A stretch of DNA of 64,000 bases from positions 3,782,001 through 3,846,000 of the forward strand of contig OZ218950.1 of assembly GCA_965112735.1 (NCBI GenBank), written 5' to 3'. Shown here one piece after another: positions 1 through 64,000 of this stretch (positions are counted from its first letter, which is position 1; each line of letters opens with the position of its first letter). The position numbers and the translations under genes were made by a program. The notes under the pieces are model-generated. The model searched no databases. It was given only the letters and a program-made list of their open reading frames with translations, and was not told the origin of the DNA. The stretch is from Phaeosaccion multiseriatum (Eukaryota; Protista; Ochrophyta, other classes).

Positions 1-3000
1 TCTGCAGCGGTGATCTTTCCCTCCCTCAACCCCTCCACCGCCCCTGCTGCGAGGGCCTCTCGACCGCCAGAAGCAGAGGCCTGTGTGCAGAAGAGAGAGA
101 GGGAGAAGGAAGGAAGAGTCAAAGAAGAAAGAGAGGGGGGGGGAGAGCGAGAGGAGAGAGAAGGAACAGAGGGAGACAGACAGAGAGGAGAGACAGAGAA
201 AGAGAAGAGAGAGAGAGAAGTAGTATAGTGCACGCCCATACAAACATTTGCCGTCAGCGAGCGAAAAGATTGTGCAGAGGAAGAGCCGAGAGGGAGAGAT
301 AGAGAGAGGGAGAGACAGGCAGACAGTCAAACAGTCAGGCAGACAGTCAGACAGGCAGGGAAAATGCCGCAAAAACACACACACGCATTTGGCATCCCTC
401 CAGCTTTCTATGTCTCTCTCTTCCCTCCTTTCCCCGTTCTCTCTCCTCCCTCGTCCACCCCTCTCCTCTCTCTCTCTCTGTCTCTCCCCCTCTCTCCCTC
501 TCCTTCCCTCTCCCTCCCTGCCCCCCCCCCTCCCTCTCCCGTCCCCTGTTTGTACTGTCCTCCGCTCACCTGAGACGCAGCGCTTCCACCGTCCTTGCGG
601 CCCTTCTCCAGCTCACTGGCACGCGAATATGGCGACAAAGCGGCACGTTGTGAGTGCTGGTATTTTACACTCTCACCCCCTCCCTCCCTCCTTCCCTCTC
701 TCCTCCCTCCTTCCCTCCCTCCCTCCCCTCTTTCCTTCCTTCCTCCCTCCCTCCCTCCCTCCCCCCCTCCCTCCCTTCCTCTCCTCCCTCCCTCCCTCCC
801 TCCCTTCATCCCTCCCTCCCTCCCTCCCTCCTCTCTCCCTCCCTCCTTCCCTCCTTCCCTCCCTCCCTCCCTCCCTCCCTTCCTCCCTCCCCTCCCCTCC
901 TTCCTTCCTTCCCTCCATCCATCCTTCCTTCCCCCCTTCTTCCCTCCCTTCCTCCTCTTCCCTCCCTTCCTCCCTCCCCTCCTCCCTCCCTTCCTTCCTC
1001 CCTTCCCTCCTTCCTCCCTCCGTTCATGTCCAAACAGCGCCCTCGACCCATCCCTACCTACCCCAAATTGACTTGTCACAGCTCTACCGAACTCCACAGG
1101 GCATCATCATCAGACTCGAACTCACCCTTGCACGAATACAGCGAGCGCGCGTATCTTCGTCCTGAGATCCGGATCAAGCCGCATGACCTTCTTCCCCTTT
1201 ATAATGTCTGATTGGAAAGTCCTCCCGCCAAGCATCTTCTTCAGACCCTGCATGACGTTCACCTTTTCCCTAATTTTGAGCGAGATCCTTACATAGTGGC
1301 CCCTCCAGAGGGTCTGTAGGTAACGAGCGCTGTGGTGGAGGTAGAGCAGTCTGCCGTACAGAGATCGAGTGGCGAAGCCTCGCCAGACCTTCTGGATACG
1401 GGTGGCCACGTTGTTTTGCCTTTGTTGTTGTTGTTGTTGTTGTTGTTGTTTTACGCGGGAAAGGAAAGGAAAGGAAAGTAAAGGACAGTGGGAGTGGGGG
1501 AAGGTGAGTGGAGGGGGTGAAGGTGAGTGGAGTGGAAGCGAGTGGAGTGGAGCGGAAGCACCACTATAGAAGGAGAAGAGAGAGAGATATTGCCCAGGGC
1601 TGATAAGGAAGGCAGGGCCACACCAAGGCCTCACGCACGCACACACGCACGTGCACACGCACGCACGCTCACATCCCATTCGTATACTTACCTGCGACGA
1701 AGAAAGTCTCTGGCGCAGCGGCGGATTGTTGCCCCCGCTCTGAAACGCCTCCTTCGCAGCACTTTGGCAGGATTTTGCTCCTCAAGCCGCCGGAACAGGA
1801 AGGCCTTAAAGTACCTACGTGTGCATTTGTGCGTGTGTACATTAGCGCAGAAGTGAGTTGAGAGAGAGAGGTAGAGAGAGGGAGAGGGAGATAGAGGGGG
1901 AAAGAGAGAGGGAGAGAGGGAGAGAGAGAGAGGAAGAGAGGGAGAGAGGGAGGGAGGGAGAGGGCGAGGGAGAGGGCGAAGGAGAGAGGGAGAGAGGGGA
2001 GAGGAAGGGAGGAAAGAGGGAGGGAGACGGAGAGAAGGAGGGAGAGGGAGGGGGAGAGAGAGAGGGAGGGAGGCAGGGAGAGAGAGGGAGGGAGGGAGGG
2101 AGGGAGAGAGAAGAATACAGAGACGAGTGTGCACAAGAAGAGCAAGAGAGAGAGTAAGAACGACAACAAGAGAGAGAGCAAGAGAGAGAACAAGAGAGAG
2201 AGAACGAGAGAGAGCAAGACAGAGAGCTCTTCGCCCGAAGGCACAAAGCACGAGGCCTTGCCTTGCCTCCCCCTCACTCACTCACTCACTCACTCACTCA
2301 CCTCAGGACGATGATCAGCGCCTTCTGCCGCACAGCCCTCGTGCGAGCCAGAAATCCGCGCCCGAGCTTGGCAATGATCTTCTGCGCACGGTCCTCCTCC
2401 ATTTGGCGAGCAAGGACCGCGCTTGGCCACTGCCTGTAGCGATAGTGAGCCCCATCGGTCGGGGTGACACGGAAGGTGGAGCAGCGTCCACCGCCAGCTG
2501 TGACATTCTTGATGGACAGCGAATGTCGAGCTCGGGTAGGAGTAGTGAGGGAGGAGGAGGAGGAGGATGAGGAGGAGGAGTAGGAGATGAGGCCTGCGAC
2601 GATGGACTCGTTGAGGTGCGGACTGCCTCGGACGGAGAGGTGAACGAGCTCGGGACTGGCCCCCAGCAACGCGGCTTGAGAGGGGAGTGAAGGGAGGAGA
2701 GAGAGGGAGGGAGGGAGGGGGGGAGGGAGGGAGGGAGGGAGAGAGGGAGTTAGATTATATAGTGGGTGGGTGAGGGTAGACGTGGGGCAGAGGCAAAGGA
2801 GAGTAGGGGGGGAGGAGAGGAGACGGGCCCACAACATGAGGCATTGGTGGGCATGGGGCTGGTGTGTGTGTGAGTGTGTGGGTACCCATGCATATGCCTC
2901 CATCACACCCTCCTCCTCCTCCTCCTCCTCCTCCTCTTACTTACCGAGGCCTTCGGGCGAGAGGTGCCTACAGCACGCTAGCTCCGCCCTTTGCAGTTGT

Positions 3001-6000
3001 GGGAAGCTCTCGCCCATGAGTCCTTCCCCCGTGAGCCCCTCGTGTCCATCGAGACAGACCTTCCTCAGCGAGCGGCACCCCCTCGACAGCTCAACCAGTG
3101 CCGCGTCGCTCAAGGAAGGCGGCAAGTGGCTCTTATCCGCCGTGAAGAAGGAAGGCATGTGCAGGGCTGCCCCTCCTCCTCCTTCTCCTCCTCTTCTCCC
3201 GCGTTTGCCCGCAGCAGGCCTGCCCACCAGCCGAGAGAGGGTGAGCTCCTCCAGCCTGCTGCAGCCCCTTGCCAGCAGCGATACACCTCCATCTTCCCCT
3301 GAAGCACAACCGTCAAGTTGCAGCACTTGAAGCAGAGGGGAGTGGTCTGCGAGATGGCCAAGGCTCACGCCAGTCACCTTGGGGAGGCAGAGAGAGAGGG
3401 AGTGATTGAGGTTGTGAGTGAGTGAGTGAGTGAGTGAGTGAGTGAGTGAGTGAGCGAGTGAGTGAGCGAGAAAGTGAGGAGAGGAGGGAGTGGGTGTGAG
3501 AGAGGGAGGAGAATTGGGCCCAGGGACAGATCCAGCAAGCAAGCAAGCACGTAAGCAGCACCTTGGGGCTCCTGCTTAGGCGTAGCTCGGAGAGTCGCGG
3601 TGCGTGCCTCAGCAGCAGCGCCAGGCAAGCGTCGTCGAGCTTAGGCAGACCCCTTGCAGTGAAACGCTTGAGTTGCGGCAGCCACACCGCCTCCTCGTCA
3701 GTCTCCACCCAGCCCTCTGCGGCAGAGAGCGCGTCATCCCACGCGGAGCGGCCCCCCATGGAGCCGAAACTCACACTCGTCGCCGAAGAGGAAGCTTGCG
3801 CAGTAGCGGGGCTACAGGATCGCTTTCCCGAGACGGTGTTGCTAAAGTTGGCGCCCGAGGGTCGGTGGGCGGGTCGGGGTGCCAGCAGAGCTCGGAAGGA
3901 GGATATGTCGACGTCCACATGTCCGCTTATGTCGAAGTCTTCCAGGAGCGGGCAGCTGCACAACACCAGGCTCACCACAGCGGCGGTCCCCACCGTGGTG
4001 CTCTGGTTGTCACAACACTCACTGCTTCTGCTGCCTGTATGACTGCTGTCGCTGCTCGTACTCTTGGAATGGGAGTGGTAGGGGTCCTCCCTCCCCAAAT
4101 TGATACCCGCACCCCCTCGGATATACGACAAGTCCAACACACGGAGTCGGTAGCCCACGCTGCGTACAAAGAACCCCACCGAGGTGGCCGACACAACCCG
4201 ACAGCAGCCGAGACGCAGCTCCTCCAACGCAGCGCAGTTGCTCGCCAAGGCCATGACCTCGGGGTCTGTAACAGCATCAACAGGACCGCAGCCGCTCAAG
4301 TGGAGGGAGCGCAACCCAGTGCAGCCGGTACAGATCCAGGCGACTGCGGTAGCGCAGAGGGAGGGGCAGTGGGAGAGGTCGAGGTGGAGGAGGCTGGGGA
4401 AAGCCCTGGCCATTTCGGGCCCCTCTCCTCCGAAGCCTGAGTCGCGCATTCGTAGCTCCTGGTCTGGGACTGTGTTGTGCCCACGCACACACACACATAC
4501 AGACATGGAGGGAGAGAGGGAGAGAGGCAAACATTGGTTCGAATGAGGGAGTAGAGAGGGGAAGGAATATGGCAGTCGAGAGAGGAAGCCCGTGAGTGAG
4601 TGAGGTCGGGTCTGGGCCTCTGACGTATCGGAGAGTGCATGACTGGACCACCTGCTTCTTCTACGAACCACTCCTATGGCAGGCAGACGTCAGGGTGCTC
4701 CTTGCAAAGGCAGCCTCCGCTCCACTCCACTCCAGTCCATTCCACCCCACCGCACTGCGTTGCACACGTACCGGAGTCAAAGAGAGGGAGGTCCTGCTGC
4801 TCCTGCCGCAGCCGCTCGATGTACCTCATTCTGCGCGCATTCCTTGCGTCTTGCAGCCTCCGCGCCTCATGCCCGCCCCCCTCTCGGAAAACCCTCCCGC
4901 GCACCTGCCTGCAGCCTTGCAGATCGAGCCACTCCAGCCCCACACCGTGCTGGAGCAGGGCACCCACCCCCACGTCTCCCACATGAGGGCAGCCTCGGCA
5001 CTTGACGACTTTCAAGCAAGCTCCACAGGCGAGAGCGAGGGCCGTCAGCCCGCTGTCCGTCACCTCTGTGGCGAAGCTCAGATCAATCTCCCGAAGAGGA
5101 GCCCCTCCCCGGCTGCAGGAGCGTCCGATGCCCGTGAGGTGCAGGTCGCTGAGGCCCGGACAGTGTGCCAGATTGAGCGTGTGCAGACGCATGGCATTCT
5201 CCAGGATGGAGGCCAGACCCTCGGGGTCAAGGAAGCAGTACCACTCCTTATCATCCTTCTCTCCTCCTTCCGCCAGTTCCTTCTTGTTCTCTTCTTCATC
5301 CACCGAAGCTCCCTCGCCCCCAGAGTCCGACATGGAGGGACGGCTCTCGTCGCCGTTGTTGAAGCCGTGCTTCCGCAGCTTCAGCCACGAGAAGGACAGG
5401 TCAAGAGTCCCAAGTTGAGGGACCAGCACTGCGAGGGAGTGAGCAAAGGAAGAGCCAATGTCGGCGCGATGTGTGATCCGGAGAACCTGAGCGCGAACGT
5501 TGGGGCAACATGTACGCATAGACTGTCAACGAGGGCACCATCACCATGAAGGAGTAGCGAAGGAAGAGGTTGCCTGCGAACGCCCGAAAAGAATCTTCCC
5601 TGCCCCCCCCCCCCTTCCCGAACTCGCCCACACCCACACCACACAGCCTTCTCTCGCTCTCGTCGGGAGAGCTGACATTACGTATATCGTTTACCTGCAA
5701 GCCCGGGCTTTCTCTCCAAAGTAGGTCTACGGTCTCAGGGGCCAGTGCCCAGGCCGACAGGTCCACCTCTCGAACAGGGTCTCCCACCGTGTGCTCGGGA
5801 AGGTACACTAGCTTGCCGTCGGCTCGGAAGTGGTAGGCACAGGAGCCAAGGCGCGGGGGCATGACCTGGGTGGCGTAGAAGGGCTTCGGCGGGCCCTCAC
5901 TGTCAGGGTCGTCGTCTTCCTCCGCCATGATCTCTATAAGGGCTTCCATGACCTCTTCTTCTTGTGCTGCAGCCGCCTTGGGTCGCGCTAGGCCCTCTGC

Positions 6001-6507
6001 TGCTGTGAGAACTGACCCCGATGCCGCCCCCTCGCTGTGAGGCGGTGTGGCATTGGAGAGGGACTCGATTAAGCGTGCCTCATCGATGGGCCCCTCCATT
6101 TTCTTCTGTCCCATAGTGCCCTTCCATCTTCTCTCCCTTCTCTTGCGCAACTCTCTCTTCACAGCACTGATCTCAGCCTCCAGGTCGCCGCGATCACCAC
6201 GATTGTGAACGGGTTTGACGCGTCTTCCTGGCCCACGCTCGTGCTTGCTCTGACGCTGCTGCTGCTGCTGCTGAGGCGGTAGTGGCGACGGGTTCTCATG
6301 AGGAGGCTCATGGTGTCCAGCACTACTCCCCGCGCGCTTCCGTTTGAGTCGTAGTGAGCCAGGGGAGACTTGAGAGACAGGAAGGTTGGGGCCAAGGGCT
6401 TTGACGCCCATGCTGCTGCCGCCAATAGTACCTACTCCATCGTCCACAGCAGCAGAGGCGGAATCCTGCTGCTTCTTCTCGCCCTTTAAGCCATGATCGC
6501 ACGCCAT
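1..6507 (-). CDS. Multi-exon leucine-rich-repeat (cysteine-containing, F-box/AMN1-like LRR) protein with C-terminal IQ calmodulin-binding motifs; 3' end runs off the window
   Basis: LRR-CC repeats in successive exons: LHTLNLAHCPGLSD, LREIDLSFATEVTDSGL, LEWLDLQGC, LLHLDLSHCPSL, LEELRLGCC, LQVLQLDGC. IQ-like motifs: ATRIQKVWRGFATR, ARYLQTLWRGHYVR, AQKIIAKLGRGFLAR. Introns are filled with CT/GA microsatellites. The start codon is uncertain (ATG at 6507, or an upstream exon). Confidence 0.75.
678..1022. repeat. (CCCT/CCTT)n microsatellite, intronic
   Basis: Directly visible. Confidence 0.97.
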
Positions 6508-6980
6508 TTAGTCCATCGTCCGCGAAATGTAAATCGAAACGATGAAGTGGGCGTGTTGGTTGCCGGGGTTGGCTCACAGGTTGCCGAACATCCTCCCGCC
6601 ACCAGGGTGCTCTTAGCTCGGGACGGAAGGTCATGGCAGGGAGGGGGGGGGATCCGTGCACACACTCTAGTAGAACTCCCCAGTGGCAGCCCACCTTCTT
6701 GGGCGGCCGGCCTGTCCCTCCTAACGCCCTTTGCGCGGAGGGGCAGGTTGGTCCTGGCGCGAGTTCTCCCTTGTTCGGCGGCAGTCGCTTCGGCGGCCTC
6801 CGCCGTTCGGGGTCTACTCTTGGTTCTCCAATCGTGCACGCGTCCCCCCTCCTCCCCACCTTGACACTCTCGTCTCACACACACACCCACACACACACTT
6901 TCAGTTTCAGTTTCTCAGGTGATTCCTCTTAAGTCAATATATGTCCACCAGGACACCCCCCCTCTTCCCTGTACTGTAGC

Positions 6981-9716
6981 ATGGCGCTACTTATCTTACC
7001 ATGCCTTGTGCTGGCAAGTACCACAACGGGGGCGTCCTCAGCCTCCACAGAAATGACGACCCTGGCAGCTCTCGCGGGCGAGGCGTTTGCTCCCCTGATC
7101 ACGCTCTCAGCAGACTCCGAGGCAAGCGGCGTGCTCGCAGCCTGGGCAATTTCTAACGAGCAGAAAGGGGGCGCTACGTTCGGCGAAGCTGTGGCGAGGG
7201 AGAGAGCGGTGGTTGAGCGCGTGAATGGCGGCCAGTGGCCCGCTGAGGCTTACAGCGCGTACCAGTACCTCACCGCCTCGCGTGGTCAGTTGGACAGTGG
7301 GCATCTCCTTCTCCAGTACGGCATTTATCCAGCAGTCTTGTTTGTAATGGACCACGCTGAAGAGTACCCTCTTCATGCTGCTGCAGCTCGGGGAGACCTT
7401 GCTGCTTTGCGCGCGGGCCTGCGTGGGCATGGAAATAGTATCTACGCTACTGCCAATGAAGATGAGGAGGGTGATGGTGCTGATGAAGAGCATGGCGGTG
7501 ACCATGCTGCGAAGAATCATGTCAATGACAGCGCCGCTGCGACCGGCGTCACGGCCCTGCACTGTGCCTGCCTGGCCGAGAACGAAGAGGTGGCCGCCTC
7601 TGCCGTGACTCTGCTTCTCGCGGAAGGTGGGGCGGATGTGGAGGCTGTCTCTACTAGTGGTGCGACGCCCCTCATGGTAGCGGCGATGGCAGGCAGACCC
7701 ACGGTGCTGCGCGCTCTCCTACAATTCAGGGACGATGGCGAAGAAGAAGAAGAAGAAGGCGGGGCAAGTGTGGATGTGAATGCGAAGCACCCGTTCGCTG
7801 GAAACACTGCGCTTCACTTTGCCAGTGAGAGCTTCTCAGCGGAGGCGGTAAGGTGAGTAAAGATCCCGGGTGGTTTGTGCGTCCTGCAGCAAGCGAATGT
7901 TGCGCTCGCGCGATGAGGCTCCAGTCCTTTCGAAACGCTCTCCGTCTCCGTGTATCTGCTACTCACGCCGTTGGCCGGCTTCGACCCTTCGCTCTTTGTC
8001 TTGTCTTTATCTAACCAGAGTCTTGTGCGAGTACGGCGCGAACGTGGAGGCTATGACCGACGGAACGCTGAGCGCTCCGCTCTTCACGGCCATCGACACC
8101 AACAATGCAGCCAAAGCCGCGGCCCTCCTCGCGCCCCCCTGCAGCGCCAGCGTCACTGCCCTCATGAACGGTATGGTGCAGTGCTTTGCCAAGGCAATGG
8201 GAAGGTTTGACGACCGTGGTTACAGACTGTGTGTGTCCTCGGCAGTGTTTGATATTCATCCCAGTGACGTGTCCTCCTCTCTTTCTTTCTTGCGTTCTTC
8301 CGCACTATTTACTATTTCCTAGGCGACACATCGGCGCTGTACCTGGCGGCGTCCAACGGCTTCCATCAAGTAGTGGAGGTGCTGCTCAAGGCCGGGGCAG
8401 ACCCCAACTTTGCCATGCCTGACACAGGGGTCGCCACGGCCTCTACGGGTACCTCGTCTCGCCAGCTCCTCTCGAGCAGGGATGATGGTGTTGCTTTTGG
8501 AGGGGATGTTGCTCCGGTGAGCCTCAACACGGAGGTTGGGGTAGGGGCCCAGCCGCTCCACGCTGCCGCGGAGAATGGCCACCTGCGAACGTTGCGGGCG
8601 CTTATTCGGGGAGGGGCAGACGTGAATTCCATATCCATGGGGGTCACGCCACTCATGCTGACTGCGCAATACGGCCGAGCGGCGCTGGTCATGCCTCTGG
8701 TCAGGGCGGGGGCGGAGGTGGAGGCACGCAGCGAGTTGGACGGCTCCACGGCTCTGTACTCGGCGGCCGGCTTGGGCTTTGTCGAGACGGTGGAGGTGCT
8801 CTTGGGTGAGGCCAATGCCGACCCCAGTGCCACGCAGAGGCGCAGCGGGGCGACCCCGCTTCTCTACGCCGCGGCCATGGGGCATGTGGAGGTGGTGCAG
8901 CTGCTGATGAAATCTGTTCAGCGTGTGGAGAGCAGCTGCGGTGGGGGGGGGCTGTGGCTGACGGATGATGAGGGCAATACCCCGCTGCATCTCGCTGCTG
9001 AGCGACGGCAGTGGCGCGTGGTGCAGGCTCTCGTAAAGGCAGGTGGGGGGGCTTTGACGGGACTCGGGCTGGCGGCGGGTGCGTGGGCCCTTCACACGGC
9101 AGCGCTGGACGGAGGGCCCGTGGTGGTCGTCGAGCAGCTCATCGGCAGTGCCGAGGTGGACGTGAATGCGTGGGAAGAGCGAAAGGGCGGCACCCCTCTG
9201 CATTCGGCCATCCGTGGAGCTGCTGCAGCAGCAGCAGCAGCAGCAGCAGGAGACAAGAAAAAACCAAGGCCTCGTTCAAACTCAGACGAAAGCAGCAGTA
9301 GCGAAGACGTTATTCGCCTGCTCTTGGCTGCGGGGGCCAATGTCTCGCTGGAAATGGCCCCTTCTCACGGCAGTGCCACACCCTTGCTATTGGCCATCGA
9401 CGGGGGCCTGTCCTCCGTCGTTCAGCTCCTCCTCTCGGAGGGAAGGGCGCGGCCTGACCAGCGAGCGGCGGGGGGGCAGGGCATGCTGCCTTTGCTGCTC
9501 GCTGTACGGAGAGGCAAGGAGCATATGGTGGAGGCTCTGCTCCTGGCTGGGGCCGAGTGTGACATGCTGCTCGTCACCTCCCAGGGAGGGGAGCCGCAAT
9601 CGCTGCTGGACATTGCCAGAGCCCACCGACACTACGGCGTTATGCAGCTTCTCGCGGACAGGCCAGAGTGTAGCAGCGATGACGCAGACGAGGAGGAGGG
9701 GGAAGCCGAGCTATAG
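6981..9716 (+). CDS. Ankyrin-repeat protein with signal peptide; exons 6981-7852, 8019-8170, 8323-9716
   Basis: Many ankyrin motifs (GVTALHCA, GATPLMVAA, GNTALHFA, GNTPLHLAA, GGTPLHSA). GT-AG junctions join in frame (AVR/VLCEYG; MNG/DTSALY). Hydrophobic N-terminus; C-terminus EAEL. Confidence 0.9.
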
Positions 9717-9965
9717 GAACTGTTGTTATTGTTGTATTTAGGGAGAGACAATACACCTGCTACATGCTCATTGAATTGTCCTCCACTTTCCATTTACACC
9801 CCACCCCCCCCTCCCCTCAGTCGTATTGTATCACAGCCGCCCCCCGTATCTAAAAGAAGAAAATTCTATAGTGATAATGGAGGAGACCAGTCAACACTGC
9901 GGGGACCGCAGTATTCTCTTGCTTGCAAGTCAAGCCAAGCTACGCTCAAGTCACACATTCTCCCC

Positions 9966-11861
9966 TCACATGGCGCCAAGGAACTGCTCGTCCTCCTGCT
10001 CCGCCTCCTGCTTCATGAGCAAGAACTCATCCACCTTGTCCGCGCAGCCCCTGCCCTCATTGATGGCCCACACCACCAGCGACTGCCCCCGGCGACAGTC
10101 CCCTGCCGAGAATACACCCTCCACATTGGTGCGGTAGTCCCCGTGGATGGCATGGAAGTTGTTCCTCTGGTCCAGGTCGAGGTTCAGCTTGGAGCTAATG
10201 TTCTGCTCCGGCGACACAAAGCCCATGGCCAGCACCACGAGGTCGGCGGGCCATTGCTTTTCGCTGCCCGGGATTTTCTTAATGCCATCCTTGGTCACCT
10301 CCACATTGACCGTCTCGAGGCCAGTCACGTTGCCGTCCGCATCCCCCGTGAACTTGGTTGTCATGACGGAGAACTGACGAGGGTCTTCCCCAAAGACGGC
10401 CCGCACCTCTCCGTGGCCATAATCTACGCCGAAAATCTTGGGCCACTGGGGCCAGGGGTTGTTGGCAGCTCGGTCATCGGGCGGGCAGGGAAGCAGCTCA
10501 AAGTTGACGAGACTGCGGCAGCGGTGGCGCATGCTGGTGCCAATGCAGTCGGTGCCCGTGTCCCCACCGCCAATGACAATGACGTCCTTGCCCTCTGCGC
10601 TAATGAAGCCTGACGGGTCCCAGTGGCTCTGCAGGGCGCCCTCCTTGGTGAAGAGGAGTCTCTTTTGGTTCTTGGTGAGGAACTCCATGGCAAAGTGAAT
10701 GCCATTGAACTCCCTGCCCGGCACGGGAAGGTCTCGGGGCAGCGTGGCGCCCACCGTGAGACAGAGGGCATCGTAGGCTCCGCGGAGACTGTTCACGTCC
10801 ACGTCCTCGCCCACATTGGCATTGGTGACAAACTCGATGCCCTCCTCGGACAACAGGTCCACCCTGCGCTGCACCGTGTCCTTGTCGAGCTTCATGTTGG
10901 GGATACCGTACATGAGCAGCCCACCGATGCGGTCCTCGCGCTCGTACACAGTCACCTAATTAATCACCACACGTTGGCCAGGGGGGGGGGGGCAAGGCAT
11001 TCATATGATTGTGAGAGTTGAGTTTGTGGGCAATAAATCTCAGGGTGGGGTACACCATAGAAGATGGCGCTAGATTATGATCATGTTGACCCCACCCCCA
11101 CTACCAACACTTTATAATGCAAGCAGTTACGCCCCGCACCCCGCCTTTCTCTCGCCACACACGGGCCTGCCTCCCTTTACCTTGTGTCCCTTCTGGTTGA
11201 GGCAGTCAGCGGCTGCCAGGCCAGCAGGCCCAGAGCCCACCACGGCCACATTGAAGCCGCTGCGGTAGGTGGGGATGCGGGGGGTGACCCACCCCTCTTC
11301 AAATGCTCGCTCAATGATGCTGTACTCGATACTCTTGATGGTGACGGGCGAGTCCACCAACCCAGCCACGCAGGCCCCCTCACAGGGAGCGGGACAAACC
11401 CTTCCGGTAAACTCTGGGAAGTTGTTGGTCTTATGCAGGCGGTCAATGGCGTCTCGCCACGCGCCCTTGAAGACCAGCTCGTTCCATTCTGGAATGAGAT
11501 TGTTGATTGGGCAGCCTGTGTGCGTCTGGCAGAAAGGGGTCCCACAGTCCATGCACCGCGCGGCCTGAACTGTTCGCTCTACTTCACACTGTCCAGAGCT
11601 GTTAATCTCGCCCCAGTCAAACACTCGCTCCAGAGGGTCTCTGTAAGGGTCCGGGTTACGGTAGTAGTCGATAAAGCCTCGGGTCTTGTCGATCTCGGCA
11701 ATGGTGCCGTCCCTACGCTTCACCTTGGGCGTATTGTCCGTGTCATTCTCATCCCTCCAGATTTCATGGTTTGTGCTGAACGCCCGCTTGTGGCTCACTG
11801 AACGGAACTGCGCCGCGCCGCGAGAGACATTCCTCGCCAAATGTCTACCAGTACCCCACAT
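9966..11861 (-). CDS. gltD: Glutamate synthase NAD(P)H small (beta) subunit, stand-alone, probable mitochondrial presequence; exons 11181-11861 and 9966-10955
   Basis: [13 protein letters not shown]...CP Fe-S motif, [74 protein letters not shown]. Phase-0 intron at 10956-11180. Confidence 0.95.
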
Positions 11862-12217
11862 CGGCGCCGTAGGCTCCTCAACCTCTGTGCGCTGGCTGCT
11901 GCTCTTGACCACCCCCTTCCCCTCCCCAACCTGCTCCTTTCTGCGAGCGCCTCTGGAAATACCGCAGCGCTAGCGGGCTGGGAGAAAAGGCAAGACTAAG
12001 GGTGCTACAACTCTGACCCGATGGGCCCTGGCTCGTCTCCCTGCTGCACGCTGAAGCCGTCCTTTTTGGCTCAAAGGGCTTTATGGAGCCAGAGACGTCA
12101 TACAAAATATGCGTAAAATTACGTAAGACTTAGATTTACTGACTTACGCATTTTCTCCACTTCCCTCCCTTTTCCTCCTCGAGGTGGCCTGGTACTCTTC
12201 TTCTTTCGCGTGGCGCA

Positions 12218-15129
12218 ATGGTAGTGAACGGGGCCATGAGCTCTGCAACGGCGCTGCTGACCGTGATGTTGGTCCTGGTATGGGCGCCGCGCCCGTCGGA
12301 CTCGAAGTGCACGTCCATCGTCGTCAGCAAGGGGGCGAGCGCATTCGGCGGCACCATGACCACCCACAATGTGGATTGTACGTGGTAGGCGAGGTCTGCT
12401 GTCTCCCCCCTGTTGCTGCTGTTTCTGGTGCTGCTGGATCAAGTTGGGGCTGGACTCACATTTATCATGTTCGTGGTAGAAAGCTTTGTTCGCGGTGCAG
12501 ATGTGTCGCAGTCAATATAATGATTCCATCCTCTGCCCGTCGGCGGGCTGACTACTGTACTTTTCTCTCCCGCTCCGCCCCTACGCACTCCCCCTCCCCC
12601 CTTCCTTCCAGGTCTGGACTGTGACCACAGACTGGTGCGTAAGGAAGAGGGGGAGTGAGTTGGCGGCCTTTGCATGTGTGGTGGGCCTTTCTTGCTACTG
12701 CATTTGTGGATGGGCCTTTGTACGAGCATTGCGGACCGCTTTTTGTGTTGTTCTCTGTGGAGAGCAAAGTGATTGTGTATTGCGCAGCCCATGGTAGGGG
12801 GTGATGCCCCTCAGCCCCTGTGCAGCAGCAGCAGCAGCTGTAGTTCTGAAGTATTCAGGACATTGCATCTGATTGCAAGCCGTCGAATAGGGCGACGATT
12901 GCGAAGCTCGACTTGGATGCTTTACGCCGCCTTGCCCGATTCCCTATGCTGATCCCCATGCGCTTTACTACTCTCTAGGGATACGTGCCTGCCCAAGACT
13001 GGCCAGAGGGCTCTAAGCGGAACGTGTACAAGTTTCGCTCCGCGTACCCTCGAGTGGGTAAGTGAGCGAGGAGTGCAGTGTTTTCGTTTGCTTCTATTCT
13101 ACTCTTGAGAGAGAGCCCCTCTTTCCTTTTCCTGCGAATGAATGAGTGTTCGAGCGCTGAAGCGGTGCAGCACCATGATTAGCAGCAGTGGCAGTCCCAA
13201 TATTGACCCCTCCCTGCGCGTTGTGCTGCTATGTTTGGCAGTGCAAGAAGATCGCGGGGAAACGTGGAAGGCGGAGAACCTCGATACGGAGCTGCCTCAG
13301 CGGGAAGCGTGGATGTCGGACGATTTCGAGCAGCGCCAGATTGTAGGAACCATTCCGCAGGCAAGTGGCTGGGGATGACGCATGGCTGTCTCGACTCGTG
13401 TGAGTTGAGTGTCTGTCTGGCCTGTATTCGTTCGTGGTCGTCTCTTCCAGCAAGAGCATTACTGTTTACTCCGTCTCCGGAGTTGGTTCTGACCCTCCTC
13501 TTTCCCCCTCTCCCCCTCCCTTCCCACCAGGCGAGCCACACATTCAGCAGCCTAGAAGGCCTGTACGGCATCATCAACGAGAAGCAGGTGGCCATCGGGG
13601 AGAGCACCTGCGGGTCCCCCTGGGTTAGCGGGCCCCTCACCGAAGATTGCCCCACCTGCAACGCCATGTTTGACATTAGCGAGCTGAGCCGTATCGCCAT
13701 GGAGCGGGCCTCCACCGCCAGGGAGGCCATTCAGATTATGGGGTCGCTGGCCGAGGAGCATGGGTTCTACGGCAGCGAGTGGGACGACTCGTGGGTGGCG
13801 CTGCTGGAGGCAGGCGAGTCTTTGCAAGTGACGGACCCGCAAGAGGCGTGGGTGTTTCACATCATCCCGGACGATACGTCGTACAGCGCGGTGTGGGCAG
13901 CGCAAAGGGTTCCGGACGGGCACTTTACCGTGGTGGCGAACCAGTTTATAATCCGCACTGTGCCCAAGGACGACCCAGACAATTACATGTACTCCTCCAA
14001 CCTCTGGGAGGTGGCGGAGAGGAACGACCTCTGGAAGGAAGGGGACGGGGTGCTGGACTTTTCGCTCGTTTTTACGCGGAGGCCGTACGACTACCCGCAC
14101 TTTGCCTACAGCGCCCGGCGCGCGTGGCGGACGTTTAATCTCTTGGCTCCGTCGCTGGGGTTGCCCATGTACACTGATACCTTGGAGCTGGACTACCCCT
14201 TCTCCGCGGCCCCAGACAAGCCGCTGACACCCCAGGACATTATTGGTGCGATGCGGGACCACTACGAGGGGACTCCCTTTGACCTGACCAAGGGTGTGGC
14301 AGCGGGGCCGTACGGAGACGTTGATCGGTACGACCCCGCCGCCTCTGCAGATGGCAGCGTCACTATGGACGAGGCGCTTTTCGGCGGGTACTTTGAGCGG
14401 AGTGTGGCGCTCTTTAGGACAGCCTACACCCTGGTGACGCAGAGCCGCGACAGCCTACCGGACCAGGTGGGCGGCGTGGCGTGGCTGTCGCAGTACAAGC
14501 CCAGCGTCAGCACCATGGTGCCAGTGTACGTGGGAACCACTGCCATGCCCACCCCCATGACCATGGGCTCGTTGTTCAAGTACACCAAGGAGTCCACCTT
14601 TTGGGCGTACTGCTCTGTGGGCAACTGGATGGCCAAGTACCGCATGCACATTTACCCCTTGGTGGAGGAGGCGCGCTCCGGCCTAGAGACGAAGCTCTTT
14701 GAGGGGCAGGACTCCTTTGAGAAGAACACAGCCGCCCTCCTTCTGGCCGGAGACGACGAGGCCGCCGCCGCCGCCCTCACCGACTACTCTGCTGTGGCAG
14801 CGGATGCCGCTTTGAGCACGTACACGGGCATGTTTTACGACTTGATTTCCGCCTTCCACGACGGCTACCACATGAACACCCCGGAGGCGGAGACCATTAA
14901 AATGACCAAGCTCTTTTACCCCAAGAGCTGGCTGGAGACGGTGGGCTTCTTCTCGAGTCTGGAAAAGGACGCCGCGGGGGGCGTCGAGCCCAGTGACGCG
15001 GCCAACGTCTCCTCCCAGACCTTTTACCTCAGCATCGCAGCCTGTGCCCTCGCCTTCTCCCTGCTGGGCGTGGTGGCCGGAAGGACATTCTGCTCGGGCA
15101 AAAATGACGGCTTTGAGCCCATCGAATAG
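12218..15129 (+). CDS. Peptidase family C69 (dipeptidase/secernin-like Ntn hydrolase), signal peptide plus C-terminal TM helix; exons 12218(or 12236)-12377, 12612-12634, 12979-13057, 13242-13360, 13531-15129
   Basis: Spliced N-terminus MSSATALLTVMLVLVWAPRPSDSK-CTSIVVSKGAS...THNVDCLDCDHRL-GYVPAQDW with the nucleophile Cys right after the signal peptide. Also YGIINEKQVAIGESTC, ERASTAREAIQIMG, WAAQRVPDGH and MRDHYEGTPFDLTKG. All junctions are phase-compatible. Confidence 0.9.
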
Positions 15130-15353
15130 TGAGTTAGGTTGAGGCGAAAGAATAGCAGTACAATAGTCCCTTGCAGCGAGGCAAGGGGCCTTCACTTTAC
15201 GGTTGGTGGTACGGTGGAGTGGGAGGGCGTGCAGCCCTGTGTACTCTTCTTTCCGTCGAGCAGAGCGAGGGAGTATTGTGGCAAGTCCCCGCTCTCAAAA
15301 AAACAACAAAAATATGTTTTTGCCGGAACGTTTCTGGAGTGCTATTTTTCGGC

Positions 15354-15456
15354 AGACCTGGGAATGCTCGAGTGGTCAAAGAGGTTGGACTTAAGTTTTC
15401 CAAACTGAGACTTCCAATAACGTAAGTTTTCGCGGGTTCGACTCCCGCTTCGTCTA
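15354..15456 (+). tRNA. tRNA-Leu(UAA) with 16-nt canonical intron (15396-15411); acceptor stem atypical, possibly a pseudogene
   Basis: D arm CTC-GAGTGGTCAAA-GAG; anticodon stem TTGGA/TCCAA with TAA at 15392-15394; variable arm AAC-GTAA-GTT; T arm GCGGG-TTCGACT-CCCGC; A73 discriminator. The acceptor stem pairs fully only if CTGG (15358-15361) is bulged out. Confidence 0.65.
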
Positions 15457-15570
15457 TGCAGTCGCGGGTTCGAAACCCCACATTGCCTTTTTTTCCCACT
15501 TTTTCTCCACTTTTTTTTTTTTTTTTTTTTTTTCCTTCCCCCTCCCTCCATCCTCCACCTCCCTCTCCCG

Positions 15571-15796
15571 TCGGCCCTGGACAAGGTTATCTGATTACTG
15601 ATTACGGCCGGCGCAGCCGGCCTGATTACTGATTATGGCCGGCGTCAGCCCGGTCTGATTACTGACTATGACCGGCACCAACCGGCCTGATTACTGATTA
15701 TGACCGGCGCTAGCCGGCCTGATTACTGATTATTGGCGCCAGCCGGCCTGATTACTGATTATGGCCGGCGCACACTGTAACCTTGTCCAGGGCCGA
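15571..15796. mobile_element. MITE-like element A: 19-bp TIRs, 6-bp TSD, internal ~32-bp tandem repeat (x6)
   Basis: TCGGCCCTGGACAAGGTTA (15571-15589) and its perfect reverse complement (15778-15796). CTCCCG flanks both sides (15565-15570, 15797-15802). The interior is made of CTGATTACTGATTA-tGGCCGGCGC-AGCCGGC units. Confidence 0.9.
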
Positions 15797-16866
15797 CTCC
15801 CGCAGATGGTACTAAGACGTAAGTAAAACCTGGGTGAACGGACAGCTAATCGGTTTTACTGCTAACTCTGAAGGATACGGGTTGTTTGAGGTTCTGATGG
15901 CTTTATTGTGCTTCCCTTACCCATGGCTACTCTGGACGCTGAGCCGAAAGTGACACGCACCTCTGGAAAGTGGAAAAAGGGGGGGGGGGGCGAGGGGGGG
16001 CCAATTTCCCCAGCGGACAGACACCCAATTCCCTTACGTGCCGTACTTACGTAGGTACTAAAAGTAATATCTTCCCCAGACTTTTTTCAAACCTCTCGGT
16101 TATGGCCTCTGCTGCCGCTGCTGTTCCGACTGCAGCGTCGCCCCCATTGCTATGGCCGGACAAGATGGTGGCTGCGGGAGCGGTTTCCTTCTTGGAGTTC
16201 AAAAAAGCCTTGGTTTGCCACGTGAGGGACCCAGAGAAGAGAGAAGAAGAAGAAGAATCTGAAGGAGGTTACCACGACGTGAAGAAACTTACCTACAATG
16301 ATGTCCATAAGTTACTCAAAGGTGTGAGTGGCACACCTGGTACCAGCAAGGAAGGACTGAAGGCTTTCTTGGCCGAGCTGAGGGGAGAGACACCAAGGTG
16401 AGCCACAGCAACATGTGAAGCTTGGGAACGACCTTTGGAGCAGACCCTTCCGAATTTCATGGTCTCACCCTTGCTTGTTCTTCGTCTTGTCATGGCAGGC
16501 TTAACGTGAAGGGGCTATCTGATGAATCCATCCTTGAGAGCATTGGGAAGGACCTTCCATCGATGACGTGGAATGACTTCCAGCAGGCGACGAATGGCGA
16601 CCACAAGACATTCAAGACTGAAAGAAAGGGAGACTGTCTAGTGATGAGTCTGATGGGACCTCTGACGTCGAGCCTGGTGGTAGTGGAGATGACGGCCACC
16701 CTGAGGAGAGGGGCAGAGCCACGACATTTGATGGAGGGCAGCGGAAGGGACCACTCTCACGTGCAACACAGGGAGCCGTCGAGGTAGGAGCGAGTGCCAC
16801 CACCACAACCACGAGCACCAGCAGCTTCAGAAGCATTAACGGCGGTAGCAGCAGCATTAGTAGCAT

Positions 16867-16903
<37 letters not shown>

Positions 16904-19900
16904 GAGGACGAGGATGAGGAGGATGCTGCTGCGAAGGCACGAGCAGCAGCAGCAGCAGCAGCTGAAGCAGCAGCAGCATGGAGGAATCTCCTGACGGGTG
17001 GCACCAAACCCCGAGAGGTAAACTCTTCGACACATGTGCCACAGCCGCCTGCGCTCGCGACTGCAGCAACGGCCATTGACCTTCGGAGTGTGAAGGATGC
17101 AAAGGGGAGGCCGCTGTCGAAGACAGCACGGCAAGCTTTGGCGCGGAGGCTCGCCAGCGGGCCATCCCCTCCATCAACAGTGGCTGCATCAGCGGGACAG
17201 CAACCACAATGTAGACGGCGATACGATGTCGAGGGGTCGACAGAGAAGGAACACATGGAAAAGGCTGTATCTGCTGTGAAGAATGATAATGTCAGCCTTA
17301 GGAAAGCGGCGCGGCAGTATGGAATCACAAAGACTGCTCTGGAGATTAGGTGCAAGGGACGGGTTGCTTCTGTGGCTGTTGGTGGGAAGGGCAATCAAGC
17401 CTTGCCTGCCTCAACCGAAGCGGCACTGGTGAGATTTGTTGTGGACATGGCAGACAGCGGCTTTGGGGTTGACTGGAACCATGTAGGCTCCCTGGCCAGG
17501 GGTATGGCCCATGCATTGGGAGTTGCTGCATTCGTGGCATCAGGAGGCTGGCTGTAGGGCTTCAAGCGCCGCCACCCAAGTTTAGTGACGCGGCGAGCCC
17601 AGCCCCTTGCGCTCACAAATGAAGCGGGGCTGCAACGACACGACAAGGAAGGAGTATCTAGACGAGGTTCTACCTAGGTGAGTCCACGTTCGTGTACATT
17701 CCTGGAGGGCAGGATAGCGCCCCGCCCCCCCCCCCGCGGCCCCCAAAGTGACTGGAGAGGGGGGTGGGGGCAGGGACAGGACAGAGGAGAGGCGCGTGCG
17801 ACAGGGAGAGGGCATAGGGAGAGGGAGAGGGCGAGGGCGAGGAAGAGGGGGAAGGAGGGAGAGAGAGTGTGTGAGGGAGAGAGGTCGGAGGGAGACGGAA
17901 GGAGATAAGGAGATAAAGAGGGAGATGAAGATGGAGAGGGAAGAGGGCAGAGAGAGAGAAAGGCCTGTACTCTCCCCCACCAAATGACTTCATCCATCCT
18001 TTCCCATTGTCCTCCGTATCACCACGATAATAATTGTTCTCTGCCTCGCTTGCTTATCTCCCCTTCCTTCCCCTCCCCTTCTCAGTATGTTGGCAAAGCT
18101 GGCTGTGGCATCCGGGTGTGAGGTGGGGGACCTCCAACCGGTGCAGTTCTGGAACAGCGATGAGACAGGCATGAATAACCAGCGCGGTGACATGACCGTT
18201 GTTGCCCAAAAGCGGCGCAACCATGTGCCAATGACAGATCAGGAGCGATCAAGTCACGTCACTCTGGTCGGTGCTGTCGATGCCGCTGGTGGATGCATGA
18301 GCCCGTTTTTCGTCATTGCTGGAGCACGGAGGCAGGCACACATTGCCAATGCGGACGCATCACCTGGCTCTGACGTGGAAGAGTCCTTGCCCGCCACAGC
18401 AGAGATCCATTACACGGAGAACGGATACGTCACCGACGAGCTCTGGACAGAAGCAGTCGTGCCGTTCTTCATCAAGCAGAAGCGAGCCCGCATGCAAGAG
18501 CAGGCGGGGCGCGATATGCCGATTTTGCTCTTGATGGATGGCTATGGTTCGCACACGATGACCCCGGATGCTCTTCACGCTATGCGCGAAGCCGGCATCA
18601 TCTGCGCATGCATGCCCGCGCACACATCGGGGGAGTTCCAACCTCTGGAAGTCAAAGTCTTTCGCCCTTTCAAGGCCGCTCTGAGGAGCGGTCTCTCGGG
18701 CTGGCAGCGACGCTTCAACAGAGAGAACATGAGCCGGCAGGAGCTTCTTGTTCTGGCCTCCGAGGCTCAAGGGGAGAGTCACAAGTCGGAAACCATCAAG
18801 TCCGGATTCAAGGCGACAGGCTTTTACCCGCCCATGTCTTTCGCCGACTTCACCAGCGGAAGGGCCCCTGCTGAAGGGTCCATCAGCAAGGCCTTTGCTG
18901 ACGTCACACGGGCCAGTGGAGACGCCAAGGCATCGCAGTTGCAGGAGATGACAAAGGCTTTCGACGCGAACATGCTTCAGCGAGTGGGCTCTTCGTCCTT
19001 CGCAGCCGACATGGTCAAAAACCCTCTGCTGGACCTTACACCTGCGCAGGCGAGGGAGCGAGTTGCGAAGGCACAGGAGCTGCTCATGACGGACGATGTG
19101 GCAGCTGTGCAGCACCTCCTTCTCCTTCCTCATGAGCATTTACAGTCTGTGGACAGACTATCGCAGCTAAGGCGCAAAAGCGCCGTTGCGAACCGCAAGC
19201 AGGGCGCCGCCGCAGCACGTCGCTTGAACGCCATCGGGGAGTCAACGTTGACGTGTAAGGACCTTAGCACGAAAGAGAGGGTCTCTCTACTGAGAGACAA
19301 GATGGCAGAGAGGGAGGAGGCAGCGCAGGAAAAGGCAGCGGCGGAGAAGAAGAAGGACGAAGAAGGTGTGACGGAGGCTGTCCTGAGAACTCTCGGGTCC
19401 ATTCCGAAGGGGAAGAAGAGTCTCTTGAAGGGAGTCTTTGGGCTTTCATCAACGCCCAAGCCAGCACGTCTGAAGTGCGCAAGAAGGCCCCCGACAAGTC
19501 GACCAAGAAGCAAGAGCTTCTCGCCTACGTGAAGTCGTATGTCGAGACAGATGCGCGAGCAGCAAGTTGGATAGGGGCGCCAGAGCCCGCTGAGACGGCA
19601 GAAAAGGGACATGATCTGGCAGCGTCTGCAGATGAAGAGGATGAGGCAACAGAGGACGAAGGGCAAGGAGAGGGCGATGTCAGCCCAACGGCAGCGTATG
19701 AAGAGGGGGCAGAGGAGGCCGCAGCGACATCCCCATCCCCCAGGGGGGGAAGGGGGGGGGGGGTGAGCGCTGGTGAGCGAGAGGCCCTGCACACACGCGT
19801 TGCAGACGTGGAGAGGACGGAGGGAGATGTGACGGGGGTGGGGAGTGGACGAGGGGCCGAGAGCGTCAGGAGCAAAGAGGGAGGCGAAGACAGTCGGTCG

Positions 19901-20083
19901 GCGCTGGAGGCGATGGCTGCAGGAGGAGGAGGGAACAGGCGTACCGGTGGACGAAGGAGAGGCCAAACAATCAGACGAAGGAGATAGAGGGCAAGAGGAG
20001 AACGACGACGTGGCACTAGTCTCGGGTGCCAAGTCTCCGGCGGGCAGAGCGCCGAAGCGCCCCAGGAGGGAGGGGAAGAAGAG

Positions 20084-20891
20084 TCCGCCCCTGACATGCT
20101 TCTGAGGGAGGCCAGCCCAGAAGCAGGAAGCAGGCCGGCTGGCGCAGGCCAGAAGCAGGAAGCAAGGGAGGGAGGGAGGGAGGGAGGGAGGGAGGGAGGG
20201 AGGGAGGGAGGGAGGGAGGGAGGGAGGGAGGGAGGGAGGGAGGGAGGGAGGGAGGGAGGAAGGGAGGAAGGAAGATGGGAGGGACGGAAGGAAGGAGGGA
20301 GGGAGGGAGGGAAGGACGGAAGGAAGGAGGGAGGGAGGGAGGGAAGGACGGAAGGAAGGAGGGAGGGAGGGAAGGACGGAAGCAAGGGAGGGAGGGAGGG
20401 AGGGAAGGAGGGAAGGAGGGAGGGAGGGAGGGAGGGAGGGAGGGAGGGAGGGAGGGAGGGAGGGAGGGAGGGAGGGAGGGAGGGAGGGAGGGAGGGAGGG
20501 AGGGAGGGAGGGAGGGAGGGAGGGAGGGAGGGAGGGAGGGAGGGAGGGAGGGAAGGAGGGAGGGAGGGAGGGAAGGACGGAAGCAAGGGAGGGAGGGAGG
20601 GAGGGAGGGAAGGACGGAAGCAAGGGAGGGAGGGAGGGAGGGAGGGAGGGAAGGACGGAAGCAAGGGAGGGAGGGAGGGAGGGAGGGAGGGAGGGAGGCA
20701 GGGAGGGAGGCAGGGAGGGAGGGAGGGAGGGAGGCAGGAAGGGAGGGAGTCGACCCTGGACAAGATTATCTGATTACAGGTCGGCCCCTGACATGCTTCT
20801 GAGAGAGGCCAGCCCAGAAGCAGGAAGCAGGCCGGCTGGCGCCGGCCAGAAGCAGGAAGCAGGGTCGCTTCAGAAGCATGTCAGGGGCCGA
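20084..20891. mobile_element. Composite MITE-like element B with 22-bp TIRs and 6-bp TSD GAAGAG, inserted in the transposase 3' end
   Basis: Left end TCCGCCCCTGACATGCTTCTGA (20084), right end TCAGAAGCATGTCAGGGGCCGA (20870-20891). GAAGAG at 20078-20083 and 20892-20897. Contains a (GGGA)n tract, a truncated end of element A (20750-20777) and a second copy of its own left end (20781). Confidence 0.82.
20165..20749. repeat. (GGGA)n / GGAA microsatellite
   Basis: About 580 bp of near-pure GGGA repeats, directly visible. Confidence 0.98.
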
Positions 20892-21110
20892 GAAGAGGGG
20901 TGAAAATTGAGGGTCGCGTACGTAATAATATCAAATACTTAACGTACTTCCGACTTCTAAAGGTGGCAATGTGTTCATAAGAGGCAGGGCTAAGACAGGG
21001 AGGCAAGTGCGGCGCCGGTAGTGGCTAAAGAAGAAAAAGGGGGGGGGGGGGGGTAGGGGGGTAGGCGCTGTCCGCAAAACGGGTGTGTCCGCCCACCCAG
21101 GTTTTACTCT

Positions 21111-22111
21111 TACTGGTAATACATTGTCTCCCTTCTAATCCACCACAGCCAAAGACGGGCCATAGATGTGCTATTTGATCAAACTGTGGGCATCGCTCAG
21201 GAAAATGAAGAGGCCTGTACAATCTGTTCATCTGTGGGGGTGAAAAGGGCCTTAGCTACACAATAACTTATCCCAAGACCTTTAGGCCTTCTACACGGTG
21301 GCTTGGATAAGGCTTGTATTAGGCTTATATTGCTGTCACCATCCATATCATAGCTATGGCTTCGCCACAAGCGTGGCCTGTCTGGTGCCGACTTGCGGTG
21401 TTCTACGCCCATACAGTAGCCCCACCACAATGAGAGCAAAGCAGCCTCAACCGTTCGTCTCCATCTCCTGCCTTGCAATGCACCTTCTCGCCACAACCAC
21501 ACCCCTACTCAGTTAGTTCCTCATCTCGGCCCCCCTGTGCCTGACCGTGCCGACTCGCACGCGCTCTCCATCAATCACCACGCCACCTCGCTCATTCACG
21601 GAGTGGACGGCCGCACCCAGCCAGACACCACAGGTGCCTCGTACACTCTTACCTTGTCCATGGTTGGTGAGAAGAACAACTTGAGCGAAGGGCAGGTGCA
21701 GCAGCTCGCGCTTGTCGTTGAGGGGCGGGGAATATCTGGGTCTCCTCGGTGTACGATAACGCACTGGCGCAACGCCGCGCAGGATATGCCCCCCACAACC
21801 TCTTGCAGCGGAGCTTCCGCCATAGCGCTTGTTTGGGACAGAGAATGATAGCGAGGGGGTGGGGGAGGGAGTGTGCAAGCGAGGGATTGAGAACGGGAGC
21901 TCCCTCCCCTTCTCACCTCTCCTTCAGCACGCACGCAGTCTCTCCCCAAACGAATCGCCCACTCATTCACTCATTCCCTCTCTACCTCAAAATACAACTC
22001 TCTCACCCACCCATCACTTCGCTACTCCCTCACTCACTCCCTCCCTCGCTCACCATGTTTCTCGTCGTCCCCTTCGTCGCCCACCCTCTCTCTCTCACTC
22101 ATTCCCTGGTT
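21111..22111 (+). repeat. Left arm of long diverged inverted repeat (continues at 15800-15814, on the far side of the pogo insertion)
   Basis: Colinear reverse-complement similarity to 37524-38638, from TACTGGTAATACATTGTCTCCC to CATTCCCTGGTT; many substitutions and indels. Confidence 0.92.
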
Positions 22112-22899
22112 CCCTTACTCGCCGTCCTTTGCCTTTGCTGCCCTGCCCCTCTCTCCTGTGCCAATCTTTGCCTTGCCCGTATGAACATGGTGAGCAGAGG
22201 AGTGCACGGGACAGAATTCAGGTGGAGGTAGAAAGCTTGGTCTGTTCCATGGACGTCGAACCTGCTCGCGGGTCTGATGATGCAGAGAAGGACGTTACCC
22301 ATAGCTGCTTGGGCTTCAACAAGGGGCGAGGCATGGTGGGCATGGGGGGACATACCATCACGTAGCTTCAGAAGCCTTACCTCTCCTCCCTGACAACCTG
22401 CGGTAGCAAGCGGACGAGTAGTACACGAGCCAGCAGGAGCACCAGTAGCAGACGTCGGGAGATGAGATTCAGCTGGGGCACTGCGGTGGATTAGATCCAC
22501 CCGCCGTTGCTCCAACCGTCGTTCTGGTTTTCTAGCCATGCCAGGGAGTCGGAGCCCCGCTACTCCGTCGAACCTGCTCGCCTCTTGCTCATGGACGGGC
22601 GGAGTCGATGTCGGCCGCCGGCGTCTGTGGCCTCGGCGTGGGTTGGGCTGCAAGGACAGACGGGGGAGGAGGGGGTTCTTCGTGGGCACTTGCATATTGT
22701 CGAACACTCACCCTCTCTTTCTCTCTCCACTCTATGCTGCTCGTCTTTGCCCGTCAGCCCTTCTCGCTCCGCTCTCACTCCCCAACGATCCCTCCGTCCC
22801 TCCATCATTCGCCATGCCCATCCTATACTTCTCCCCAAACAACCCATCTCCGCTCCCTGCCCCCCCTCTCGCCCGCAGCCCATCCACTTTTCTCATCAT

Positions 22900-23525
22900 C
22901 CAGCCCAGCTTCTTCGCGTGGACCCTGAGCCTGCTCACCTCATGCTCAGGAGACGGGCAAGGGCTCTTGCGGCGTGGGTAGGCATGCAGGGGCACACGGG
23001 GGAGGGAGGAGGAGGTCAGCTTAGCACTGCATAAACATTACGCCAGGCAGGCAATGCAATGCGTCTCTACGCACTCTCTCCCACCCTCACCGTCATCCAC
23101 CAGACCTGACTGGCCCCTGTGCCCTCTTTCGCGCTTCCTGCCCCCCTCTCCCCCCATCTACGTAGCTCTGGCCCATGGCTGTACGGGCGAGGTCTAGACT
23201 CTCACTCTTTCGCTCCTTTTCTCTGCTGTCGAGCTGCTCCGGTCTAAAAGCTAAAAGAAAAAAAAAAAAAAGGGGAGAAAAACAGAAAAACTGAAAAAGA
23301 GTAACGGCAATAAAAAAACGAGAGAGGAAAATCTCTTTCCTGCTTGCTTTCATCACCATGATCGAAGACGGTTGAGTCCATAATGTCCCCGTCCCTACTG
23401 TCGCTTCCATGAACGCCACCTCCGTGCCTATGTGCCACCTGCCTCTTGCTCCGCCGCTACGGGACCTCCACTGGTTGTTGAAACGAACCTCATGTTGACG
23501 TCGCCACTGTTTGCTCTTGCCGTTG
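22900..23525 (+). repeat. Diverged direct repeat, copy 1 (copy 2 at ~35713-36235)
   Basis: Shared ordered blocks: GACCCTGAGCCT, GGAGGTCAGCTTAGCACTG.ATAAACATTACGCCAGGCAGGCA, CTGCTGTCGAGCT.CTCCGGTC, AAAAAGAGTAACGGCAA, CTGTCGCTTCCATGAACGCCACCT. Boundaries approximate. Confidence 0.85.
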
Positions 23526-23928
23526 CCGGGCGAGAGTTCCAGGCTACGTACTGGGCGAGGCCACCGGAGTCCTCGGACAGGCTGAATGATGTTGCGGAGA
23601 GGGACCGATTTTCCGCCGCCCGCCATTACTCGCTCAACAAGTATCGGCGATGGATGGTAGTGGACTCACTCAGCAAGTACGGGGATGGCGGTGAGTGGGA
23701 GAGGAGGTGGGAGAGCTCACTTATCCTCCCTGAGGGAGAGGGTTGGGGCACACGTGAGCTGGGCCATTGCCCTGGCGCAAGTCGTGCTAAGGAGAGGGGA
23801 GGAGCCATAGATGGTCGTAAACGACAACATGCACCGAGCCTCACACGCACCGTTTCTCTCTCTCCACTACACAAGGGCCCGGAGAAGCACGGAGCTTTGA
23901 TCAGCAGCAGTTATGTCCGACGGAGCAA

Positions 23929-25106
23929 GTGTCCGAGGAGGAGGAGGAGGAGGAGGAGGAGCCATTCAAATGCAAGGACGAAGCGGGGGCCGGAGAATTG
24001 ACCATCATTCTTTCGGATACAGAGGAGAGGTGGAGTCGAGCGGGGAGGACGCAGAGTCGAGCCGAGGCGATGAGGAGGAGGGGGGCAGAGCTGAGCGGAG
24101 CGAAGACGACGAGGGAGAGGCCGACGGTGTCCTAGTGCCAGCGACCCCGCGCCAGGAAGGGCACTACTGCGACTATGATCCGTTGTACGACGAAGGAGCC
24201 ACGCAGATGGCCGAGACTGATACAGGTGTATTTTGGGGGCAACATCCACTAACTCCAGGGGCAGACCCCGCGTACTCCTTTCTTCTCCGACTGAAGACGA
24301 AGAATTGGGACGTCGGTGTCAGACAGGGAGAGACGGAGCCCGGCCCTCCGGCGGGACGAAGGAGGGGCAGCGCAGGCCTCCACCTACCACCCTCAGGACC
24401 AATGTCGGAAGGGAGATGACGCCGAAGCAAGGCGAGACGCCGGGGAAGGAACGAGGTGGCGGGGGAGGAGGCGGAGGAAGCAAGCTTGGTGGGCCGAAGA
24501 GGCCTCCGTGAGGGAGAGAACATCGGTCAAGGAGGTCAAGGCCAAAGCTCCGCCGGCCAGGAAGAGGAAGAGGAGAGAGAAGCAGCAGGCAGAAAGGCAC
24601 GCAGACCAGAAGCGTAGAAAAGCATCAGAGGAGATGGACCAAACTCGGACACATGAACAACACGGCGAGCAGGAGCCCAAGCGGGCGAAAGGGAAGGAGA
24701 AGTTGGGTGGGATTGCGAGGTGTGGCGCCCCGCTGACTCTAGAGAAGGAAGGCATGACAAGCGACCGCGGGGCCGATCTGAACAAGTGCAGCCGGCATTA
24801 GCGATACGCTGGGCGGGTACTGGGATTCGTCCTTCGCTTCCGCGGTGGAGAGGAGAGCCATTTCGGATATACAAGCTTGGCTCCTTCTTCTTCGACAAGC
24901 CCGGCCCCAAGACCACGGAGAGCAAGAGGCAGCGAGGGTTGCCCGAACGGTTCCGCAGCCCTTCCCCCCTGGCTGGAGACGAGAACCGGCCGGCAAGCGC
25001 GCGCACACGCATCGGAACGCATTCTAATATCAATTGTTCTAGTCCACGCCAAGCTTGCGCCCCTACCTGTAGCACGCGAGCGGCCCCTGACAGCCACCAT
25101 GTGTAG
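23929..25106 (+). pseudogene. Frameshifted acidic/basic low-complexity ORF of unknown function
   Basis: Coding-like segments alternate between frames (EEEEPFKCKDEAGAGELTIILSDTEE; HYCDYDPLYDEG; ARKRKRREK NLS-like) with stops between them. Confidence 0.35.
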
Positions 25107-25451
25107 AGAGCAGGGACGGCTCGCTCGCGCGGTCGGTGGCGGCGGAGAGACGGCGGCATGCAAACGTAGCTGCGTCCCGCTTGCTCGCTTGGCTGTGGCG
25201 AGGCTCGTGACTTCTATAACTAATATTACTTGTTTAATTTTAAATAACTTTTCTTTTACCACTACTACTTGTACTGTGTGTTACTGCTCCTGCTGCTGCT
25301 GCTCCTGCTGCTGCTTCTCGCTCCTGCTCCTGCTGCTGCCCACACAAGGTCCTCGGAACTGACGTACATGCCTTGGCAGCGCGACCAGCAGGAGGAGGAG
25401 GAGAAGGTAGTATACTCCTCCACCGCCCTCAGGGCCGTCGCCAGCTCCTGC

Positions 25452-27462
25452 TCAGACTCCTCGGTTGTCGTGCTCGTCCTCCTTCTCACCGTCCTCGTCC
25501 CTGGCGGCGAGGATGTCTTGCAGGATCTGCTCCTCGCTGATCCGTTCCTCCTCCTCGTCGTCGTCCTCCTCCCGCTGCTGCTGCTCCTCCTTCTGCTCCT
25601 CCTTCTGCTCGTCGTCGTTGTCGCTGTAAATGTACTTTCCCGGAACGTGGTCCGGCACGTACCGGTTGGTCGGGTCGTCGACGACCTTCCGTGACAGGCG
25701 CGGCTGCGGGTTGACCGTGTTAAAGGCCTGGTGGATGAGGATCCAGTCGTGGCGAGTGGTCCAGCTGACCGACCAGACCTTGATGTTCATGGCCGTAACG
25801 CGGTCCGCGTCGTCCTTTGTGCGGTACAGGTGGGGGTACATCCTCCCCCGCTTGTTAAGCTCATTGCCGGTCACCTGCTTGACGGCATGTGGGAGCATCT
25901 CTCGGATCTGCTCGACCTCCTCCTTCACCCCCGAGTTAATTTGGAAGACGGCCCTCCACATCCTTGTCCCGTCGGGCGAGAGGTACATGAGGGCGGAGGA
26001 GCCGTCCCCTGAGCGAGGGAGGGGGGGGGGGGTGGGAAAGGGGCAAGCAAGCAATGCATGAGGCAGGCCAAGTCAATTACGTGAGGGCGCATTGCTGAGC
26101 GATGATGGGCAATCTTACTCACCATCGGAGAGGCCGATGATGAAGGAGATGATGATCTCGGCCATGAAGGGGTCCGTGAGCGGCCTCTCCGGCTCGCCAG
26201 CAAGGGTCCAGAGGAAGAGGCACCGGAGACGTGGGTAAAACTGGAACGTCTTACTGCTCCTGCACCCCGAATAGAGGTGGAGGACAGCGAGGGCCTGGTG
26301 TGGGTGCGGGCGTGCAAGCCACGAGGTTAGCTACGGAGGAGCGAGTCAAGCGAGTAGCAAAAAGAAACGCTACATACCGTGGGGTTGTGGTAGAGCATGA
26401 GCCGCGACCGGATAAAATTGCCATGCTTGTCTTTTGCCGTCTTGCTGACTTGCAGGTACGGCTTGCCGGCAAAGCCTCCGTCGAAGTGAAAGCGAAAGTA
26501 CTCCGTCGTTGGCGGCTCATCTCTGAGTCCCACGCCCACCCTGTTGTAAGAAACGATTCCATCGGCGCCCCCCATACCGTTGTTGACAGCCAACGTCTTG
26601 CGCCCCTCCTTCGACTTGAACATCTGGAGGTAGAGGTTCTTTCCCTTGGGCCCCTTTGAGCCAGGCGCTCTCCCACTGAGCAGGTAGTCGGGCCGATTGG
26701 CGACGACGAGAGCGACCTTCCCCTCCGGCGAGCATAGGAATCGCTTGTACAACCATCGAAGCAGCTTGCGGGAGGCCTGGTTTGTTGAGGGCAGGGGTGG
26801 AGGGGATCGATCGTTTGAGCGAGGGCAGTCAACCAACTAAACACGTCAACAAGCAACCGCTCACCTGCTCCAGATTGAAGTCCAGCGCCTCCTTCGGCGT
26901 ACGAATGTTAGCCTTTGGGCACTGGTCCCACAGGTTCATGACGTGTCGCGTGTCCTCGTTCCTCCAACCGTCTGGCTTGCTCGCCTGCGTCACAAAGGCT
27001 TCGAACTGCTCCCTTGTCTGCAACTGCAGTATGTCGCCCTTGAGTCGCCGCTTCTCGTCCTCGGTGTTCTGCCCCCGTGTCATTACGGTGTGCAGGTTGC
27101 AGTGGGGCAGCTTGAGCTGCGCACGCCCGGACCCTGTCTTGCTGAGGTAGTGCTCGTTGAGGTGGTTCCAGACCTCGAGCTTGTGCGGGGAGAGCAGGCC
27201 GGTCTTGCTCAAGAATTCCAAGTCTCGGAAAGAAATGGAAGACTTGTTGGGTTTGTTGGCATTCCCGGAATGGTTCTTGAACCGCAGAACTTGGTCCAAG
27301 AGTTGGGCGTGAGGGGCCTGCTTGTACTTTGCTCCCTTGGGTCCATGCGCCTCGTTCGAGAAGAGGAGGCTCGTGGCCATTATCGCGCGTAGGGTGCTTG
27401 GGGGAAAGCACTTTGCGTTGTGCACTGATTCAAGGACCTAAAGTCGAGGGACGATACAGGCA

Positions 27463-27497
<35 letters not shown>

Positions 27498-27529
27498 CAG
27501 TGAGTGAGAGAGAGAGAGAGAGAGTCAGT

Positions 27530-27575
<46 letters not shown>

Positions 27576-27579
27576 CAGT

Positions 27580-27629
<50 letters not shown>

Positions 27630-30600
27630 CAGTGTGAGTAACAGCCACGCAGAAGCAAGCAATGGCTGAGGCAGCCACTCGCATACTAGTACCAACCTCG
27701 TCTACTCTCCGGTCGTTGTGCAGTCCATTCAGCACCATGGGCCCCGTCCTCATCGTGGACGATAGCACAGGGAACCCCAAGCAGGAAATGATCTTCCCCG
27801 TCTCGCCATTGTGTCGGAGAAGCTCCCCCCACAGCGTAAAGCCCTTGAGTAGTTCGGTGGGGCCGCTGCTCTTGTCGCTGGTTCCGCGGCCGAAGTAGCG
27901 ACCCTTGGCCACAACATTCAAGTGGTCGGCGAGGAGCTGCTGTTCCGTCTCGCCGTTGGCCTTGGAGAGGATGAAGTCCCTCCCATGGTCGTCGCAGTCG
28001 TCCGGGTTTGCCCCAGGGCGCATTGCGGCCGCAAACTCGTTAAACCCGGGGTGATTCCCCGAGCAAAACTTGAAGGTCTCGGACCCAGACTCCCCGGTCG
28101 CAGGAAAGCCAGACTTGTGGGTTCGCCACAACGTCTTGGCCGCCATGTCCCCTGCCTCCTTGGTATGCAGGGTGGGGCATTTGACCACCTCCTTGCAGTC
28201 GGGGCAGGTAAACTGCACAATTCTACCGCCCTCGGGCCACACTGCCTCACCTCCCCATTCGTACCCACCAGGGGGTAGCTCATGGCACCCACAGTAGGGG
28301 GTGGTGGGGGACAGCAGGTATCCTGCCAGATAGTTGTCGCACTGAGCAGCGGGCGGGGGTTGGTCCAAAATTAGCAAAAAAAAAAAGACCGCAACAAGCT
28401 GTGTCAGCCAGCCAGCCACAAGCAAAAGCACCTACCGCTTTTTTCACATCCTTCGGCTTTGGGTTTTCCCCGCGGACACCCCAATTCTTCAGCATTTGCT
28501 TGACTTCAGCAGCCACGTCCTGGTGCACGAGCAAGGTTGGGACAGCACACAAATCAAAGTCGTGAGCAAGCAAGGCCCTGCGCGGCAGGAAGCAGCCAGC
28601 CCTTGCTTGCCTTGCTTACCACAGTGTTGACGGTGTTGCCGCTACTCCTGCTTCCTGCTCCATCAGCTTGTTGCTCCTCGTCCTGGGGGGGGGGGGGGCA
28701 GAGAACCAATCAACCCGTGAGCAATGCACGCACGTCTTCCTGCTGCATCAGCCCACGTCTTACCTCATCCTCATCGTCGCTGCTGCTGGCGATATCAACA
28801 ACTGGTGGTTCCTGTTGCTGCTCAGGACTGCGCCTGTCGCCCCCCCGGTCGGCACCCCCATCGTCGTCGCTCATCCCGGTGAGGTCAATGACTGCCCCCT
28901 CCTCCGTCTCACCGGGGCCGGCCGCAGGGGCTTGGGCCATCAACTCGTCCTCCTCCTCCTTCTCCCCGTACTCCAGCTCGGTAGCGTCCGAGTCCTCCTC
29001 AATCTCCAGTTCCGTATCGGCCACACTCTCATCGTCTTCCTCCCGGTGGCCTTCGTTGTCTCCTCCTCCTCCTCCTCCTCCTCCTCCTCCTCCTCCTCCT
29101 CCTCCTCCTCCTCCTCCTCCTCCTCCTCCTCCTCCTCCTCCTCCGCCGCCGCCGCCGCCGCCACCACCCCTCCTCCTCCTCCTCCTCCTCCGCCGCCGCC
29201 GCCAGCCCCCCGCCCCCCCCCTCCTCCTCCTGCTCCCTCCATTCGGCTCCGACTCCGCTTCTGCCCGCGACCCCTCCGTCCTCCTCCTCCTCCTGCTCCT
29301 CCTGCTCCTGCTCCTCCTCCTGCTCCTCCTGCTCCTCCTGCTGCTGCTGCTATGCCCTCCGGAGACAATGCCTGGCCGTCGCAGGCCTCATCACTCCTCT
29401 TGCTCTCTTCCACCCCTTCGTCCGCCATGGCCTCGTAGGGAGAGTTTGATGGGAAGAGGAAGGTTCCGTCAGCTCCGAGATGGACGAGCACATGGGGGGT
29501 CTCTCCATGCAGTCGGTGGGCTCGTTCTGTGGTAAACGTGCCCAGAAGCACACCATCCCGCAGCTCGTTGAGTGGTACGTCGGGTTGGCGCTTGACGACG
29601 ATGCATCTCTCACCACCCAGCGCCCTAGTCTCTTGCTCGAGCAGGAAATCGGTGCGAGGGCAGAAGCCCTGGCACTCCTCTCCTCCTCCTGCTGCTCCTG
29701 CTCCTTCCCCCGTGCCCCTCTCCATCCGTTGGCTTGGGAAGTCCAAACCCCCATCCTCGCGGAGAGTGACCATCTCAAGGGTGGCCTCTTCTCCACCAAG
29801 TTCAGTGGCCCTCTCAATGGTGAAGGTGCTGTAGAGCACCCCATCCCGATCCTCATCCTGAAGCTCGGTGCCCGTCTCGAGGACGAGGATGATGAAGACA
29901 TTCCTCCTCGCCTCCACATCCAGGAGCTGCTGGGTGCGAGGGCAGCTGCTGCTCTCACTGACGCGATACAGGACGGTGGTGGCACAGTCCACACCACCTT
30001 CCACGCTCCTCAGGAGCGCTTGCTCACCCATGTCATGCCGACACACCCTTGCATCGTCGGCCATGTACCAGTGTCCTTCGTGCTTATAGTGGGCCACAAA
30101 GTGCCCTGCACCGTCAGCTCCTTGGTGCACCAGCACGGCGGAGGCGTCCACGGACAGGCCTCTCCGCTCCATGCGTCCGGGAATGTGGATGGAGGACTCG
30201 ACATCTTTGAGGACCTGCGGGGGGGGGGGTTTCGATCCGTCGGTCTTGTTCTTGCTCCCCTTCTTCTTGCTCCCCTCCTTCTTGCTCGCCTCCTTCTTGC
30301 TCGCCTCGCGCAAGCGCTGAGAGTTTCCAAGCAAAGCATTAGGCAGAGCAAAGAGAAAAAAAAATCAAAAAAATCAACGGTTAGTATTATGTCAATGGCC
30401 TAGTCTTAAGCAACCGCTCGCGCCTTTTTTTTTTCCTTCCCTCAACGCCCTACTAACACTCGCGCACTCGCACACCCCCCAACTCTTTGCTTTGCTCTCT
30501 CTCTCTCTCTCACACACGCACACACATTCACACACACACTCTCACACCCACCACACGCACGCACACCACACGCACACACACACACACACACCACACACAA

Positions 30601-31840
30601 CACGCGCGCACTCGCACACACACACACACACATACACAGACATACAGACATACGCACCCCCCACTCTTTGCTTTGCTCTCTCTTTCACCCACACCCACAC
30701 CCACACCCACCCACACGCACACAATTCATTCACACGCGCGCACACACACACTGACACGCACACACACTCACACACATTCACACGCACACGCACACAATTC
30801 ATTCACACGCGCGCACACACACACACACTGACACGCACACACACTCACACACATTCACACGCGCGCACACGCACACCCACACATACACACACACACGCGC
30901 GCACACACACCCACACACACCCACACACTGACACACACACACACCCACACCCACACCCACCCACACGCACACAATTCATTCACACGCGCGCACACACACT
31001 GACACGCACACACACTCACACACATTCACACGCGCACACGCACACGCACACCCACACACACACACACACATTCACACGCACACACATTCACACACACATA
31101 CACACTGACACGCGCGCACACACACACACATTCACACGCACACACGTGCACTCGCACACACACGCACACGCACACACATTCACACGCACACACACATACA
31201 CAGACCCCCCCACTCTTTGCTTTGCTCTCTCTCTCTCTCTCACACACACCCACACCCACACACGCGCACTCGACACCCACCACACGCACGCACACCACAC
31301 GCACACACACACGCACACGCACGCAAACGCACACGCACACACACCCACACGCACACAATTCATTCACACGCGCGCACACACACACACACCACACGCACAC
31401 ACCCACCCACACACATTCACACGCGCGCACGCAAACACTCACCCACCCCCGCACTCACGTTAATAATGACCATGACATACTCGGGGGGGGGCTTGGACAT
31501 TTCCATATTGCTCGACAAGCCGTCCTGGACAGCGTCCTGGATAGACTCGTTCATGATGGCGTCGGCCGTAACCGTTAGGACCATGTCCTCCGCCCCACAG
31601 TGGTTCATGACAGAAGCGGCGACGTTGCCGGCGTCGTTCTGCCCCCCCCTGTGGCACATGCCCTCGTCTGCGAGCAACTTCTCCAGCTTGTCCATCTCGT
31701 GGAGGGGCAGGGGCGGGCCTTGCTTGTTGATGGCCTCGCCGAGGGCCGCAGCTGCAACCCCAAGGAGGCTTTTGCCCTTGCTCTTGACGGACTGGCACAA
31801 GGTGGGGCTGCCCCGCGTGGCGGAGGCAAACTGAATTGGG

Positions 31841-31871
<31 letters not shown>

Positions 31872-32278
31872 AGAGAGAAAAGTGAGCTCGGGAGGTTCAC
31901 TTTTTGCTTGACTCGGACCTCATCGCCCCGGCATCTACGTACCAGCTGAAGCGCAGCCGCAACATAGCATTGGTTTAGTCTATTCTCACACCCGCGGGAG
32001 GGAGGGGCGTTGTTGATATTGTTGTTCGCCCCGGTGCGGGGCGAAACGAGGCAGCGGTTTGTCGAAGCCTTATCGATAAGGCGGGGAAAGTCCTCGTCGC
32101 TGTCGAGGCTGAAGGTGGCCCCGTCGGTGGAGGAGGAAGTGGGGGGCGCGGAACGCTTCTTGTGGCGGGCATCGGTGCGCGGCACGGCCCTGCCCCGTTT
32201 GGCCACTTCAAACCAATCTCCGCCCTCCTCGGCCGCCGAAGAGGAGCCGTGCGCTGCGTTCTTTCGATTGTCGGACAT
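25452..32278 (-). CDS. Putative USP(C19)-deubiquitinase / double-LAGLIDADG endonuclease multidomain protein (~1,600 aa); exons 31919-32278, 31459-31830, 28764-30316 (one unresolved frameshift or intron), 28620-28682, 28436-28519, 27697-28341, 26865-27437, 26378-26776, 26123-26294, 25452-26008
   Basis: Cys box [34 protein letters not shown], His box [48 protein letters not shown]-like motifs [12 protein letters not shown] and [13 protein letters not shown]. All listed junctions are GT-AG and phase-compatible, except that 28764-30316 is not a multiple of three. Confidence 0.7.
27465..27628. repeat. (GA)n microsatellite, intronic
   Basis: Directly visible. Confidence 0.97.
29060..29345. repeat. 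(CCT)n / CCG / CTG trinucleotide low-complexity tract
   Basis: Directly visible; coincides with the frame discontinuity of the large gene. Confidence 0.95.
30455..31455. repeat. (CA)n-rich compound repeat filling intron 30317-31458
   Basis: CA/CACG tracts with recurring ACTCTTTGCTTTGCTCTCTCT (x3) and CACAATTCATTCACACGCGCG (x4). Confidence 0.95.
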
Positions 32279-33193
32279 TTCGATTGTCTGCTCGTCTGCT
32301 GAGGGAGGTGCGGAGAGGCCGCGGAGTTAGAGCAAGGAAGGCGCGGGGGGGGGGAAGTAGACGTAGAGGGTGGGCGACATTATTCGCTGCTGGCAATGAC
32401 GCACGCGCGAGGGTGCTCCATGGAAGCATCACGCGACGCACACGCACCTGTTGTATTTGCTTCTTGCTCTCTCTGTGGCTGTCTGTGTGTTGTGGGCTTG
32501 TTTTTGAAAAAAAAGTGAGCGGGAGATGCTCTCGGCGCTAAGTCGCCAAACCCCGGGGGGGGGGCGGGGGGGCCACTCTTCGATTGGAGAACGAATAACA
32601 TGGTTTCAGCTCGACGACGATGGTGCGAGGGGGACGAGGAGGAGCGAGCTTGCCTCTGGTGGCAACAACAAGCATGTCACAGAGAATCGACGTCGGGCTC
32701 CGGGTTCTGGGCCATAGCGCCGCCGCAGGCCAGCGGTCTGGGCTTCAGGGGGGGGGGGAGGGAGACATTATGCTGGCTTCGGGGGGGCTTGTTGCTTTCG
32801 GCCGCAGGCCGCCTCAGGCTTCTGCTGCTTATCGGGGGGGGGGGGGGGAGCCGATGCCCTGGACGATGTGCGCCCTTCTTCGCCGCCTTTGCTGCGCGGG
32901 CTTGCTTCAAAAGTGACCTTTTCCGGAGAGAATAGCAGGCTCTCGCTCGCTCAAACGACTCATGCCCCATCTACGTCAGCTCCGAGGAGCGGGCGAGGCC
33001 GGAGACCTTGTGGCTGGATTGGGAGCGGCGCCTGGCCGGCAGTAGCAAGCACCATGGACTTTGAGGAAGTAGCAGTTTTATTTTTAGTTATAGGGGAGGT
33101 TCTCCCCGGGCGAAGCCCGGGGAGAATTTATCCTCCAAGCGAGTTAACGAGCGGGAGGAGAAACCTCCCTTCTTAGGGGAGGTTCTCCCCGGT

Positions 33194-33735
33194 CAGCTTT
33201 CTCATCAGGTACACCAGGACTCGCTCTGCCCTGCTGTGCCGCCCGCACGAATGGATACTGGGGAAGAAGAAGGGGGAGGCAGGTTCTTCTCCTGTGAGGA
33301 GGAGGGAGTTCGAAGAAGGGCACCGACATTAATGGATACAGGTGGGGGGGGGGGTGGGGAAACAGCCCAAGGCAGCGGTGGATTAGCACGTCCCACCACT
33401 GTGGGGCGAGAGAAATGCCATAAACTAGGTCTTTAAAAGACTTTGCGGAAAAATGGCACGGCCGGGCATGGACCACCAGCATCAGTTCCCTCACAACTCG
33501 GCAGCAGCAGCAGCACCACCACCACAGCAGCTTCAGCTTTCTCATCAGGTACACCAGGACTCGCTCTGCCCTGCTGCGCCGCCCGCACGAATGGATACTG
33601 GGGAAGAAGAAGGGGGAGGCAGGTTCTTCTCCTGTGAGGAGGAGGGAGTTCCAAGAAGGGCACCGACATCAATGGATACAGGTGGGGGGGTTGGGGAAGC
33701 AGCCCAAGGCCGGTGGATTACCACGTCCCACCACT
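33194..33735 (+). repeat. Tandem duplication of ~205 bp (33194-33400 and 33534-33735)
   Basis: Both copies begin CAGCTTTCTCATCAGGTACACCAGGACTCGCTCTGCCCTGCTG and end CACGTCCCACCACT. Confidence 0.93.
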
Positions 33736-35712
33736 CCGCCAAAGGGCACTGCATACTGGCTGCTGCTGCTGCTGCTCTCGGCCAACAAGCGACAGGGGGG
33801 GGGGGAAGGAGAGGAGGATTAGCCCAGCCATGACACCCCACCACTCCGCCACTCTGATCCTTTACCCCGACACCGGCAAGGACGTCAGCCGCTAGGAGTA
33901 TCGCCTCAGCCACAGCCACCACCGCCAGCAGGAGGGCCTGCAGCAGCTGCTGTGCCGCCCCCACCACACGGCCACCAGCCAAGCCAACCACGACTCAGAC
34001 CCACCAGGCAGAGAGAGGCTTCCTCCCCCGGCGAGGCTGCTTTCTCAGGAATACTACGTTGCCTCCACCACGACGGCAGACGCGAGTGGCAACCAGCCAG
34101 GGAAGACGCGGAGGCAGTAGACTAGAGGGAGGGGGGATATGCACCAGCAGAGGCAGGGCGAGGCAGGGCAGAGGAGGAGGCAGAGGCAGCATTCTAGAAC
34201 GGAGGGCCGCACATGCTGCTGTGGAGAGAGCAACGGTCAGCAGGCTCAGTCCCGGTACAGCTGTATTACGGAGGACGACACGTGCTGTAGCGGTCCCGCA
34301 GAGGTCACGAGTCCGCAATAGCTCCAGTCCCACCACGACCCTGGACCACGGAGGACGGCACGTGCTGCAGCGCAGAGATCACGAGTCAGCAAGCTGCCTG
34401 AGTCCCGGTACTGCTCGAGCACGGAGGACGAGACGTGCTGTAGCGCAGCAGAGCAAAGGGTGATAGCTGCGAGCCTGCCTGGCTCGATGGTGTGGCTGGT
34501 CGGTGCTAACGACAATGTTCTTTCGGAGGAGGAGCGCGGCGTGCCAGTCCAGTGCCTGCACGCATTGCCGGCACCGTCGGGATGATGCCTCTCCAGTTCT
34601 AGCAGCAGCAAGCGGCTACAGATCATTGGTTAGCTCAGTAGCTTCAGTTCCTTATGTAAACTTACGTAAATATGTACCTATTGCCTGCGTTTGGCTGTGT
34701 ATAGGCCGCGTTGTTGGCCCTGCAGTGGCTGTCTTAAAACATAGGCTCCACAAGAAATACTACCACAGCTTGCCTGACGCAGTTACGGGAGAACCTCCCC
34801 TATCACGCTCTTCTTGTATAACTTACTGCTCAGCTCACTTCCCCCCTTGCCCGCCGCTCCCCCCGTTCGGACAGCGGCACATCGGACGGGGATAGAGTGG
34901 TTGATTGCCTTCCCCTCCTGCTCCTTCTCGTCCGCTGTGAGGGGTGTCACGCCAGCGCGCTGCCCGTGTCCAATCCATCTAAAGGCAGGCATACCATCCA
35001 TGCCAAGGTAGGTATTCTACTCTCCGTCGTCGAAGCTGAAGCCCATGGCCTGCAAGGAGGGAGTAGTCGACGCACACACGTCTCTTGTGCACAACAAGCC
35101 TCTTGGGTTTCCGCGTCGACGCCATATGTGAGGCCGGTGCCTTCCTCCTCTTTTAAAAATGGAGGGAGGTACCGGCCCCACACTACTGAGCAGCTGCGGC
35201 CCGAAGGAAGCCACCTCGGGAGGTGCGCTGCCGATCACTTCCAAAGGAGTGTCTGCAAGGTCGTTTAGCCAGGAGGGGCCCGTATCCTGTCCATCCTCTT
35301 CCAACCCTCGCCCCGATCTCAACCCCCGTATGCAGCGAGGTCGGTCCTCTGCCTTTTCGTCCTTCTCCAAGGCCTCACCCGGCACTGAGGGGTCATTCGC
35401 CCTCAATACCCCCCTTAGTCTGGAGGTCCCTACCTCCTCCGCCGCTTGACCATCTGCGGTCGCGAGGACTTGTTGTTCACCTTTCGTGACGACGGGCCAA
35501 GGATATGGAGGGTTGGGCAGGAAAGGGCTGAGCGACGGGCTTTTTGATGGCGCCAGCAGGCATGGCGGGCGCAGACTGGGATAGGGCCAGGGAACGAGGG
35601 GCGGAGGGAAGGGAGAAAGGCACAGTGGGGTCCGCTTCGCCCCGTCGAATCACTTCTTACGCCCCATGCCTCTTGTCCCAAGCAATCCCTCCTTTTTTTT
35701 TGCCTCCCCCCC

Positions 35713-36235
35713 GCCCCAGCTTCTTGGACCCTGAGCCTCTGTGGCCTTCGCGTGGGTTATGGGTTTGAGTGCTCTCGCTCCCCAACCATTCCATACTTCA
35801 GCCTGCTCACCTCATGTTTTTCCTGCGGCCCGCCCGTCGGCCTTATTTAACCCTGCGTGGGGCAGCGGGATAGGAGGTCAGCTTAGCACTGGATAAACAT
35901 TACGCCAGGCAGGCACCCTGCTCGTGGTCGCCCTCTTCCCTCTTACCTCTTGCCCAGCCATGGCTGGCTGGACGGACGAGGTCCAGACACGTTCCCTCTC
36001 TCTGCTGTCGAGCTTCTCCGGTCCGCCCTCTCCGTCCTCTCCGCCGCCCCTGCCCTCCGCCCTGCCTCTTGCCTCTTTACTTTGCGGCAAAAAGAAAGAC
36101 GACAGAAAAAAGAGTAACGGCAAAAACCCCGTTAAGAGTAAAACCTCTCCCTACCATACCACATAAAGATGTCTATATACTGTCGCTTCCATGAACGCCA
36201 CCTAAAATCCCCGTCGCCGCTGTTTGCTGTCGCCA
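35713..36235 (+). repeat. Diverged direct repeat, copy 2
   Basis: Same ordered blocks as copy 1 at 22900-23525. Confidence 0.85.
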
Positions 36236-37523
36236 AAGTTGGCAACGGCAACGGAGTAGACGGTATCGTCCAAGCCCCTCCACAGAAAGGTGTCTAAGAG
36301 CGCCTCAAGCTCATCACCATCTTTCGGCCGGGACCGCAGGGCACAACCATGAGCGAAATCTCCAGGTCTGGCTCATTCTGAGCACAGGCACACCGCAGCA
36401 CTACGGCCTTTCGGCGGGCGGGGAGCGACATCATCCTGATAGATGTCACAGACTCTCTCTTTGGGAGCGGAAAGGGGCTGATGCTTCTCACGACCCAAAG
36501 TGGAACAGGGTGGTGAGTGAATGAATGAATGGCTGAGTGAGTCATTGATTGTGTGAGTGAGGAAGAGACGAGAGACTCATCATTCCTTGCTCCGCCCATC
36601 CTCTCCCTCCCTGTAGACAGCTCGGCGCAGACGGTTTCTACGTCTCCGCTAAGCCGGCAAGCGCGCGCGCTGGGCAAGGCGCTGTGTAACCTTGGGATGG
36701 GCTTACTCAAGTGTAATCTCGATGCACAGCGCTACTTGCAAGCCTCGGTTCACGGGGCAGCGGACTTCTTGTTCGTCTTCGCCTTCGTCTTCTCTGCCTT
36801 CTTCTCCCCTGCCTGCTGCTGCTTCTGCCACTGCGACTTTGGCGGCAGCGCTCAGACTGCAGGTTAGCGACCATCCTTTTTTACCTCTGCCTTTCGTTGC
36901 CATCCCATCCCTTCCTGCCCTGCCTTCCTCACCCAAGTCTCGGGGAGGACAGAGGGACGGTGGGGGACCCACGGAAGTTGGGAATGGACCTTGAGATATC
37001 AAGTCCCTTCTCTCGTATCTGTACTACAGTATCCGTCCTCTCATTGTCTCCTCCATCTCTAGGGCCTCCATGAGGCAGGGACATGAGCACTTCGAAGATT
37101 CAAGTGAGTGTTGTGTAGTGGGTGTGTCTCATAGACGCACACACAAGACATACGCATTGGGCAAAGAGCGAGAGGCGCTTCAAAGAGAGCTCGACAACAG
37201 CTGCGGATGTAGAGGGAGGAGGGAGGAAGGGCAATTTGCATGGGAGAGCTATCCAATTGCGGTGGGGTGACATAGTGAAGGGCCCTTACTACAGCACTCG
37301 TGGCCCTGAGTCACACTTCTCTCCCCTTCTCTCACAGAACATGAAGCCGCGGGCCTCCAGAGACGACGTGTGCGCACAATGAAGCAGGTAAGAGCCCATC
37401 TGGCGAGGGGGGGTGTAGGGAGCCTTTGCTCTTGCGTTGCCTGCTTGGCCTTGCATTCAAAGGCGTTAGTGGACGCCATCAATGTCCACCCCTGGGCACC
37501 AGGTCAGTCAGTCAGGGTCTCCC

Positions 37524-38651
37524 AACCAGGGAATGAGAATGAGTGAGAAGGTGGGCGACAAAGGGGACTACAAGACAAATGGTGAGCGAGGGAGGGAGTA
37601 GCGAAGTGATGGGTGGGTGAGAGAGTTGTATTTTGCGGCAGAGAGGAAGTGAGTGAATGAGTGGGCGATTCGTTTGGGGAGAGACGGCGTGCGTGCGCGC
37701 GCGATTGTGAAGGAGAGGTGAGAACGGGAGGGAGCTCCCGTTCTCAATCCCTCGCTTGCATACTCACTCACTCACGACCGTATTCACTCACTCGCTCCGT
37801 CACTCTCACCCACTCGCTACTTCACCCACACACACTCCCTCACTCCATCCCTCTCTCCCTATGCATCAATCTCCCTCGACCTGTCTCTCCCTCCCTCCCG
37901 CTCCCCCCCTTACCCCCTCGCTGTCATTCTCTGTCCCAAACAAGCGCTATGGCGGGAGCTTCGCTTCAAGAGGCTGTGGGGGGGCATATCCTGCGCGGCG
38001 TTGCGCCAGTGCGTTATCGTACGCCGAGGAGACCCAGATATTCCCCGCCCCTCAACGACAAGCGCGAGCTGCTGCACCCGCCCTTCGCTCAAGTTGTTCT
38101 TCTCACCAGCCATCGACAAGGTAAGAGGGTAAGAGGCACTAAGAGGCACCCGTGGTGTCTGGCTGGGTGTGACCGTCCACTCCGTGAATGAGCGAGGTGG
38201 CGTGGTGATTGATGGAGAGCGCGTGCGAGTCGGCACATTCTTGGGGGGGGGGGCTGGTATGTGTGGGTGTGGCGAAGGTGCATTGCAAGGCAGGAGGCAG
38301 AGACGAACGGTTGAGGCTGCTTTGCTCTCGTTGTGGTGGGGCTACGGCGGGCGCAGGGGGGGGGGGCTTAGAACACCGCAAGCGGCACCAGACAGGCCAC
38401 GCTTGTGGCGAAGCCATACGATACGGATGGTGACAGCAATATACGCCTAATACAAGCCTTATCCAAGCCGTCTTGTATAAGTGTTATCCCAGCCATCGTG
38501 TAGAAGGCCTAAAGGTCTTGGGATAAGTCCTTATATACAGGACTTCATTTTTCTGATGCCCGCGGTTTGATCAAATAGCATATCAATGGCCCGCCTTTGA
38601 CTCTGGCGGATTGGTAGGGAGACAATGTGTTACCAGTAGTGCCATCTGCGG
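37524..38651 (-). repeat. Right arm of long diverged inverted repeat
   Basis: Reverse complement matches 21111-22111 plus 15800-15814. Confidence 0.92.
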
Positions 38652-38732
38652 TTGTTAGGGGGAGGCCTTCGTCGTGCCCGACTAACAGTCTCATTGCCCT
38701 ATTTACTGACTACCTCACTGACTGACTTGCAG

Positions 38733-39420
38733 GTGATTGCGAGTTCACATACATGGACCTGGGCGGTCTTGGAGCGGGCCCCGGGCGGACACGGCCCATG
38801 ACCCCAAGCAATGTTCTCTCTGAGCTCGCAGCTGCTCAGCCTCTCTCAGGTCAGTCAGTCAGGTAGTCCGTCGGTCAGTCGGTCAGTGAGGCAGTGAGTA
38901 AGTGGCTCAGTCAGTCGGTCAGTCAGTCAGTCAGTCAGTCAGTCGGTCAGTGAGACAGTCAGGCAGTCGGCCCGTGACTGAGTCAGACCCCCAATCTATG
39001 AGTCTCTGTCTCCTCCGTCTGCTGCCATCCTCTCTATCGGAGTCGAAACCATGTGTTTCCAAATTTGCTCGCCATCGCCACTGCCTATCCTACGTACTTA
39101 CGTACTCAGCTTATTCTGCCGTTTTCGAGACTGAATGACTCATAATCTTCTGTCCTCCTCCTCCCTCACGCCCTCCCTCACACACACACACACACACACA
39201 CACTCCTTTCTCTCTCAGTGACCAATGGATGTATGAATGGGATGTATGCATCAGATCCACCTTCTAGACTTGAAGGGCATTGCCCGAGCGTGTGCGTTCG
39301 CCCCCAACGGTAGCCAGATAGCCGTGGGCATGGGCGGAAGGGTGGGGCAGAAGAAGGCCAAGTGCGATGGAGTGGTACGCGTGTAGGGATCGTACGCGAT
39401 CTTAACCAACTCTCCTTGAT
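38733..39420 (+). pseudogene. Fragment of an EML (echinoderm microtubule-associated protein-like) WD40 gene
   Basis: DQWMYEWDV..(frameshift)..LLDLKGIARACAFAPNGSQIAVGMGGRVGQKKAKCDGVVRV* resembles an EML5/6 WD40 blade; frameshift and stops present. Confidence 0.45.
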
Positions 39421-40278
39421 TTACCAACTGCGACTGATCATACACACAAAAGGAGCGTCCCCCAAATGTCGACGATAATCCGGATTCCAACACGTGTACC
39501 ACCTTTGACACTCCACACACTGTGGAGAGCAGCACACGAGTCTGCCTCGTATCGCCGGGACGTATGGTCCAGCTATGGTGCTGCAAGAATGGACAACGCC
39601 GGGAGGTGTTGCGCCAAGTTCTTCGGCTCACTGCCCTCCTCGCTCTGTGGAGTCTCAAGGTGGTGCACATGTTGGAATCCGGTATCCGGTCTGTAGTCGT
39701 CATCTACAGTTGGCCTCTCTTGTATGCACGATCAGTCGCAGGTGATGAGGGGAGTTTCTAGGGAGGGAGGGGGGGTGGTGAGCCACCTAAGATGTGGGAC
39801 CAGCCACACGACCACCTTTGAGACTCCACAACTTCTGAGCCACCCAATGTGTGGAGTCGCCAACACACATAGAGGATAACCAACAGATGGGGGGGTGATC
39901 GTCCTTCTTTGATATTTACTGGAATGTCTACTTTCTCCCGGCTCAAGTGTCACCACCACCTCCTCCTCCTGCAGCTCCTGAGAATTCCGCGCCTAGTATT
40001 GAACAGCGAAACAGCTGTTCGTGTAGTCCTCCTGTTGGGAATGACGCACAGCATTTAAAATATGGAGAGCGAAGAGAGATGGGCCATCGATACGTGAGAA
40101 ATGCCAGCAAGCAAGCAAGCAAGGCGTCCCCTCCAACAACAGTGCCCTGTCGAAACACGGCGAAAACCACTGGCAATGTGCCATTGATAGCAAAGCCTTG
40201 TCCGCAGAGCGGGCACCTTGACTCGCGAATCAAACCCAGCCCCCCCCGCCCTTGTCACTCACTTCTCCTCCCCTTCAC

Positions 40279-41784
40279 TCAGCAGAGGTAGCTCTTGTGC
40301 ACGAGCATGAACTCATCCAGCTGCCGCCAAAACTCGGTGGTGGCGCTGCGGTCCAGGTGCCTCCGCTCCTTACTAATCTCGAGTACGCGCACATTCCACT
40401 GCGCCACGCGGGGGTCCAGCCCCGCATCATCGTTCTTGACGTGCACCCCGAGCACGTGCTGGAACAGAGTCACCGGCTGGTCCCACTGCCACCCTTTGAA
40501 CTGCCACGGCGCGCCCAGGACCACCACGCACACGACGCGGTCCCAGTCGCTCCTACCGAGTAGGCGCGGGTTGTCAATGACGTGGAAGGTCATGTCTCGG
40601 CCGTTGCCCATGGTGCGCGAAATCTCGAGATTGGCGGGCTTGCGGTCGCCCTTTGCTTCCTTGGCTGCGCTCCCTGCCACGTACTGACAGTCTTGCAGAA
40701 ACTCCTTGGCGTTGAACATGTTGAGCATTGCCGTATGCATGTTGGGTACGATGATGATGGGCGGCCCTTTGGCGGCGGCCTTCTTGCTCTTCTTGGCGTC
40801 CTTGCTCATGGCCTCACCTCTGCTGCCGCCACCGCTGCTGGAGCGATGACCCCCATGGCCGCTTCGGTCCCCCCGGTCTCCTCCGCCACTCCTGCTTCTC
40901 TTCTTGCCACCGTAGCTACCGTCCTCCTGGGCCCTCTCCTTCTCCTTCTCCTTCCTCCGCATCTCATTGTACGTCTCCAACACGAACTTGAACTCCTTCC
41001 CTTGTCTCCGGAGCGTGCTGTTTCTATCGTACACTCGGTCCTCCTGTGCCAGAATTTGTTGCACCAGCGCCTGATCCGCCCTCACAAAGGCAGGGTCCAT
41101 CACTCCGGTGCCGCCCGCTCCGGACCCCGTCCCCTCCACCCCTTCCACGGCCGCCTCGGCAATGGTCTGTCTCTTGTGCGACAAGCGCTTGGCTCGCAGC
41201 TCTAGCAGCTTGTCGCTGGACATGCCCTCCATCAACTCTCCCATGCCCTTGGCCTCTGTGGGAAGCTCCGCAGACAGACCTGCTCGCGCTCTACTGCCCG
41301 AGGCGGATTCCAGACGCTCCGCGTGGCGTTGCTTGGCCTCACGCAGCTGCTCCTCCGACATGCCTGTGGCGGCGCTTCCCCCCACGGATGCCCTCTCCTT
41401 GGCTGCCCCACGGTCATCGTACCGAGCGCTACTGCTCCCAGCTGCAGTGTCTAGGGTCGGTGGCAAGGCCCCCAGCTGGATTTGGTCGGAGCTATCCGAC
41501 TCTCCCTTGAGGTAGGCAATGAGCTCACGCCGCTCCACCGCAGATACATTCTGAATACCCAGACCACTCGCGATACGAATGTACTGTCCCACAGACTGGT
41601 TCTGATGGCTTAAAAACACCACTAGGGCACGCAGCGTAAACAGGTCCTTGCCCGCCGTCTTGGCCTGCCAAGCTGTTGGCGTGTCTCTGTGCATCCGCTG
41701 CTTGCCAAACACATAGTACTCGCCCTCCTCCTCGGGCATCTTGCCCTTCATATTCCACTCCCGAAGCAGCTTGAGCGCCTCCAT
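40279..41784 (-). CDS. CDC73: Parafibromin / Cdc73, PAF1 complex subunit (single exon)
   Basis: MEALKLLREW N-terminus, VSAVERRELIAYLKG, PIIIVP..MLNMFNAKEFLQD, DWDRVVCVVVLGAPWQFKGW, LEISKERRHLD..FW..LD. Confidence 0.95.
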   Translation of the reverse strand: MEALKLLREWNMKGKMPEEEGEYYVFGKQRMHRDTPTAWQAKTAGKDLFTLRALVVFLSHQNQSVGQYIRIASGLGIQNVSAVERRELIAYLKGESDSSDQIQLGALPPTLDTAAGSSSARYDDRGAAKERASVGGSAATGMSEEQLREAKQRHAERLESASGSRARAGLSAELPTEAKGMGELMEGMSSDKLLELRAKRLSHKRQTIAEAAVEGVEGTGSGAGGTGVMDPAFVRADQALVQQILAQEDRVYDRNSTLRRQGKEFKFVLETYNEMRRKEKEKERAQEDGSYGGKKRSRSGGGDRGDRSGHGGHRSSSGGGSRGEAMSKDAKKSKKAAAKGPPIIIVPNMHTAMLNMFNAKEFLQDCQYVAGSAAKEAKGDRKPANLEISRTMGNGRDMTFHVIDNPRLLGRSDWDRVVCVVVLGAPWQFKGWQWDQPVTLFQHVLGVHVKNDDAGLDPRVAQWNVRVLEISKERRHLDRSATTEFWRQLDEFMLVHKSYLC

Positions 41785-42732
41785 AGCTGCTGCGCCCTTC
41801 TGCCCCCAAGTGCAGCTTCTCCGAGGTGAAACAGATCAGTCAGCTGCGCAAACCAAAGGGAAAAGGGAAGCAGGCGGTGGCTTAGGGAATAATAGCGTTG
41901 CGGAGAGTTGCACGGGAGTGCGTACACCACGCACCAGCCACTTGCTCGACAAGCGCTCTGAACTCTGTATCTGCCAATGAGTTGCAGGGGCGGTGGCGTG
42001 TTGCTCTTTTACCTTCGCTTCCCTCCCTGCCCCGTCTCGCTGACTTACCGGTGTCCTTCGCTGTCACCCACTTACTGAAGGGCGTCGGCAGCTGAGGCTG
42101 CTGTACCCTTCACCTGCTGACTGGCTTGGTCTAAACGCTGCTGTTCTTTCAACTCTCTCGCTCTAGATCCTTTGTGCGATTGTTGGGCTTTTTGACACCC
42201 AACCAAGGTACTCTGTTCTTTTTTTTCCCATTTTCTAAATGCATGTAGATATGTAGATATATATAATATATATATAATCGCTGGGGAGGTTGTGCTTGCG
42301 GACTTGCGGCTTGCGGTTCGAGCCGCCCTGTCTGGGGAAAGAAAAAGCATCGAACGCGCCTTGTTGCCTCTCTCGCCCTCCCTCTCTCGTCCCGAGCCGC
42401 GTCCAATGGGTCCTGCTGCCCACCATCGACCGGGAGTCAAGGAGCCATGCAGCCCCGAGACGAAAGCGGCCAATTCCACACACACTACACTCTACACATA
42501 CGTACACACTTCGTTCTCTCTCTACGGTCCTACGGCAAGATGGGCTCCTCACCCCTCGGTCCCACGAGGGTCATAAAAGAAGATGCTACCCAGTGCAACG
42601 CCTCTGCTTCGCGCCCCTCCTCTATCTCCTCCTCTCTCCAGCTCCCCTCTATAATGAACAAGGAGCAACGCCAGCCCTCGCTCCTACCACCTCCTGCCCT
42701 CCCCTCTCGGCCTATATCTTCTCCCGTGTCAT

Positions 42733-44026
42733 TTAGTTCTCCTCCAAGGGTCGAATTGGCTTGGCGGTTTCCTTCCCTGCGGGGTCCGCTGGCGACCACG
42801 ACCCCATGTGCTTCTGCTTGTCGAATCGGCCGTCCTTCGGTAGGCTGGGGTGTCCCGGCTGCTTGTAGTACGCCTCTGGCTCCCCTGGCTTTTGGTAGAG
42901 GTTGCCCTTGTCGGCATAGCCAGAGGCGGGCCCCCGGGGCCTCCAAGTGGACTTGTTCATGACCACATCGATGGACTTGAGACCCACGTGTGTGGTGAAG
43001 GGGTTGTCGTGCTGGAAGGTCGTGGGTTTCAGCCTCTTGGGCATGAGCTGTTCTCAACGGGCAGGGGAGAGTGTGGAGGGGCAGGTTGAACAGGGCACAG
43101 GCGAAGAAGACGAGCGGGAGAGCAGCAGAGCAGAGGCAGCAGAGTAGACATCAGCGTCACTCCAACGAATAGAGTAGCTGGACAACAGCCCACAACTCGA
43201 TGACACTAGCGTGTGTCCAGCGGAATGCATCCCTCCCCCACTACATTACCTGTGTAGGGGGGTCGTCGTGCGAATGGTGTATCCAGCCGTGCCATTCTGC
43301 CGTGATGCTGCTCGAGTCGAAGTTGTGGTGGTCCTTGTACTCCACCCAACGCGTTTGCCCTTGTGGTAGACGACACGCACATCACACGGATGGGAATTGG
43401 GTTAGCTTGCAGAAGGCAGCGCCTGCAGAAGAGGAGCCTTCCTTCTCGAGTATAAAAGTCAGCGGTGCGGTGTCCACTCTAGGGCAGGGGGTTGTAAAGA
43501 GAGCCTAACTGCCATCTCCCTGAGAGGTTCGGCGGCCCTTGTTAAGAACGGCACCGCATTCTCTGCATGCATGCGAGACGCAACCCGAACATACTTCCCT
43601 TCGTTGCAGGACGGAGCGGCGGGGGCAAGAGCTTGCCGAGAACTGACCCTTCCCGCTCATGGGTGTTCAGTAGACATCCTCTCCGGCCGTGGCTGTCCTT
43701 GCGCCCCTCCCCATCCCCAATTTCCCTCTCCCCCTCCCCTCTCTTGCATTCTCTCTAAACCCCTCTGTGGTCCCGGCTCTTCCTTACCATGCGGGTAGTT
43801 GGTGTTCTCATAGTACTTGTTGCCATTGCTATCCTCCCCTTGATACTCCCCAAACTTAATCTCCCCCATCTGCGGAAAAGGCGAGGGAAAGGTCGAGACA
43901 GCTCTGTGAAGGAGCGAAAAAAGGAGAGCAGGCAGCTTTGGTAGGTCGACAGTCAGAGCACGGTCAGTAGCCACGGTAAAGCCATCCTAACTCTCATCAC
44001 TACCGAACGTTCAGCAGGCACACGTG

Positions 44027-44060
<34 letters not shown>

Positions 44061-44201
44061 CACAAAGCCTTCTCGCCTGGAAACAGACAAGGGCGGTGTG
44101 TTCGGGCTGCCGCGCCTTACCATGTACATCTTCCTGAGCGTCTCGCGTAATCCGAAGCGTTGCACGGCTTGCACATAGTGGCGCACTACCCCAACCACCA
44201 T
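42733..44201 (-). CDS. NDUFA12: NADH:ubiquinone oxidoreductase subunit NDUFA12 (4 exons, ~44121-44201, ~43789-43870, ~43250-43361, 42733-~43049)
   Basis: KFGEYQGEDSNGNKYYENTNYPHG-QTRWVEY..DSSSITAEWHGWIH...DDPPT signature. Confidence 0.92.
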
Positions 44202-44639
44202 GCTTACTCCAAGGTTAAGTTATAGCACTGCGTACACTCTGCACGAGAGCGAGAGTGGGTTTCCAAGTTGGGACTTCTTTTCTCGTATGTCAGGGATCGG
44301 ATCGGGCCCTTGTATGTCAATTAACCGCCCTGGATGTCAGTAGGACCGAAATTTTCTTGTCATTTTTTTCGATCGGCTGGGGCGCGTGAGGGAGGAGATG
44401 AATACTAGATACAAGGACTATCCCAGACGAAGCGCTTGCGTAAGCTTGAGGAAAACACAGTGAACTCGGGATTAGGCAGCTGAGAGCGTGCTCGCAGCAG
44501 CTTTGTGGCAAGAATTAGCGGGTGAGCGGCAAAGGTGCGTTTTTCGCCAACCTTGGTTTCGAGAGAGAGAGAGGACGGAGGGGGGTATACCCATAGAGAT
44601 CAGCCGTGGGCAAGATAGTATATCTTCTCCAGGAGTATG

Positions 44640-45260
44640 CGAAACTTTTCATATGCGTCGCATGCTCTTCCGCCTCCAGCTCGTCGGCACTTTTGCCCCT
44701 GAAGTTAGGGTACTCCACCTTCACAGTTGGATGTCCCTGAGACGTGGACACTGCTCTATTCTACCGATTTTCAGGGCCCATCAGGGCGTCATCTCGTCCG
44801 CAGGACACGTCTGATGACCCCCGTACCGCTGCTGTCCATGGGCGGAGGGCAAGAGGTCTATGGCAGGTCGTCACCCGAGGTGGCCGAAAAGGTGAGGGCG
44901 CACGAGAGGGGGAGAGGGCGTGAAATGGAAGGCTTCGCCTGGCAGTTACGAGCGGGGCAAGAGGGATCAACATCACTCATATATAGCCTGGCTTGTGACC
45001 AAGTTTTAGCTTCAAAGGTCATAATCCCATGTGCACAATCGCATACGTGTACTCCCCTCTCTTTTGCCTTTGAAGGGTCCTTTTTGTGAGGTCATGAGCA
45101 GCCGATCCCACGCCCTGTCAGAGCATCGGTCTTGCTTAAGGGGCGTAATACTAACTCCCCTGCCCCCTGTTATTGCGGGACGTGGGTGGTGGGGCTATCG
45201 GGGGGACTTCGACATCTTCTCCCGAGGTCACTGCACAGGTGGCGAAGTATGAGGGTGGAG
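44640..45260 (+). pseudogene. Possible TLDc-domain gene relic
   Basis: ETWTLLYSTDFQGPSGRHLVR and LRDVGGGAIGG resemble TLDc motifs (WxLLYS...HGxS; DxxGxVFGGF); no complete gene model could be built. Confidence 0.3.
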
Positions 45261-47206
45261 AGGAAAGGGAAGGAACCTTCCCGGCAGAGTCAAGGGCGAC
45301 ACAAGGTATGTCGTGGCATCTAGTGTGTGAGTTGTCAGATGTCCAACTTTCAGCTTCAGCGAGCTTAACCAGACATGGGAAATCACCTCGTGTCCACCTC
45401 CCTAGTTTTGGCCCCTTCGGTTAGGTCATCACGAGGGTCATTCCCGGGGCAGGAGAACGACTGCGGCGACCATCCTGCCTCTCTTCAGGGAGCGAGAAGG
45501 TAAGGAGCAAGGGGTTCACGAGCGGCAGTGGCCAGACGAGCGGGGGGAAGAGAAGCAGGCGTCCAGATAGAAGTCAAGCTTATCCGCCTCGTCGTCCACC
45601 CCGGGGGACGCCGTTGCTGCACGATCAGCTGCAGCTCCTCCTGGCTACTGCGGATGAGCGTGCTCGTATTGAAGCCTACCAGCCACGAGTGAGAGAAGCT
45701 CAATCAAGCAGCAGCTGGACGCGCCATCGGTTGCCGAGGCGGCCATGGGAGCTGAGCCGGAGAAAGGGGGGGGGGTAGCGTGCTGTTGCTGTGGATGGTG
45801 GTGTTCGTCGTGGCACATGGTCGAAAAGCGAGAATGACTCAGGGGCGACAGGACGAGGAGCCGCAAGGCCATACTCAAGTCGCTGACCGCCCTGTATGCA
45901 GAGAAAGTGGGGTGGAGGCCGTGGCAGGGGGGTTAGGAGCTGCCAGAGGAGGGCTTGGCGGGCTACCGAGACGGATTTCGCAGGTAAGACGGAGCCTCGT
46001 GCAGCATCTATAGTAGTAGTAGCCGTAGCAGCACCGATAAGGGGAGGAGGGGCAGTGTGTGTACAGTTGGAGCTGCCCATCCGTGAAATTGGGTTAAAAT
46101 GACGAATATACACATATATAGCGTTGTAAATCGCATCCTCGCCAAGGAGAGCATGTAAAGAGTACCAAATCGGCGCATGGTCATGAGGTATAGCCTCGCG
46201 TTGTATCTGGCCCATATCTATCGTCATACCCTCTCTTCCCCCTCGATCGAGGGTCAGGATGACGACGAAAAGGGGCCCTTCACACTTGTAAATTCTCTCC
46301 CTCACTCTGTAGCTCCTGAAAGGACACTTCGAGCTGCCCAGCACTCAGCAGACTATGTGTCCCTCAAGTCTTCTCAAGGGTTTCATATCTCGTGGTCTGC
46401 TGGTCGCACACGCTCCTCCCTCTCCTCACCATTTTTGAGGTGAAAACTGCTGCCATAAGTGTTTCCATCTCGCCTCACCCCTTCTGCTCCACAGCACCTG
46501 CAATCGCACTCTTAGCTGCTCAACGTCGACTTCCATATGTGGGTCGCAGTCTGCTCAAAGCCATTCCTCCCTCATGGGCTCTTGCTCGCACACGCTCTTC
46601 CCCCACTCCCCCCTTGTTTGAGGCCCAAATTCCCGCCAAAGCAACGGACATTTCAGCTTCACATGTTAGCCCACTATCTCCTAAGACCGCGCTCCCAGCT
46701 TCACATCGGCTATTTGACTACATAATCCGTATTCAGCCCGAAGATTATCACCTCTTGTGTGAGCTACGCCTCTCTCTTTCTCCCTTGTTCAGGGGCAAAG
46801 ATCTCGTCAACATAGCAGCACATTTCACCTCCTAAATCGCTCTATACATACGCAACAATCAGACTTTAAGCTGCTCAACATCTAGAATACTGTCTTTGCC
46901 TCAGATCTCCCGAAGCGCTTCGCCTGTGGTGCTCTGTAGCGTGCGTAATACCTCTTTTCCTGAGCCCACTCAAAATGTTGATTCTACTGACATCCAGGGC
47001 GGTTAATTGACATACAAGGGATGTGTTTGCCAACCGCGGGCGGGGACCGCGCCCGTTCTCGTTCTTTTCTCTGTTTTATGAATTTGTCTCGCTCTCTCGG
47101 GAGATCACTATCCTTTGTGTTGCTACCCAAGTCTCCCTCCCTCTCCCCCCTCCTCTCCCTGAATCCCTCGTCTCCCAGGTTCTTACACAACGGAACGGAA
47201 GAAGAC

Positions 47207-48945
47207 ATGGAGGCGTCTCTTGATCTCGATTGCAGTCAGCACGAAGGAGGCGGCCAATGCGTACGAGTGGCCTTGGCCCTCAGCGCTATCCTTGGCAGAA
47301 CGACGAAGGTGGCTACTTCCTCTCTTCTGCTGTGTCTCGTCGCAACTGTACACTCAACTTCCCTCCCTCGCTTCCCCATCCTCTCACCCCTTAATCTCAG
47401 ATGACATCGATTCGGGCGAAGAGAAGCACTCCCGGACTTGGCAACCAGCATTTGGCAGGTGCCCGCCTCGTGTCCAGCATGGTGGACGGGAGACTGGAGG
47501 GAGACGCGCTGGGTTCCTGCGAGCTGACCTTGGTTCCGGCAGCGCTCGATGGAGGAAAGAGTGATTGTGCTGGCGGGAAAGGAAGCAGCGAGTGCGCAGA
47601 ACGTCGCAGGAGCTTCGAGTCCTCGTGTGGCACGGCTGGCTCCACCATGCTCATGCTGCAAGCGGCGCTCCCAGTGGCATTGCTTGGGCAACCTCAGCGC
47701 CACCACGCCTGCCCCCCCACGAGCCTGGGAGTAGTCACATCCCTCACCCTTGCAGGCGGCACAAACGTGCAGTTCTCGCCCCCAGTTGACCACACCATGC
47801 TCGTGCTACAACCTTTGCTCCGTAGTATGGGCGCCGAGTTTTCCTTGGCCGTGGAGCGGCGAGGCTTCTATCCTCGGGGCGGGGGAGTGGTTCACGTCCA
47901 AGCAACGAATGTGCCATCATCATCATCATCCGTCTCTGCAGCCCAAGAGGCCTCAGGAAGAATAGGAGGAGAAAAGATTGGGTGCGCTGGGGGGGGGAAT
48001 TTAGCCCCATTGCGCTTATTGGACCAGGGGGTACCGACTCGGCTTCGGGGGGTGGCCACAGGGAGCGGTGTGGACGACCAACAAGGGGAGCACTTGTTGG
48101 CTGTGACTGAGAGGCAATTTCGCAAGCGCCTAGCAGCACACTTGGAGAGGAGGAGGAGCAGCAGGAGCAGCATTGTTAGCGGTGATGCGACACAGACGGC
48201 GAGACCGAGGGCAGATGAGTGTCGGTGTGAGCTTTCTTGGGCTCCGGAGCGAGGGAGGGGAGGTACTGGCAATGCAGGAGCTGCCGGAGAGGCTTGCGGA
48301 CTCGATGGGCGAGAACAGGAGGGAGGAGGAGAGGCAGAAAAGTGGACCAAGCGGCGGAAGGAGCACCGCGGAGGCCGAGGTGGCGGCCGAGGCGGGGGCA
48401 GTGGTAAGCAACCGAGGCGTTCGCTGGCGCTGACGCTTGCCCTCGAGACCTCCAGTGGCGCTGTGCTCTCGGCGAGTGCGCTTTGGGAGTCGGGGGGAGG
48501 GGGGAAGAAGAGCAAAGACCGAGTAGGAGGAGAAAAAGGAGGAATAGATGTACAGGAGCTGGCAGCCGCCGCCATCGACCGGCTATTCCTTGTCATTAAC
48601 TCAGGGGCCTGCCTGGACGAGCATACTTCCGACCAACTCGTACTCTACGCGTCCTTGGCAGCCGGAGATTCGGCCCTGCTTGTGGCACCCGAGGGGGAGG
48701 AGTCTTCCCTGCATCTGCTCACGTCCTGTCACTTTTGCGAAACGCTCATTGCGGGAGCTGTGTGCCGGGTGCAACTTGTGGGCGAGTGCGCGGACAGTGA
48801 TGAGGTTTGCCGAGGGCTGCTGGAGAAAGGGGTAGCGCCCACTTGTAGGCTGGTTACTATCACTGGCTCACCACCGCTTATGGAAGCGGGAGCGGGTGGT
48901 GCAGTAACGCCTGCAGTAACACCCCCGTTACCGCCTCGTGTATAG
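47207..48945 (+). CDS. RTCA: RNA 3'-terminal phosphate cyclase; exons 47207-47308 and 47401-48945
   Basis: EGGGQCVRVALALS, IRAKRSTPGLGNQH, TAGSTMLMLQAALP, GGTNVQFSPPVD, RRGFYPRGGG, catalytic LDEHTSDQL. Confidence 0.93.
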
Positions 48946-49029
48946 AGTATCATCTACATCAATCCTGCAAGTAATGCGATCTATCAAAATTTTCCAATGG
49001 CCCGTGCTGAAGCAGCAAAGTAGAGCCGC

Positions 49030-51081
49030 TCAGTCCCGGTTCGGACTCTTGCTCATAGTGGGTGCCAGGCGCATGGGCCCCGAACCCTGCCCGTCGCGCT
49101 CCAAGTCGAAGCTGTTCCACGTCACAGTCTGCAGTGTGCCGTCAGGGTTGTAGAGGCGCGATACCCGCCTCAATTTCCTCTTCTTGTTCTCCTCGTACAC
49201 ACAGCCAAACTCTGTCCTCCTGCTCACATCCCCCCCCTGCTCGAACTTCCTCGGCGCGATGATGTAGCAGCCTCCGGGCAGCATGACCATCACCTGCCGT
49301 CCGCCCTCAAAATTCACCACGTCCAGCATGCCCGCGTCCATATCGATTCTGCCTTCCTCTATGCTGGACGTATTCTCGTCTCCCCCCTCCTCCCCGTCCT
49401 CCTTCTTTTCCCCACCCTCTCCCTCTCCCTCTCCCTCTCCATAGGTCCGACTCTTCATGGAAGTCGTTCTGTGCAGCTCCTTCCTTCGCTTATCCATAGG
49501 GTCAGTGAGGAAGGAGTATGTTAAATTGGCGTCCAGCATCACCGACAAGCCCGTCCTCGGGTTCATCACGAGGCCTTCCCCGGTCCACTTGCCCTCGGTG
49601 AGAGTGGCGATACTGCAGGATGCTCTGGACACGCCTCCTCCATTTGCCTCCCCCCCGTCCTGCGGAACGACCCCGGACGACTCGCCTCCTCCGGCCGCCT
49701 CCGTTGTGTCCATCTTTTTCGTCTCATCAAGCAGCACCACCTTATCGAGGTAGTCCTCGGTATTGTACACGAAGAAGGCCCTGTTGTGTGCAACGTACGG
49801 ATCAGCGATGGAGCAAGGGGCAGACGAAAGAACAGCAAAGAAGGAAGGGAAACGTCCTTCCCCCAAATGAAGCAACAAGTCCAGAGGGAGCGAGACGCAG
49901 AGCAGCTCCGCAACTGCCAGCCACCATGGGTTTCCCAATGGGCCCCCCTCAGCCTTGACTCCAACCCCCCCAACCCTGCCCTTCCTTTTACACCCGTTCA
50001 TTGCTCACCTCACACGGTTCTGATTGTTCATCATGACGGTATGCTCGATACTGCGACCGTCCCCCTTGACCCCTCCTAGAGTGAGGCCCTTGTGGTCAGC
50101 GCTGTAAGTACCCGATTGAATATCCATACCGAGGGTCAGGTCATCACCCTCCACGACACTCTCAAAGCCCAAGGGATACTCTTCGCTTGCGTAGTCGTCC
50201 ATGGGCCACTTCATTTTCATGGTATACAGCAGGGGGCTCTTGCCCTCCTCCAGCTCGGAAGTCACAAAGGTCGCTGTGCTGTAAATCTTGGGCACGGTTG
50301 GGCCGGGCTTCTCCCCATCCTGCCCGTTGGAGTAAAACGAGCACCGCTCCACCATGCCCACCCATGACCCACCGTGGTAGTCCCCGAGGGCGCCTGCCAA
50401 CATCTGCGTCCGGGCCTGGAACATCTCTCTCATCGCTCCTTCATCGTCGTCTTCGTCCTGGTCGAAGGCTGGCTTCTCCTTGCTGCGCACTGCCCTCGAG
50501 CTACTAGACTCATCAAATCCCTTAAAAGTGACAGCATCCTTTTCTCGCTTGGTTGTGATTTCCAAGTCTTCCCCGCTTTGCTGGACCGTCAGGCTGTCCA
50601 TGATCTCCTGGACATCACTGTCTACAAACTTCCCATCGTCAGTCATCTGCATGTCGTCCTCTCCCGACTCAAACTCAGAGAAGATATTACGCAAGGCCTT
50701 GAGCTGATCAATCTGATCCAATTCATCTTCCTCGTCCTCGTCGTACTCTTCGTCGTCCTCCTCGTCGTCCTCCTCGTCGCCTTCCAAGTCTTTCTCCTCC
50801 TCCCCCTCCGCGGGCCGCTCTTGCTGATTGTCAGCAGTGGTCATCACCGCCGTTCTTCTCCGCGCCTGCCCAAAGGTCCGTCGCGCAGTAGAGACATGGA
50901 TTCCTAACAATAATCTCCTTCTTACTCCGCCGGTGGCTGCGGCTGCTCCTCCTTCTCCCCTCCTTCGCTCTCCATGTCCTCCTTGACACACATTTCCTTG
51001 CACCCTCCTGGCGCCAAAAGGAGTCAGAAACGCCTTCACTGCCGTCAGCGTCAGAGCAAAGGCCAGAAAGGACCGCTCCAT
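49030..51081 (-). CDS. DUF3598-like two-barrel protein, predicted plastid-targeted; exons 50009-51081 and 49030-49780
   Basis: Signal MERSFLAFALTLTAVKA followed by F (ASAF-type motif); repeated GxWxG (GSWVG, GKWTG); LPGGCY; RRVSRLYNPDGTLQTVT. Confidence 0.65.
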
Positions 51082-51202
51082 CTTCTCGCGTCTCCTTCTC
51101 CCACCGTACGCGTCCAGCGGAACAGGATTCAAGGGAAAAATAGAGTGTGAGGCTCGAGGCAGGGCCCGGGAAAATGTGAATTTCAGACGTTTGGCTCGAG
51201 GA

Positions 51203-51272
51203 TCAACCCTGCAATTGTTGCCGGCGCGCTATCCGCTATCGAGAATGTGGGCGATAGTGTATCAGGGGTTGA
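51203..51272. mobile_element. Internally deleted copy of MITE-like element C
   Basis: The 3' ~53 bp are identical to 58291-58343; left end TCAACCCTG; flanks CGAGGA/ATAGGA (4/6 match). Confidence 0.7.
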
Positions 51273-51636
51273 ATAGGAGATGAGAAGGAGGAGGAAAGGG
51301 GTGGAACTTTTGGAGGACGACGGTCGGGGAGAGCCCCAAGAGAAGCGCTGCCATACTATTCGCCCAAACCCTCTAACCAGATTCTCAACCCTCTTTGGCG
51401 TGAACGGAGCTGCTCCTTTCGATAGAGCCAGAGGGAAGGGGACTTTCTCTCGGCGTTGCTTTCTCCATTCTGCTCTGTGATCAATAGCATTACTGACCCC
51501 CGCCCCCCACCACCACGCCGCTCCTTCCTCTAAAGGAAAGAAGAAAAGAGTCCGTCAACAGTTTCTGACGGCTCGTCGTGTTGAGTATTGTTTGAACTGC
51601 ATACATTGGTTAAGGGGCGGGCTTCACACCACCGCT

Positions 51637-52697
51637 TTACTCCTCCACGGTGTCCACGTTCTCGGTCTGCAGACCCTTGAAGCTCTCCACGTTGACGTAT
51701 TGCACAAGGGTGTACATCTGCAGAGAGGGGGGGAGAAGGAGATGCCGGATGGGGGGCGGCGGCAGACGTGCAAGGAACATAATTTGGTGAGGGGAGGGGA
51801 CAGGCAAGATATGCACTCCGAAGTGCGTATCTCCATTCGCAGAGGGTACTTCGGTAACCAGAGTTTGCTCCAACTCCAAGCATTTGCTCCTCGCAGGACC
51901 AGCAGCGCTTGGCCGAGACCTGGGCACCATTGGCCAAGACTTGGCGACGCTCCAGGTTCCAGGAGCACGTGAGAACGCCCATGTCGCCCCCCATCACAAT
52001 CGGCTCACCTTGTTGTCGCTGGCGTCCTCATCCTCGTTACGCTTTCGTGACAGGCGCACTCGGACTCTGTAGGGCACGTTCCTCACTCCCTTGGAGAACA
52101 AGAACTTGTTGAGCGTGGTGTCTATGCGGACGTCGCTGCACAGTCGAGGAAAGCACAAGCGGCAGCAGCAGGTCGAGTGAGGGACAACGAGGGAGGGAAA
52201 GACACCAATCCAGTCAGTTATCGCCCGTGGGGAGAAGGCAGGACCCAGTATCTCTTCCAACTCAAGAGAAGCGAAGCCTGGGTGAGTGACCTCGTCTACA
52301 GCGTCATCTCCCTGCCTTGATTCCAAGTCAGATACGCGTCGCAGCAGGTCCAGCGCCAATGCGAGGAATACTGCGCCTCCTTTCGGGCCTGGTGCCGCCC
52401 CTGCTGCTATCAAGCCCCGCTCATGCTGAAATCCTAATCTCTCCTCCCTGACTGCTTCTTCCTGCTTCGCTCTCCCTCGTCAGCTCGACATCCCCCCCTC
52501 CCTCTCTCCCCCCTGTTGGAGGCAAAAGACAATACTCACTTTGCCTTCATGCCCATTGCCTTGGCGGCAAACTTCTTCACCTCACGCACAGCCCGTGGTG
52601 CGCGCTTCTTGAAGGTGATGCCCTGCAGCCGCTTGTGCAAGTGGATGGTGTAATCCCGCACCGCGAACTCGCTCGCCTTCTTCCCCTCCTTACCCAT
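51637..52697 (-). CDS. RPL31: 60S ribosomal protein eL31 (3 exons)
   Basis: [31 protein letters not shown] / [37 protein letters not shown] / [17 protein letters not shown]. Confidence 0.97.
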
Positions 52698-53366
52698 ATT
52701 TGACGCCCCGAGGTATACTGGTTGGGGGGCACAAAAGAGGGGGAGTAATGCAGAGAGGAGAGAGGGAGAAGAGGAGAGAGATACGGAAAAATGCGTGAGC
52801 GATGAGTGAGAGGTGACAGGCAAAGAAAAGAGGGGGATGCAGGGGGAGAGAGGAACACAGAGACAGAGATGCACAGCGAGAAAAGGGGGCGACAGAGGGA
52901 GAGGGGGAGGCTCCAGAGGTGGGGCAGAGATGCAACAAAGGCGAGACCGTGGGAGAGAGACAGAGAGAGCAAGGCGGATCAGTAGAGAGAGGGAGAGACA
53001 GGCGATGCGTCAAAACGCGTAGGGCAAGACAGGAGTTCGTCTCACACCTTAGGAGCAGCAGCACGTTATTGCCTCCACGCCCACCGAGCCCACAAAATTC
53101 CTGTCGGGCCCCCGGGGTTGCCCAATTTCGAGGAGGGCGATTTTGGAAGGAGGGCCGCCATTTCATCATATCCAAGCAGAAAAGAGGCAGAAAAACAAGA
53201 AAGAGAGAGATAGAGAGACAGGGAGAGAGAGGAAGGGAGAGAAAGAGGGGCGAGAGAGGGGAGAGGGGAAGTGAGGGGGGTGGAGTCAGCGCGGCTCCAG
53301 AGCTGAGGAGGGCGCAAAAAGAAAGGCGTGGGAAGAAAGCTTTAAGGCTGCCCTTTCTCACACCCC

Positions 53367-54636
53367 ATGTGCACCATGATCTGTACTAAGCGGAGCATGC
53401 TGTTGTTCGTGCTGATGGCCAGTCTGCAGACCCTCGGCTCTTGCTTTACAGCGCCTCCTGCGGCCTTTCCAGTGAGAGCAGCAGGAGCGGCAGGGACCAG
53501 CTTCGGGACCAGCTTCGGCAGCAGCGGCACGTCTACAGCAGGAACCACTTTTGATAGAAATTGGGGCTACAGCACTCTGTGCGTGAGGGCCGCAGCAGCA
53601 GGGGCGGGTGATTCACAACCAGCAGCAGCTGTTGAGCTTAAAGCCTGCGGCTCGCTCACTCTCGTTGGCGCCGGGCCTGGGGATCCTGAGCTCCTGACCG
53701 TGGCCGCGTACCGCACACTACTGGACTCTGACATGGTCATTGCCGATAGACTCATCTCACCAGAGATCCTCGACGTGGTGACGGGAGAACTCCGAGTGGC
53801 CAACAAGCACCCCGGATGCCAGGCGGCGGCGCAGCAAGAGATTTTCCAGTGGATTCGCGAAGGGCTGTTCGCCGGCCGAAGTGTGGTGAGGCTCAAGATC
53901 GGGGACCCGTTCGTGTTCGGAAGAGGGGGAGAGGAGGTGCTGGAGGCGCGGAGGTGGGGCGTGGAGCCCAAGATCATCCCTGGCATCAGTTCGGTCTTCT
54001 CCGCGCCCTTGTTGGCAGGCATTCCTGTCACGCACAGGTAAGGGAAAGTGGTCGAGAGAGGGATCTCTAGAAGACCCTTGTGGCCTTCCACCTTGCTCTT
54101 CCTTTTCCTCACTCCCCTCGTCCTCTCCTGTTCCCCCACCCCCACCCACTCCTTCTCTTGGAAAAAGGGGGGTGGCCAACCAAGTCACGCTAGGCACGGG
54201 CTATGGCAAAGACTTTTCGAGAACCGAAGTGGGCCCCTACCATCCCGAGCGAACCGCCGTGTTCCTCATGGCCGTGGGGCGACTACCGCTGCTCTGCCAG
54301 GACTTGCTGGAGAAGAACTATCCAGGCACGTGCCCCGTGGCCATTGTCGAGAACGCCTCCACCCCTCGGCAACGCATCGTGGCAGGAACGGTGAACACCA
54401 TCGTGGGCATTGCTCTGGAGCTGGAGGTCAAGGCTCCGGCGACGATTGTGGTCGGGGAAGTGGTGACGGTGCTGCACGGGCGAGTGGAGGGGCTTGTGAA
54501 TTACTCGGGCATGCTCTCTGAAGACGAGCGAGAAGAGCAAGACTGGGAGTACTGCGATGTCGAGGTTCCCAACATGGCCCAATATCCCGTCCTTCAGGCT
54601 GCTCCGACTCCCTCGCTCGCCGCTGGGCAGTCTTGA
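53367..54636 (+). CDS. Uroporphyrinogen-III C-methyltransferase (SUMT; CobA/UPM1/CysG-A type), predicted plastid-targeted; exons 53367-54037 and 54168-54636
   Basis: LVGAGPGDPELLT, VVRLKIGDPFVFGRGGEE, PGISS..AP..AGIPVTHRGVA, TAVFLM, PVAIVENAS, PATIVVGEVV; signal peptide followed by FTAP. Confidence 0.93.
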
Positions 54637-55268
54637 CACACACACAGCGCACACCCCCTGCGTGAGGGGTGACTCGACCCCAGGGGAGGGTACATATATG
54701 CATGGTCGCATACAGGGTGCAGCGGTGGCGGACCTTCCGCCCCTCAAAATTCCTCCTACTCCTCCTACTTGTGGTGGGTGTTGGACCTTCGAATGGAAGA
54801 GAATATTAGTTGGGGAGCGGACGCTGAGCTCTTGGGGAGGGGAAAGACCTCTCCATCTATGAAACTGTAAATAATGTACAGCGCGTGGTCTCCCCGCTGG
54901 GGGCTGGCTTCCCTGGCTTCCCACCCTTTGACTGACTGGTTCACAAATTAAATTTATATAAATCGAGTTAAATTAATTGTCCTCTCCACTCGTCGCAAAG
55001 ACAGTGTGTACTTTTTCTTTTGACGATGTGGGGCCCGCGTCTGCCCTCCTCGGTGCAGCCGCGCCCCATCACCCCCCCCCCCCCCCTCCCAAGACGCACT
55101 CCATCAACACGCACACACACACGTGCACACACACACACGCAGACACACACAAACACGAAAACACACACGGCGACCTGGCCCGTCTTACCCATCCGTCTGT
55201 CCAGCCTCCCTCTTCTCTTTTCCTTCCACCCACACAGACTTGAGAGGAAAAGAAGAAGAGCCAGTCAA

Positions 55269-57616
55269 CTAACAAGCGTCCATGCACTCCTTGAAGCGGC
55301 GAGCAGCCGCCCGAGCCGAAAAGCGCTTCGTTGGGTCAGACCTCCAGCACCCCTGCAGTGTGCTCCTGAGCAGCGGCGGCCAGCGTGAGTCCAGGGGCGG
55401 CCGGACACCCTTCTCGCACACCTCCGCGATGAAGCGCTGCTCCCCCATGCCCAAGAAGGGCCGGTTTGAGGTGAGCATCTCCCAAACGACCAAAGCCATG
55501 GAGTACACATCCGACGTTTCGTTGTAGGGCATGCACATGGCCACCTCGGGCGCCATGTAGCGCAAAGAGCCCACTTCTCCGGTCATCTCGAAGGACTCCC
55601 CCTGTCGAATGTCCCTGGGGCACACCTTGACGAGCCCGAAATCGAACAGCACCACCGAATTATCGGCCCTTAGGCCCACATTCTTGGGCTTGATATCCCT
55701 GTGCAGCACCACCAAGTCCCTGTTCTCCCACCTCTCCTCCTCCCTCGCGGCCTCCTCCTCGTCCAGATCGCAGGATCGGTTGCTGCTGGTGGCGGTGCTG
55801 CAGAGGCTAAAGCGCTTCTTCTCGAGGCTGCGGCTTAGGCGTGGCGGTAGTACTGGTGGTGCCGTTACTGCCAGCCCTGACGACAAATGCGACTGCCGAA
55901 CCGCCGCCATACACGTCTCCTCTTGTGCAAGCCCTCTTGCCAGCTCCGCCTTCCCTCCCCTCCTCGCCGCCGTTGGTCTGGAGGCCGCCGTCTCTGCAAC
56001 AGCGCCCTCGGCCTTGCCAGCGTGCTCGTGGAGGTACACAAGAGCCCCTGCCAACTCATACGCAAACCTCAGCCGCTCCTTGAAAGAGTGCCGCTTTCGC
56101 AACTTCTTCTTCCGGAGCATCTTCTTCAAGGGTGGTGAGTCCTCCACCCCAAGGCTGAAGCGGTCGCTGATGGTGCATTGCAGCGGCTCCAGCACCGCAA
56201 ACCTCCCCCGCACAGAGTCGTTGCCCGTGCCGATGAGCTTGATCACATTGCGATGCTCCAGCCGCTCCAGCGTGTAAACCTCCTTCTCCAGGTCGCTCAG
56301 CGCGGCCCTGACGTCCATCACGTCTTCCCGAATGATCTTGACCACGGCCAGCCGCCCCTCAAAGGTGCACGCAAAGGCATTGCAAAAGGCGCCCTGTCCC
56401 AGCTTGCGAAGGGGCTTCGATCCGCCGGCTGTGAGTTCGCTCATGGAGATGTCTGTTCGCCTTGCGTCCTCCTCCACATCCGAGTCCGAGTCTTCTTCGT
56501 ACACGTGCGGCGAATGCTCTCCTGTGTCTGCGTACGTGTCCGACCCCGTGACCCCTCTTCTCCTCCCCTTCCCCGTGCCACCGCTGCCGCCGCTTTCGTG
56601 GTCTGGCATCACATTTGGTCGTGCTATTGCTGTACCTGTCAGACGGGTTGGACTTTCCTCCGTAGGGTAGGCTGGTTCTGCTACTGCTGTAGCAGGGGGT
56701 GGGCTCTCCTCCGTAGGGTATGCTGCTGCTGCTACTGCTGTAGCAGGGGGTGGGCTCTCCTCCGTAGGGTATGCCTTCCCGACTGCCTCGGAGTCCATGC
56801 CACCTCCATGCGGGGCCCGGGCGTCCCCGGGGGCCCTAACTTGTTTTGCCTCTGGCACCCCCAAGGGACTGCGCTGGAAGGCGCGGGGGAGCTGGAAAGA
56901 AGGCGAGGTGGGGATATGTGTGTGAGAAGGGTGGGGAAAGAGTTAGGAGGGTGAGTGAGACTTGCGGAGGTGGGGGAGGAAAGGAGGGAGAGAAAAATGA
57001 GAGCGAGAGGGAGAGGGAGGTGGAGAGAAGGAGAAGAGACACAGAACTGAGTACTGGTCCGGGGCTGTTCCTCTACGCGCCAAAAACCCGTGGACGCGTA
57101 CGGGCCATGGAAAGGAAAAGCACAAGCCCCAGGCACCCAATCTCTACACCCGCCCCCCCGCACACGTACCTGCTTGCAGCTCGCTGGTGCTGCTGCATCC
57201 ACTTCATTTCCGTGAATCATGGCCCACAGTTGAGAGGAGGGCGGTAGGCGGGAAGAGACGGACCGTACAGAGTCCTCAAAGGACTCCTCGCTGGGGGTCG
57301 AGGTCGGCGAAGCAGGGATTCTCTCAACAAGAGAGTCAAGGGGAGCGCGGGGTGCGTTGCCCGCACCCAACCTGGACCTCCTCCCCGAGCCGTCCGCACC
57401 CTTGTTCCCGCCACCCTTCACGGAGGGGGGGGGTAAGGGTGGCAAACAGGCAGCCGGCGCAGCGGCCCGGCCCCTCCCAGGCCCTTCCTGCTGGTCACTG
57501 CGAAGCGCCTTGACGGACCTCGTCCCCAACCTGGTCACCTCCACGCCCCCTTTCTTGCTTGGCGCCTCATCATACTCAGTGGGCTGCTCACACAGCGAGC
57601 TCAACTCACATCCCAT
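55269..57616 (-). CDS. TKL-like protein kinase with N-terminal MGCxxS acylation motif; exons 57170-57616 and 55269-56873
   Basis: LGQGAFC, AVVK, HRDIKPKNVG, DFGL, GSLRYMAPE, SDVYS; phase-0 GT-AG intron. Confidence 0.9.
56650..56775 (-). repeat. 51-bp coding tandem repeat (AYPTEESPPPATAVA, about x2.5)
   Basis: TCCTCCGTAGGGTA recurs at 51-bp spacing. Confidence 0.9.
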
Positions 57617-58245
57617 CCTCGCCCGTGCTCACCGGCAGCACACAGGAGCAAACGATGAGATGAGTCGCACGGTAGTGCGAGCCGCGGGAGGACCCAAGGC
57701 GTTTATATCCTCTCCTCTCGCCAGTGTCGTCAGGATTTAGGAACAGCCAATTGAAGGAACAATTGAAGAGGGAAAGGGGTTATAGCCTGTCTCTTAGTGT
57801 AGAGCAATCTCAGTCGGCACACATACAGGGCCTCTCGTTCATGCTGTTTGCAGGCTTTCGCTCACCCTAGACCACTCACTGCATGAACAACCCAAACTCT
57901 GCCTGCTTTTTTCTATTTGCAGCACGCATAGGGAAAGGGATGGACGGAGGGATCGAAAGAAACGGGCTGCCTTACGTAAGGAGCAGGGGGGTTCTGAAAG
58001 TGCATCCGTTTTTGGTTCTATGGACGGGAGGGGACCGACGGAAAATTTCCAGGGCGGCAAGCGGCGGCAATGCGGCGTTTTTTTTTACTTCTTTCCTACG
58101 TAAGCGGGTGCATATGGCGCGGGTGCCTATGGCGGGGTCTCCTTTCTTTATGTTATTCGTTGAGGTGGGTTAGCTCCGGACCGTGCCAGGATCTTGCCGC
58201 GCCAAAAATTGGCGGGAAATGACCCTTCCTAATTACCCCCCAACA

Positions 58246-58343
58246 TCAACCCCTGATACACTATCCGCTATCCGCTATCGGCCGGCGCCAGCCGGCGCGC
58301 TATCCGCTATCGAGAATGTGGGCGATAGTGTATCAGGGGTTGA
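58246..58343. mobile_element. MITE-like element C: 20-bp TIRs, 6-bp TSD CCAACA
   Basis: TCAACCCCTGATACACTATC / GATAGTGTATCAGGGGTTGA; CCAACA at 58240-58245 and 58344-58349; interior CTATCCG repeats around GGCCGGCGCCAGCCGGCG. Confidence 0.9.
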
Positions 58344-58426
58344 CCAACACACTGCTCTCCCGCCCCCCCCATTCCCCTCTACCTTAATCATCACTCTCTA
58401 TCTCTCCTCTCTTCTTCCTCTTCTTG

Positions 58427-61400
58427 CTACTTGGCGCGCAGCTCCTCCGGCAGAAGATTGTGGTGGTACAGCTCAATGTTCCAGAGGTAGTTCGAAGTGC
58501 CAAGGTGCTTGGCCATGATCTGCACGGGGTGGTGGTTGAGGTAGCGGCCGAGGTCCACTCTCCGGAAGCCCAGGTCCATCTGCAGAGGCACCAGGTCCAG
58601 CAGATGCTGGTAAAACTCCATCGTGTACACCTGTGGAACGGGGGGTCGGAAGGGGAAGGGAAGGGGAAGGGGTGGGCACCGACAGGGCAGAGGAGCAAAG
58701 GGCGAGGAGCAAGGAGCAGGGAGGACGAGGGCCTGGTGAGTGGCATGAAGGAAATCGAGGATAGAGAGAAGGGCTATTGTGACGATGCAAGGAGGCTACG
58801 AGGAGAGGAGTGGACGGGAGGAGGAAGAGGAGAGTCTACACGCCCAGCAGAGTCTACATCGGACACAAAGAGCCAGGTGGGGGGGATCGGAAGCTGAACA
58901 CGCTGCACGCTCACACGCACGCACCTTTCCCGGCTCGAAGGCGTATCCCGGCAGGTTCTTGGTGCTGGAAAAGAAGCTCTTCCTCGCGGCTGATGTGCGC
59001 TTCTTGTCCCCGCGGAACTCCGGCCCCAGCAGCTGCGTCTCCTCCACCTGCTCCTCTGCCGGCCTGATTTCGTTGCCAGCCTGATTGGTTTGGTTTCGTG
59101 TCGTTTCGTGGCCACCGACCACATGAGGGAGACGGTGGGGGGAGGGGGTGGTCAGGCAAAGTCGGACAAAAAGAAAACAAGCAACTTCCCACGAGGCATG
59201 AACATAGCATCATGGCAATATGCCATTGAATGAGCCCCCGCACGACGTGTACGAGCGAGCGACCCAAGCGAGTCCCTCACTCACCTCTTCTACCCGCAGA
59301 ACCTGCGCCGTTGCGGCAAGAGGGGACATGAAGTATGGCTGCGAGCCTCCAAGCTCCACCTGAGCGACGGACGGGTTGGGGGGTTGGGGGTGCAGGGAAG
59401 ACGGAAGGTCAGAAGACAGGAGGGGGAGGTCCGCCCGGAGGGGCACATGGGACGCAGGCAGGGACGAGCGCGCGCGGGGGGGAGGGGGGGGCAGGGGGGG
59501 GATGCCTGCCCTCTGTCCTCTTGTTTGCCCTCTTGCTTGTGCTCCTCCTCCTCCTCCTCCTCCTCCTTCTCCTCCTTCTCCTCCTCCTCCTCCTGCTCCT
59601 CCTCCTCCTCCTCCTTCTCCATCTCCACCTCCTGCTCCTCCTCCTCCTCCTCCTTCTCCATCTCCACCTCCTTCTCCTCACCTTCAGCCCGGGAGAGAGC
59701 GTCTTGACAAAGGCCAACACCCTGCGTACCAGCCACTTGGCCGGAAAGTTCGTGAAGGGCGCCACAAAAGCCTGTCCCGTGTACACTTGTTCGAAAGGAA
59801 TGGCCTTCTTGAAGGTCCCCTGCACCACGCACTGCATCCTCCGCTTACGCCCTTTGAAATACGCCTCCTGCGTGGTCGCGCCTAGGCCCACTCCCCCTCC
59901 TCCTCCTGCCGCCGCTGCCTCCCCGCTCTCCACTCCTCCTCCCTCTCCGCCCCCCACTCCTCCGGCTCCCAACCCCACCACCCGGACAATGACACGTCCC
60001 TTGAAGAGGTCGGTTTCGAATTCGAACGGCTCGTCGACATTGTTGATGATAATTACATCCTTCCGCACTCCACCTCTCCCACCACGAGCCGTCACCGCCT
60101 CTGCTTCGACAGGCACCTGAGACTGCTCCAGCGGGCTGAGGCGAGCGAGGAGGGGCCATTGCGGCCACTCTTGGGGCGGAGGAAGCGTGCCGAGTAAGAC
60201 TTGTCGAAGCTGACGCTGTTCGGACTGTTCCGACTCTTTCTCTTCTTCCCACAAGGCCTTTCTCTGTCCTTCCGCCACCGCCGCCGCTCGCCCTGCTGCT
60301 TCCCCAGCGTACAGCACAGAGCTCACATCAGACATGCCATCCTCCTCTCCAGCGCCTGAGGCTGCATCCTCCTCCTGGTATTCGTCGTCGCTGTCGTACC
60401 CACTCTCCCCAGTGCTGGACACGACAGTCACGTCGTCCTGCACCTGCCCAGCGCGGGGTGCACTTCTCGCCCTCGCCGGCCTCTTTGACTGTTGCGCTGC
60501 TGCTGATGCGCCCGCCTCTGTCGACCAAAGAAGAAGGTACCATGCGAGAGAGGTTAGACTCACGACGGCGACAGCGGCAGCGGCGTGAAGCCACGCGGTC
60601 CATGTCGACCGAAGAAGAAGAGGGTGGTCAGGCGCGCAGCTTCCGCTCTCGCTCTCGCCCTCTGCAGGCCCCGAGCGAAAGAAGGTGGTGGAGGAGGAAA
60701 AGGGAGAAACGCCGTCCCAGCCGAAGCCGAGGAGGCAAAGCGCAAAGCCCGCGTAGGCGGAAACTGCCAGGTGAAGCCCGGCAGAAAGCCACCACAACCT
60801 GCCCCTGCCCGTACCTCTGACAGGAGCGGCCTCGGAACGCCTTCGAGACTGCCGCTGCTGCAGTTCGAGTTGGAGCTCTGTGTTCGCTGTCCGGAGGCTC
60901 TCAGTCTCTGCCTGCGCCTATTCACACGCCCCCCCCCCCAACCCAACGAGGAGCAGCATCAGTAACAGGTTCGTCACGAAATAGAACAGCAAAGGTGTGT
61001 GTGTATGTTTTACAGACAGGTAGCGCTTGCGCTTCGCACAGTCACTTCGCGTCATCTCAATCCCTCCCAACGCTCACCCTTCTCCAAGCCCTCAAGTCCC
61101 CAAGCTCTCAGCAACCTCCCCCCCCTCTCACCTTCAAGAGGTCGCTTTGCAGTGACAGTCGAGCGCGCCCCTCCTCCGTTGTCGACGGGGAAGGAGAGGA
61201 CAAGCTGCTGCTGTTGCCACTACTACCGCTACCACTGCTGCTGCGCATGATGCCACTCTTGCTACTGGCATTTGGCGCAAGGGGGGGTACAGTAGGGGCA
61301 GCACTAGCAGTGAACGGTGCACTTGCTCCAGCCAAGCTGCTTGCGCTGTCGGGGATGGTGTTGTCGAGGGGGTTGCTGGCGTCGCTGACGCCTCTACTGC

Positions 61401-63250
61401 CGCTTCCGTCGCTGCCGAGGAGGGACGCAAACCTTCACAAAGTCGAGGGGGGGGGGCGCCCATAGAGGTCGCGTAGGTTAGCCTAGCAGTCACACCAATA
61501 CCATTCTTGCGGGCGATCTAAACACATTTCTTCATCAAGTGGAGCAAACCTGACGGCCGTGAAGGAAGCTTTGGGTCATACTTTTTCCATGTTAACGCCA
61601 ATCATGAAAAGAGAGCATTACAGATACAGATACACACACACACTCCTACCTGTAGAAAAGCCTCCTGTTCTCGAGCTCTTCGTAGTCGTAGGCCACGTGG
61701 TACACAAGTCCTCGAGTAACGAGAGCCCTGCCCAGGGTTTGGGCGTCTTCGAGAGACAAAGTCGAGCTGTTGCTACTGCATCCTGACCCAGCCCTCCTCC
61801 TCCCCCCCTCCCCTTCTCCTCGCTTCCCAGAGGTTGCCTCCCACTGTTTGCAGCCGCCACCTCCCTCGCTCTGCAGCCACGAGATTGCATCCTCACCAAG
61901 GAAGCAGTCACTGTATGTCTGTGGGAAGGAGGCGCATACGAGAGAGGCGGGACTGCAAACAATCAACAGAAGAGGATCCCTCTGTTCCAAGCAGGGCTTA
62001 ATCCTACACGCTTCTTGCAGAGCCGCAGTGTAGCGCCCCCACCCTCTCTAATCAAAGAATCAAATGGCACCCCAGACGGACCTTCAGATGGTAAACCCTG
62101 TCTCTCAAGTCGAGCTCCATTCGCATGCGCCTCACCAGGCGTGTCATCTCCTCCTCCTCTTCAGCGGTACGGTAGCTCTCCTCTCCTGATGAGCACGCAT
62201 GCATGGCGACAAGAGCAACAGCAACAGCAACAGCGAATAATAGTGAAAAAAGCGCCAGCACTCGACCACACAAGCATCATCACCCCACAAGGAGAAGACG
62301 ACAAGAAGGGGGGTGCTGAGAGGAGGAGTGTGCACGCTCAGAGAGATAAAGGCAGACTATGACACTCCCCCGAGACACAGACTCAAGCGGCACGTCCGGG
62401 CTTCTTGGTGAGAGCCTGGCCCTGGGTGCATGTGTGGACTTGACTACTCACCGAATTTGATGGCAGCAGCGATGTCATGCTGCCAGGCCTCCTTCTCGTC
62501 TTGGCCACTTGCTGCCAATATCCACTCTTCTGCTACCCCTGCGTTGAACACGACGAAGCTTGAACAGAGACGGCGCGTGTGTGTGGGCGGGGAAAGGGAG
62601 AGACAGAGGCGGCGGGTGAGGAGGACATTTCAAACATGGCGCCCTCCTGCGAAAGCCCTTTCGCCGATGCTTGATTCACGAGTGAATTGGGTAAGTACTG
62701 TTTTGACTGTGCAGCGAAAAACATCCTTACCCGAGTGGTAGAGCCTCGACTATTCCCTTTGTAGATTCGTTTTGGTTTGTGCTCGTTGTGCTGAGCGAGG
62801 CCCCGCGAAGGTTGATCTCATTCGCACTCCCATTTGTCCCGAACACTTGAACATTCCTCTGCGGCAATACAGAAGCAGCAAGATCAGCTGAGCGAGTGCG
62901 GCAATGGAAGGGCGACTTGGAAAAGCATGCACAAGGGGAAGGGGATGGGGCACCTCCACCGGATACGAGCTATACCTTGTAGCGGAGAAAGTGCCCGGCT
63001 AAGTACATCTTCTTGTCAGTCCATTGGCGCTGGTGAGGGTCGTAAAGGCGGAGAGTTCCTGCAGAAGAGGGCAGAGTGACGGGAAAGAATGATGAGGGGG
63101 GTGAGAGGAGAGGGGATCCGGTGGGGGCGTACCTTTTCTTATCAGTGCCCTCGCTCTCTTTTCTTCACCCCCCCCTGCACGGCCTCGTCTTAGTCCCCTG
63201 CTAAACCCCTCTTTCCATGCCTCATCACCCCCGGAGATTTTCCTCCTCAT
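58427..63250 (-). CDS. Multi-exon PH - DEP - transmembrane - DUF1769 protein
   Basis: PH: LIRKG-TLRLYDPHQRQWTDKKMYLAGHFLRYK-..EINLRGAS..WILAASGQDEKEAWQHDI. DEP: LRDRVYHLK-TYSDCFLGEDAISWL..AQTLGRALVTRGLVYHV..LFYR. Two hydrophobic helices near 60.5-60.8 kb. DUF1769: PFEFETDLFKGRV, YFKGRKRRMQCVVQG, SPLAATAQ, YTMEFYQHLLD. Confidence 0.8.
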
Positions 63251-63351
63251 CCTATAACTCTCGATTGATTTTTGCCGATGGATGGTTCTTCTTGCCGTGT
63301 TGCTTCTCCAGACTCACAGCGCGGCGACGCCTTGCGATGCCACAAAAAAAA

Positions 63352-63673
63352 ATGCCACTTCAGCATAATATTAGCCGCATGCTTCGCCCCGTCCTCTCTC
63401 CCGCGCTGCTCCGCAATCTGCGGGCAAGAGATGGGAGTCAGGCTTGTGGTGGAGGGCTCATGAGGCTGCTTCTGCATCAGCTTCAAGGCAGCACGAGACC
63501 CTACCAGACTGAAGCCAGAGGCCAACAATTTCTTCCCGAGGCCTACAGTGTCGCCAGCACGTTGCCTCTCCGAGGCGTGATCTTCGATGTAGAACTGGTT
63601 TCCAGAATGGGTGGGCAGGGGAGCCAGAGCAGCAGCAGCAGTAGCAACGAGGGTGGTGGTGGTGGCGGAGGAG

Positions 63674-63737
<64 letters not shown>

Positions 63738-64000
63738 GAGCAGTAGTAGTAGCGGGTGTTCTCCGACGCCGACTTCCGACCCCCTGGCCTTCGTCAGGGA
63801 CATCAAACAGGTAATGGGCAAGGCGAAGGAGGCGTCGGGCAAGGCCAATCACTTTGGACTTTCCTATGAACCTTTACTGGAAGAGCAAGAGGTCAAGGGC
63901 GGAGCTTTGGAGGCGGCTTTATGCTCCCAAGCCCTGGGAGAGCTTCTAAAGGACGGCACGGCGAAGAGACAGGAAGGAGGGAAAACAGAAGCTGCAGCAG
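63352..64000 (+). CDS. HAD-superfamily-like protein, 5' part (open to the window end), possible mitochondrial presequence
   Basis: Stop-free frame from ATG 63352: MPLQHNISRMLRPVLSPALLRNLR...LPLRGVIFDVE (motif-I-like), poly-G/S, DPLAFVRDIKQV. It is absent from the ORF track because it has no stop in the window. Confidence 0.55.
63673..63736. repeat. (GTA)n microsatellite encoding poly-Ser
   Basis: Directly visible. Confidence 0.97.

Follow-up and report, generated by a model that had tools for sequence, protein, structure and literature searches.

On the minus strand of the 64-kb window (the whole stretch of DNA that was analysed, on which all positions are given), between 32278 and 25452, lies a gene of an ochrophyte (stramenopile) alga that is read as nuclear, resident and lineage-restricted and as encoding a multidomain protein with a USP, SIMs and a C-terminal nucleic-acid-directed module; the chances that this reading is right are about even. 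The protein would run from a USP core through duplicated modules of ~60 aa and a G/A/E/R low-complexity linker with SIM strings to an orphan region of ~780 residues. The C-terminal module would have three parts: one that binds zinc through Cys/His, one rich in beta structure and, at the end, an alpha/beta domain of ~150 residues. The SIMs and the C-terminal module could carry the protease to SUMO-marked chromatin or DNA, where it would strip ubiquitin or another ubiquitin-like modifier. The LAGLIDADG-like domain, which as a single-motif domain would need to dimerise, would confer sequence-specific DNA binding or cleavage and would be domesticated, not homing.

A bolder form of the proposal is considered improbable. 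In it, a single gene fuses a compact USP-type isopeptidase, a SIM linker, a zinc-binding region and a true LAGLIDADG domain with catalytic competence into a site-specific DNA-cutting or DNA-binding deubiquitinase, either a domesticated homing endonuclease or a new nuclear selfish element, with an architecture undescribed in any organism. Were both the fusion and the LAGLIDADG fold true, no earlier protein would be known in which a ubiquitin/Ubl protease is coupled to a LAGLIDADG module, and the gene would be among the rare nuclear LAGLIDADG genes with spliceosomal introns outside fungi and plants. Nature would then also offer an enzyme with the potential for editing ubiquitin or SUMO marks at a defined DNA sequence or break, with a bearing on homing endonuclease domestication and repair-pathway choice. 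Were they not true, there would still be a well-spliced and natively coded region of ~780 residues with no relative among ~1.8 billion cluster representatives, a lineage-specific invention attached or adjacent to a divergent minimal USP.

Gene model and the USP-type N-terminal half

The gene was rebuilt as 10 exons with 9 GT-AG introns, confirming an earlier note on this DNA that had described about ten same-strand exons joined by phase-compatible introns. Intron 9 is in phase 1 and the others are in phase 0; apart from intron 2, at 1142 nt, they measure 81-259 nt. Exon 1 (31943-32278; all exons lie on the minus strand) opens with the ATG at 32278 and ends with the USP Cys box at a donor reading G/GTACGT, and exon 2 (31459-31830; 124 codons, phase 0) holds a QNDAGN box at 31624-31641. 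Intron 2 (30317-31458) consists almost entirely of degenerate (CA)n/(TG)n microsatellite arranged in ~170-nt higher-order repeats, with a CTAAC branch-point-like site upstream of the acceptor. Exon 3 (28764-30316; 1553 nt) contains the USP His box, the duplicated modules, a purine tract and the SIM-like strings. It is followed by exon 4 (28620-28682; 21 codons), exon 5 (28436-28519; 28 codons), the Cys/His-rich exon 6 (27697-28341; 215 codons), exon 7 (26865-27437; 191 codons, an orphan of mostly helical appearance) and exon 8 (26378-26776; 133 codons). Exon 9 (26123-26294) ends in phase 1, and its 3' end encodes a hydrophobic helix (26124-26171) and the first part of a LAGLIDADG-type motif, which exon 10 (25452-26008) completes (25968-26008) before continuing into an alpha/beta region and an acidic low-complexity tail. 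Spliced exons 4-10 form an uninterrupted ORF of 830 codons that reaches the TGA stop at 25454-25452. Codon usage is native and indistinguishable from that of host genes: exon GC3 is 0.71-0.89, as in neighbouring host genes, and RSCU correlates at 0.85 with the pool of neighbouring host genes, the host-versus-host values being 0.66-0.88. The assignment to an ochrophyte is based on CDC73, with 42-47% identity to brown algae and Chrysoparadoxa.

The N-terminal half carries a Cys box, a QxDA box and a His box in canonical order at residues 99, 176 and 307, for which the chance expectations are 0, 0.09 and 0, respectively, per shuffled 64-kb six-frame translation. The Cys-box pattern (N-x-x-N-x-C-Y ... 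L-Q) occurred 0 times in 200 shuffled six-frame windows. The Cys box (31946-31984) carries the candidate catalytic Cys, supported at the level of the motif, and QNDAGN in exon 2 is the counterpart of the USP QQDA box. The His box (GHFVAHY...WYMADDARV, 30044-30106), located in exon 3, displays the catalytic His and Asp/Asn pattern G-H-Y ... W-x-x-D-D-x-x-V and aligns to positions 201-241 of the Pfam UCH profile (PF00443) with 21.7 bits (E 1.8e-4), under the threshold of 23.9 bits; this score was obtained from exon 3 alone and is a lower bound, because the domain is split over three exons. The five best matches of the His-box region in a PDB sequence search were TssM, USP4, USP5, TssM and USP15, all of them USP-type. 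Neither the 58-aa Cys-box junction peptide nor exon 2 alone found a Pfam or PDB match, the Cys-box and QxDA parts being recognised by eye or by regular expression only. The 'complete USP catalytic domain' of the earlier note is therefore not borne out by the profile, which sees the His box only. As read from its motifs, this half is a compact USP (C19) core of ~220 residues, with Cys, His and Asp in place and without an obvious 'fingers' insert. Two tandem modules of ~60 aa follow the His box (29732-29908 and 29447-29611), with a duplication score of 80 against 26 +/- 4.7 in shuffles (z ~11).

The frame break in exon 3 and the orphan C-terminal region

The frame discontinuity that had been reported within exon 3 is real in the assembled sequence and falls in a purine-only tract. 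As assembled there is no single continuous protein, and a one-base-type shift from frame 2 to frame 1 is needed within 29387-29060 (minus strand), since upstream of 29387 frame 1 is closed and the frame-1 peptide with a coding appearance begins at ~29060. The purine-only (GGA/GCA/GAG)n tract (~29350-29060) leaves all three frames open and includes runs of G9 and G6 at 29221-29206. The frame-2 stop, a TGA at 28942-28940, overlaps the first frame-1 ATG (28940) as TGATG. Because the break is real in the assembly, the fusion of the USP to the C-terminus is unproven; the two reading frames overlap, however, and there is therefore no intergenic space for a second promoter. The most likely arrangement is one transcription unit whose apparent frame break lies within a tract prone to indel errors.

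Both the SIM and the Cys/His region of the earlier note were found. The SIM calls correspond to two short consensus strings in the acidic end of exon 3, VIDLT (28878-28892) and VVDI followed by SSSDDEDE (28764-28802), both on the minus strand. The Cys/His cluster of exon 6 (C-x16-CGCH at 28282-28341 and CPDC-x5-C-x4-H at 28165-28206) is a candidate zinc-binding module. Judged by database searches, the ~780-residue region downstream of the break is an orphan without a detectable homologue. Exon 6 gave 0 matches among 1.84 billion representative proteins, exons 6 and 7 matched no family in Pfam, PHROGs or NCBIfam, scans of metagenome and viral contigs found no relative of the C-terminal exons, and none of the collections held a relative of the searched C-terminal exons (6, 7 and 10). 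With no homologue found, conservation lends no support to a function for this region. Exon 8 encodes one N-terminal helix, then LCSPEG (26720-26752) and ~8 predicted beta strands; its AF2 model has a pLDDT of 35, and the best Foldseek matches of that model are Pur-alpha, PC4 and SSB, none significant and none a LAGLIDADG protein.

The LAGLIDADG-type motif, flanking repeats and alternative explanations

Splicing of exon 9 to exon 10 creates IIGLSDGDGS, the single strict LAGLIDADG motif of the spliced protein (residue 640 of the exon 4-10 protein), where 0.005 would be expected per shuffled 64-kb six-frame translation. It closes a hydrophobic helix of 14 residues, and Ser and a predicted beta hairpin come next, an arrangement known from single-motif enzymes. 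Both of its acidic residues are present, with an Asp at what would be the catalytic acidic position. The AF2 model of exon 10, which excludes the motif helix, has a pLDDT of 49.7 and a predicted element order of E-E-H-E-H-H-E-H, which appears compatible with the portion of a LAGLIDADG domain that follows the first helix. A LAGLIDADG domain has an alpha-beta-beta-alpha-beta-beta-alpha core, and the enzymes pair two such cores, supplied by a second motif of one chain or by a homodimer. In Foldseek searches of the PDB this model retrieved LAGLIDADG enzymes, all sub-threshold, at ranks 1, 2, 11, 19, 29 and 37 (ranks 1-2 being bI3 maturase, with I-OnuI, I-AniI, I-GzeII and I-LtrI also in the top 50), and in BFVD at ranks 3, 5 and 47 (an I-AniI-like protein and two Clandestinovirus LAGLIDADG proteins). 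The LAGLIDADG matches have E of 0.04-0.6 and TM of 0.24-0.32, and every match has an E of at least 0.04. Since the model lacks the motif helix, the enrichment is independent of the motif.

Sequence comparison did not extend this resemblance. Pfam, which the earlier note had proposed as a check for both UCH and LAGLIDADG, yielded the sub-threshold UCH match on exon 3 and no LAGLIDADG family for exons 8-10 or for the exon 9/10 junction peptide (59 aa). LAGLIDADG was not recognised by PHROGs or NCBIfam, no LAGLIDADG chains were matched by phmmer against the PDB, tblastn against phages was negative, and local alignment to the I-CreI N-terminus did no better than 5.6% of shuffles. The double LAGLIDADG proposed earlier is reduced to one strict motif, because no second domain emerged: exon 8 has no similarity to exons 9/10 and is not recognisable as a LAGLIDADG half-domain, its N-terminal helix being a weak second-motif candidate in a model (pLDDT 35) of a helix and eight strands. 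Structure prediction followed by Foldseek, which the earlier note had also proposed, gave sub-threshold LAGLIDADG matches for exon 10 and none for exon 8. The putative nuclease identity rests on one motif and sub-threshold fold matches, and the final ~150-residue alpha/beta domain is slightly more likely than not to be of the single-motif LAGLIDADG type. Past the motif, the sequence also shows a likeness to a PQQ-type string of propeller blades, at ~6 bits per repeat.

The surroundings of the gene include an inverted pair of ~1-kb repeats, the left copy at 21111-22111, whose outer end begins TACTGGTAAT, and the right copy at 37524-38638. The copies share 81-86% identity, rising to 96% in a core of 161 nt, and they bracket a 15.4-kb segment (22112-37523) in which the USP gene is the only recognisable gene. 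A pogo-like DDE_1 ORF lies nearby, outside the inverted repeats, in a repeat-rich stretch. No target-site duplication was found around the repeats, whose flanks differ (TTACTCT versus GTGCCAT), and no transposase family was detected between them; none of the exons matched a transposase, integrase or RNase-H-like family. Of the repeat-bounded accessory island described earlier, the inverted repeat pair stands, but a target-site duplication is missing and the codon usage is native. Self-BLAST of the 64-kb window revealed no extra copies or target-gene fragments and no pseudogene cluster, Rfam found no family (group I/II intron) anywhere in the window, and there were no Hint or intein matches in Pfam. 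Two relatives have no homologue beside CDC73, both being so distant that this carries little weight either way. The nine spliceosomal introns, of which one interrupts the LAGLIDADG motif itself, suggest that the gene has long resided in the nucleus. Mobility or selfish homing is not supported, and the selfish homing reading of the earlier note gained no positive evidence from copies, target fragments, intron or intein context, target-site duplication or codon usage.

The fusion itself may not be real. The USP gene could abut or overlap an unrelated orphan gene starting at the ATG at 28940 or by reinitiation at TGATG, or the locus could be a recently frame-shifted pseudogene, as would fit the frame break carried by the assembly and the overlap of the frame-2 stop with the in-frame ATG of the downstream frame. 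The only phase-compatible GT..AG introns that would bypass the break all cut coding-looking sequence, including duplicated module 2, and have poor acceptors, and co-occurrence of the two halves elsewhere is not demonstrable, since searches with exons 6, 7 and 10 found no relatives. Such a separation is nevertheless doubtful: intergenic space is absent, for ~40 codons before its first ATG the frame-1 peptide is acidic, coding-like and high in GC3, and the downstream 830 codons in seven exons contain no stop or frame defect, so that any inactivation would have to be very recent. The break, moreover, sits where the sequence is purine-only, contains runs of G9 and G6 and leaves all three frames open, and where indel errors are common. 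Greater weight, if still short of probability, attaches to a chance resemblance to LAGLIDADG, in which the domains attached or adjacent to the USP would be new or have escaped recognition, such as a zinc module and a single-stranded-nucleic-acid-binding beta domain. All LAGLIDADG sequence and profile tests were negative, a motif expected at 0.005 per window will occasionally appear when many windows are scanned, the best sub-threshold matches of the exon 8 model are Pur-alpha, PC4 and SSB folds, and the likeness to a propeller blade string follows the motif. Chance agrees less well with a Foldseek enrichment for LAGLIDADG that arises from a model without the motif helix and recurs in two libraries, or with a motif that exactly closes a 14-residue hydrophobic helix and leads into Ser and a predicted beta hairpin.

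An active selfish homing element, whose LAGLIDADG domain cuts a genomic target and whose fused USP and SIMs manipulate ubiquitin/SUMO signalling at the break, is very unlikely. It would account for a LAGLIDADG-type motif with both acidic residues and weak fold hints, for the position of the gene between diverged inverted repeats near a pogo-like DDE_1 ORF in a repeat-rich stretch, and, as expected of a sporadic element, for C-terminal exons without relatives in any collection and for the lack of homologues beside CDC73 in two relatives. Against it stand 64 kb without a second copy, target-gene fragments or a pseudogene cluster, repeats only 81-86% identical and without a target-site duplication, native codon usage, nine spliceosomal introns with one inside the motif, no intein, Hint or group I/II intron context, and a nuclease fold that is unproven and lacks its second half. 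Several of the same observations make it scarcely credible that the gene is cargo, or an unrecognised transposase, of a DNA transposon of ~17.5 kb with 1-kb terminal inverted repeats (21.1-22.1 and 37.5-38.6 kb): the arms are 14-19% diverged and without a target-site duplication, searches of the exons revealed neither a transposase nor an integrase or RNase-H-like family, codons are used as in host genes, and the repeats could be two old copies of a dispersed element. What speaks for cargo is that inverted ~1-kb repeats bracket a 15.4-kb segment with this sole recognisable gene and that transposons are known to carry cysteine proteases of other clans as passengers. The resident, lineage-restricted gene described at the outset remains the best explanation.

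Comparison with known systems

The algal gene shares with USP (C19) enzymes, which are isopeptidases with a papain-like palm/thumb(/fingers) fold, the three boxes in their canonical order, including Cys, His and Asp. TssM is a fingerless bacterial effector USP (PMC10719079), and USPL1 is a SUMO-specific USP (PMC8983731). The algal core is likewise short, TssM is among the best PDB matches for its His-box region, and its SIM-like strings recall the USP fold working in the SUMO system in USPL1. It differs from USPs in a profile score that is sub-threshold and covers one box only, the domain being split by two introns and searched in pieces. To our knowledge, the C-terminal extension of ~780 residues has no counterpart in any known USP. 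Cysteine proteases, for example Ulp1 or OTU domains, also occur in some DNA transposons, and the algal gene resembles these in placing a ubiquitin/Ubl-system cysteine protease in a repeat-flanked segment near a DDE_1 transposase ORF. Its protease, however, belongs to the USP clan, its unit has no transposase and no target-site duplication, and the DDE_1 ORF lies outside the repeats.

Among LAGLIDADG proteins, I-CreI is a single-motif homing endonuclease, and the bI3 and I-AniI maturases are non-homing descendants. I-I-G-L-S-D-G-D-G-S fits the G, hydrophobic, D, D and G positions of single-motif enzymes at the end of a helix, and in exon 10 a predicted beta hairpin is followed by a helix, a strand and a helix. 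bI3 maturase, I-AniI and I-OnuI-type enzymes are the recurrent top sub-threshold fold matches of exon 10. In contrast to LAGLIDADG enzymes, the algal domain has no profile-level similarity, a single motif and no recognisable second half, it resides in a nuclear gene with spliceosomal introns, not in a group I/II intron or intein, and it ends a protein of >1,300 residues. WhiA is a further non-homing LAGLIDADG descendant (as cited in PMC7282813).

The HO and WHO proteins of budding yeasts are nuclear, free-standing, intein-derived endonucleases with LAGLIDADG and zinc-finger regions (PMC7282813; bioRxiv 10.64898/2026.08.13.744650). In these proteins an intein-like region (Hint and LAGLIDADG) precedes a C-terminal CxxC zinc finger (PMC7282813), and WHO genes cluster with fragments of their target gene FBA1 (PMC7282813; bioRxiv 10.64898/2026.08.13.744650). 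The order is reversed in the algal gene, its Cys/His region (exon 6) lying ~350 residues upstream of the motif (exons 9/10); there is no Hint or intein signature, and in the window no cluster of target fragments like that of FBA1 surrounds it. We know of no USP domain in HO or WHO, and the literature library searched contained no paper mentioning both LAGLIDADG and deubiquitinase. The algal gene nevertheless shares with HO and WHO its status as a stand-alone nuclear gene and its pairing of a LAGLIDADG-type motif with a region that is rich in Cys and may bind zinc.

Exon structure and the USP-like N-terminus

Positions 32278-25452 hold, on the minus strand, a natively coded, spliced gene that combines USP catalytic boxes with an orphan C-terminal region carrying one LAGLIDADG-type motif. 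The exon model was read from the reverse complement of 32400-25300, and splice-site reconstruction rebuilt the ten minus-strand exons whose coordinates and number an earlier note, made from the sequence, had given correctly: E1 (32278-31943), E2 (31830-31459), E3 (30316-28764), E4 (28682-28620), E5 (28519-28436), E6 (28341-27697), E7 (27437-26865), E8 (26776-26378), E9 (26294-26123), and E10 (26008-25452). All nine introns have GT-AG borders, with donors of the GTGAGT, GTAAGN or GTAYGT type and YAG acceptors following C-rich tracts. Eight of them measure 81-259 nt, and intron 2 (1142 nt) is a degenerate (CA)n microsatellite over almost its whole length. Spliced exons 4-10 provide an 830-codon ORF without interruption. 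GC3 in the exons is 0.71-0.89, and relative synonymous codon usage correlates with that of the pooled neighbouring host genes at 0.85, a value within the range for host genes compared with one another (0.66-0.88). Because of these splice sites, the long ORF, GC3, and codon usage, the exon-intron structure is real, far above chance, and native in composition. About 1 kb 5' of the ATG lies a ~200-bp duplication (33193-33400 and 33533-33735, 340 bp apart; 95% identity, 98% over the best 158-nt core), which may be a duplication of the promoter region.

The spliced N-terminus carries three pattern-defined boxes in canonical USP order: a Cys box of 13 residues at residue 99, a QNDAGN box at residue 176, and a His box of 21 residues at residue 307. 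Over 200 shuffles of the window's six-frame translation, the Cys, QxDA, and His patterns turn up by chance 0, 0.09, and 0 times per shuffle, respectively. The Pfam UCH profile matches the His box of exon 3 at 21.7 bits (E 1.8e-4), which is sub-threshold (23.9), and the best five PDB sequence matches, likewise in the His-box region, are all of USP type (TssM twice, USP4, USP5, and USP15; E 0.06-0.3). The domain is spread over three exons and was searched as contiguous translations only; neither exon 2 nor a 58-aa spliced junction peptide over the Cys box found a match in the Pfam and PDB searches. The earlier claim of a complete USP catalytic domain thus stands for all three boxes at the motif level, with profile-level support confined to the His box and below threshold. 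A divergent USP-type protease domain is likely.

Duplicated modules and a frame break in exon 3

The USP core is followed by two tandem modules of ~60 aa (29447-29908, minus strand) with the pattern …RDGVL..TFT.ERA..L.GE…DG..FPS, which are true duplicates (alignment score 80, shuffles 26 +/- 4.7) and to which no Pfam family corresponds. Downstream of the modules is a purine-only (GCA/GGA/GAG)n tract, open in all three frames, across which a profile of GC3 by frame gave no information on frame. The frame discontinuity previously noted in exon 3 is present: frame 2 is the sole open frame upstream of 29387, while the coding-looking peptide downstream of about 29060 is in frame 1, so that a one-base-type shift must fall between them. 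This frame-1 peptide, a 22-residue stretch and a 13-residue stretch on either side of VIDLT, splices in phase to exons 4-10. Runs of G9 and G6 (29221-29206) fall inside the frame-break interval. The break could be skipped by any of three GT..AG pairs of compatible phase (29958/29371, 29613/29371, and 29613/28801); as a cure they were rejected, the introns removing coding-looking sequence and having poor acceptors without pyrimidine tracts. The frame-2 stop TGA (28942-28940) overlaps the first frame-1 ATG as TGATG (28938-28942, minus strand), either by chance (~1 in 16) or, if the frame shift is real, as a hint of termination-reinitiation. For the SIM of the earlier note there are two candidates, which agree with the consensus at the motif level: VIDL, and VVDI with an acidic run of Ser, Asp, and Glu behind it.

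The orphan C-terminal region and its LAGLIDADG-type motif

The Cys/His region described previously corresponds to exon 6, a Cys/His-rich stretch of 215 aa for which no relatives were found by word-index search or by exhaustive phmmer over 1.84 billion cluster representatives. Residues 1-125 of exon 10 had no relative by word-index search, and scans of metagenome contigs (exons 7 and 10) and viral contigs (exons 6, 7, and 10) gave no true relative. The sole scan match, 41 residues of exon 10 in a bacterial RHS-type ORF of a viral locus, L001 (IMG/VR contig IMGVR_UViG_2061766007_004288), was dropped as chance; this 327-aa bacterial-type ORF (1482-2465 of the locus) contains the RHS-core-like string PVKLTDPDGRW, and the match to exon 10 runs through the pattern VKQVTGNE. 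Pfam, PHROGs, and NCBIfam recognised no family in exons 6-10, and besides the partial UCH match nothing useful came from Pfam, whether run on raw ORFs, on exact exons, or on the two junction peptides. Profile and structure analyses were run on single exons plus the two junction peptides (58-59 aa), and the collections searched were without proteins from the window's own genome; on these searches the exon 6-10 region has no detectable homologue.

Splicing of exon 9 to exon 10 joins stretches of 16 and 14 residues into a hydrophobic helix ending IIGLSDGDGS. The strict motif pattern has one match in the spliced protein, and the six-frame window contains no other; 0.005 matches are expected per shuffled window. 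LAGLIDADG was not recognised by Pfam, PHROGs, or PDB phmmer in the exons or in the 59-aa junction peptide over this motif, and tblastn against phage genomes returned nothing relevant. The phmmer search of PDB with the junction peptide produced only designed 'Cake' and PQQ propeller repeats, which were rejected as repeat-inflated (nine repeated ~6-bit matches to PDGT..W). A 58-aa N-terminus of I-CreI, serving as a lead only, had no tblastn match in phages, and aligning it locally with the spliced protein picked up the motif alone (p ~0.056 by shuffling). For exon 10, AlphaFold2 run in single-sequence mode gave a model from which the motif helix is absent; it is of low confidence (pLDDT 49.7), with a predicted element order, E-E-H-E-H-H-E-H, that would fit a LAGLIDADG domain after its first helix. 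Foldseek with this model gave nothing significant, yet LAGLIDADG proteins recur atop two independent libraries (E at least 0.04, TM around 0.25-0.3): in PDB the bI3 maturase holds ranks 1-2, with I-OnuI, I-AniI, I-GzeII, and I-LtrI in the top 50, and BFVD places an I-AniI-like protein third and Clandestinovirus LAGLIDADG proteins at ranks 5 and 47. We lean, cautiously, towards the last ~150 residues being a genuine single-motif LAGLIDADG-type domain. The double LAGLIDADG endonuclease proposed earlier is not supported, exon 8 being unrecognisable as a second half-domain: it offers one weak second-motif candidate (11 residues), its model (pLDDT 35; one helix and eight strands) has Pur-alpha, PC4, and SSB as best sub-threshold fold matches, and a test for internal duplication found no similarity to exons 9/10.

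Genomic setting, rival explanations, and known systems

Neighbouring ORFs are ordinary eukaryotic genes, namely a GOGAT-type oxidoreductase, peptidase C69, CDC73, RNA 3'-phosphate cyclase, a protein kinase, a Duc1-domain protein, and a protein with ankyrin repeats. CDC73, which lacks introns, reads as one ORF of 501 codons from its ATG (40282-41784, minus strand); an exact look-up found no record of it, and its identity to the CDC73 of brown algae (Ascophyllum, Ectocarpus) and Chrysoparadoxa, 42-47%, assigns the window to an ochrophyte (stramenopile) alga. The cyclase match (47395-48942, plus strand) lies inside a 516-codon stop-free frame, and the C69 match (13207-15126, plus strand) inside one of 640 codons. 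These long frames indicate that the neighbouring host genes are intron-poor over long stretches, in contrast to the nine introns within 6.8 kb of the gene under study. No homologue of the gene adjoins CDC73 in Chrysoparadoxa or Ascophyllum, a result of little weight because these are distant, class-level relatives. A tRNA-Gly(TCC) found by ARAGORN (15365-15457, plus strand), at 93 nt long enough for an intron, lies between the C69 gene and a 514-codon DDE_1 (pogo/Tigger-type) transposase ORF (17988-19529, plus strand; Pfam E 2.3e-11), which has a GC3 of 0.66 and codon usage near that of the host genes (r = 0.72). A 585-bp (AGGG)n microsatellite (20165-20749, within 20083-20864) is framed by 85-bp direct repeats (20083-20167 and 20780-20864, 95% identical), and comparable arrays rich in G and A lie at 660-1015, 1830-2240, and 2666-2760. 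Rfam gave no family at threshold in the whole window.

Two inverted copies of a ~1-kb repeat (21111-22111, with the DDE_1 ORF just outside it, and 37524-38638; 81-86% identity, 96% over a 161-nt core) bracket 15.4 kb in which the gene is the sole recognisable one, ten further ORFs having no Pfam match. The repeat ends (TACTGGTAAY...) show no target-site duplication. Within the window there is no second copy of the gene and no target-gene fragment or WHO-type pseudogene cluster, and no intein or self-splicing-intron context was found for the gene; its nine introns are spliceosomal, and one cuts through the codons of the LAGLIDADG-type motif.

The protein would be a nuclear isopeptidase whose SIM-like strings, together with a C-terminal module directed at nucleic acid, recruit it to chromatin or DNA marked with SUMO. 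Three parts may make up this module: one of Cys/His zinc type, one rich in beta structure, and a LAGLIDADG-like domain that, as a dimer, would give DNA binding or cleavage in a domesticated function. The foremost rival, two genes or a pseudogene, draws on the one-base-type shift required within 29387-29060. However, the overlap of the frames leaves no room for intergenic sequence, frame 1 has a coding appearance well 5' of its first ATG, and all 830 downstream codons are intact; for these reasons an indel error or unresolved splice within a single gene appears the most likely reading, with moderate confidence, the choice between one gene and a split or shifted gene being beyond what sequence alone decides. 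Next in rank, a chance motif on novel domains would agree with the silence of Pfam, PHROGs, and PDB phmmer on LAGLIDADG and with the I-CreI alignment (p ~0.056), but LAGLIDADG enzymes recur in Foldseek with a model lacking the motif helix, and 0.005 motifs are expected per window.

Against a true homing-type selfish element, which the earlier note favoured and which ranks third, stand the lack of further copies and target fragments within the window, of intein or self-splicing-intron context, and of target-site duplication, together with native codons and nine spliceosomal introns. Cargo of a large TIR transposon, ranked last, would account for the ~1-kb inverted repeats around the gene but not for arms only 81-86% identical and without target-site duplication. 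The repeat-bounded accessory island accordingly keeps its bounding repeats, whereas native codon usage and the absent duplication speak against the remainder. As it stands, the locus is a USP-family gene with an orphan extension without precedent. A true USP-LAGLIDADG fusion would be categorically new and seems unlikely; the literature searched yielded no paper naming LAGLIDADG together with a deubiquitinase. Of the known LAGLIDADG genes that are nuclear and free-standing, HO and WHO come closest; they are intein-derived and have a C-terminal CxxC zinc finger, WHO also adjoining fragments of its own target gene (PMC7282813). The present gene differs from them in all three respects, and the short core of its USP part (~220 residues from Cys box to Asp) recalls the fingerless TssM (PMC10719079).

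Follow-up and report, generated by a model that had tools for sequence, protein, structure and literature searches.

A multicopy nuclear orphan gene of Phaeosaccion multiseriatum with an intron-split LAGLIDADG-like motif near its 3′ end

The minus strand of a 64,000-nucleotide stretch of the Phaeosaccion multiseriatum genome (contig OZ218950.1, positions 3,782,001 to 3,846,000; hereafter the window) carries the 3′ portion of a nuclear gene of mobile-element type that is spliced and multicopy, and whose last intron cuts through a strict LAGLIDADG-like motif. The most likely specific reading of the C-terminal part of its product, and one we hold only tentatively, is a single divergent I-CreI-like LAGLIDADG domain with one motif. 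A chance look-alike in an unrelated domain is nearly as likely.

Gene structure and copies

Three exons on the minus strand (26776-26378, 26294-26123 and 26008-25452) are joined by GT..AG introns that keep the reading frame, and four exons added upstream (28682-28620, 28519-28436, 28341-27697 and 27437-26865) extend the model. These seven exons, E4 to E10, form a single frame of 830 codons to the stop, with six introns between them, all GT..AG; the whole model has nine GT..AG introns. Six such introns within one 830-codon frame are beyond chance, so the locus is a real gene, or was one until recently. Its features in this part are listed below, with positions counted from the first letter of the window.

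25452 to 26008, minus strand: E10, the last exon, including the stop codon; an open frame behind an AG acceptor at 26010-26009
25998 to 26135, minus strand: LAGLIDADG-like motif G-L-S-D-G-D-G-S, with its codons split by an intron into 26135-26123 and 26008-25998
26009 to 26122, minus strand: intron of 114 nt, phase 1, GT..AG; splits the motif between GLSD-G and G-DGS
26123 to 26294, minus strand: E9, 172 nt; ends in a hydrophobic helix (14 residues) and the first base of the Gly codon
26295 to 26377, minus strand: intron of 83 nt, phase 0, GT..AG; frame kept
26378 to 26776, minus strand: E8, 133 codons; contains the alleged first motif (12 residues) at about 26593-26558
26777 to 26864, minus strand: intron of 88 nt, phase 0, GT..AG; frame kept
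26865 to 27437, minus strand: E7, 191 codons; predicted helical
27438 to 27696, minus strand: intron of 259 nt, GT..AG; filled by a (CT)n microsatellite
27697 to 28341, minus strand: E6, 215 codons; Cys/His-rich region with no family match
28436 to 28682, minus strand: the small exons E5 (28519-28436) and E4 (28682-28620) with an intron between them; in frame with E6-E10

The first-pass annotation had ended exon 9 (26294-26123) with ATC GGC CTC TCC GAT G before a GTGAGT donor, and had begun exon 10 (26008-25452) with GG GAC GGC TCC behind CTCAG. Both boundaries are present as described, and the spliced product is the 23-residue string that had been quoted, continuing to the stop at 25452. Across the 26123/26008 junction the product reads FIIGLSDG/DGSS, and the Gly codon that the 114-nt intron cuts is restored. 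This intron has a poly-C tract before its acceptor, and it cannot be read through because an in-frame TAA directly follows its donor. Exon 10 encodes the sequence from DGSS through a putative strand-strand-helix core (to about 25686), followed by an acidic low-complexity tail.

Long residence in the nucleus had also been proposed, and a nuclear-type structure is borne out by the nine GT..AG introns and by a G+C content like that of the surroundings (0.55-0.62 throughout the window). A recent insertion of organellar DNA was considered and rejected, since the G+C matches the surroundings and spliceosomal introns are present. The coding sequence forms the last part of a nuclear gene with many exons and GT..AG introns, and no enclosing group I or group II intron, intein or defined homing site was detected. 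The neighboring genes are ordinary eukaryotic ones, namely CDC73, RNA 3′-phosphate cyclase, a protein kinase, Duc1 and a peptidase C69.

Only four sequencing runs, all from one study and none on record as RNA, hold this stretch; contigs of all four span the introns, so the runs behave as DNA. On the 6 kb examined there were hundreds of short contigs at 95-99% identity, and the gene is therefore multicopy. The closest paralogue contig (25846-26362) has seven listed substitutions and an 8-nt deletion; every one of them lies in the 182 bases of intron that it covers, and its 335 bases of exon are free of listed differences. In the paralogue contigs the 114-nt intron carries four substitutions and an 8-nt deletion, while three substitutions in the 83-nt intron are seen in all four runs. 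Three further contigs (26078-26399) have all three of their differences in the 83-nt intron and none in the flanking exons, and for exon 9 zero differences are listed in any contig compared. This clustering in the predicted introns gives indirect support to the exon-intron model and suggests that the exons are under constraint in at least one paralogue. In a more distant class of copies, every difference in exon 10 changes an amino acid, and the FQIN strand is among the places affected (Q to S, N to H). Taken together, the listed variants comprise 18 codon changes that are nonsynonymous and 2 that are synonymous. The variation in exon 10 fits repeat copies drifting apart, and the present copy may be decaying. 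The bins with zero depth, 29100-29299 and 30500-31299, fall on microsatellites, which the read comparison skipped.

The motif and the C-terminal domain

A double-motif LAGLIDADG domain hidden by spliceosomal introns had been claimed for this locus. One strong, intron-split motif on a hydrophobic helix holds up, whereas the second motif occurs at chance frequency. The strong motif is a strict G-h-x-D-G-D-G-S match, read across the junction within a 14-residue string, and it closes a hydrophobic segment of 12 residues. A shuffled window is expected to contain its strict contiguous form about 0.03 times, which makes it notable, yet not unique at genome scale. An EF-hand-type calcium loop at DGDGSS was considered and rejected because the Gly6 and Glu12 positions do not fit.

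The domain was scored with an HMM built from 120 fetched viral loci containing AGFIDGDG, which were reduced to 36 non-redundant domains. Pfam assigned all ten viral domains that were sampled to LAGLIDADG_1, at only 19-41 bits, indicating that library profiles are weak for the LAGLIDADG superfamily. Against the 36-sequence HMM, the spliced C-terminal domain scored 5.5 bits. None of 500 full shuffles reached this value, and shuffles that kept the helix and motif reached it in 27 of 500 cases in one run and 42 of 500 in another. Against an HMM of second domains it scored 1.3 bits, which 173 of 500 motif-kept shuffles also reached. As a positive control, true C-terminal domains of double-motif enzymes from outside the training set scored 13-26 bits, a level attained by none of 200 shuffles. 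With hhalign, 47 columns (a helix, two strands and the next helix) aligned to the 36-domain LAGLIDADG_1 alignment with a score of 30.2, vs. 26.9 ± 2.1 for motif-kept shuffles, and the hhalign probability was 39% with a 510-residue query and 71% with the 143-residue domain. Nearly all of the signal is thus the motif itself; the sequence outside it adds a marginal signal (p about 0.05-0.08).

The gene has no detectable relatives in the sequence libraries searched and is, in that sense, an orphan. Pfam, PHROGs and NCBIfam returned nothing relevant on any exon piece, with no match to PF00961, PF03161, PF14528 or a comparable LAGLIDADG profile even at E up to 10; these library profiles were run on single exon pieces, and the spliced domain was scored with our own HMMs only. 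With the exon 10 core as query, phmmer found no LAGLIDADG protein among 1.84 billion representative proteins (two spurious repeat proteins only) and none in the PDB, where only a 14-residue hairpin matched the blades of designed beta-propellers. The exact 24-mer across the spliced junction was absent from metagenome contigs, and a search for relatives there was also empty. Language-model features in the ESM Atlas gave nothing above 0.79 and no integrase cluster for the exon 10 core, and were blank for exon 6. A word-based search with exon 7 found no homologue. In exon 8, residues 10-57 show a weak resemblance to the LigA BRCT region (E 0.06 and 1).

For the fold we used AlphaFold2 on the single sequence of exon 10 alone (25641-26006, which excludes the motif helix). 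The resulting model is of low confidence (pLDDT 51.5) and has the predicted order strand, strand, helix, strand, two helices, strand, helix. The first-pass annotation had matched the secondary-structure order to the LAGLIDADG fold, and in this low-confidence model that match is partial: the strand-strand-helix-strand start is as in the LAGLIDADG core, but about 30 inserted residues replace the expected beta3-beta4 hairpin. When this model was compared with the PDB, Foldseek returned no match at E ≤ 0.001. Of its 50 highest-ranking rows, seven were LAGLIDADG proteins (E 0.2-0.6, TM 0.28, for a model of pLDDT 51.5), among which bI3 maturase was the best and I-LtrI, I-AabMI, I-GzeII and I-OnuI also appeared. 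A shape search of the ESM Atlas placed a WhiA cluster (LAGLIDADG_WhiA / LAGLIDADG_3) first, and WhiA_N and LAGLIDADG_1 clusters were also among its ten family sets, all at TM 0.38-0.40, below significance. VIA-align ranked no LAGLIDADG chain among its 50 best, whether run against 48,161 representatives or used to re-rank the Foldseek list; its best matches were generic ferredoxin-like two-layer sandwiches at Z 5.6, below the tool's noise level of 7-8. That a single fold family, specified beforehand, recurs in two libraries when the query excludes the motif may be taken as a real but weak hint, with both the Foldseek and the ESM Atlas lists resting on the same pLDDT 51.5 model.

Readings of the C-terminal part

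Under the reading that we tentatively prefer, the final structured stretch of about 140 residues, which begins where exon 9 ends and continues through exon 10, would form a LAGLIDADG-type domain. Two copies would pair through their motif helices (13 residues) and share a metal site to which each contributes its GDG Asp. The strands after the motif would read a roughly palindromic DNA site, and a cut at that site could trigger repair-mediated copying of the element. This reading draws on the strict motif at the helix end, on an HMM score that beats all 500 full shuffles and 92-95% of those keeping the motif, and on the 47-column hhalign alignment with its probabilities of 39% and 71%. It is also favored by the strand-strand-helix-strand start of the motif-free exon 10 model, by the LAGLIDADG-fold rows in the Foldseek and ESM Atlas lists, and by real introns with constrained exons in at least one paralogue. 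Several results count against it: Pfam, PHROGs, NCBIfam, phmmer and the language-model features gave no LAGLIDADG match, the signal outside the motif is weak beside the 13-26 bits of true second domains, and the shape matches are below significance, with VIA-align lacking a LAGLIDADG chain. So do the insert of about 30 residues between the third and fourth strands and the exon 10 changes among copies, which alter amino acids, including those of the FQIN strand.

The chance look-alike is almost as credible. Here GLSDGDGS would fall at the end of a helix by accident, in an unrelated small alpha/beta domain that binds DNA or protein, perhaps within a Crypton-like mobile-element protein whose exon 7 is a degenerate tyrosine-recombinase-like core. 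Every significance-bearing test is negative or marginal, VIA-align gives only generic two-layer sandwiches, and strings that loosely resemble LAGLIDADG turn up at a rate of 0.5-1 in each shuffled window, with very many windows having been read. The by-eye search itself drew two mutually exclusive sets of recombinase motifs in the same protein: R-H-R-Y can be placed in exon 7, where the Arg positions are lost, or in exons 8-10, and neither placement is backed by an alignment. By-eye motif matching is thus unreliable here, and the same caution extends to the LAGLIDADG reading. The language-model features of exon 7 resemble those of tyrosine-recombinase-derived and Crypton families (clusters with DUF3504, QRICH1, NDC10_II, Phage_integrase and Phage_int_SAM, 0.91-0.94, recognition 2717), and of these the DUF3504, NDC10_II and integrase families fit a look-alike of Crypton type, as does the cysteine peptidase that stramenopile CryptonS elements can carry (PMC3212892). 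There is no HMM support for a recombinase in exon 7, no Pfam match on exons 7, 8 or 10, and the AlphaFold2 model of exon 7 alone (pLDDT 42) is too poor to decide. However, a strict motif preceded by a hydrophobic helix and followed by a hairpin rarely arises by chance, the motif-free model draws LAGLIDADG-fold families in two shape libraries, and no other fold was positively identified.

A double-motif, monomeric and catalytically competent meganuclease, as first proposed, is very unlikely. It would combine an N-terminal domain, with the 12-residue string in exon 8, and a C-terminal one carrying GLSDGDGS. The upstream string is indeed there (16 residues, 26593-26546); the two strings share a frame, lie about 120 residues apart, which is typical spacing for single-chain enzymes, and each contains an acidic residue. 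But the upstream weaker repeat (GMGGADG) fits only a loose pattern that arises about once per shuffled window, so the string is not notable and does not exceed chance expectation. It follows a polar, Gly-rich segment and not a packing helix, and exon 8 has no library profile match. With the two LAGLIDADG profiles the upstream region reaches -1.8 and -20 bits, values that do not exceed those of shuffles, and hhalign gives it 0.45%. These results do not support the monomer proposal, and the description of the protein as a "potentially active" meganuclease is conjecture.

Cre of phage P1 and about 165 Cre-like integrases were fetched and reduced to 24 non-redundant sequences for a Cre-like HMM, against which the E7-E10 product scored -2.4 bits (hhalign 0.3%); no recombinase profile similarity (PF00589, PF12012, PF16787) was found, and a search of the fetched viral loci for integrases returned none. 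Least probable of all is a Crypton-type tyrosine recombinase with its catalytic domain in exons 8-10 and the LAGLIDADG-like helix preceding box II: the residues chosen by eye (Arg in GLRDE, Lys in SKTAK, RMWR for HxxR, His in LPH, Tyr in RMY) would be spaced as in Cre and Xer, exon 7 with its recombinase-like features adjoins, the gene is multicopy and Cryptons exist in stramenopiles (PMC3212892), but the whole product fails against the Cre-like HMM, Pfam PF00589 and PF12012 miss exons 8 and 10, the exon 10 features contain no integrase cluster, and an equally good by-eye pattern inside exon 7 makes the match non-specific.

Known systems, genomic setting and significance

Like single-motif, homodimeric proteins of the I-CreI type (LAGLIDADG_1, PF00961), the present putative domain has G-h-x-D-G-D-G-S at the end of a hydrophobic helix, a predicted hairpin and helix after the motif, and about 130-140 residues with one motif; its fold and activity are putative. 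It differs from them in lacking profile-level similarity, in the insertion of roughly 30 residues at the beta3-beta4 hairpin, and in forming the C-terminal end of a protein that is at least 830 residues long. Its gene also differs, being nuclear and multicopy, with spliceosomal introns, and no group I intron or intein was detected around it.

The LAGLIDADG fold of WhiA and of LAGLIDADG maturases binds nucleic acid without cleavage. WhiA lacks the acidic motif residues, whereas the present protein keeps them. A WhiA cluster heads the ESM Atlas shape list for the exon 10 model and among the LAGLIDADG rows of Foldseek bI3 maturase ranks best, which allows for a binding-only role, although TM is only 0.28-0.40 and there is no sequence similarity. 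By analogy with WhiA or the maturases, the domain could be a non-cutting DNA binder.

Yeast HO is a nuclear LAGLIDADG gene. HO and homing genes inserted in nuclear DNA are recognizable by sequence as LAGLIDADG, and are single-copy or recent transfers. The present gene shares with them a LAGLIDADG-type motif in a nuclear chromosome; unlike them, it is an orphan, is matched in G+C to its genome, and is multi-exon and multicopy. Mitochondrial homing-endonuclease genes inserted in nuclear DNA are described in a preprint (bioRxiv 10.1101/787044).

CryptonS elements of stramenopiles are multicopy, have a conserved C-terminal region without assigned function, and sometimes carry a cysteine peptidase (PMC3212892). 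The present gene is similar in being multicopy and intron-containing in a stramenopile alga, in the DUF3504, NDC10_II and integrase-like features of exon 7, and in the peptidase-like part upstream. In contrast to CryptonS, it has no HMM-level recombinase match, its R-H-R-Y residues have only competing by-eye placements, and its peptidase part is USP-like (C19) and not Ulp1-like (C48).

This USP-like part has a Cys-box-like string in exon 1 and a His-box that Pfam UCH scores at 22.7 bits, just under the cut-off. It is out of frame with the 830 codons, the shift lying inside a GGA/GAG microsatellite around 29350-29050, so that a single transcription unit with the USP-like part is not established in the present copy. 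The gene lies in a 15.4-kb segment flanked by inverted repeats, each about 1 kb long (21111-22111 and 37524-38638), that are 85-96% complementary. A pogo-like DDE_1 open reading frame (18087-19532) lies outside these repeats, and the stretch from the gene to the right arm (32300-37500) has no open reading frame of at least 150 codons. We consider it unlikely, if somewhat less so than the double-motif monomer, that the whole is an undescribed stramenopile nuclear mobile element combining deubiquitinase-like, SUMO-interaction-like acidic, Cys/His, dead recombinase-like and working LAGLIDADG parts. Such an element would spread by nuclease-triggered copying, and would represent a homing-type endonuclease gene that was colonized by spliceosomal introns and amplified to many copies.

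To our knowledge, nearly all known LAGLIDADG enzymes come from organellar introns, inteins, or archaeal, bacterial or viral genes, with few nuclear cases. Should the C-terminal part of the present protein prove to be a look-alike, it would be a documented case of a perfect short motif misleading in an orphan protein, and what would remain is a multicopy orphan gene whose core is possibly Crypton-like. If it is instead a true LAGLIDADG domain, then a nuclease of this superfamily can be recruited by a eukaryotic mobile element, and the many copies of this gene would offer new natural meganuclease scaffolds.

Inverted repeats around the gene

The minus-strand, multicopy gene lies inside a 15.4-kb segment flanked by inverted repeats of about 1 kb each, which pair as ten collinear pieces at 85-96% complementarity. 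An open reading frame that matches the pogo/Tc5-type DDE_1 transposase domain at E 2e-11 sits just beyond the left arm, on its outer side. The stretch 32300-37500, which separates the gene from the right arm, holds no open reading frame of at least 150 codons.

18087-19532 (+): open reading frame, 481 codons, DDE_1 transposase domain
21111-22111: left inverted-repeat arm
29700-30316 and 31943-32278 (-): USP-like (deubiquitinase-like) part, borderline only
30317-31458 (-): GT..AG intron, 1142 nt, almost entirely (TG)n-rich microsatellite arrays
37524-38638: right inverted-repeat arm

The USP-like part and its reading frame

The deubiquitinase-like assignment is borderline: against Pfam UCH, which has a cut-off of 23.9, the His-box region reaches 22.7 bits, and a Pfam search with the exon carrying a Cys-box-like string returned no match. 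Inside a GGA/GAG/GCA microsatellite at 29050-29350 (-), the frame of this upstream part loses register with the 830-codon frame that follows downstream, reflecting either a frameshift in the present copy, a further hidden intron, or two separate genes.

Repeat-filled introns and differences between copies

The 1142-nt intron contains repeated units of GAATG and GAGAGCAAAGCAAAGAGT, and intron 27438-27696 is likewise filled, with (CT)n. As repeats, both were left out of the read comparison. In contigs of other gene copies, assembled from four DNA-like sequencing runs, two or three neighbouring bases are changed together inside single codons at 25779-25786 and 25941-25943 (AAG to GCA, CAA to TCC). 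Such differences are unusual for independent point mutations and may represent gene conversion or divergent contig ends.

Likenesses of exons 7 and 8

Residues 10-57 of exon 8 (26606-26749, minus strand) weakly resemble the C-terminal BRCT region of the NAD-dependent DNA ligase LigA (NCBIfam E 0.06, PDB E 1), a likeness that is probably noise, though it recurs in two libraries. For exon 7 (26865-27437, minus strand), language-model features gave DUF3504, NDC10_II, Phage_integrase and Phage_int_SAM clusters as look-alikes, with scores of 0.91-0.94; HMM and fold checks returned no confirmation of this recombinase-like reading. The protein may hold a degenerate recombinase core of the type found in Cryptons, which are tyrosine-recombinase mobile elements.
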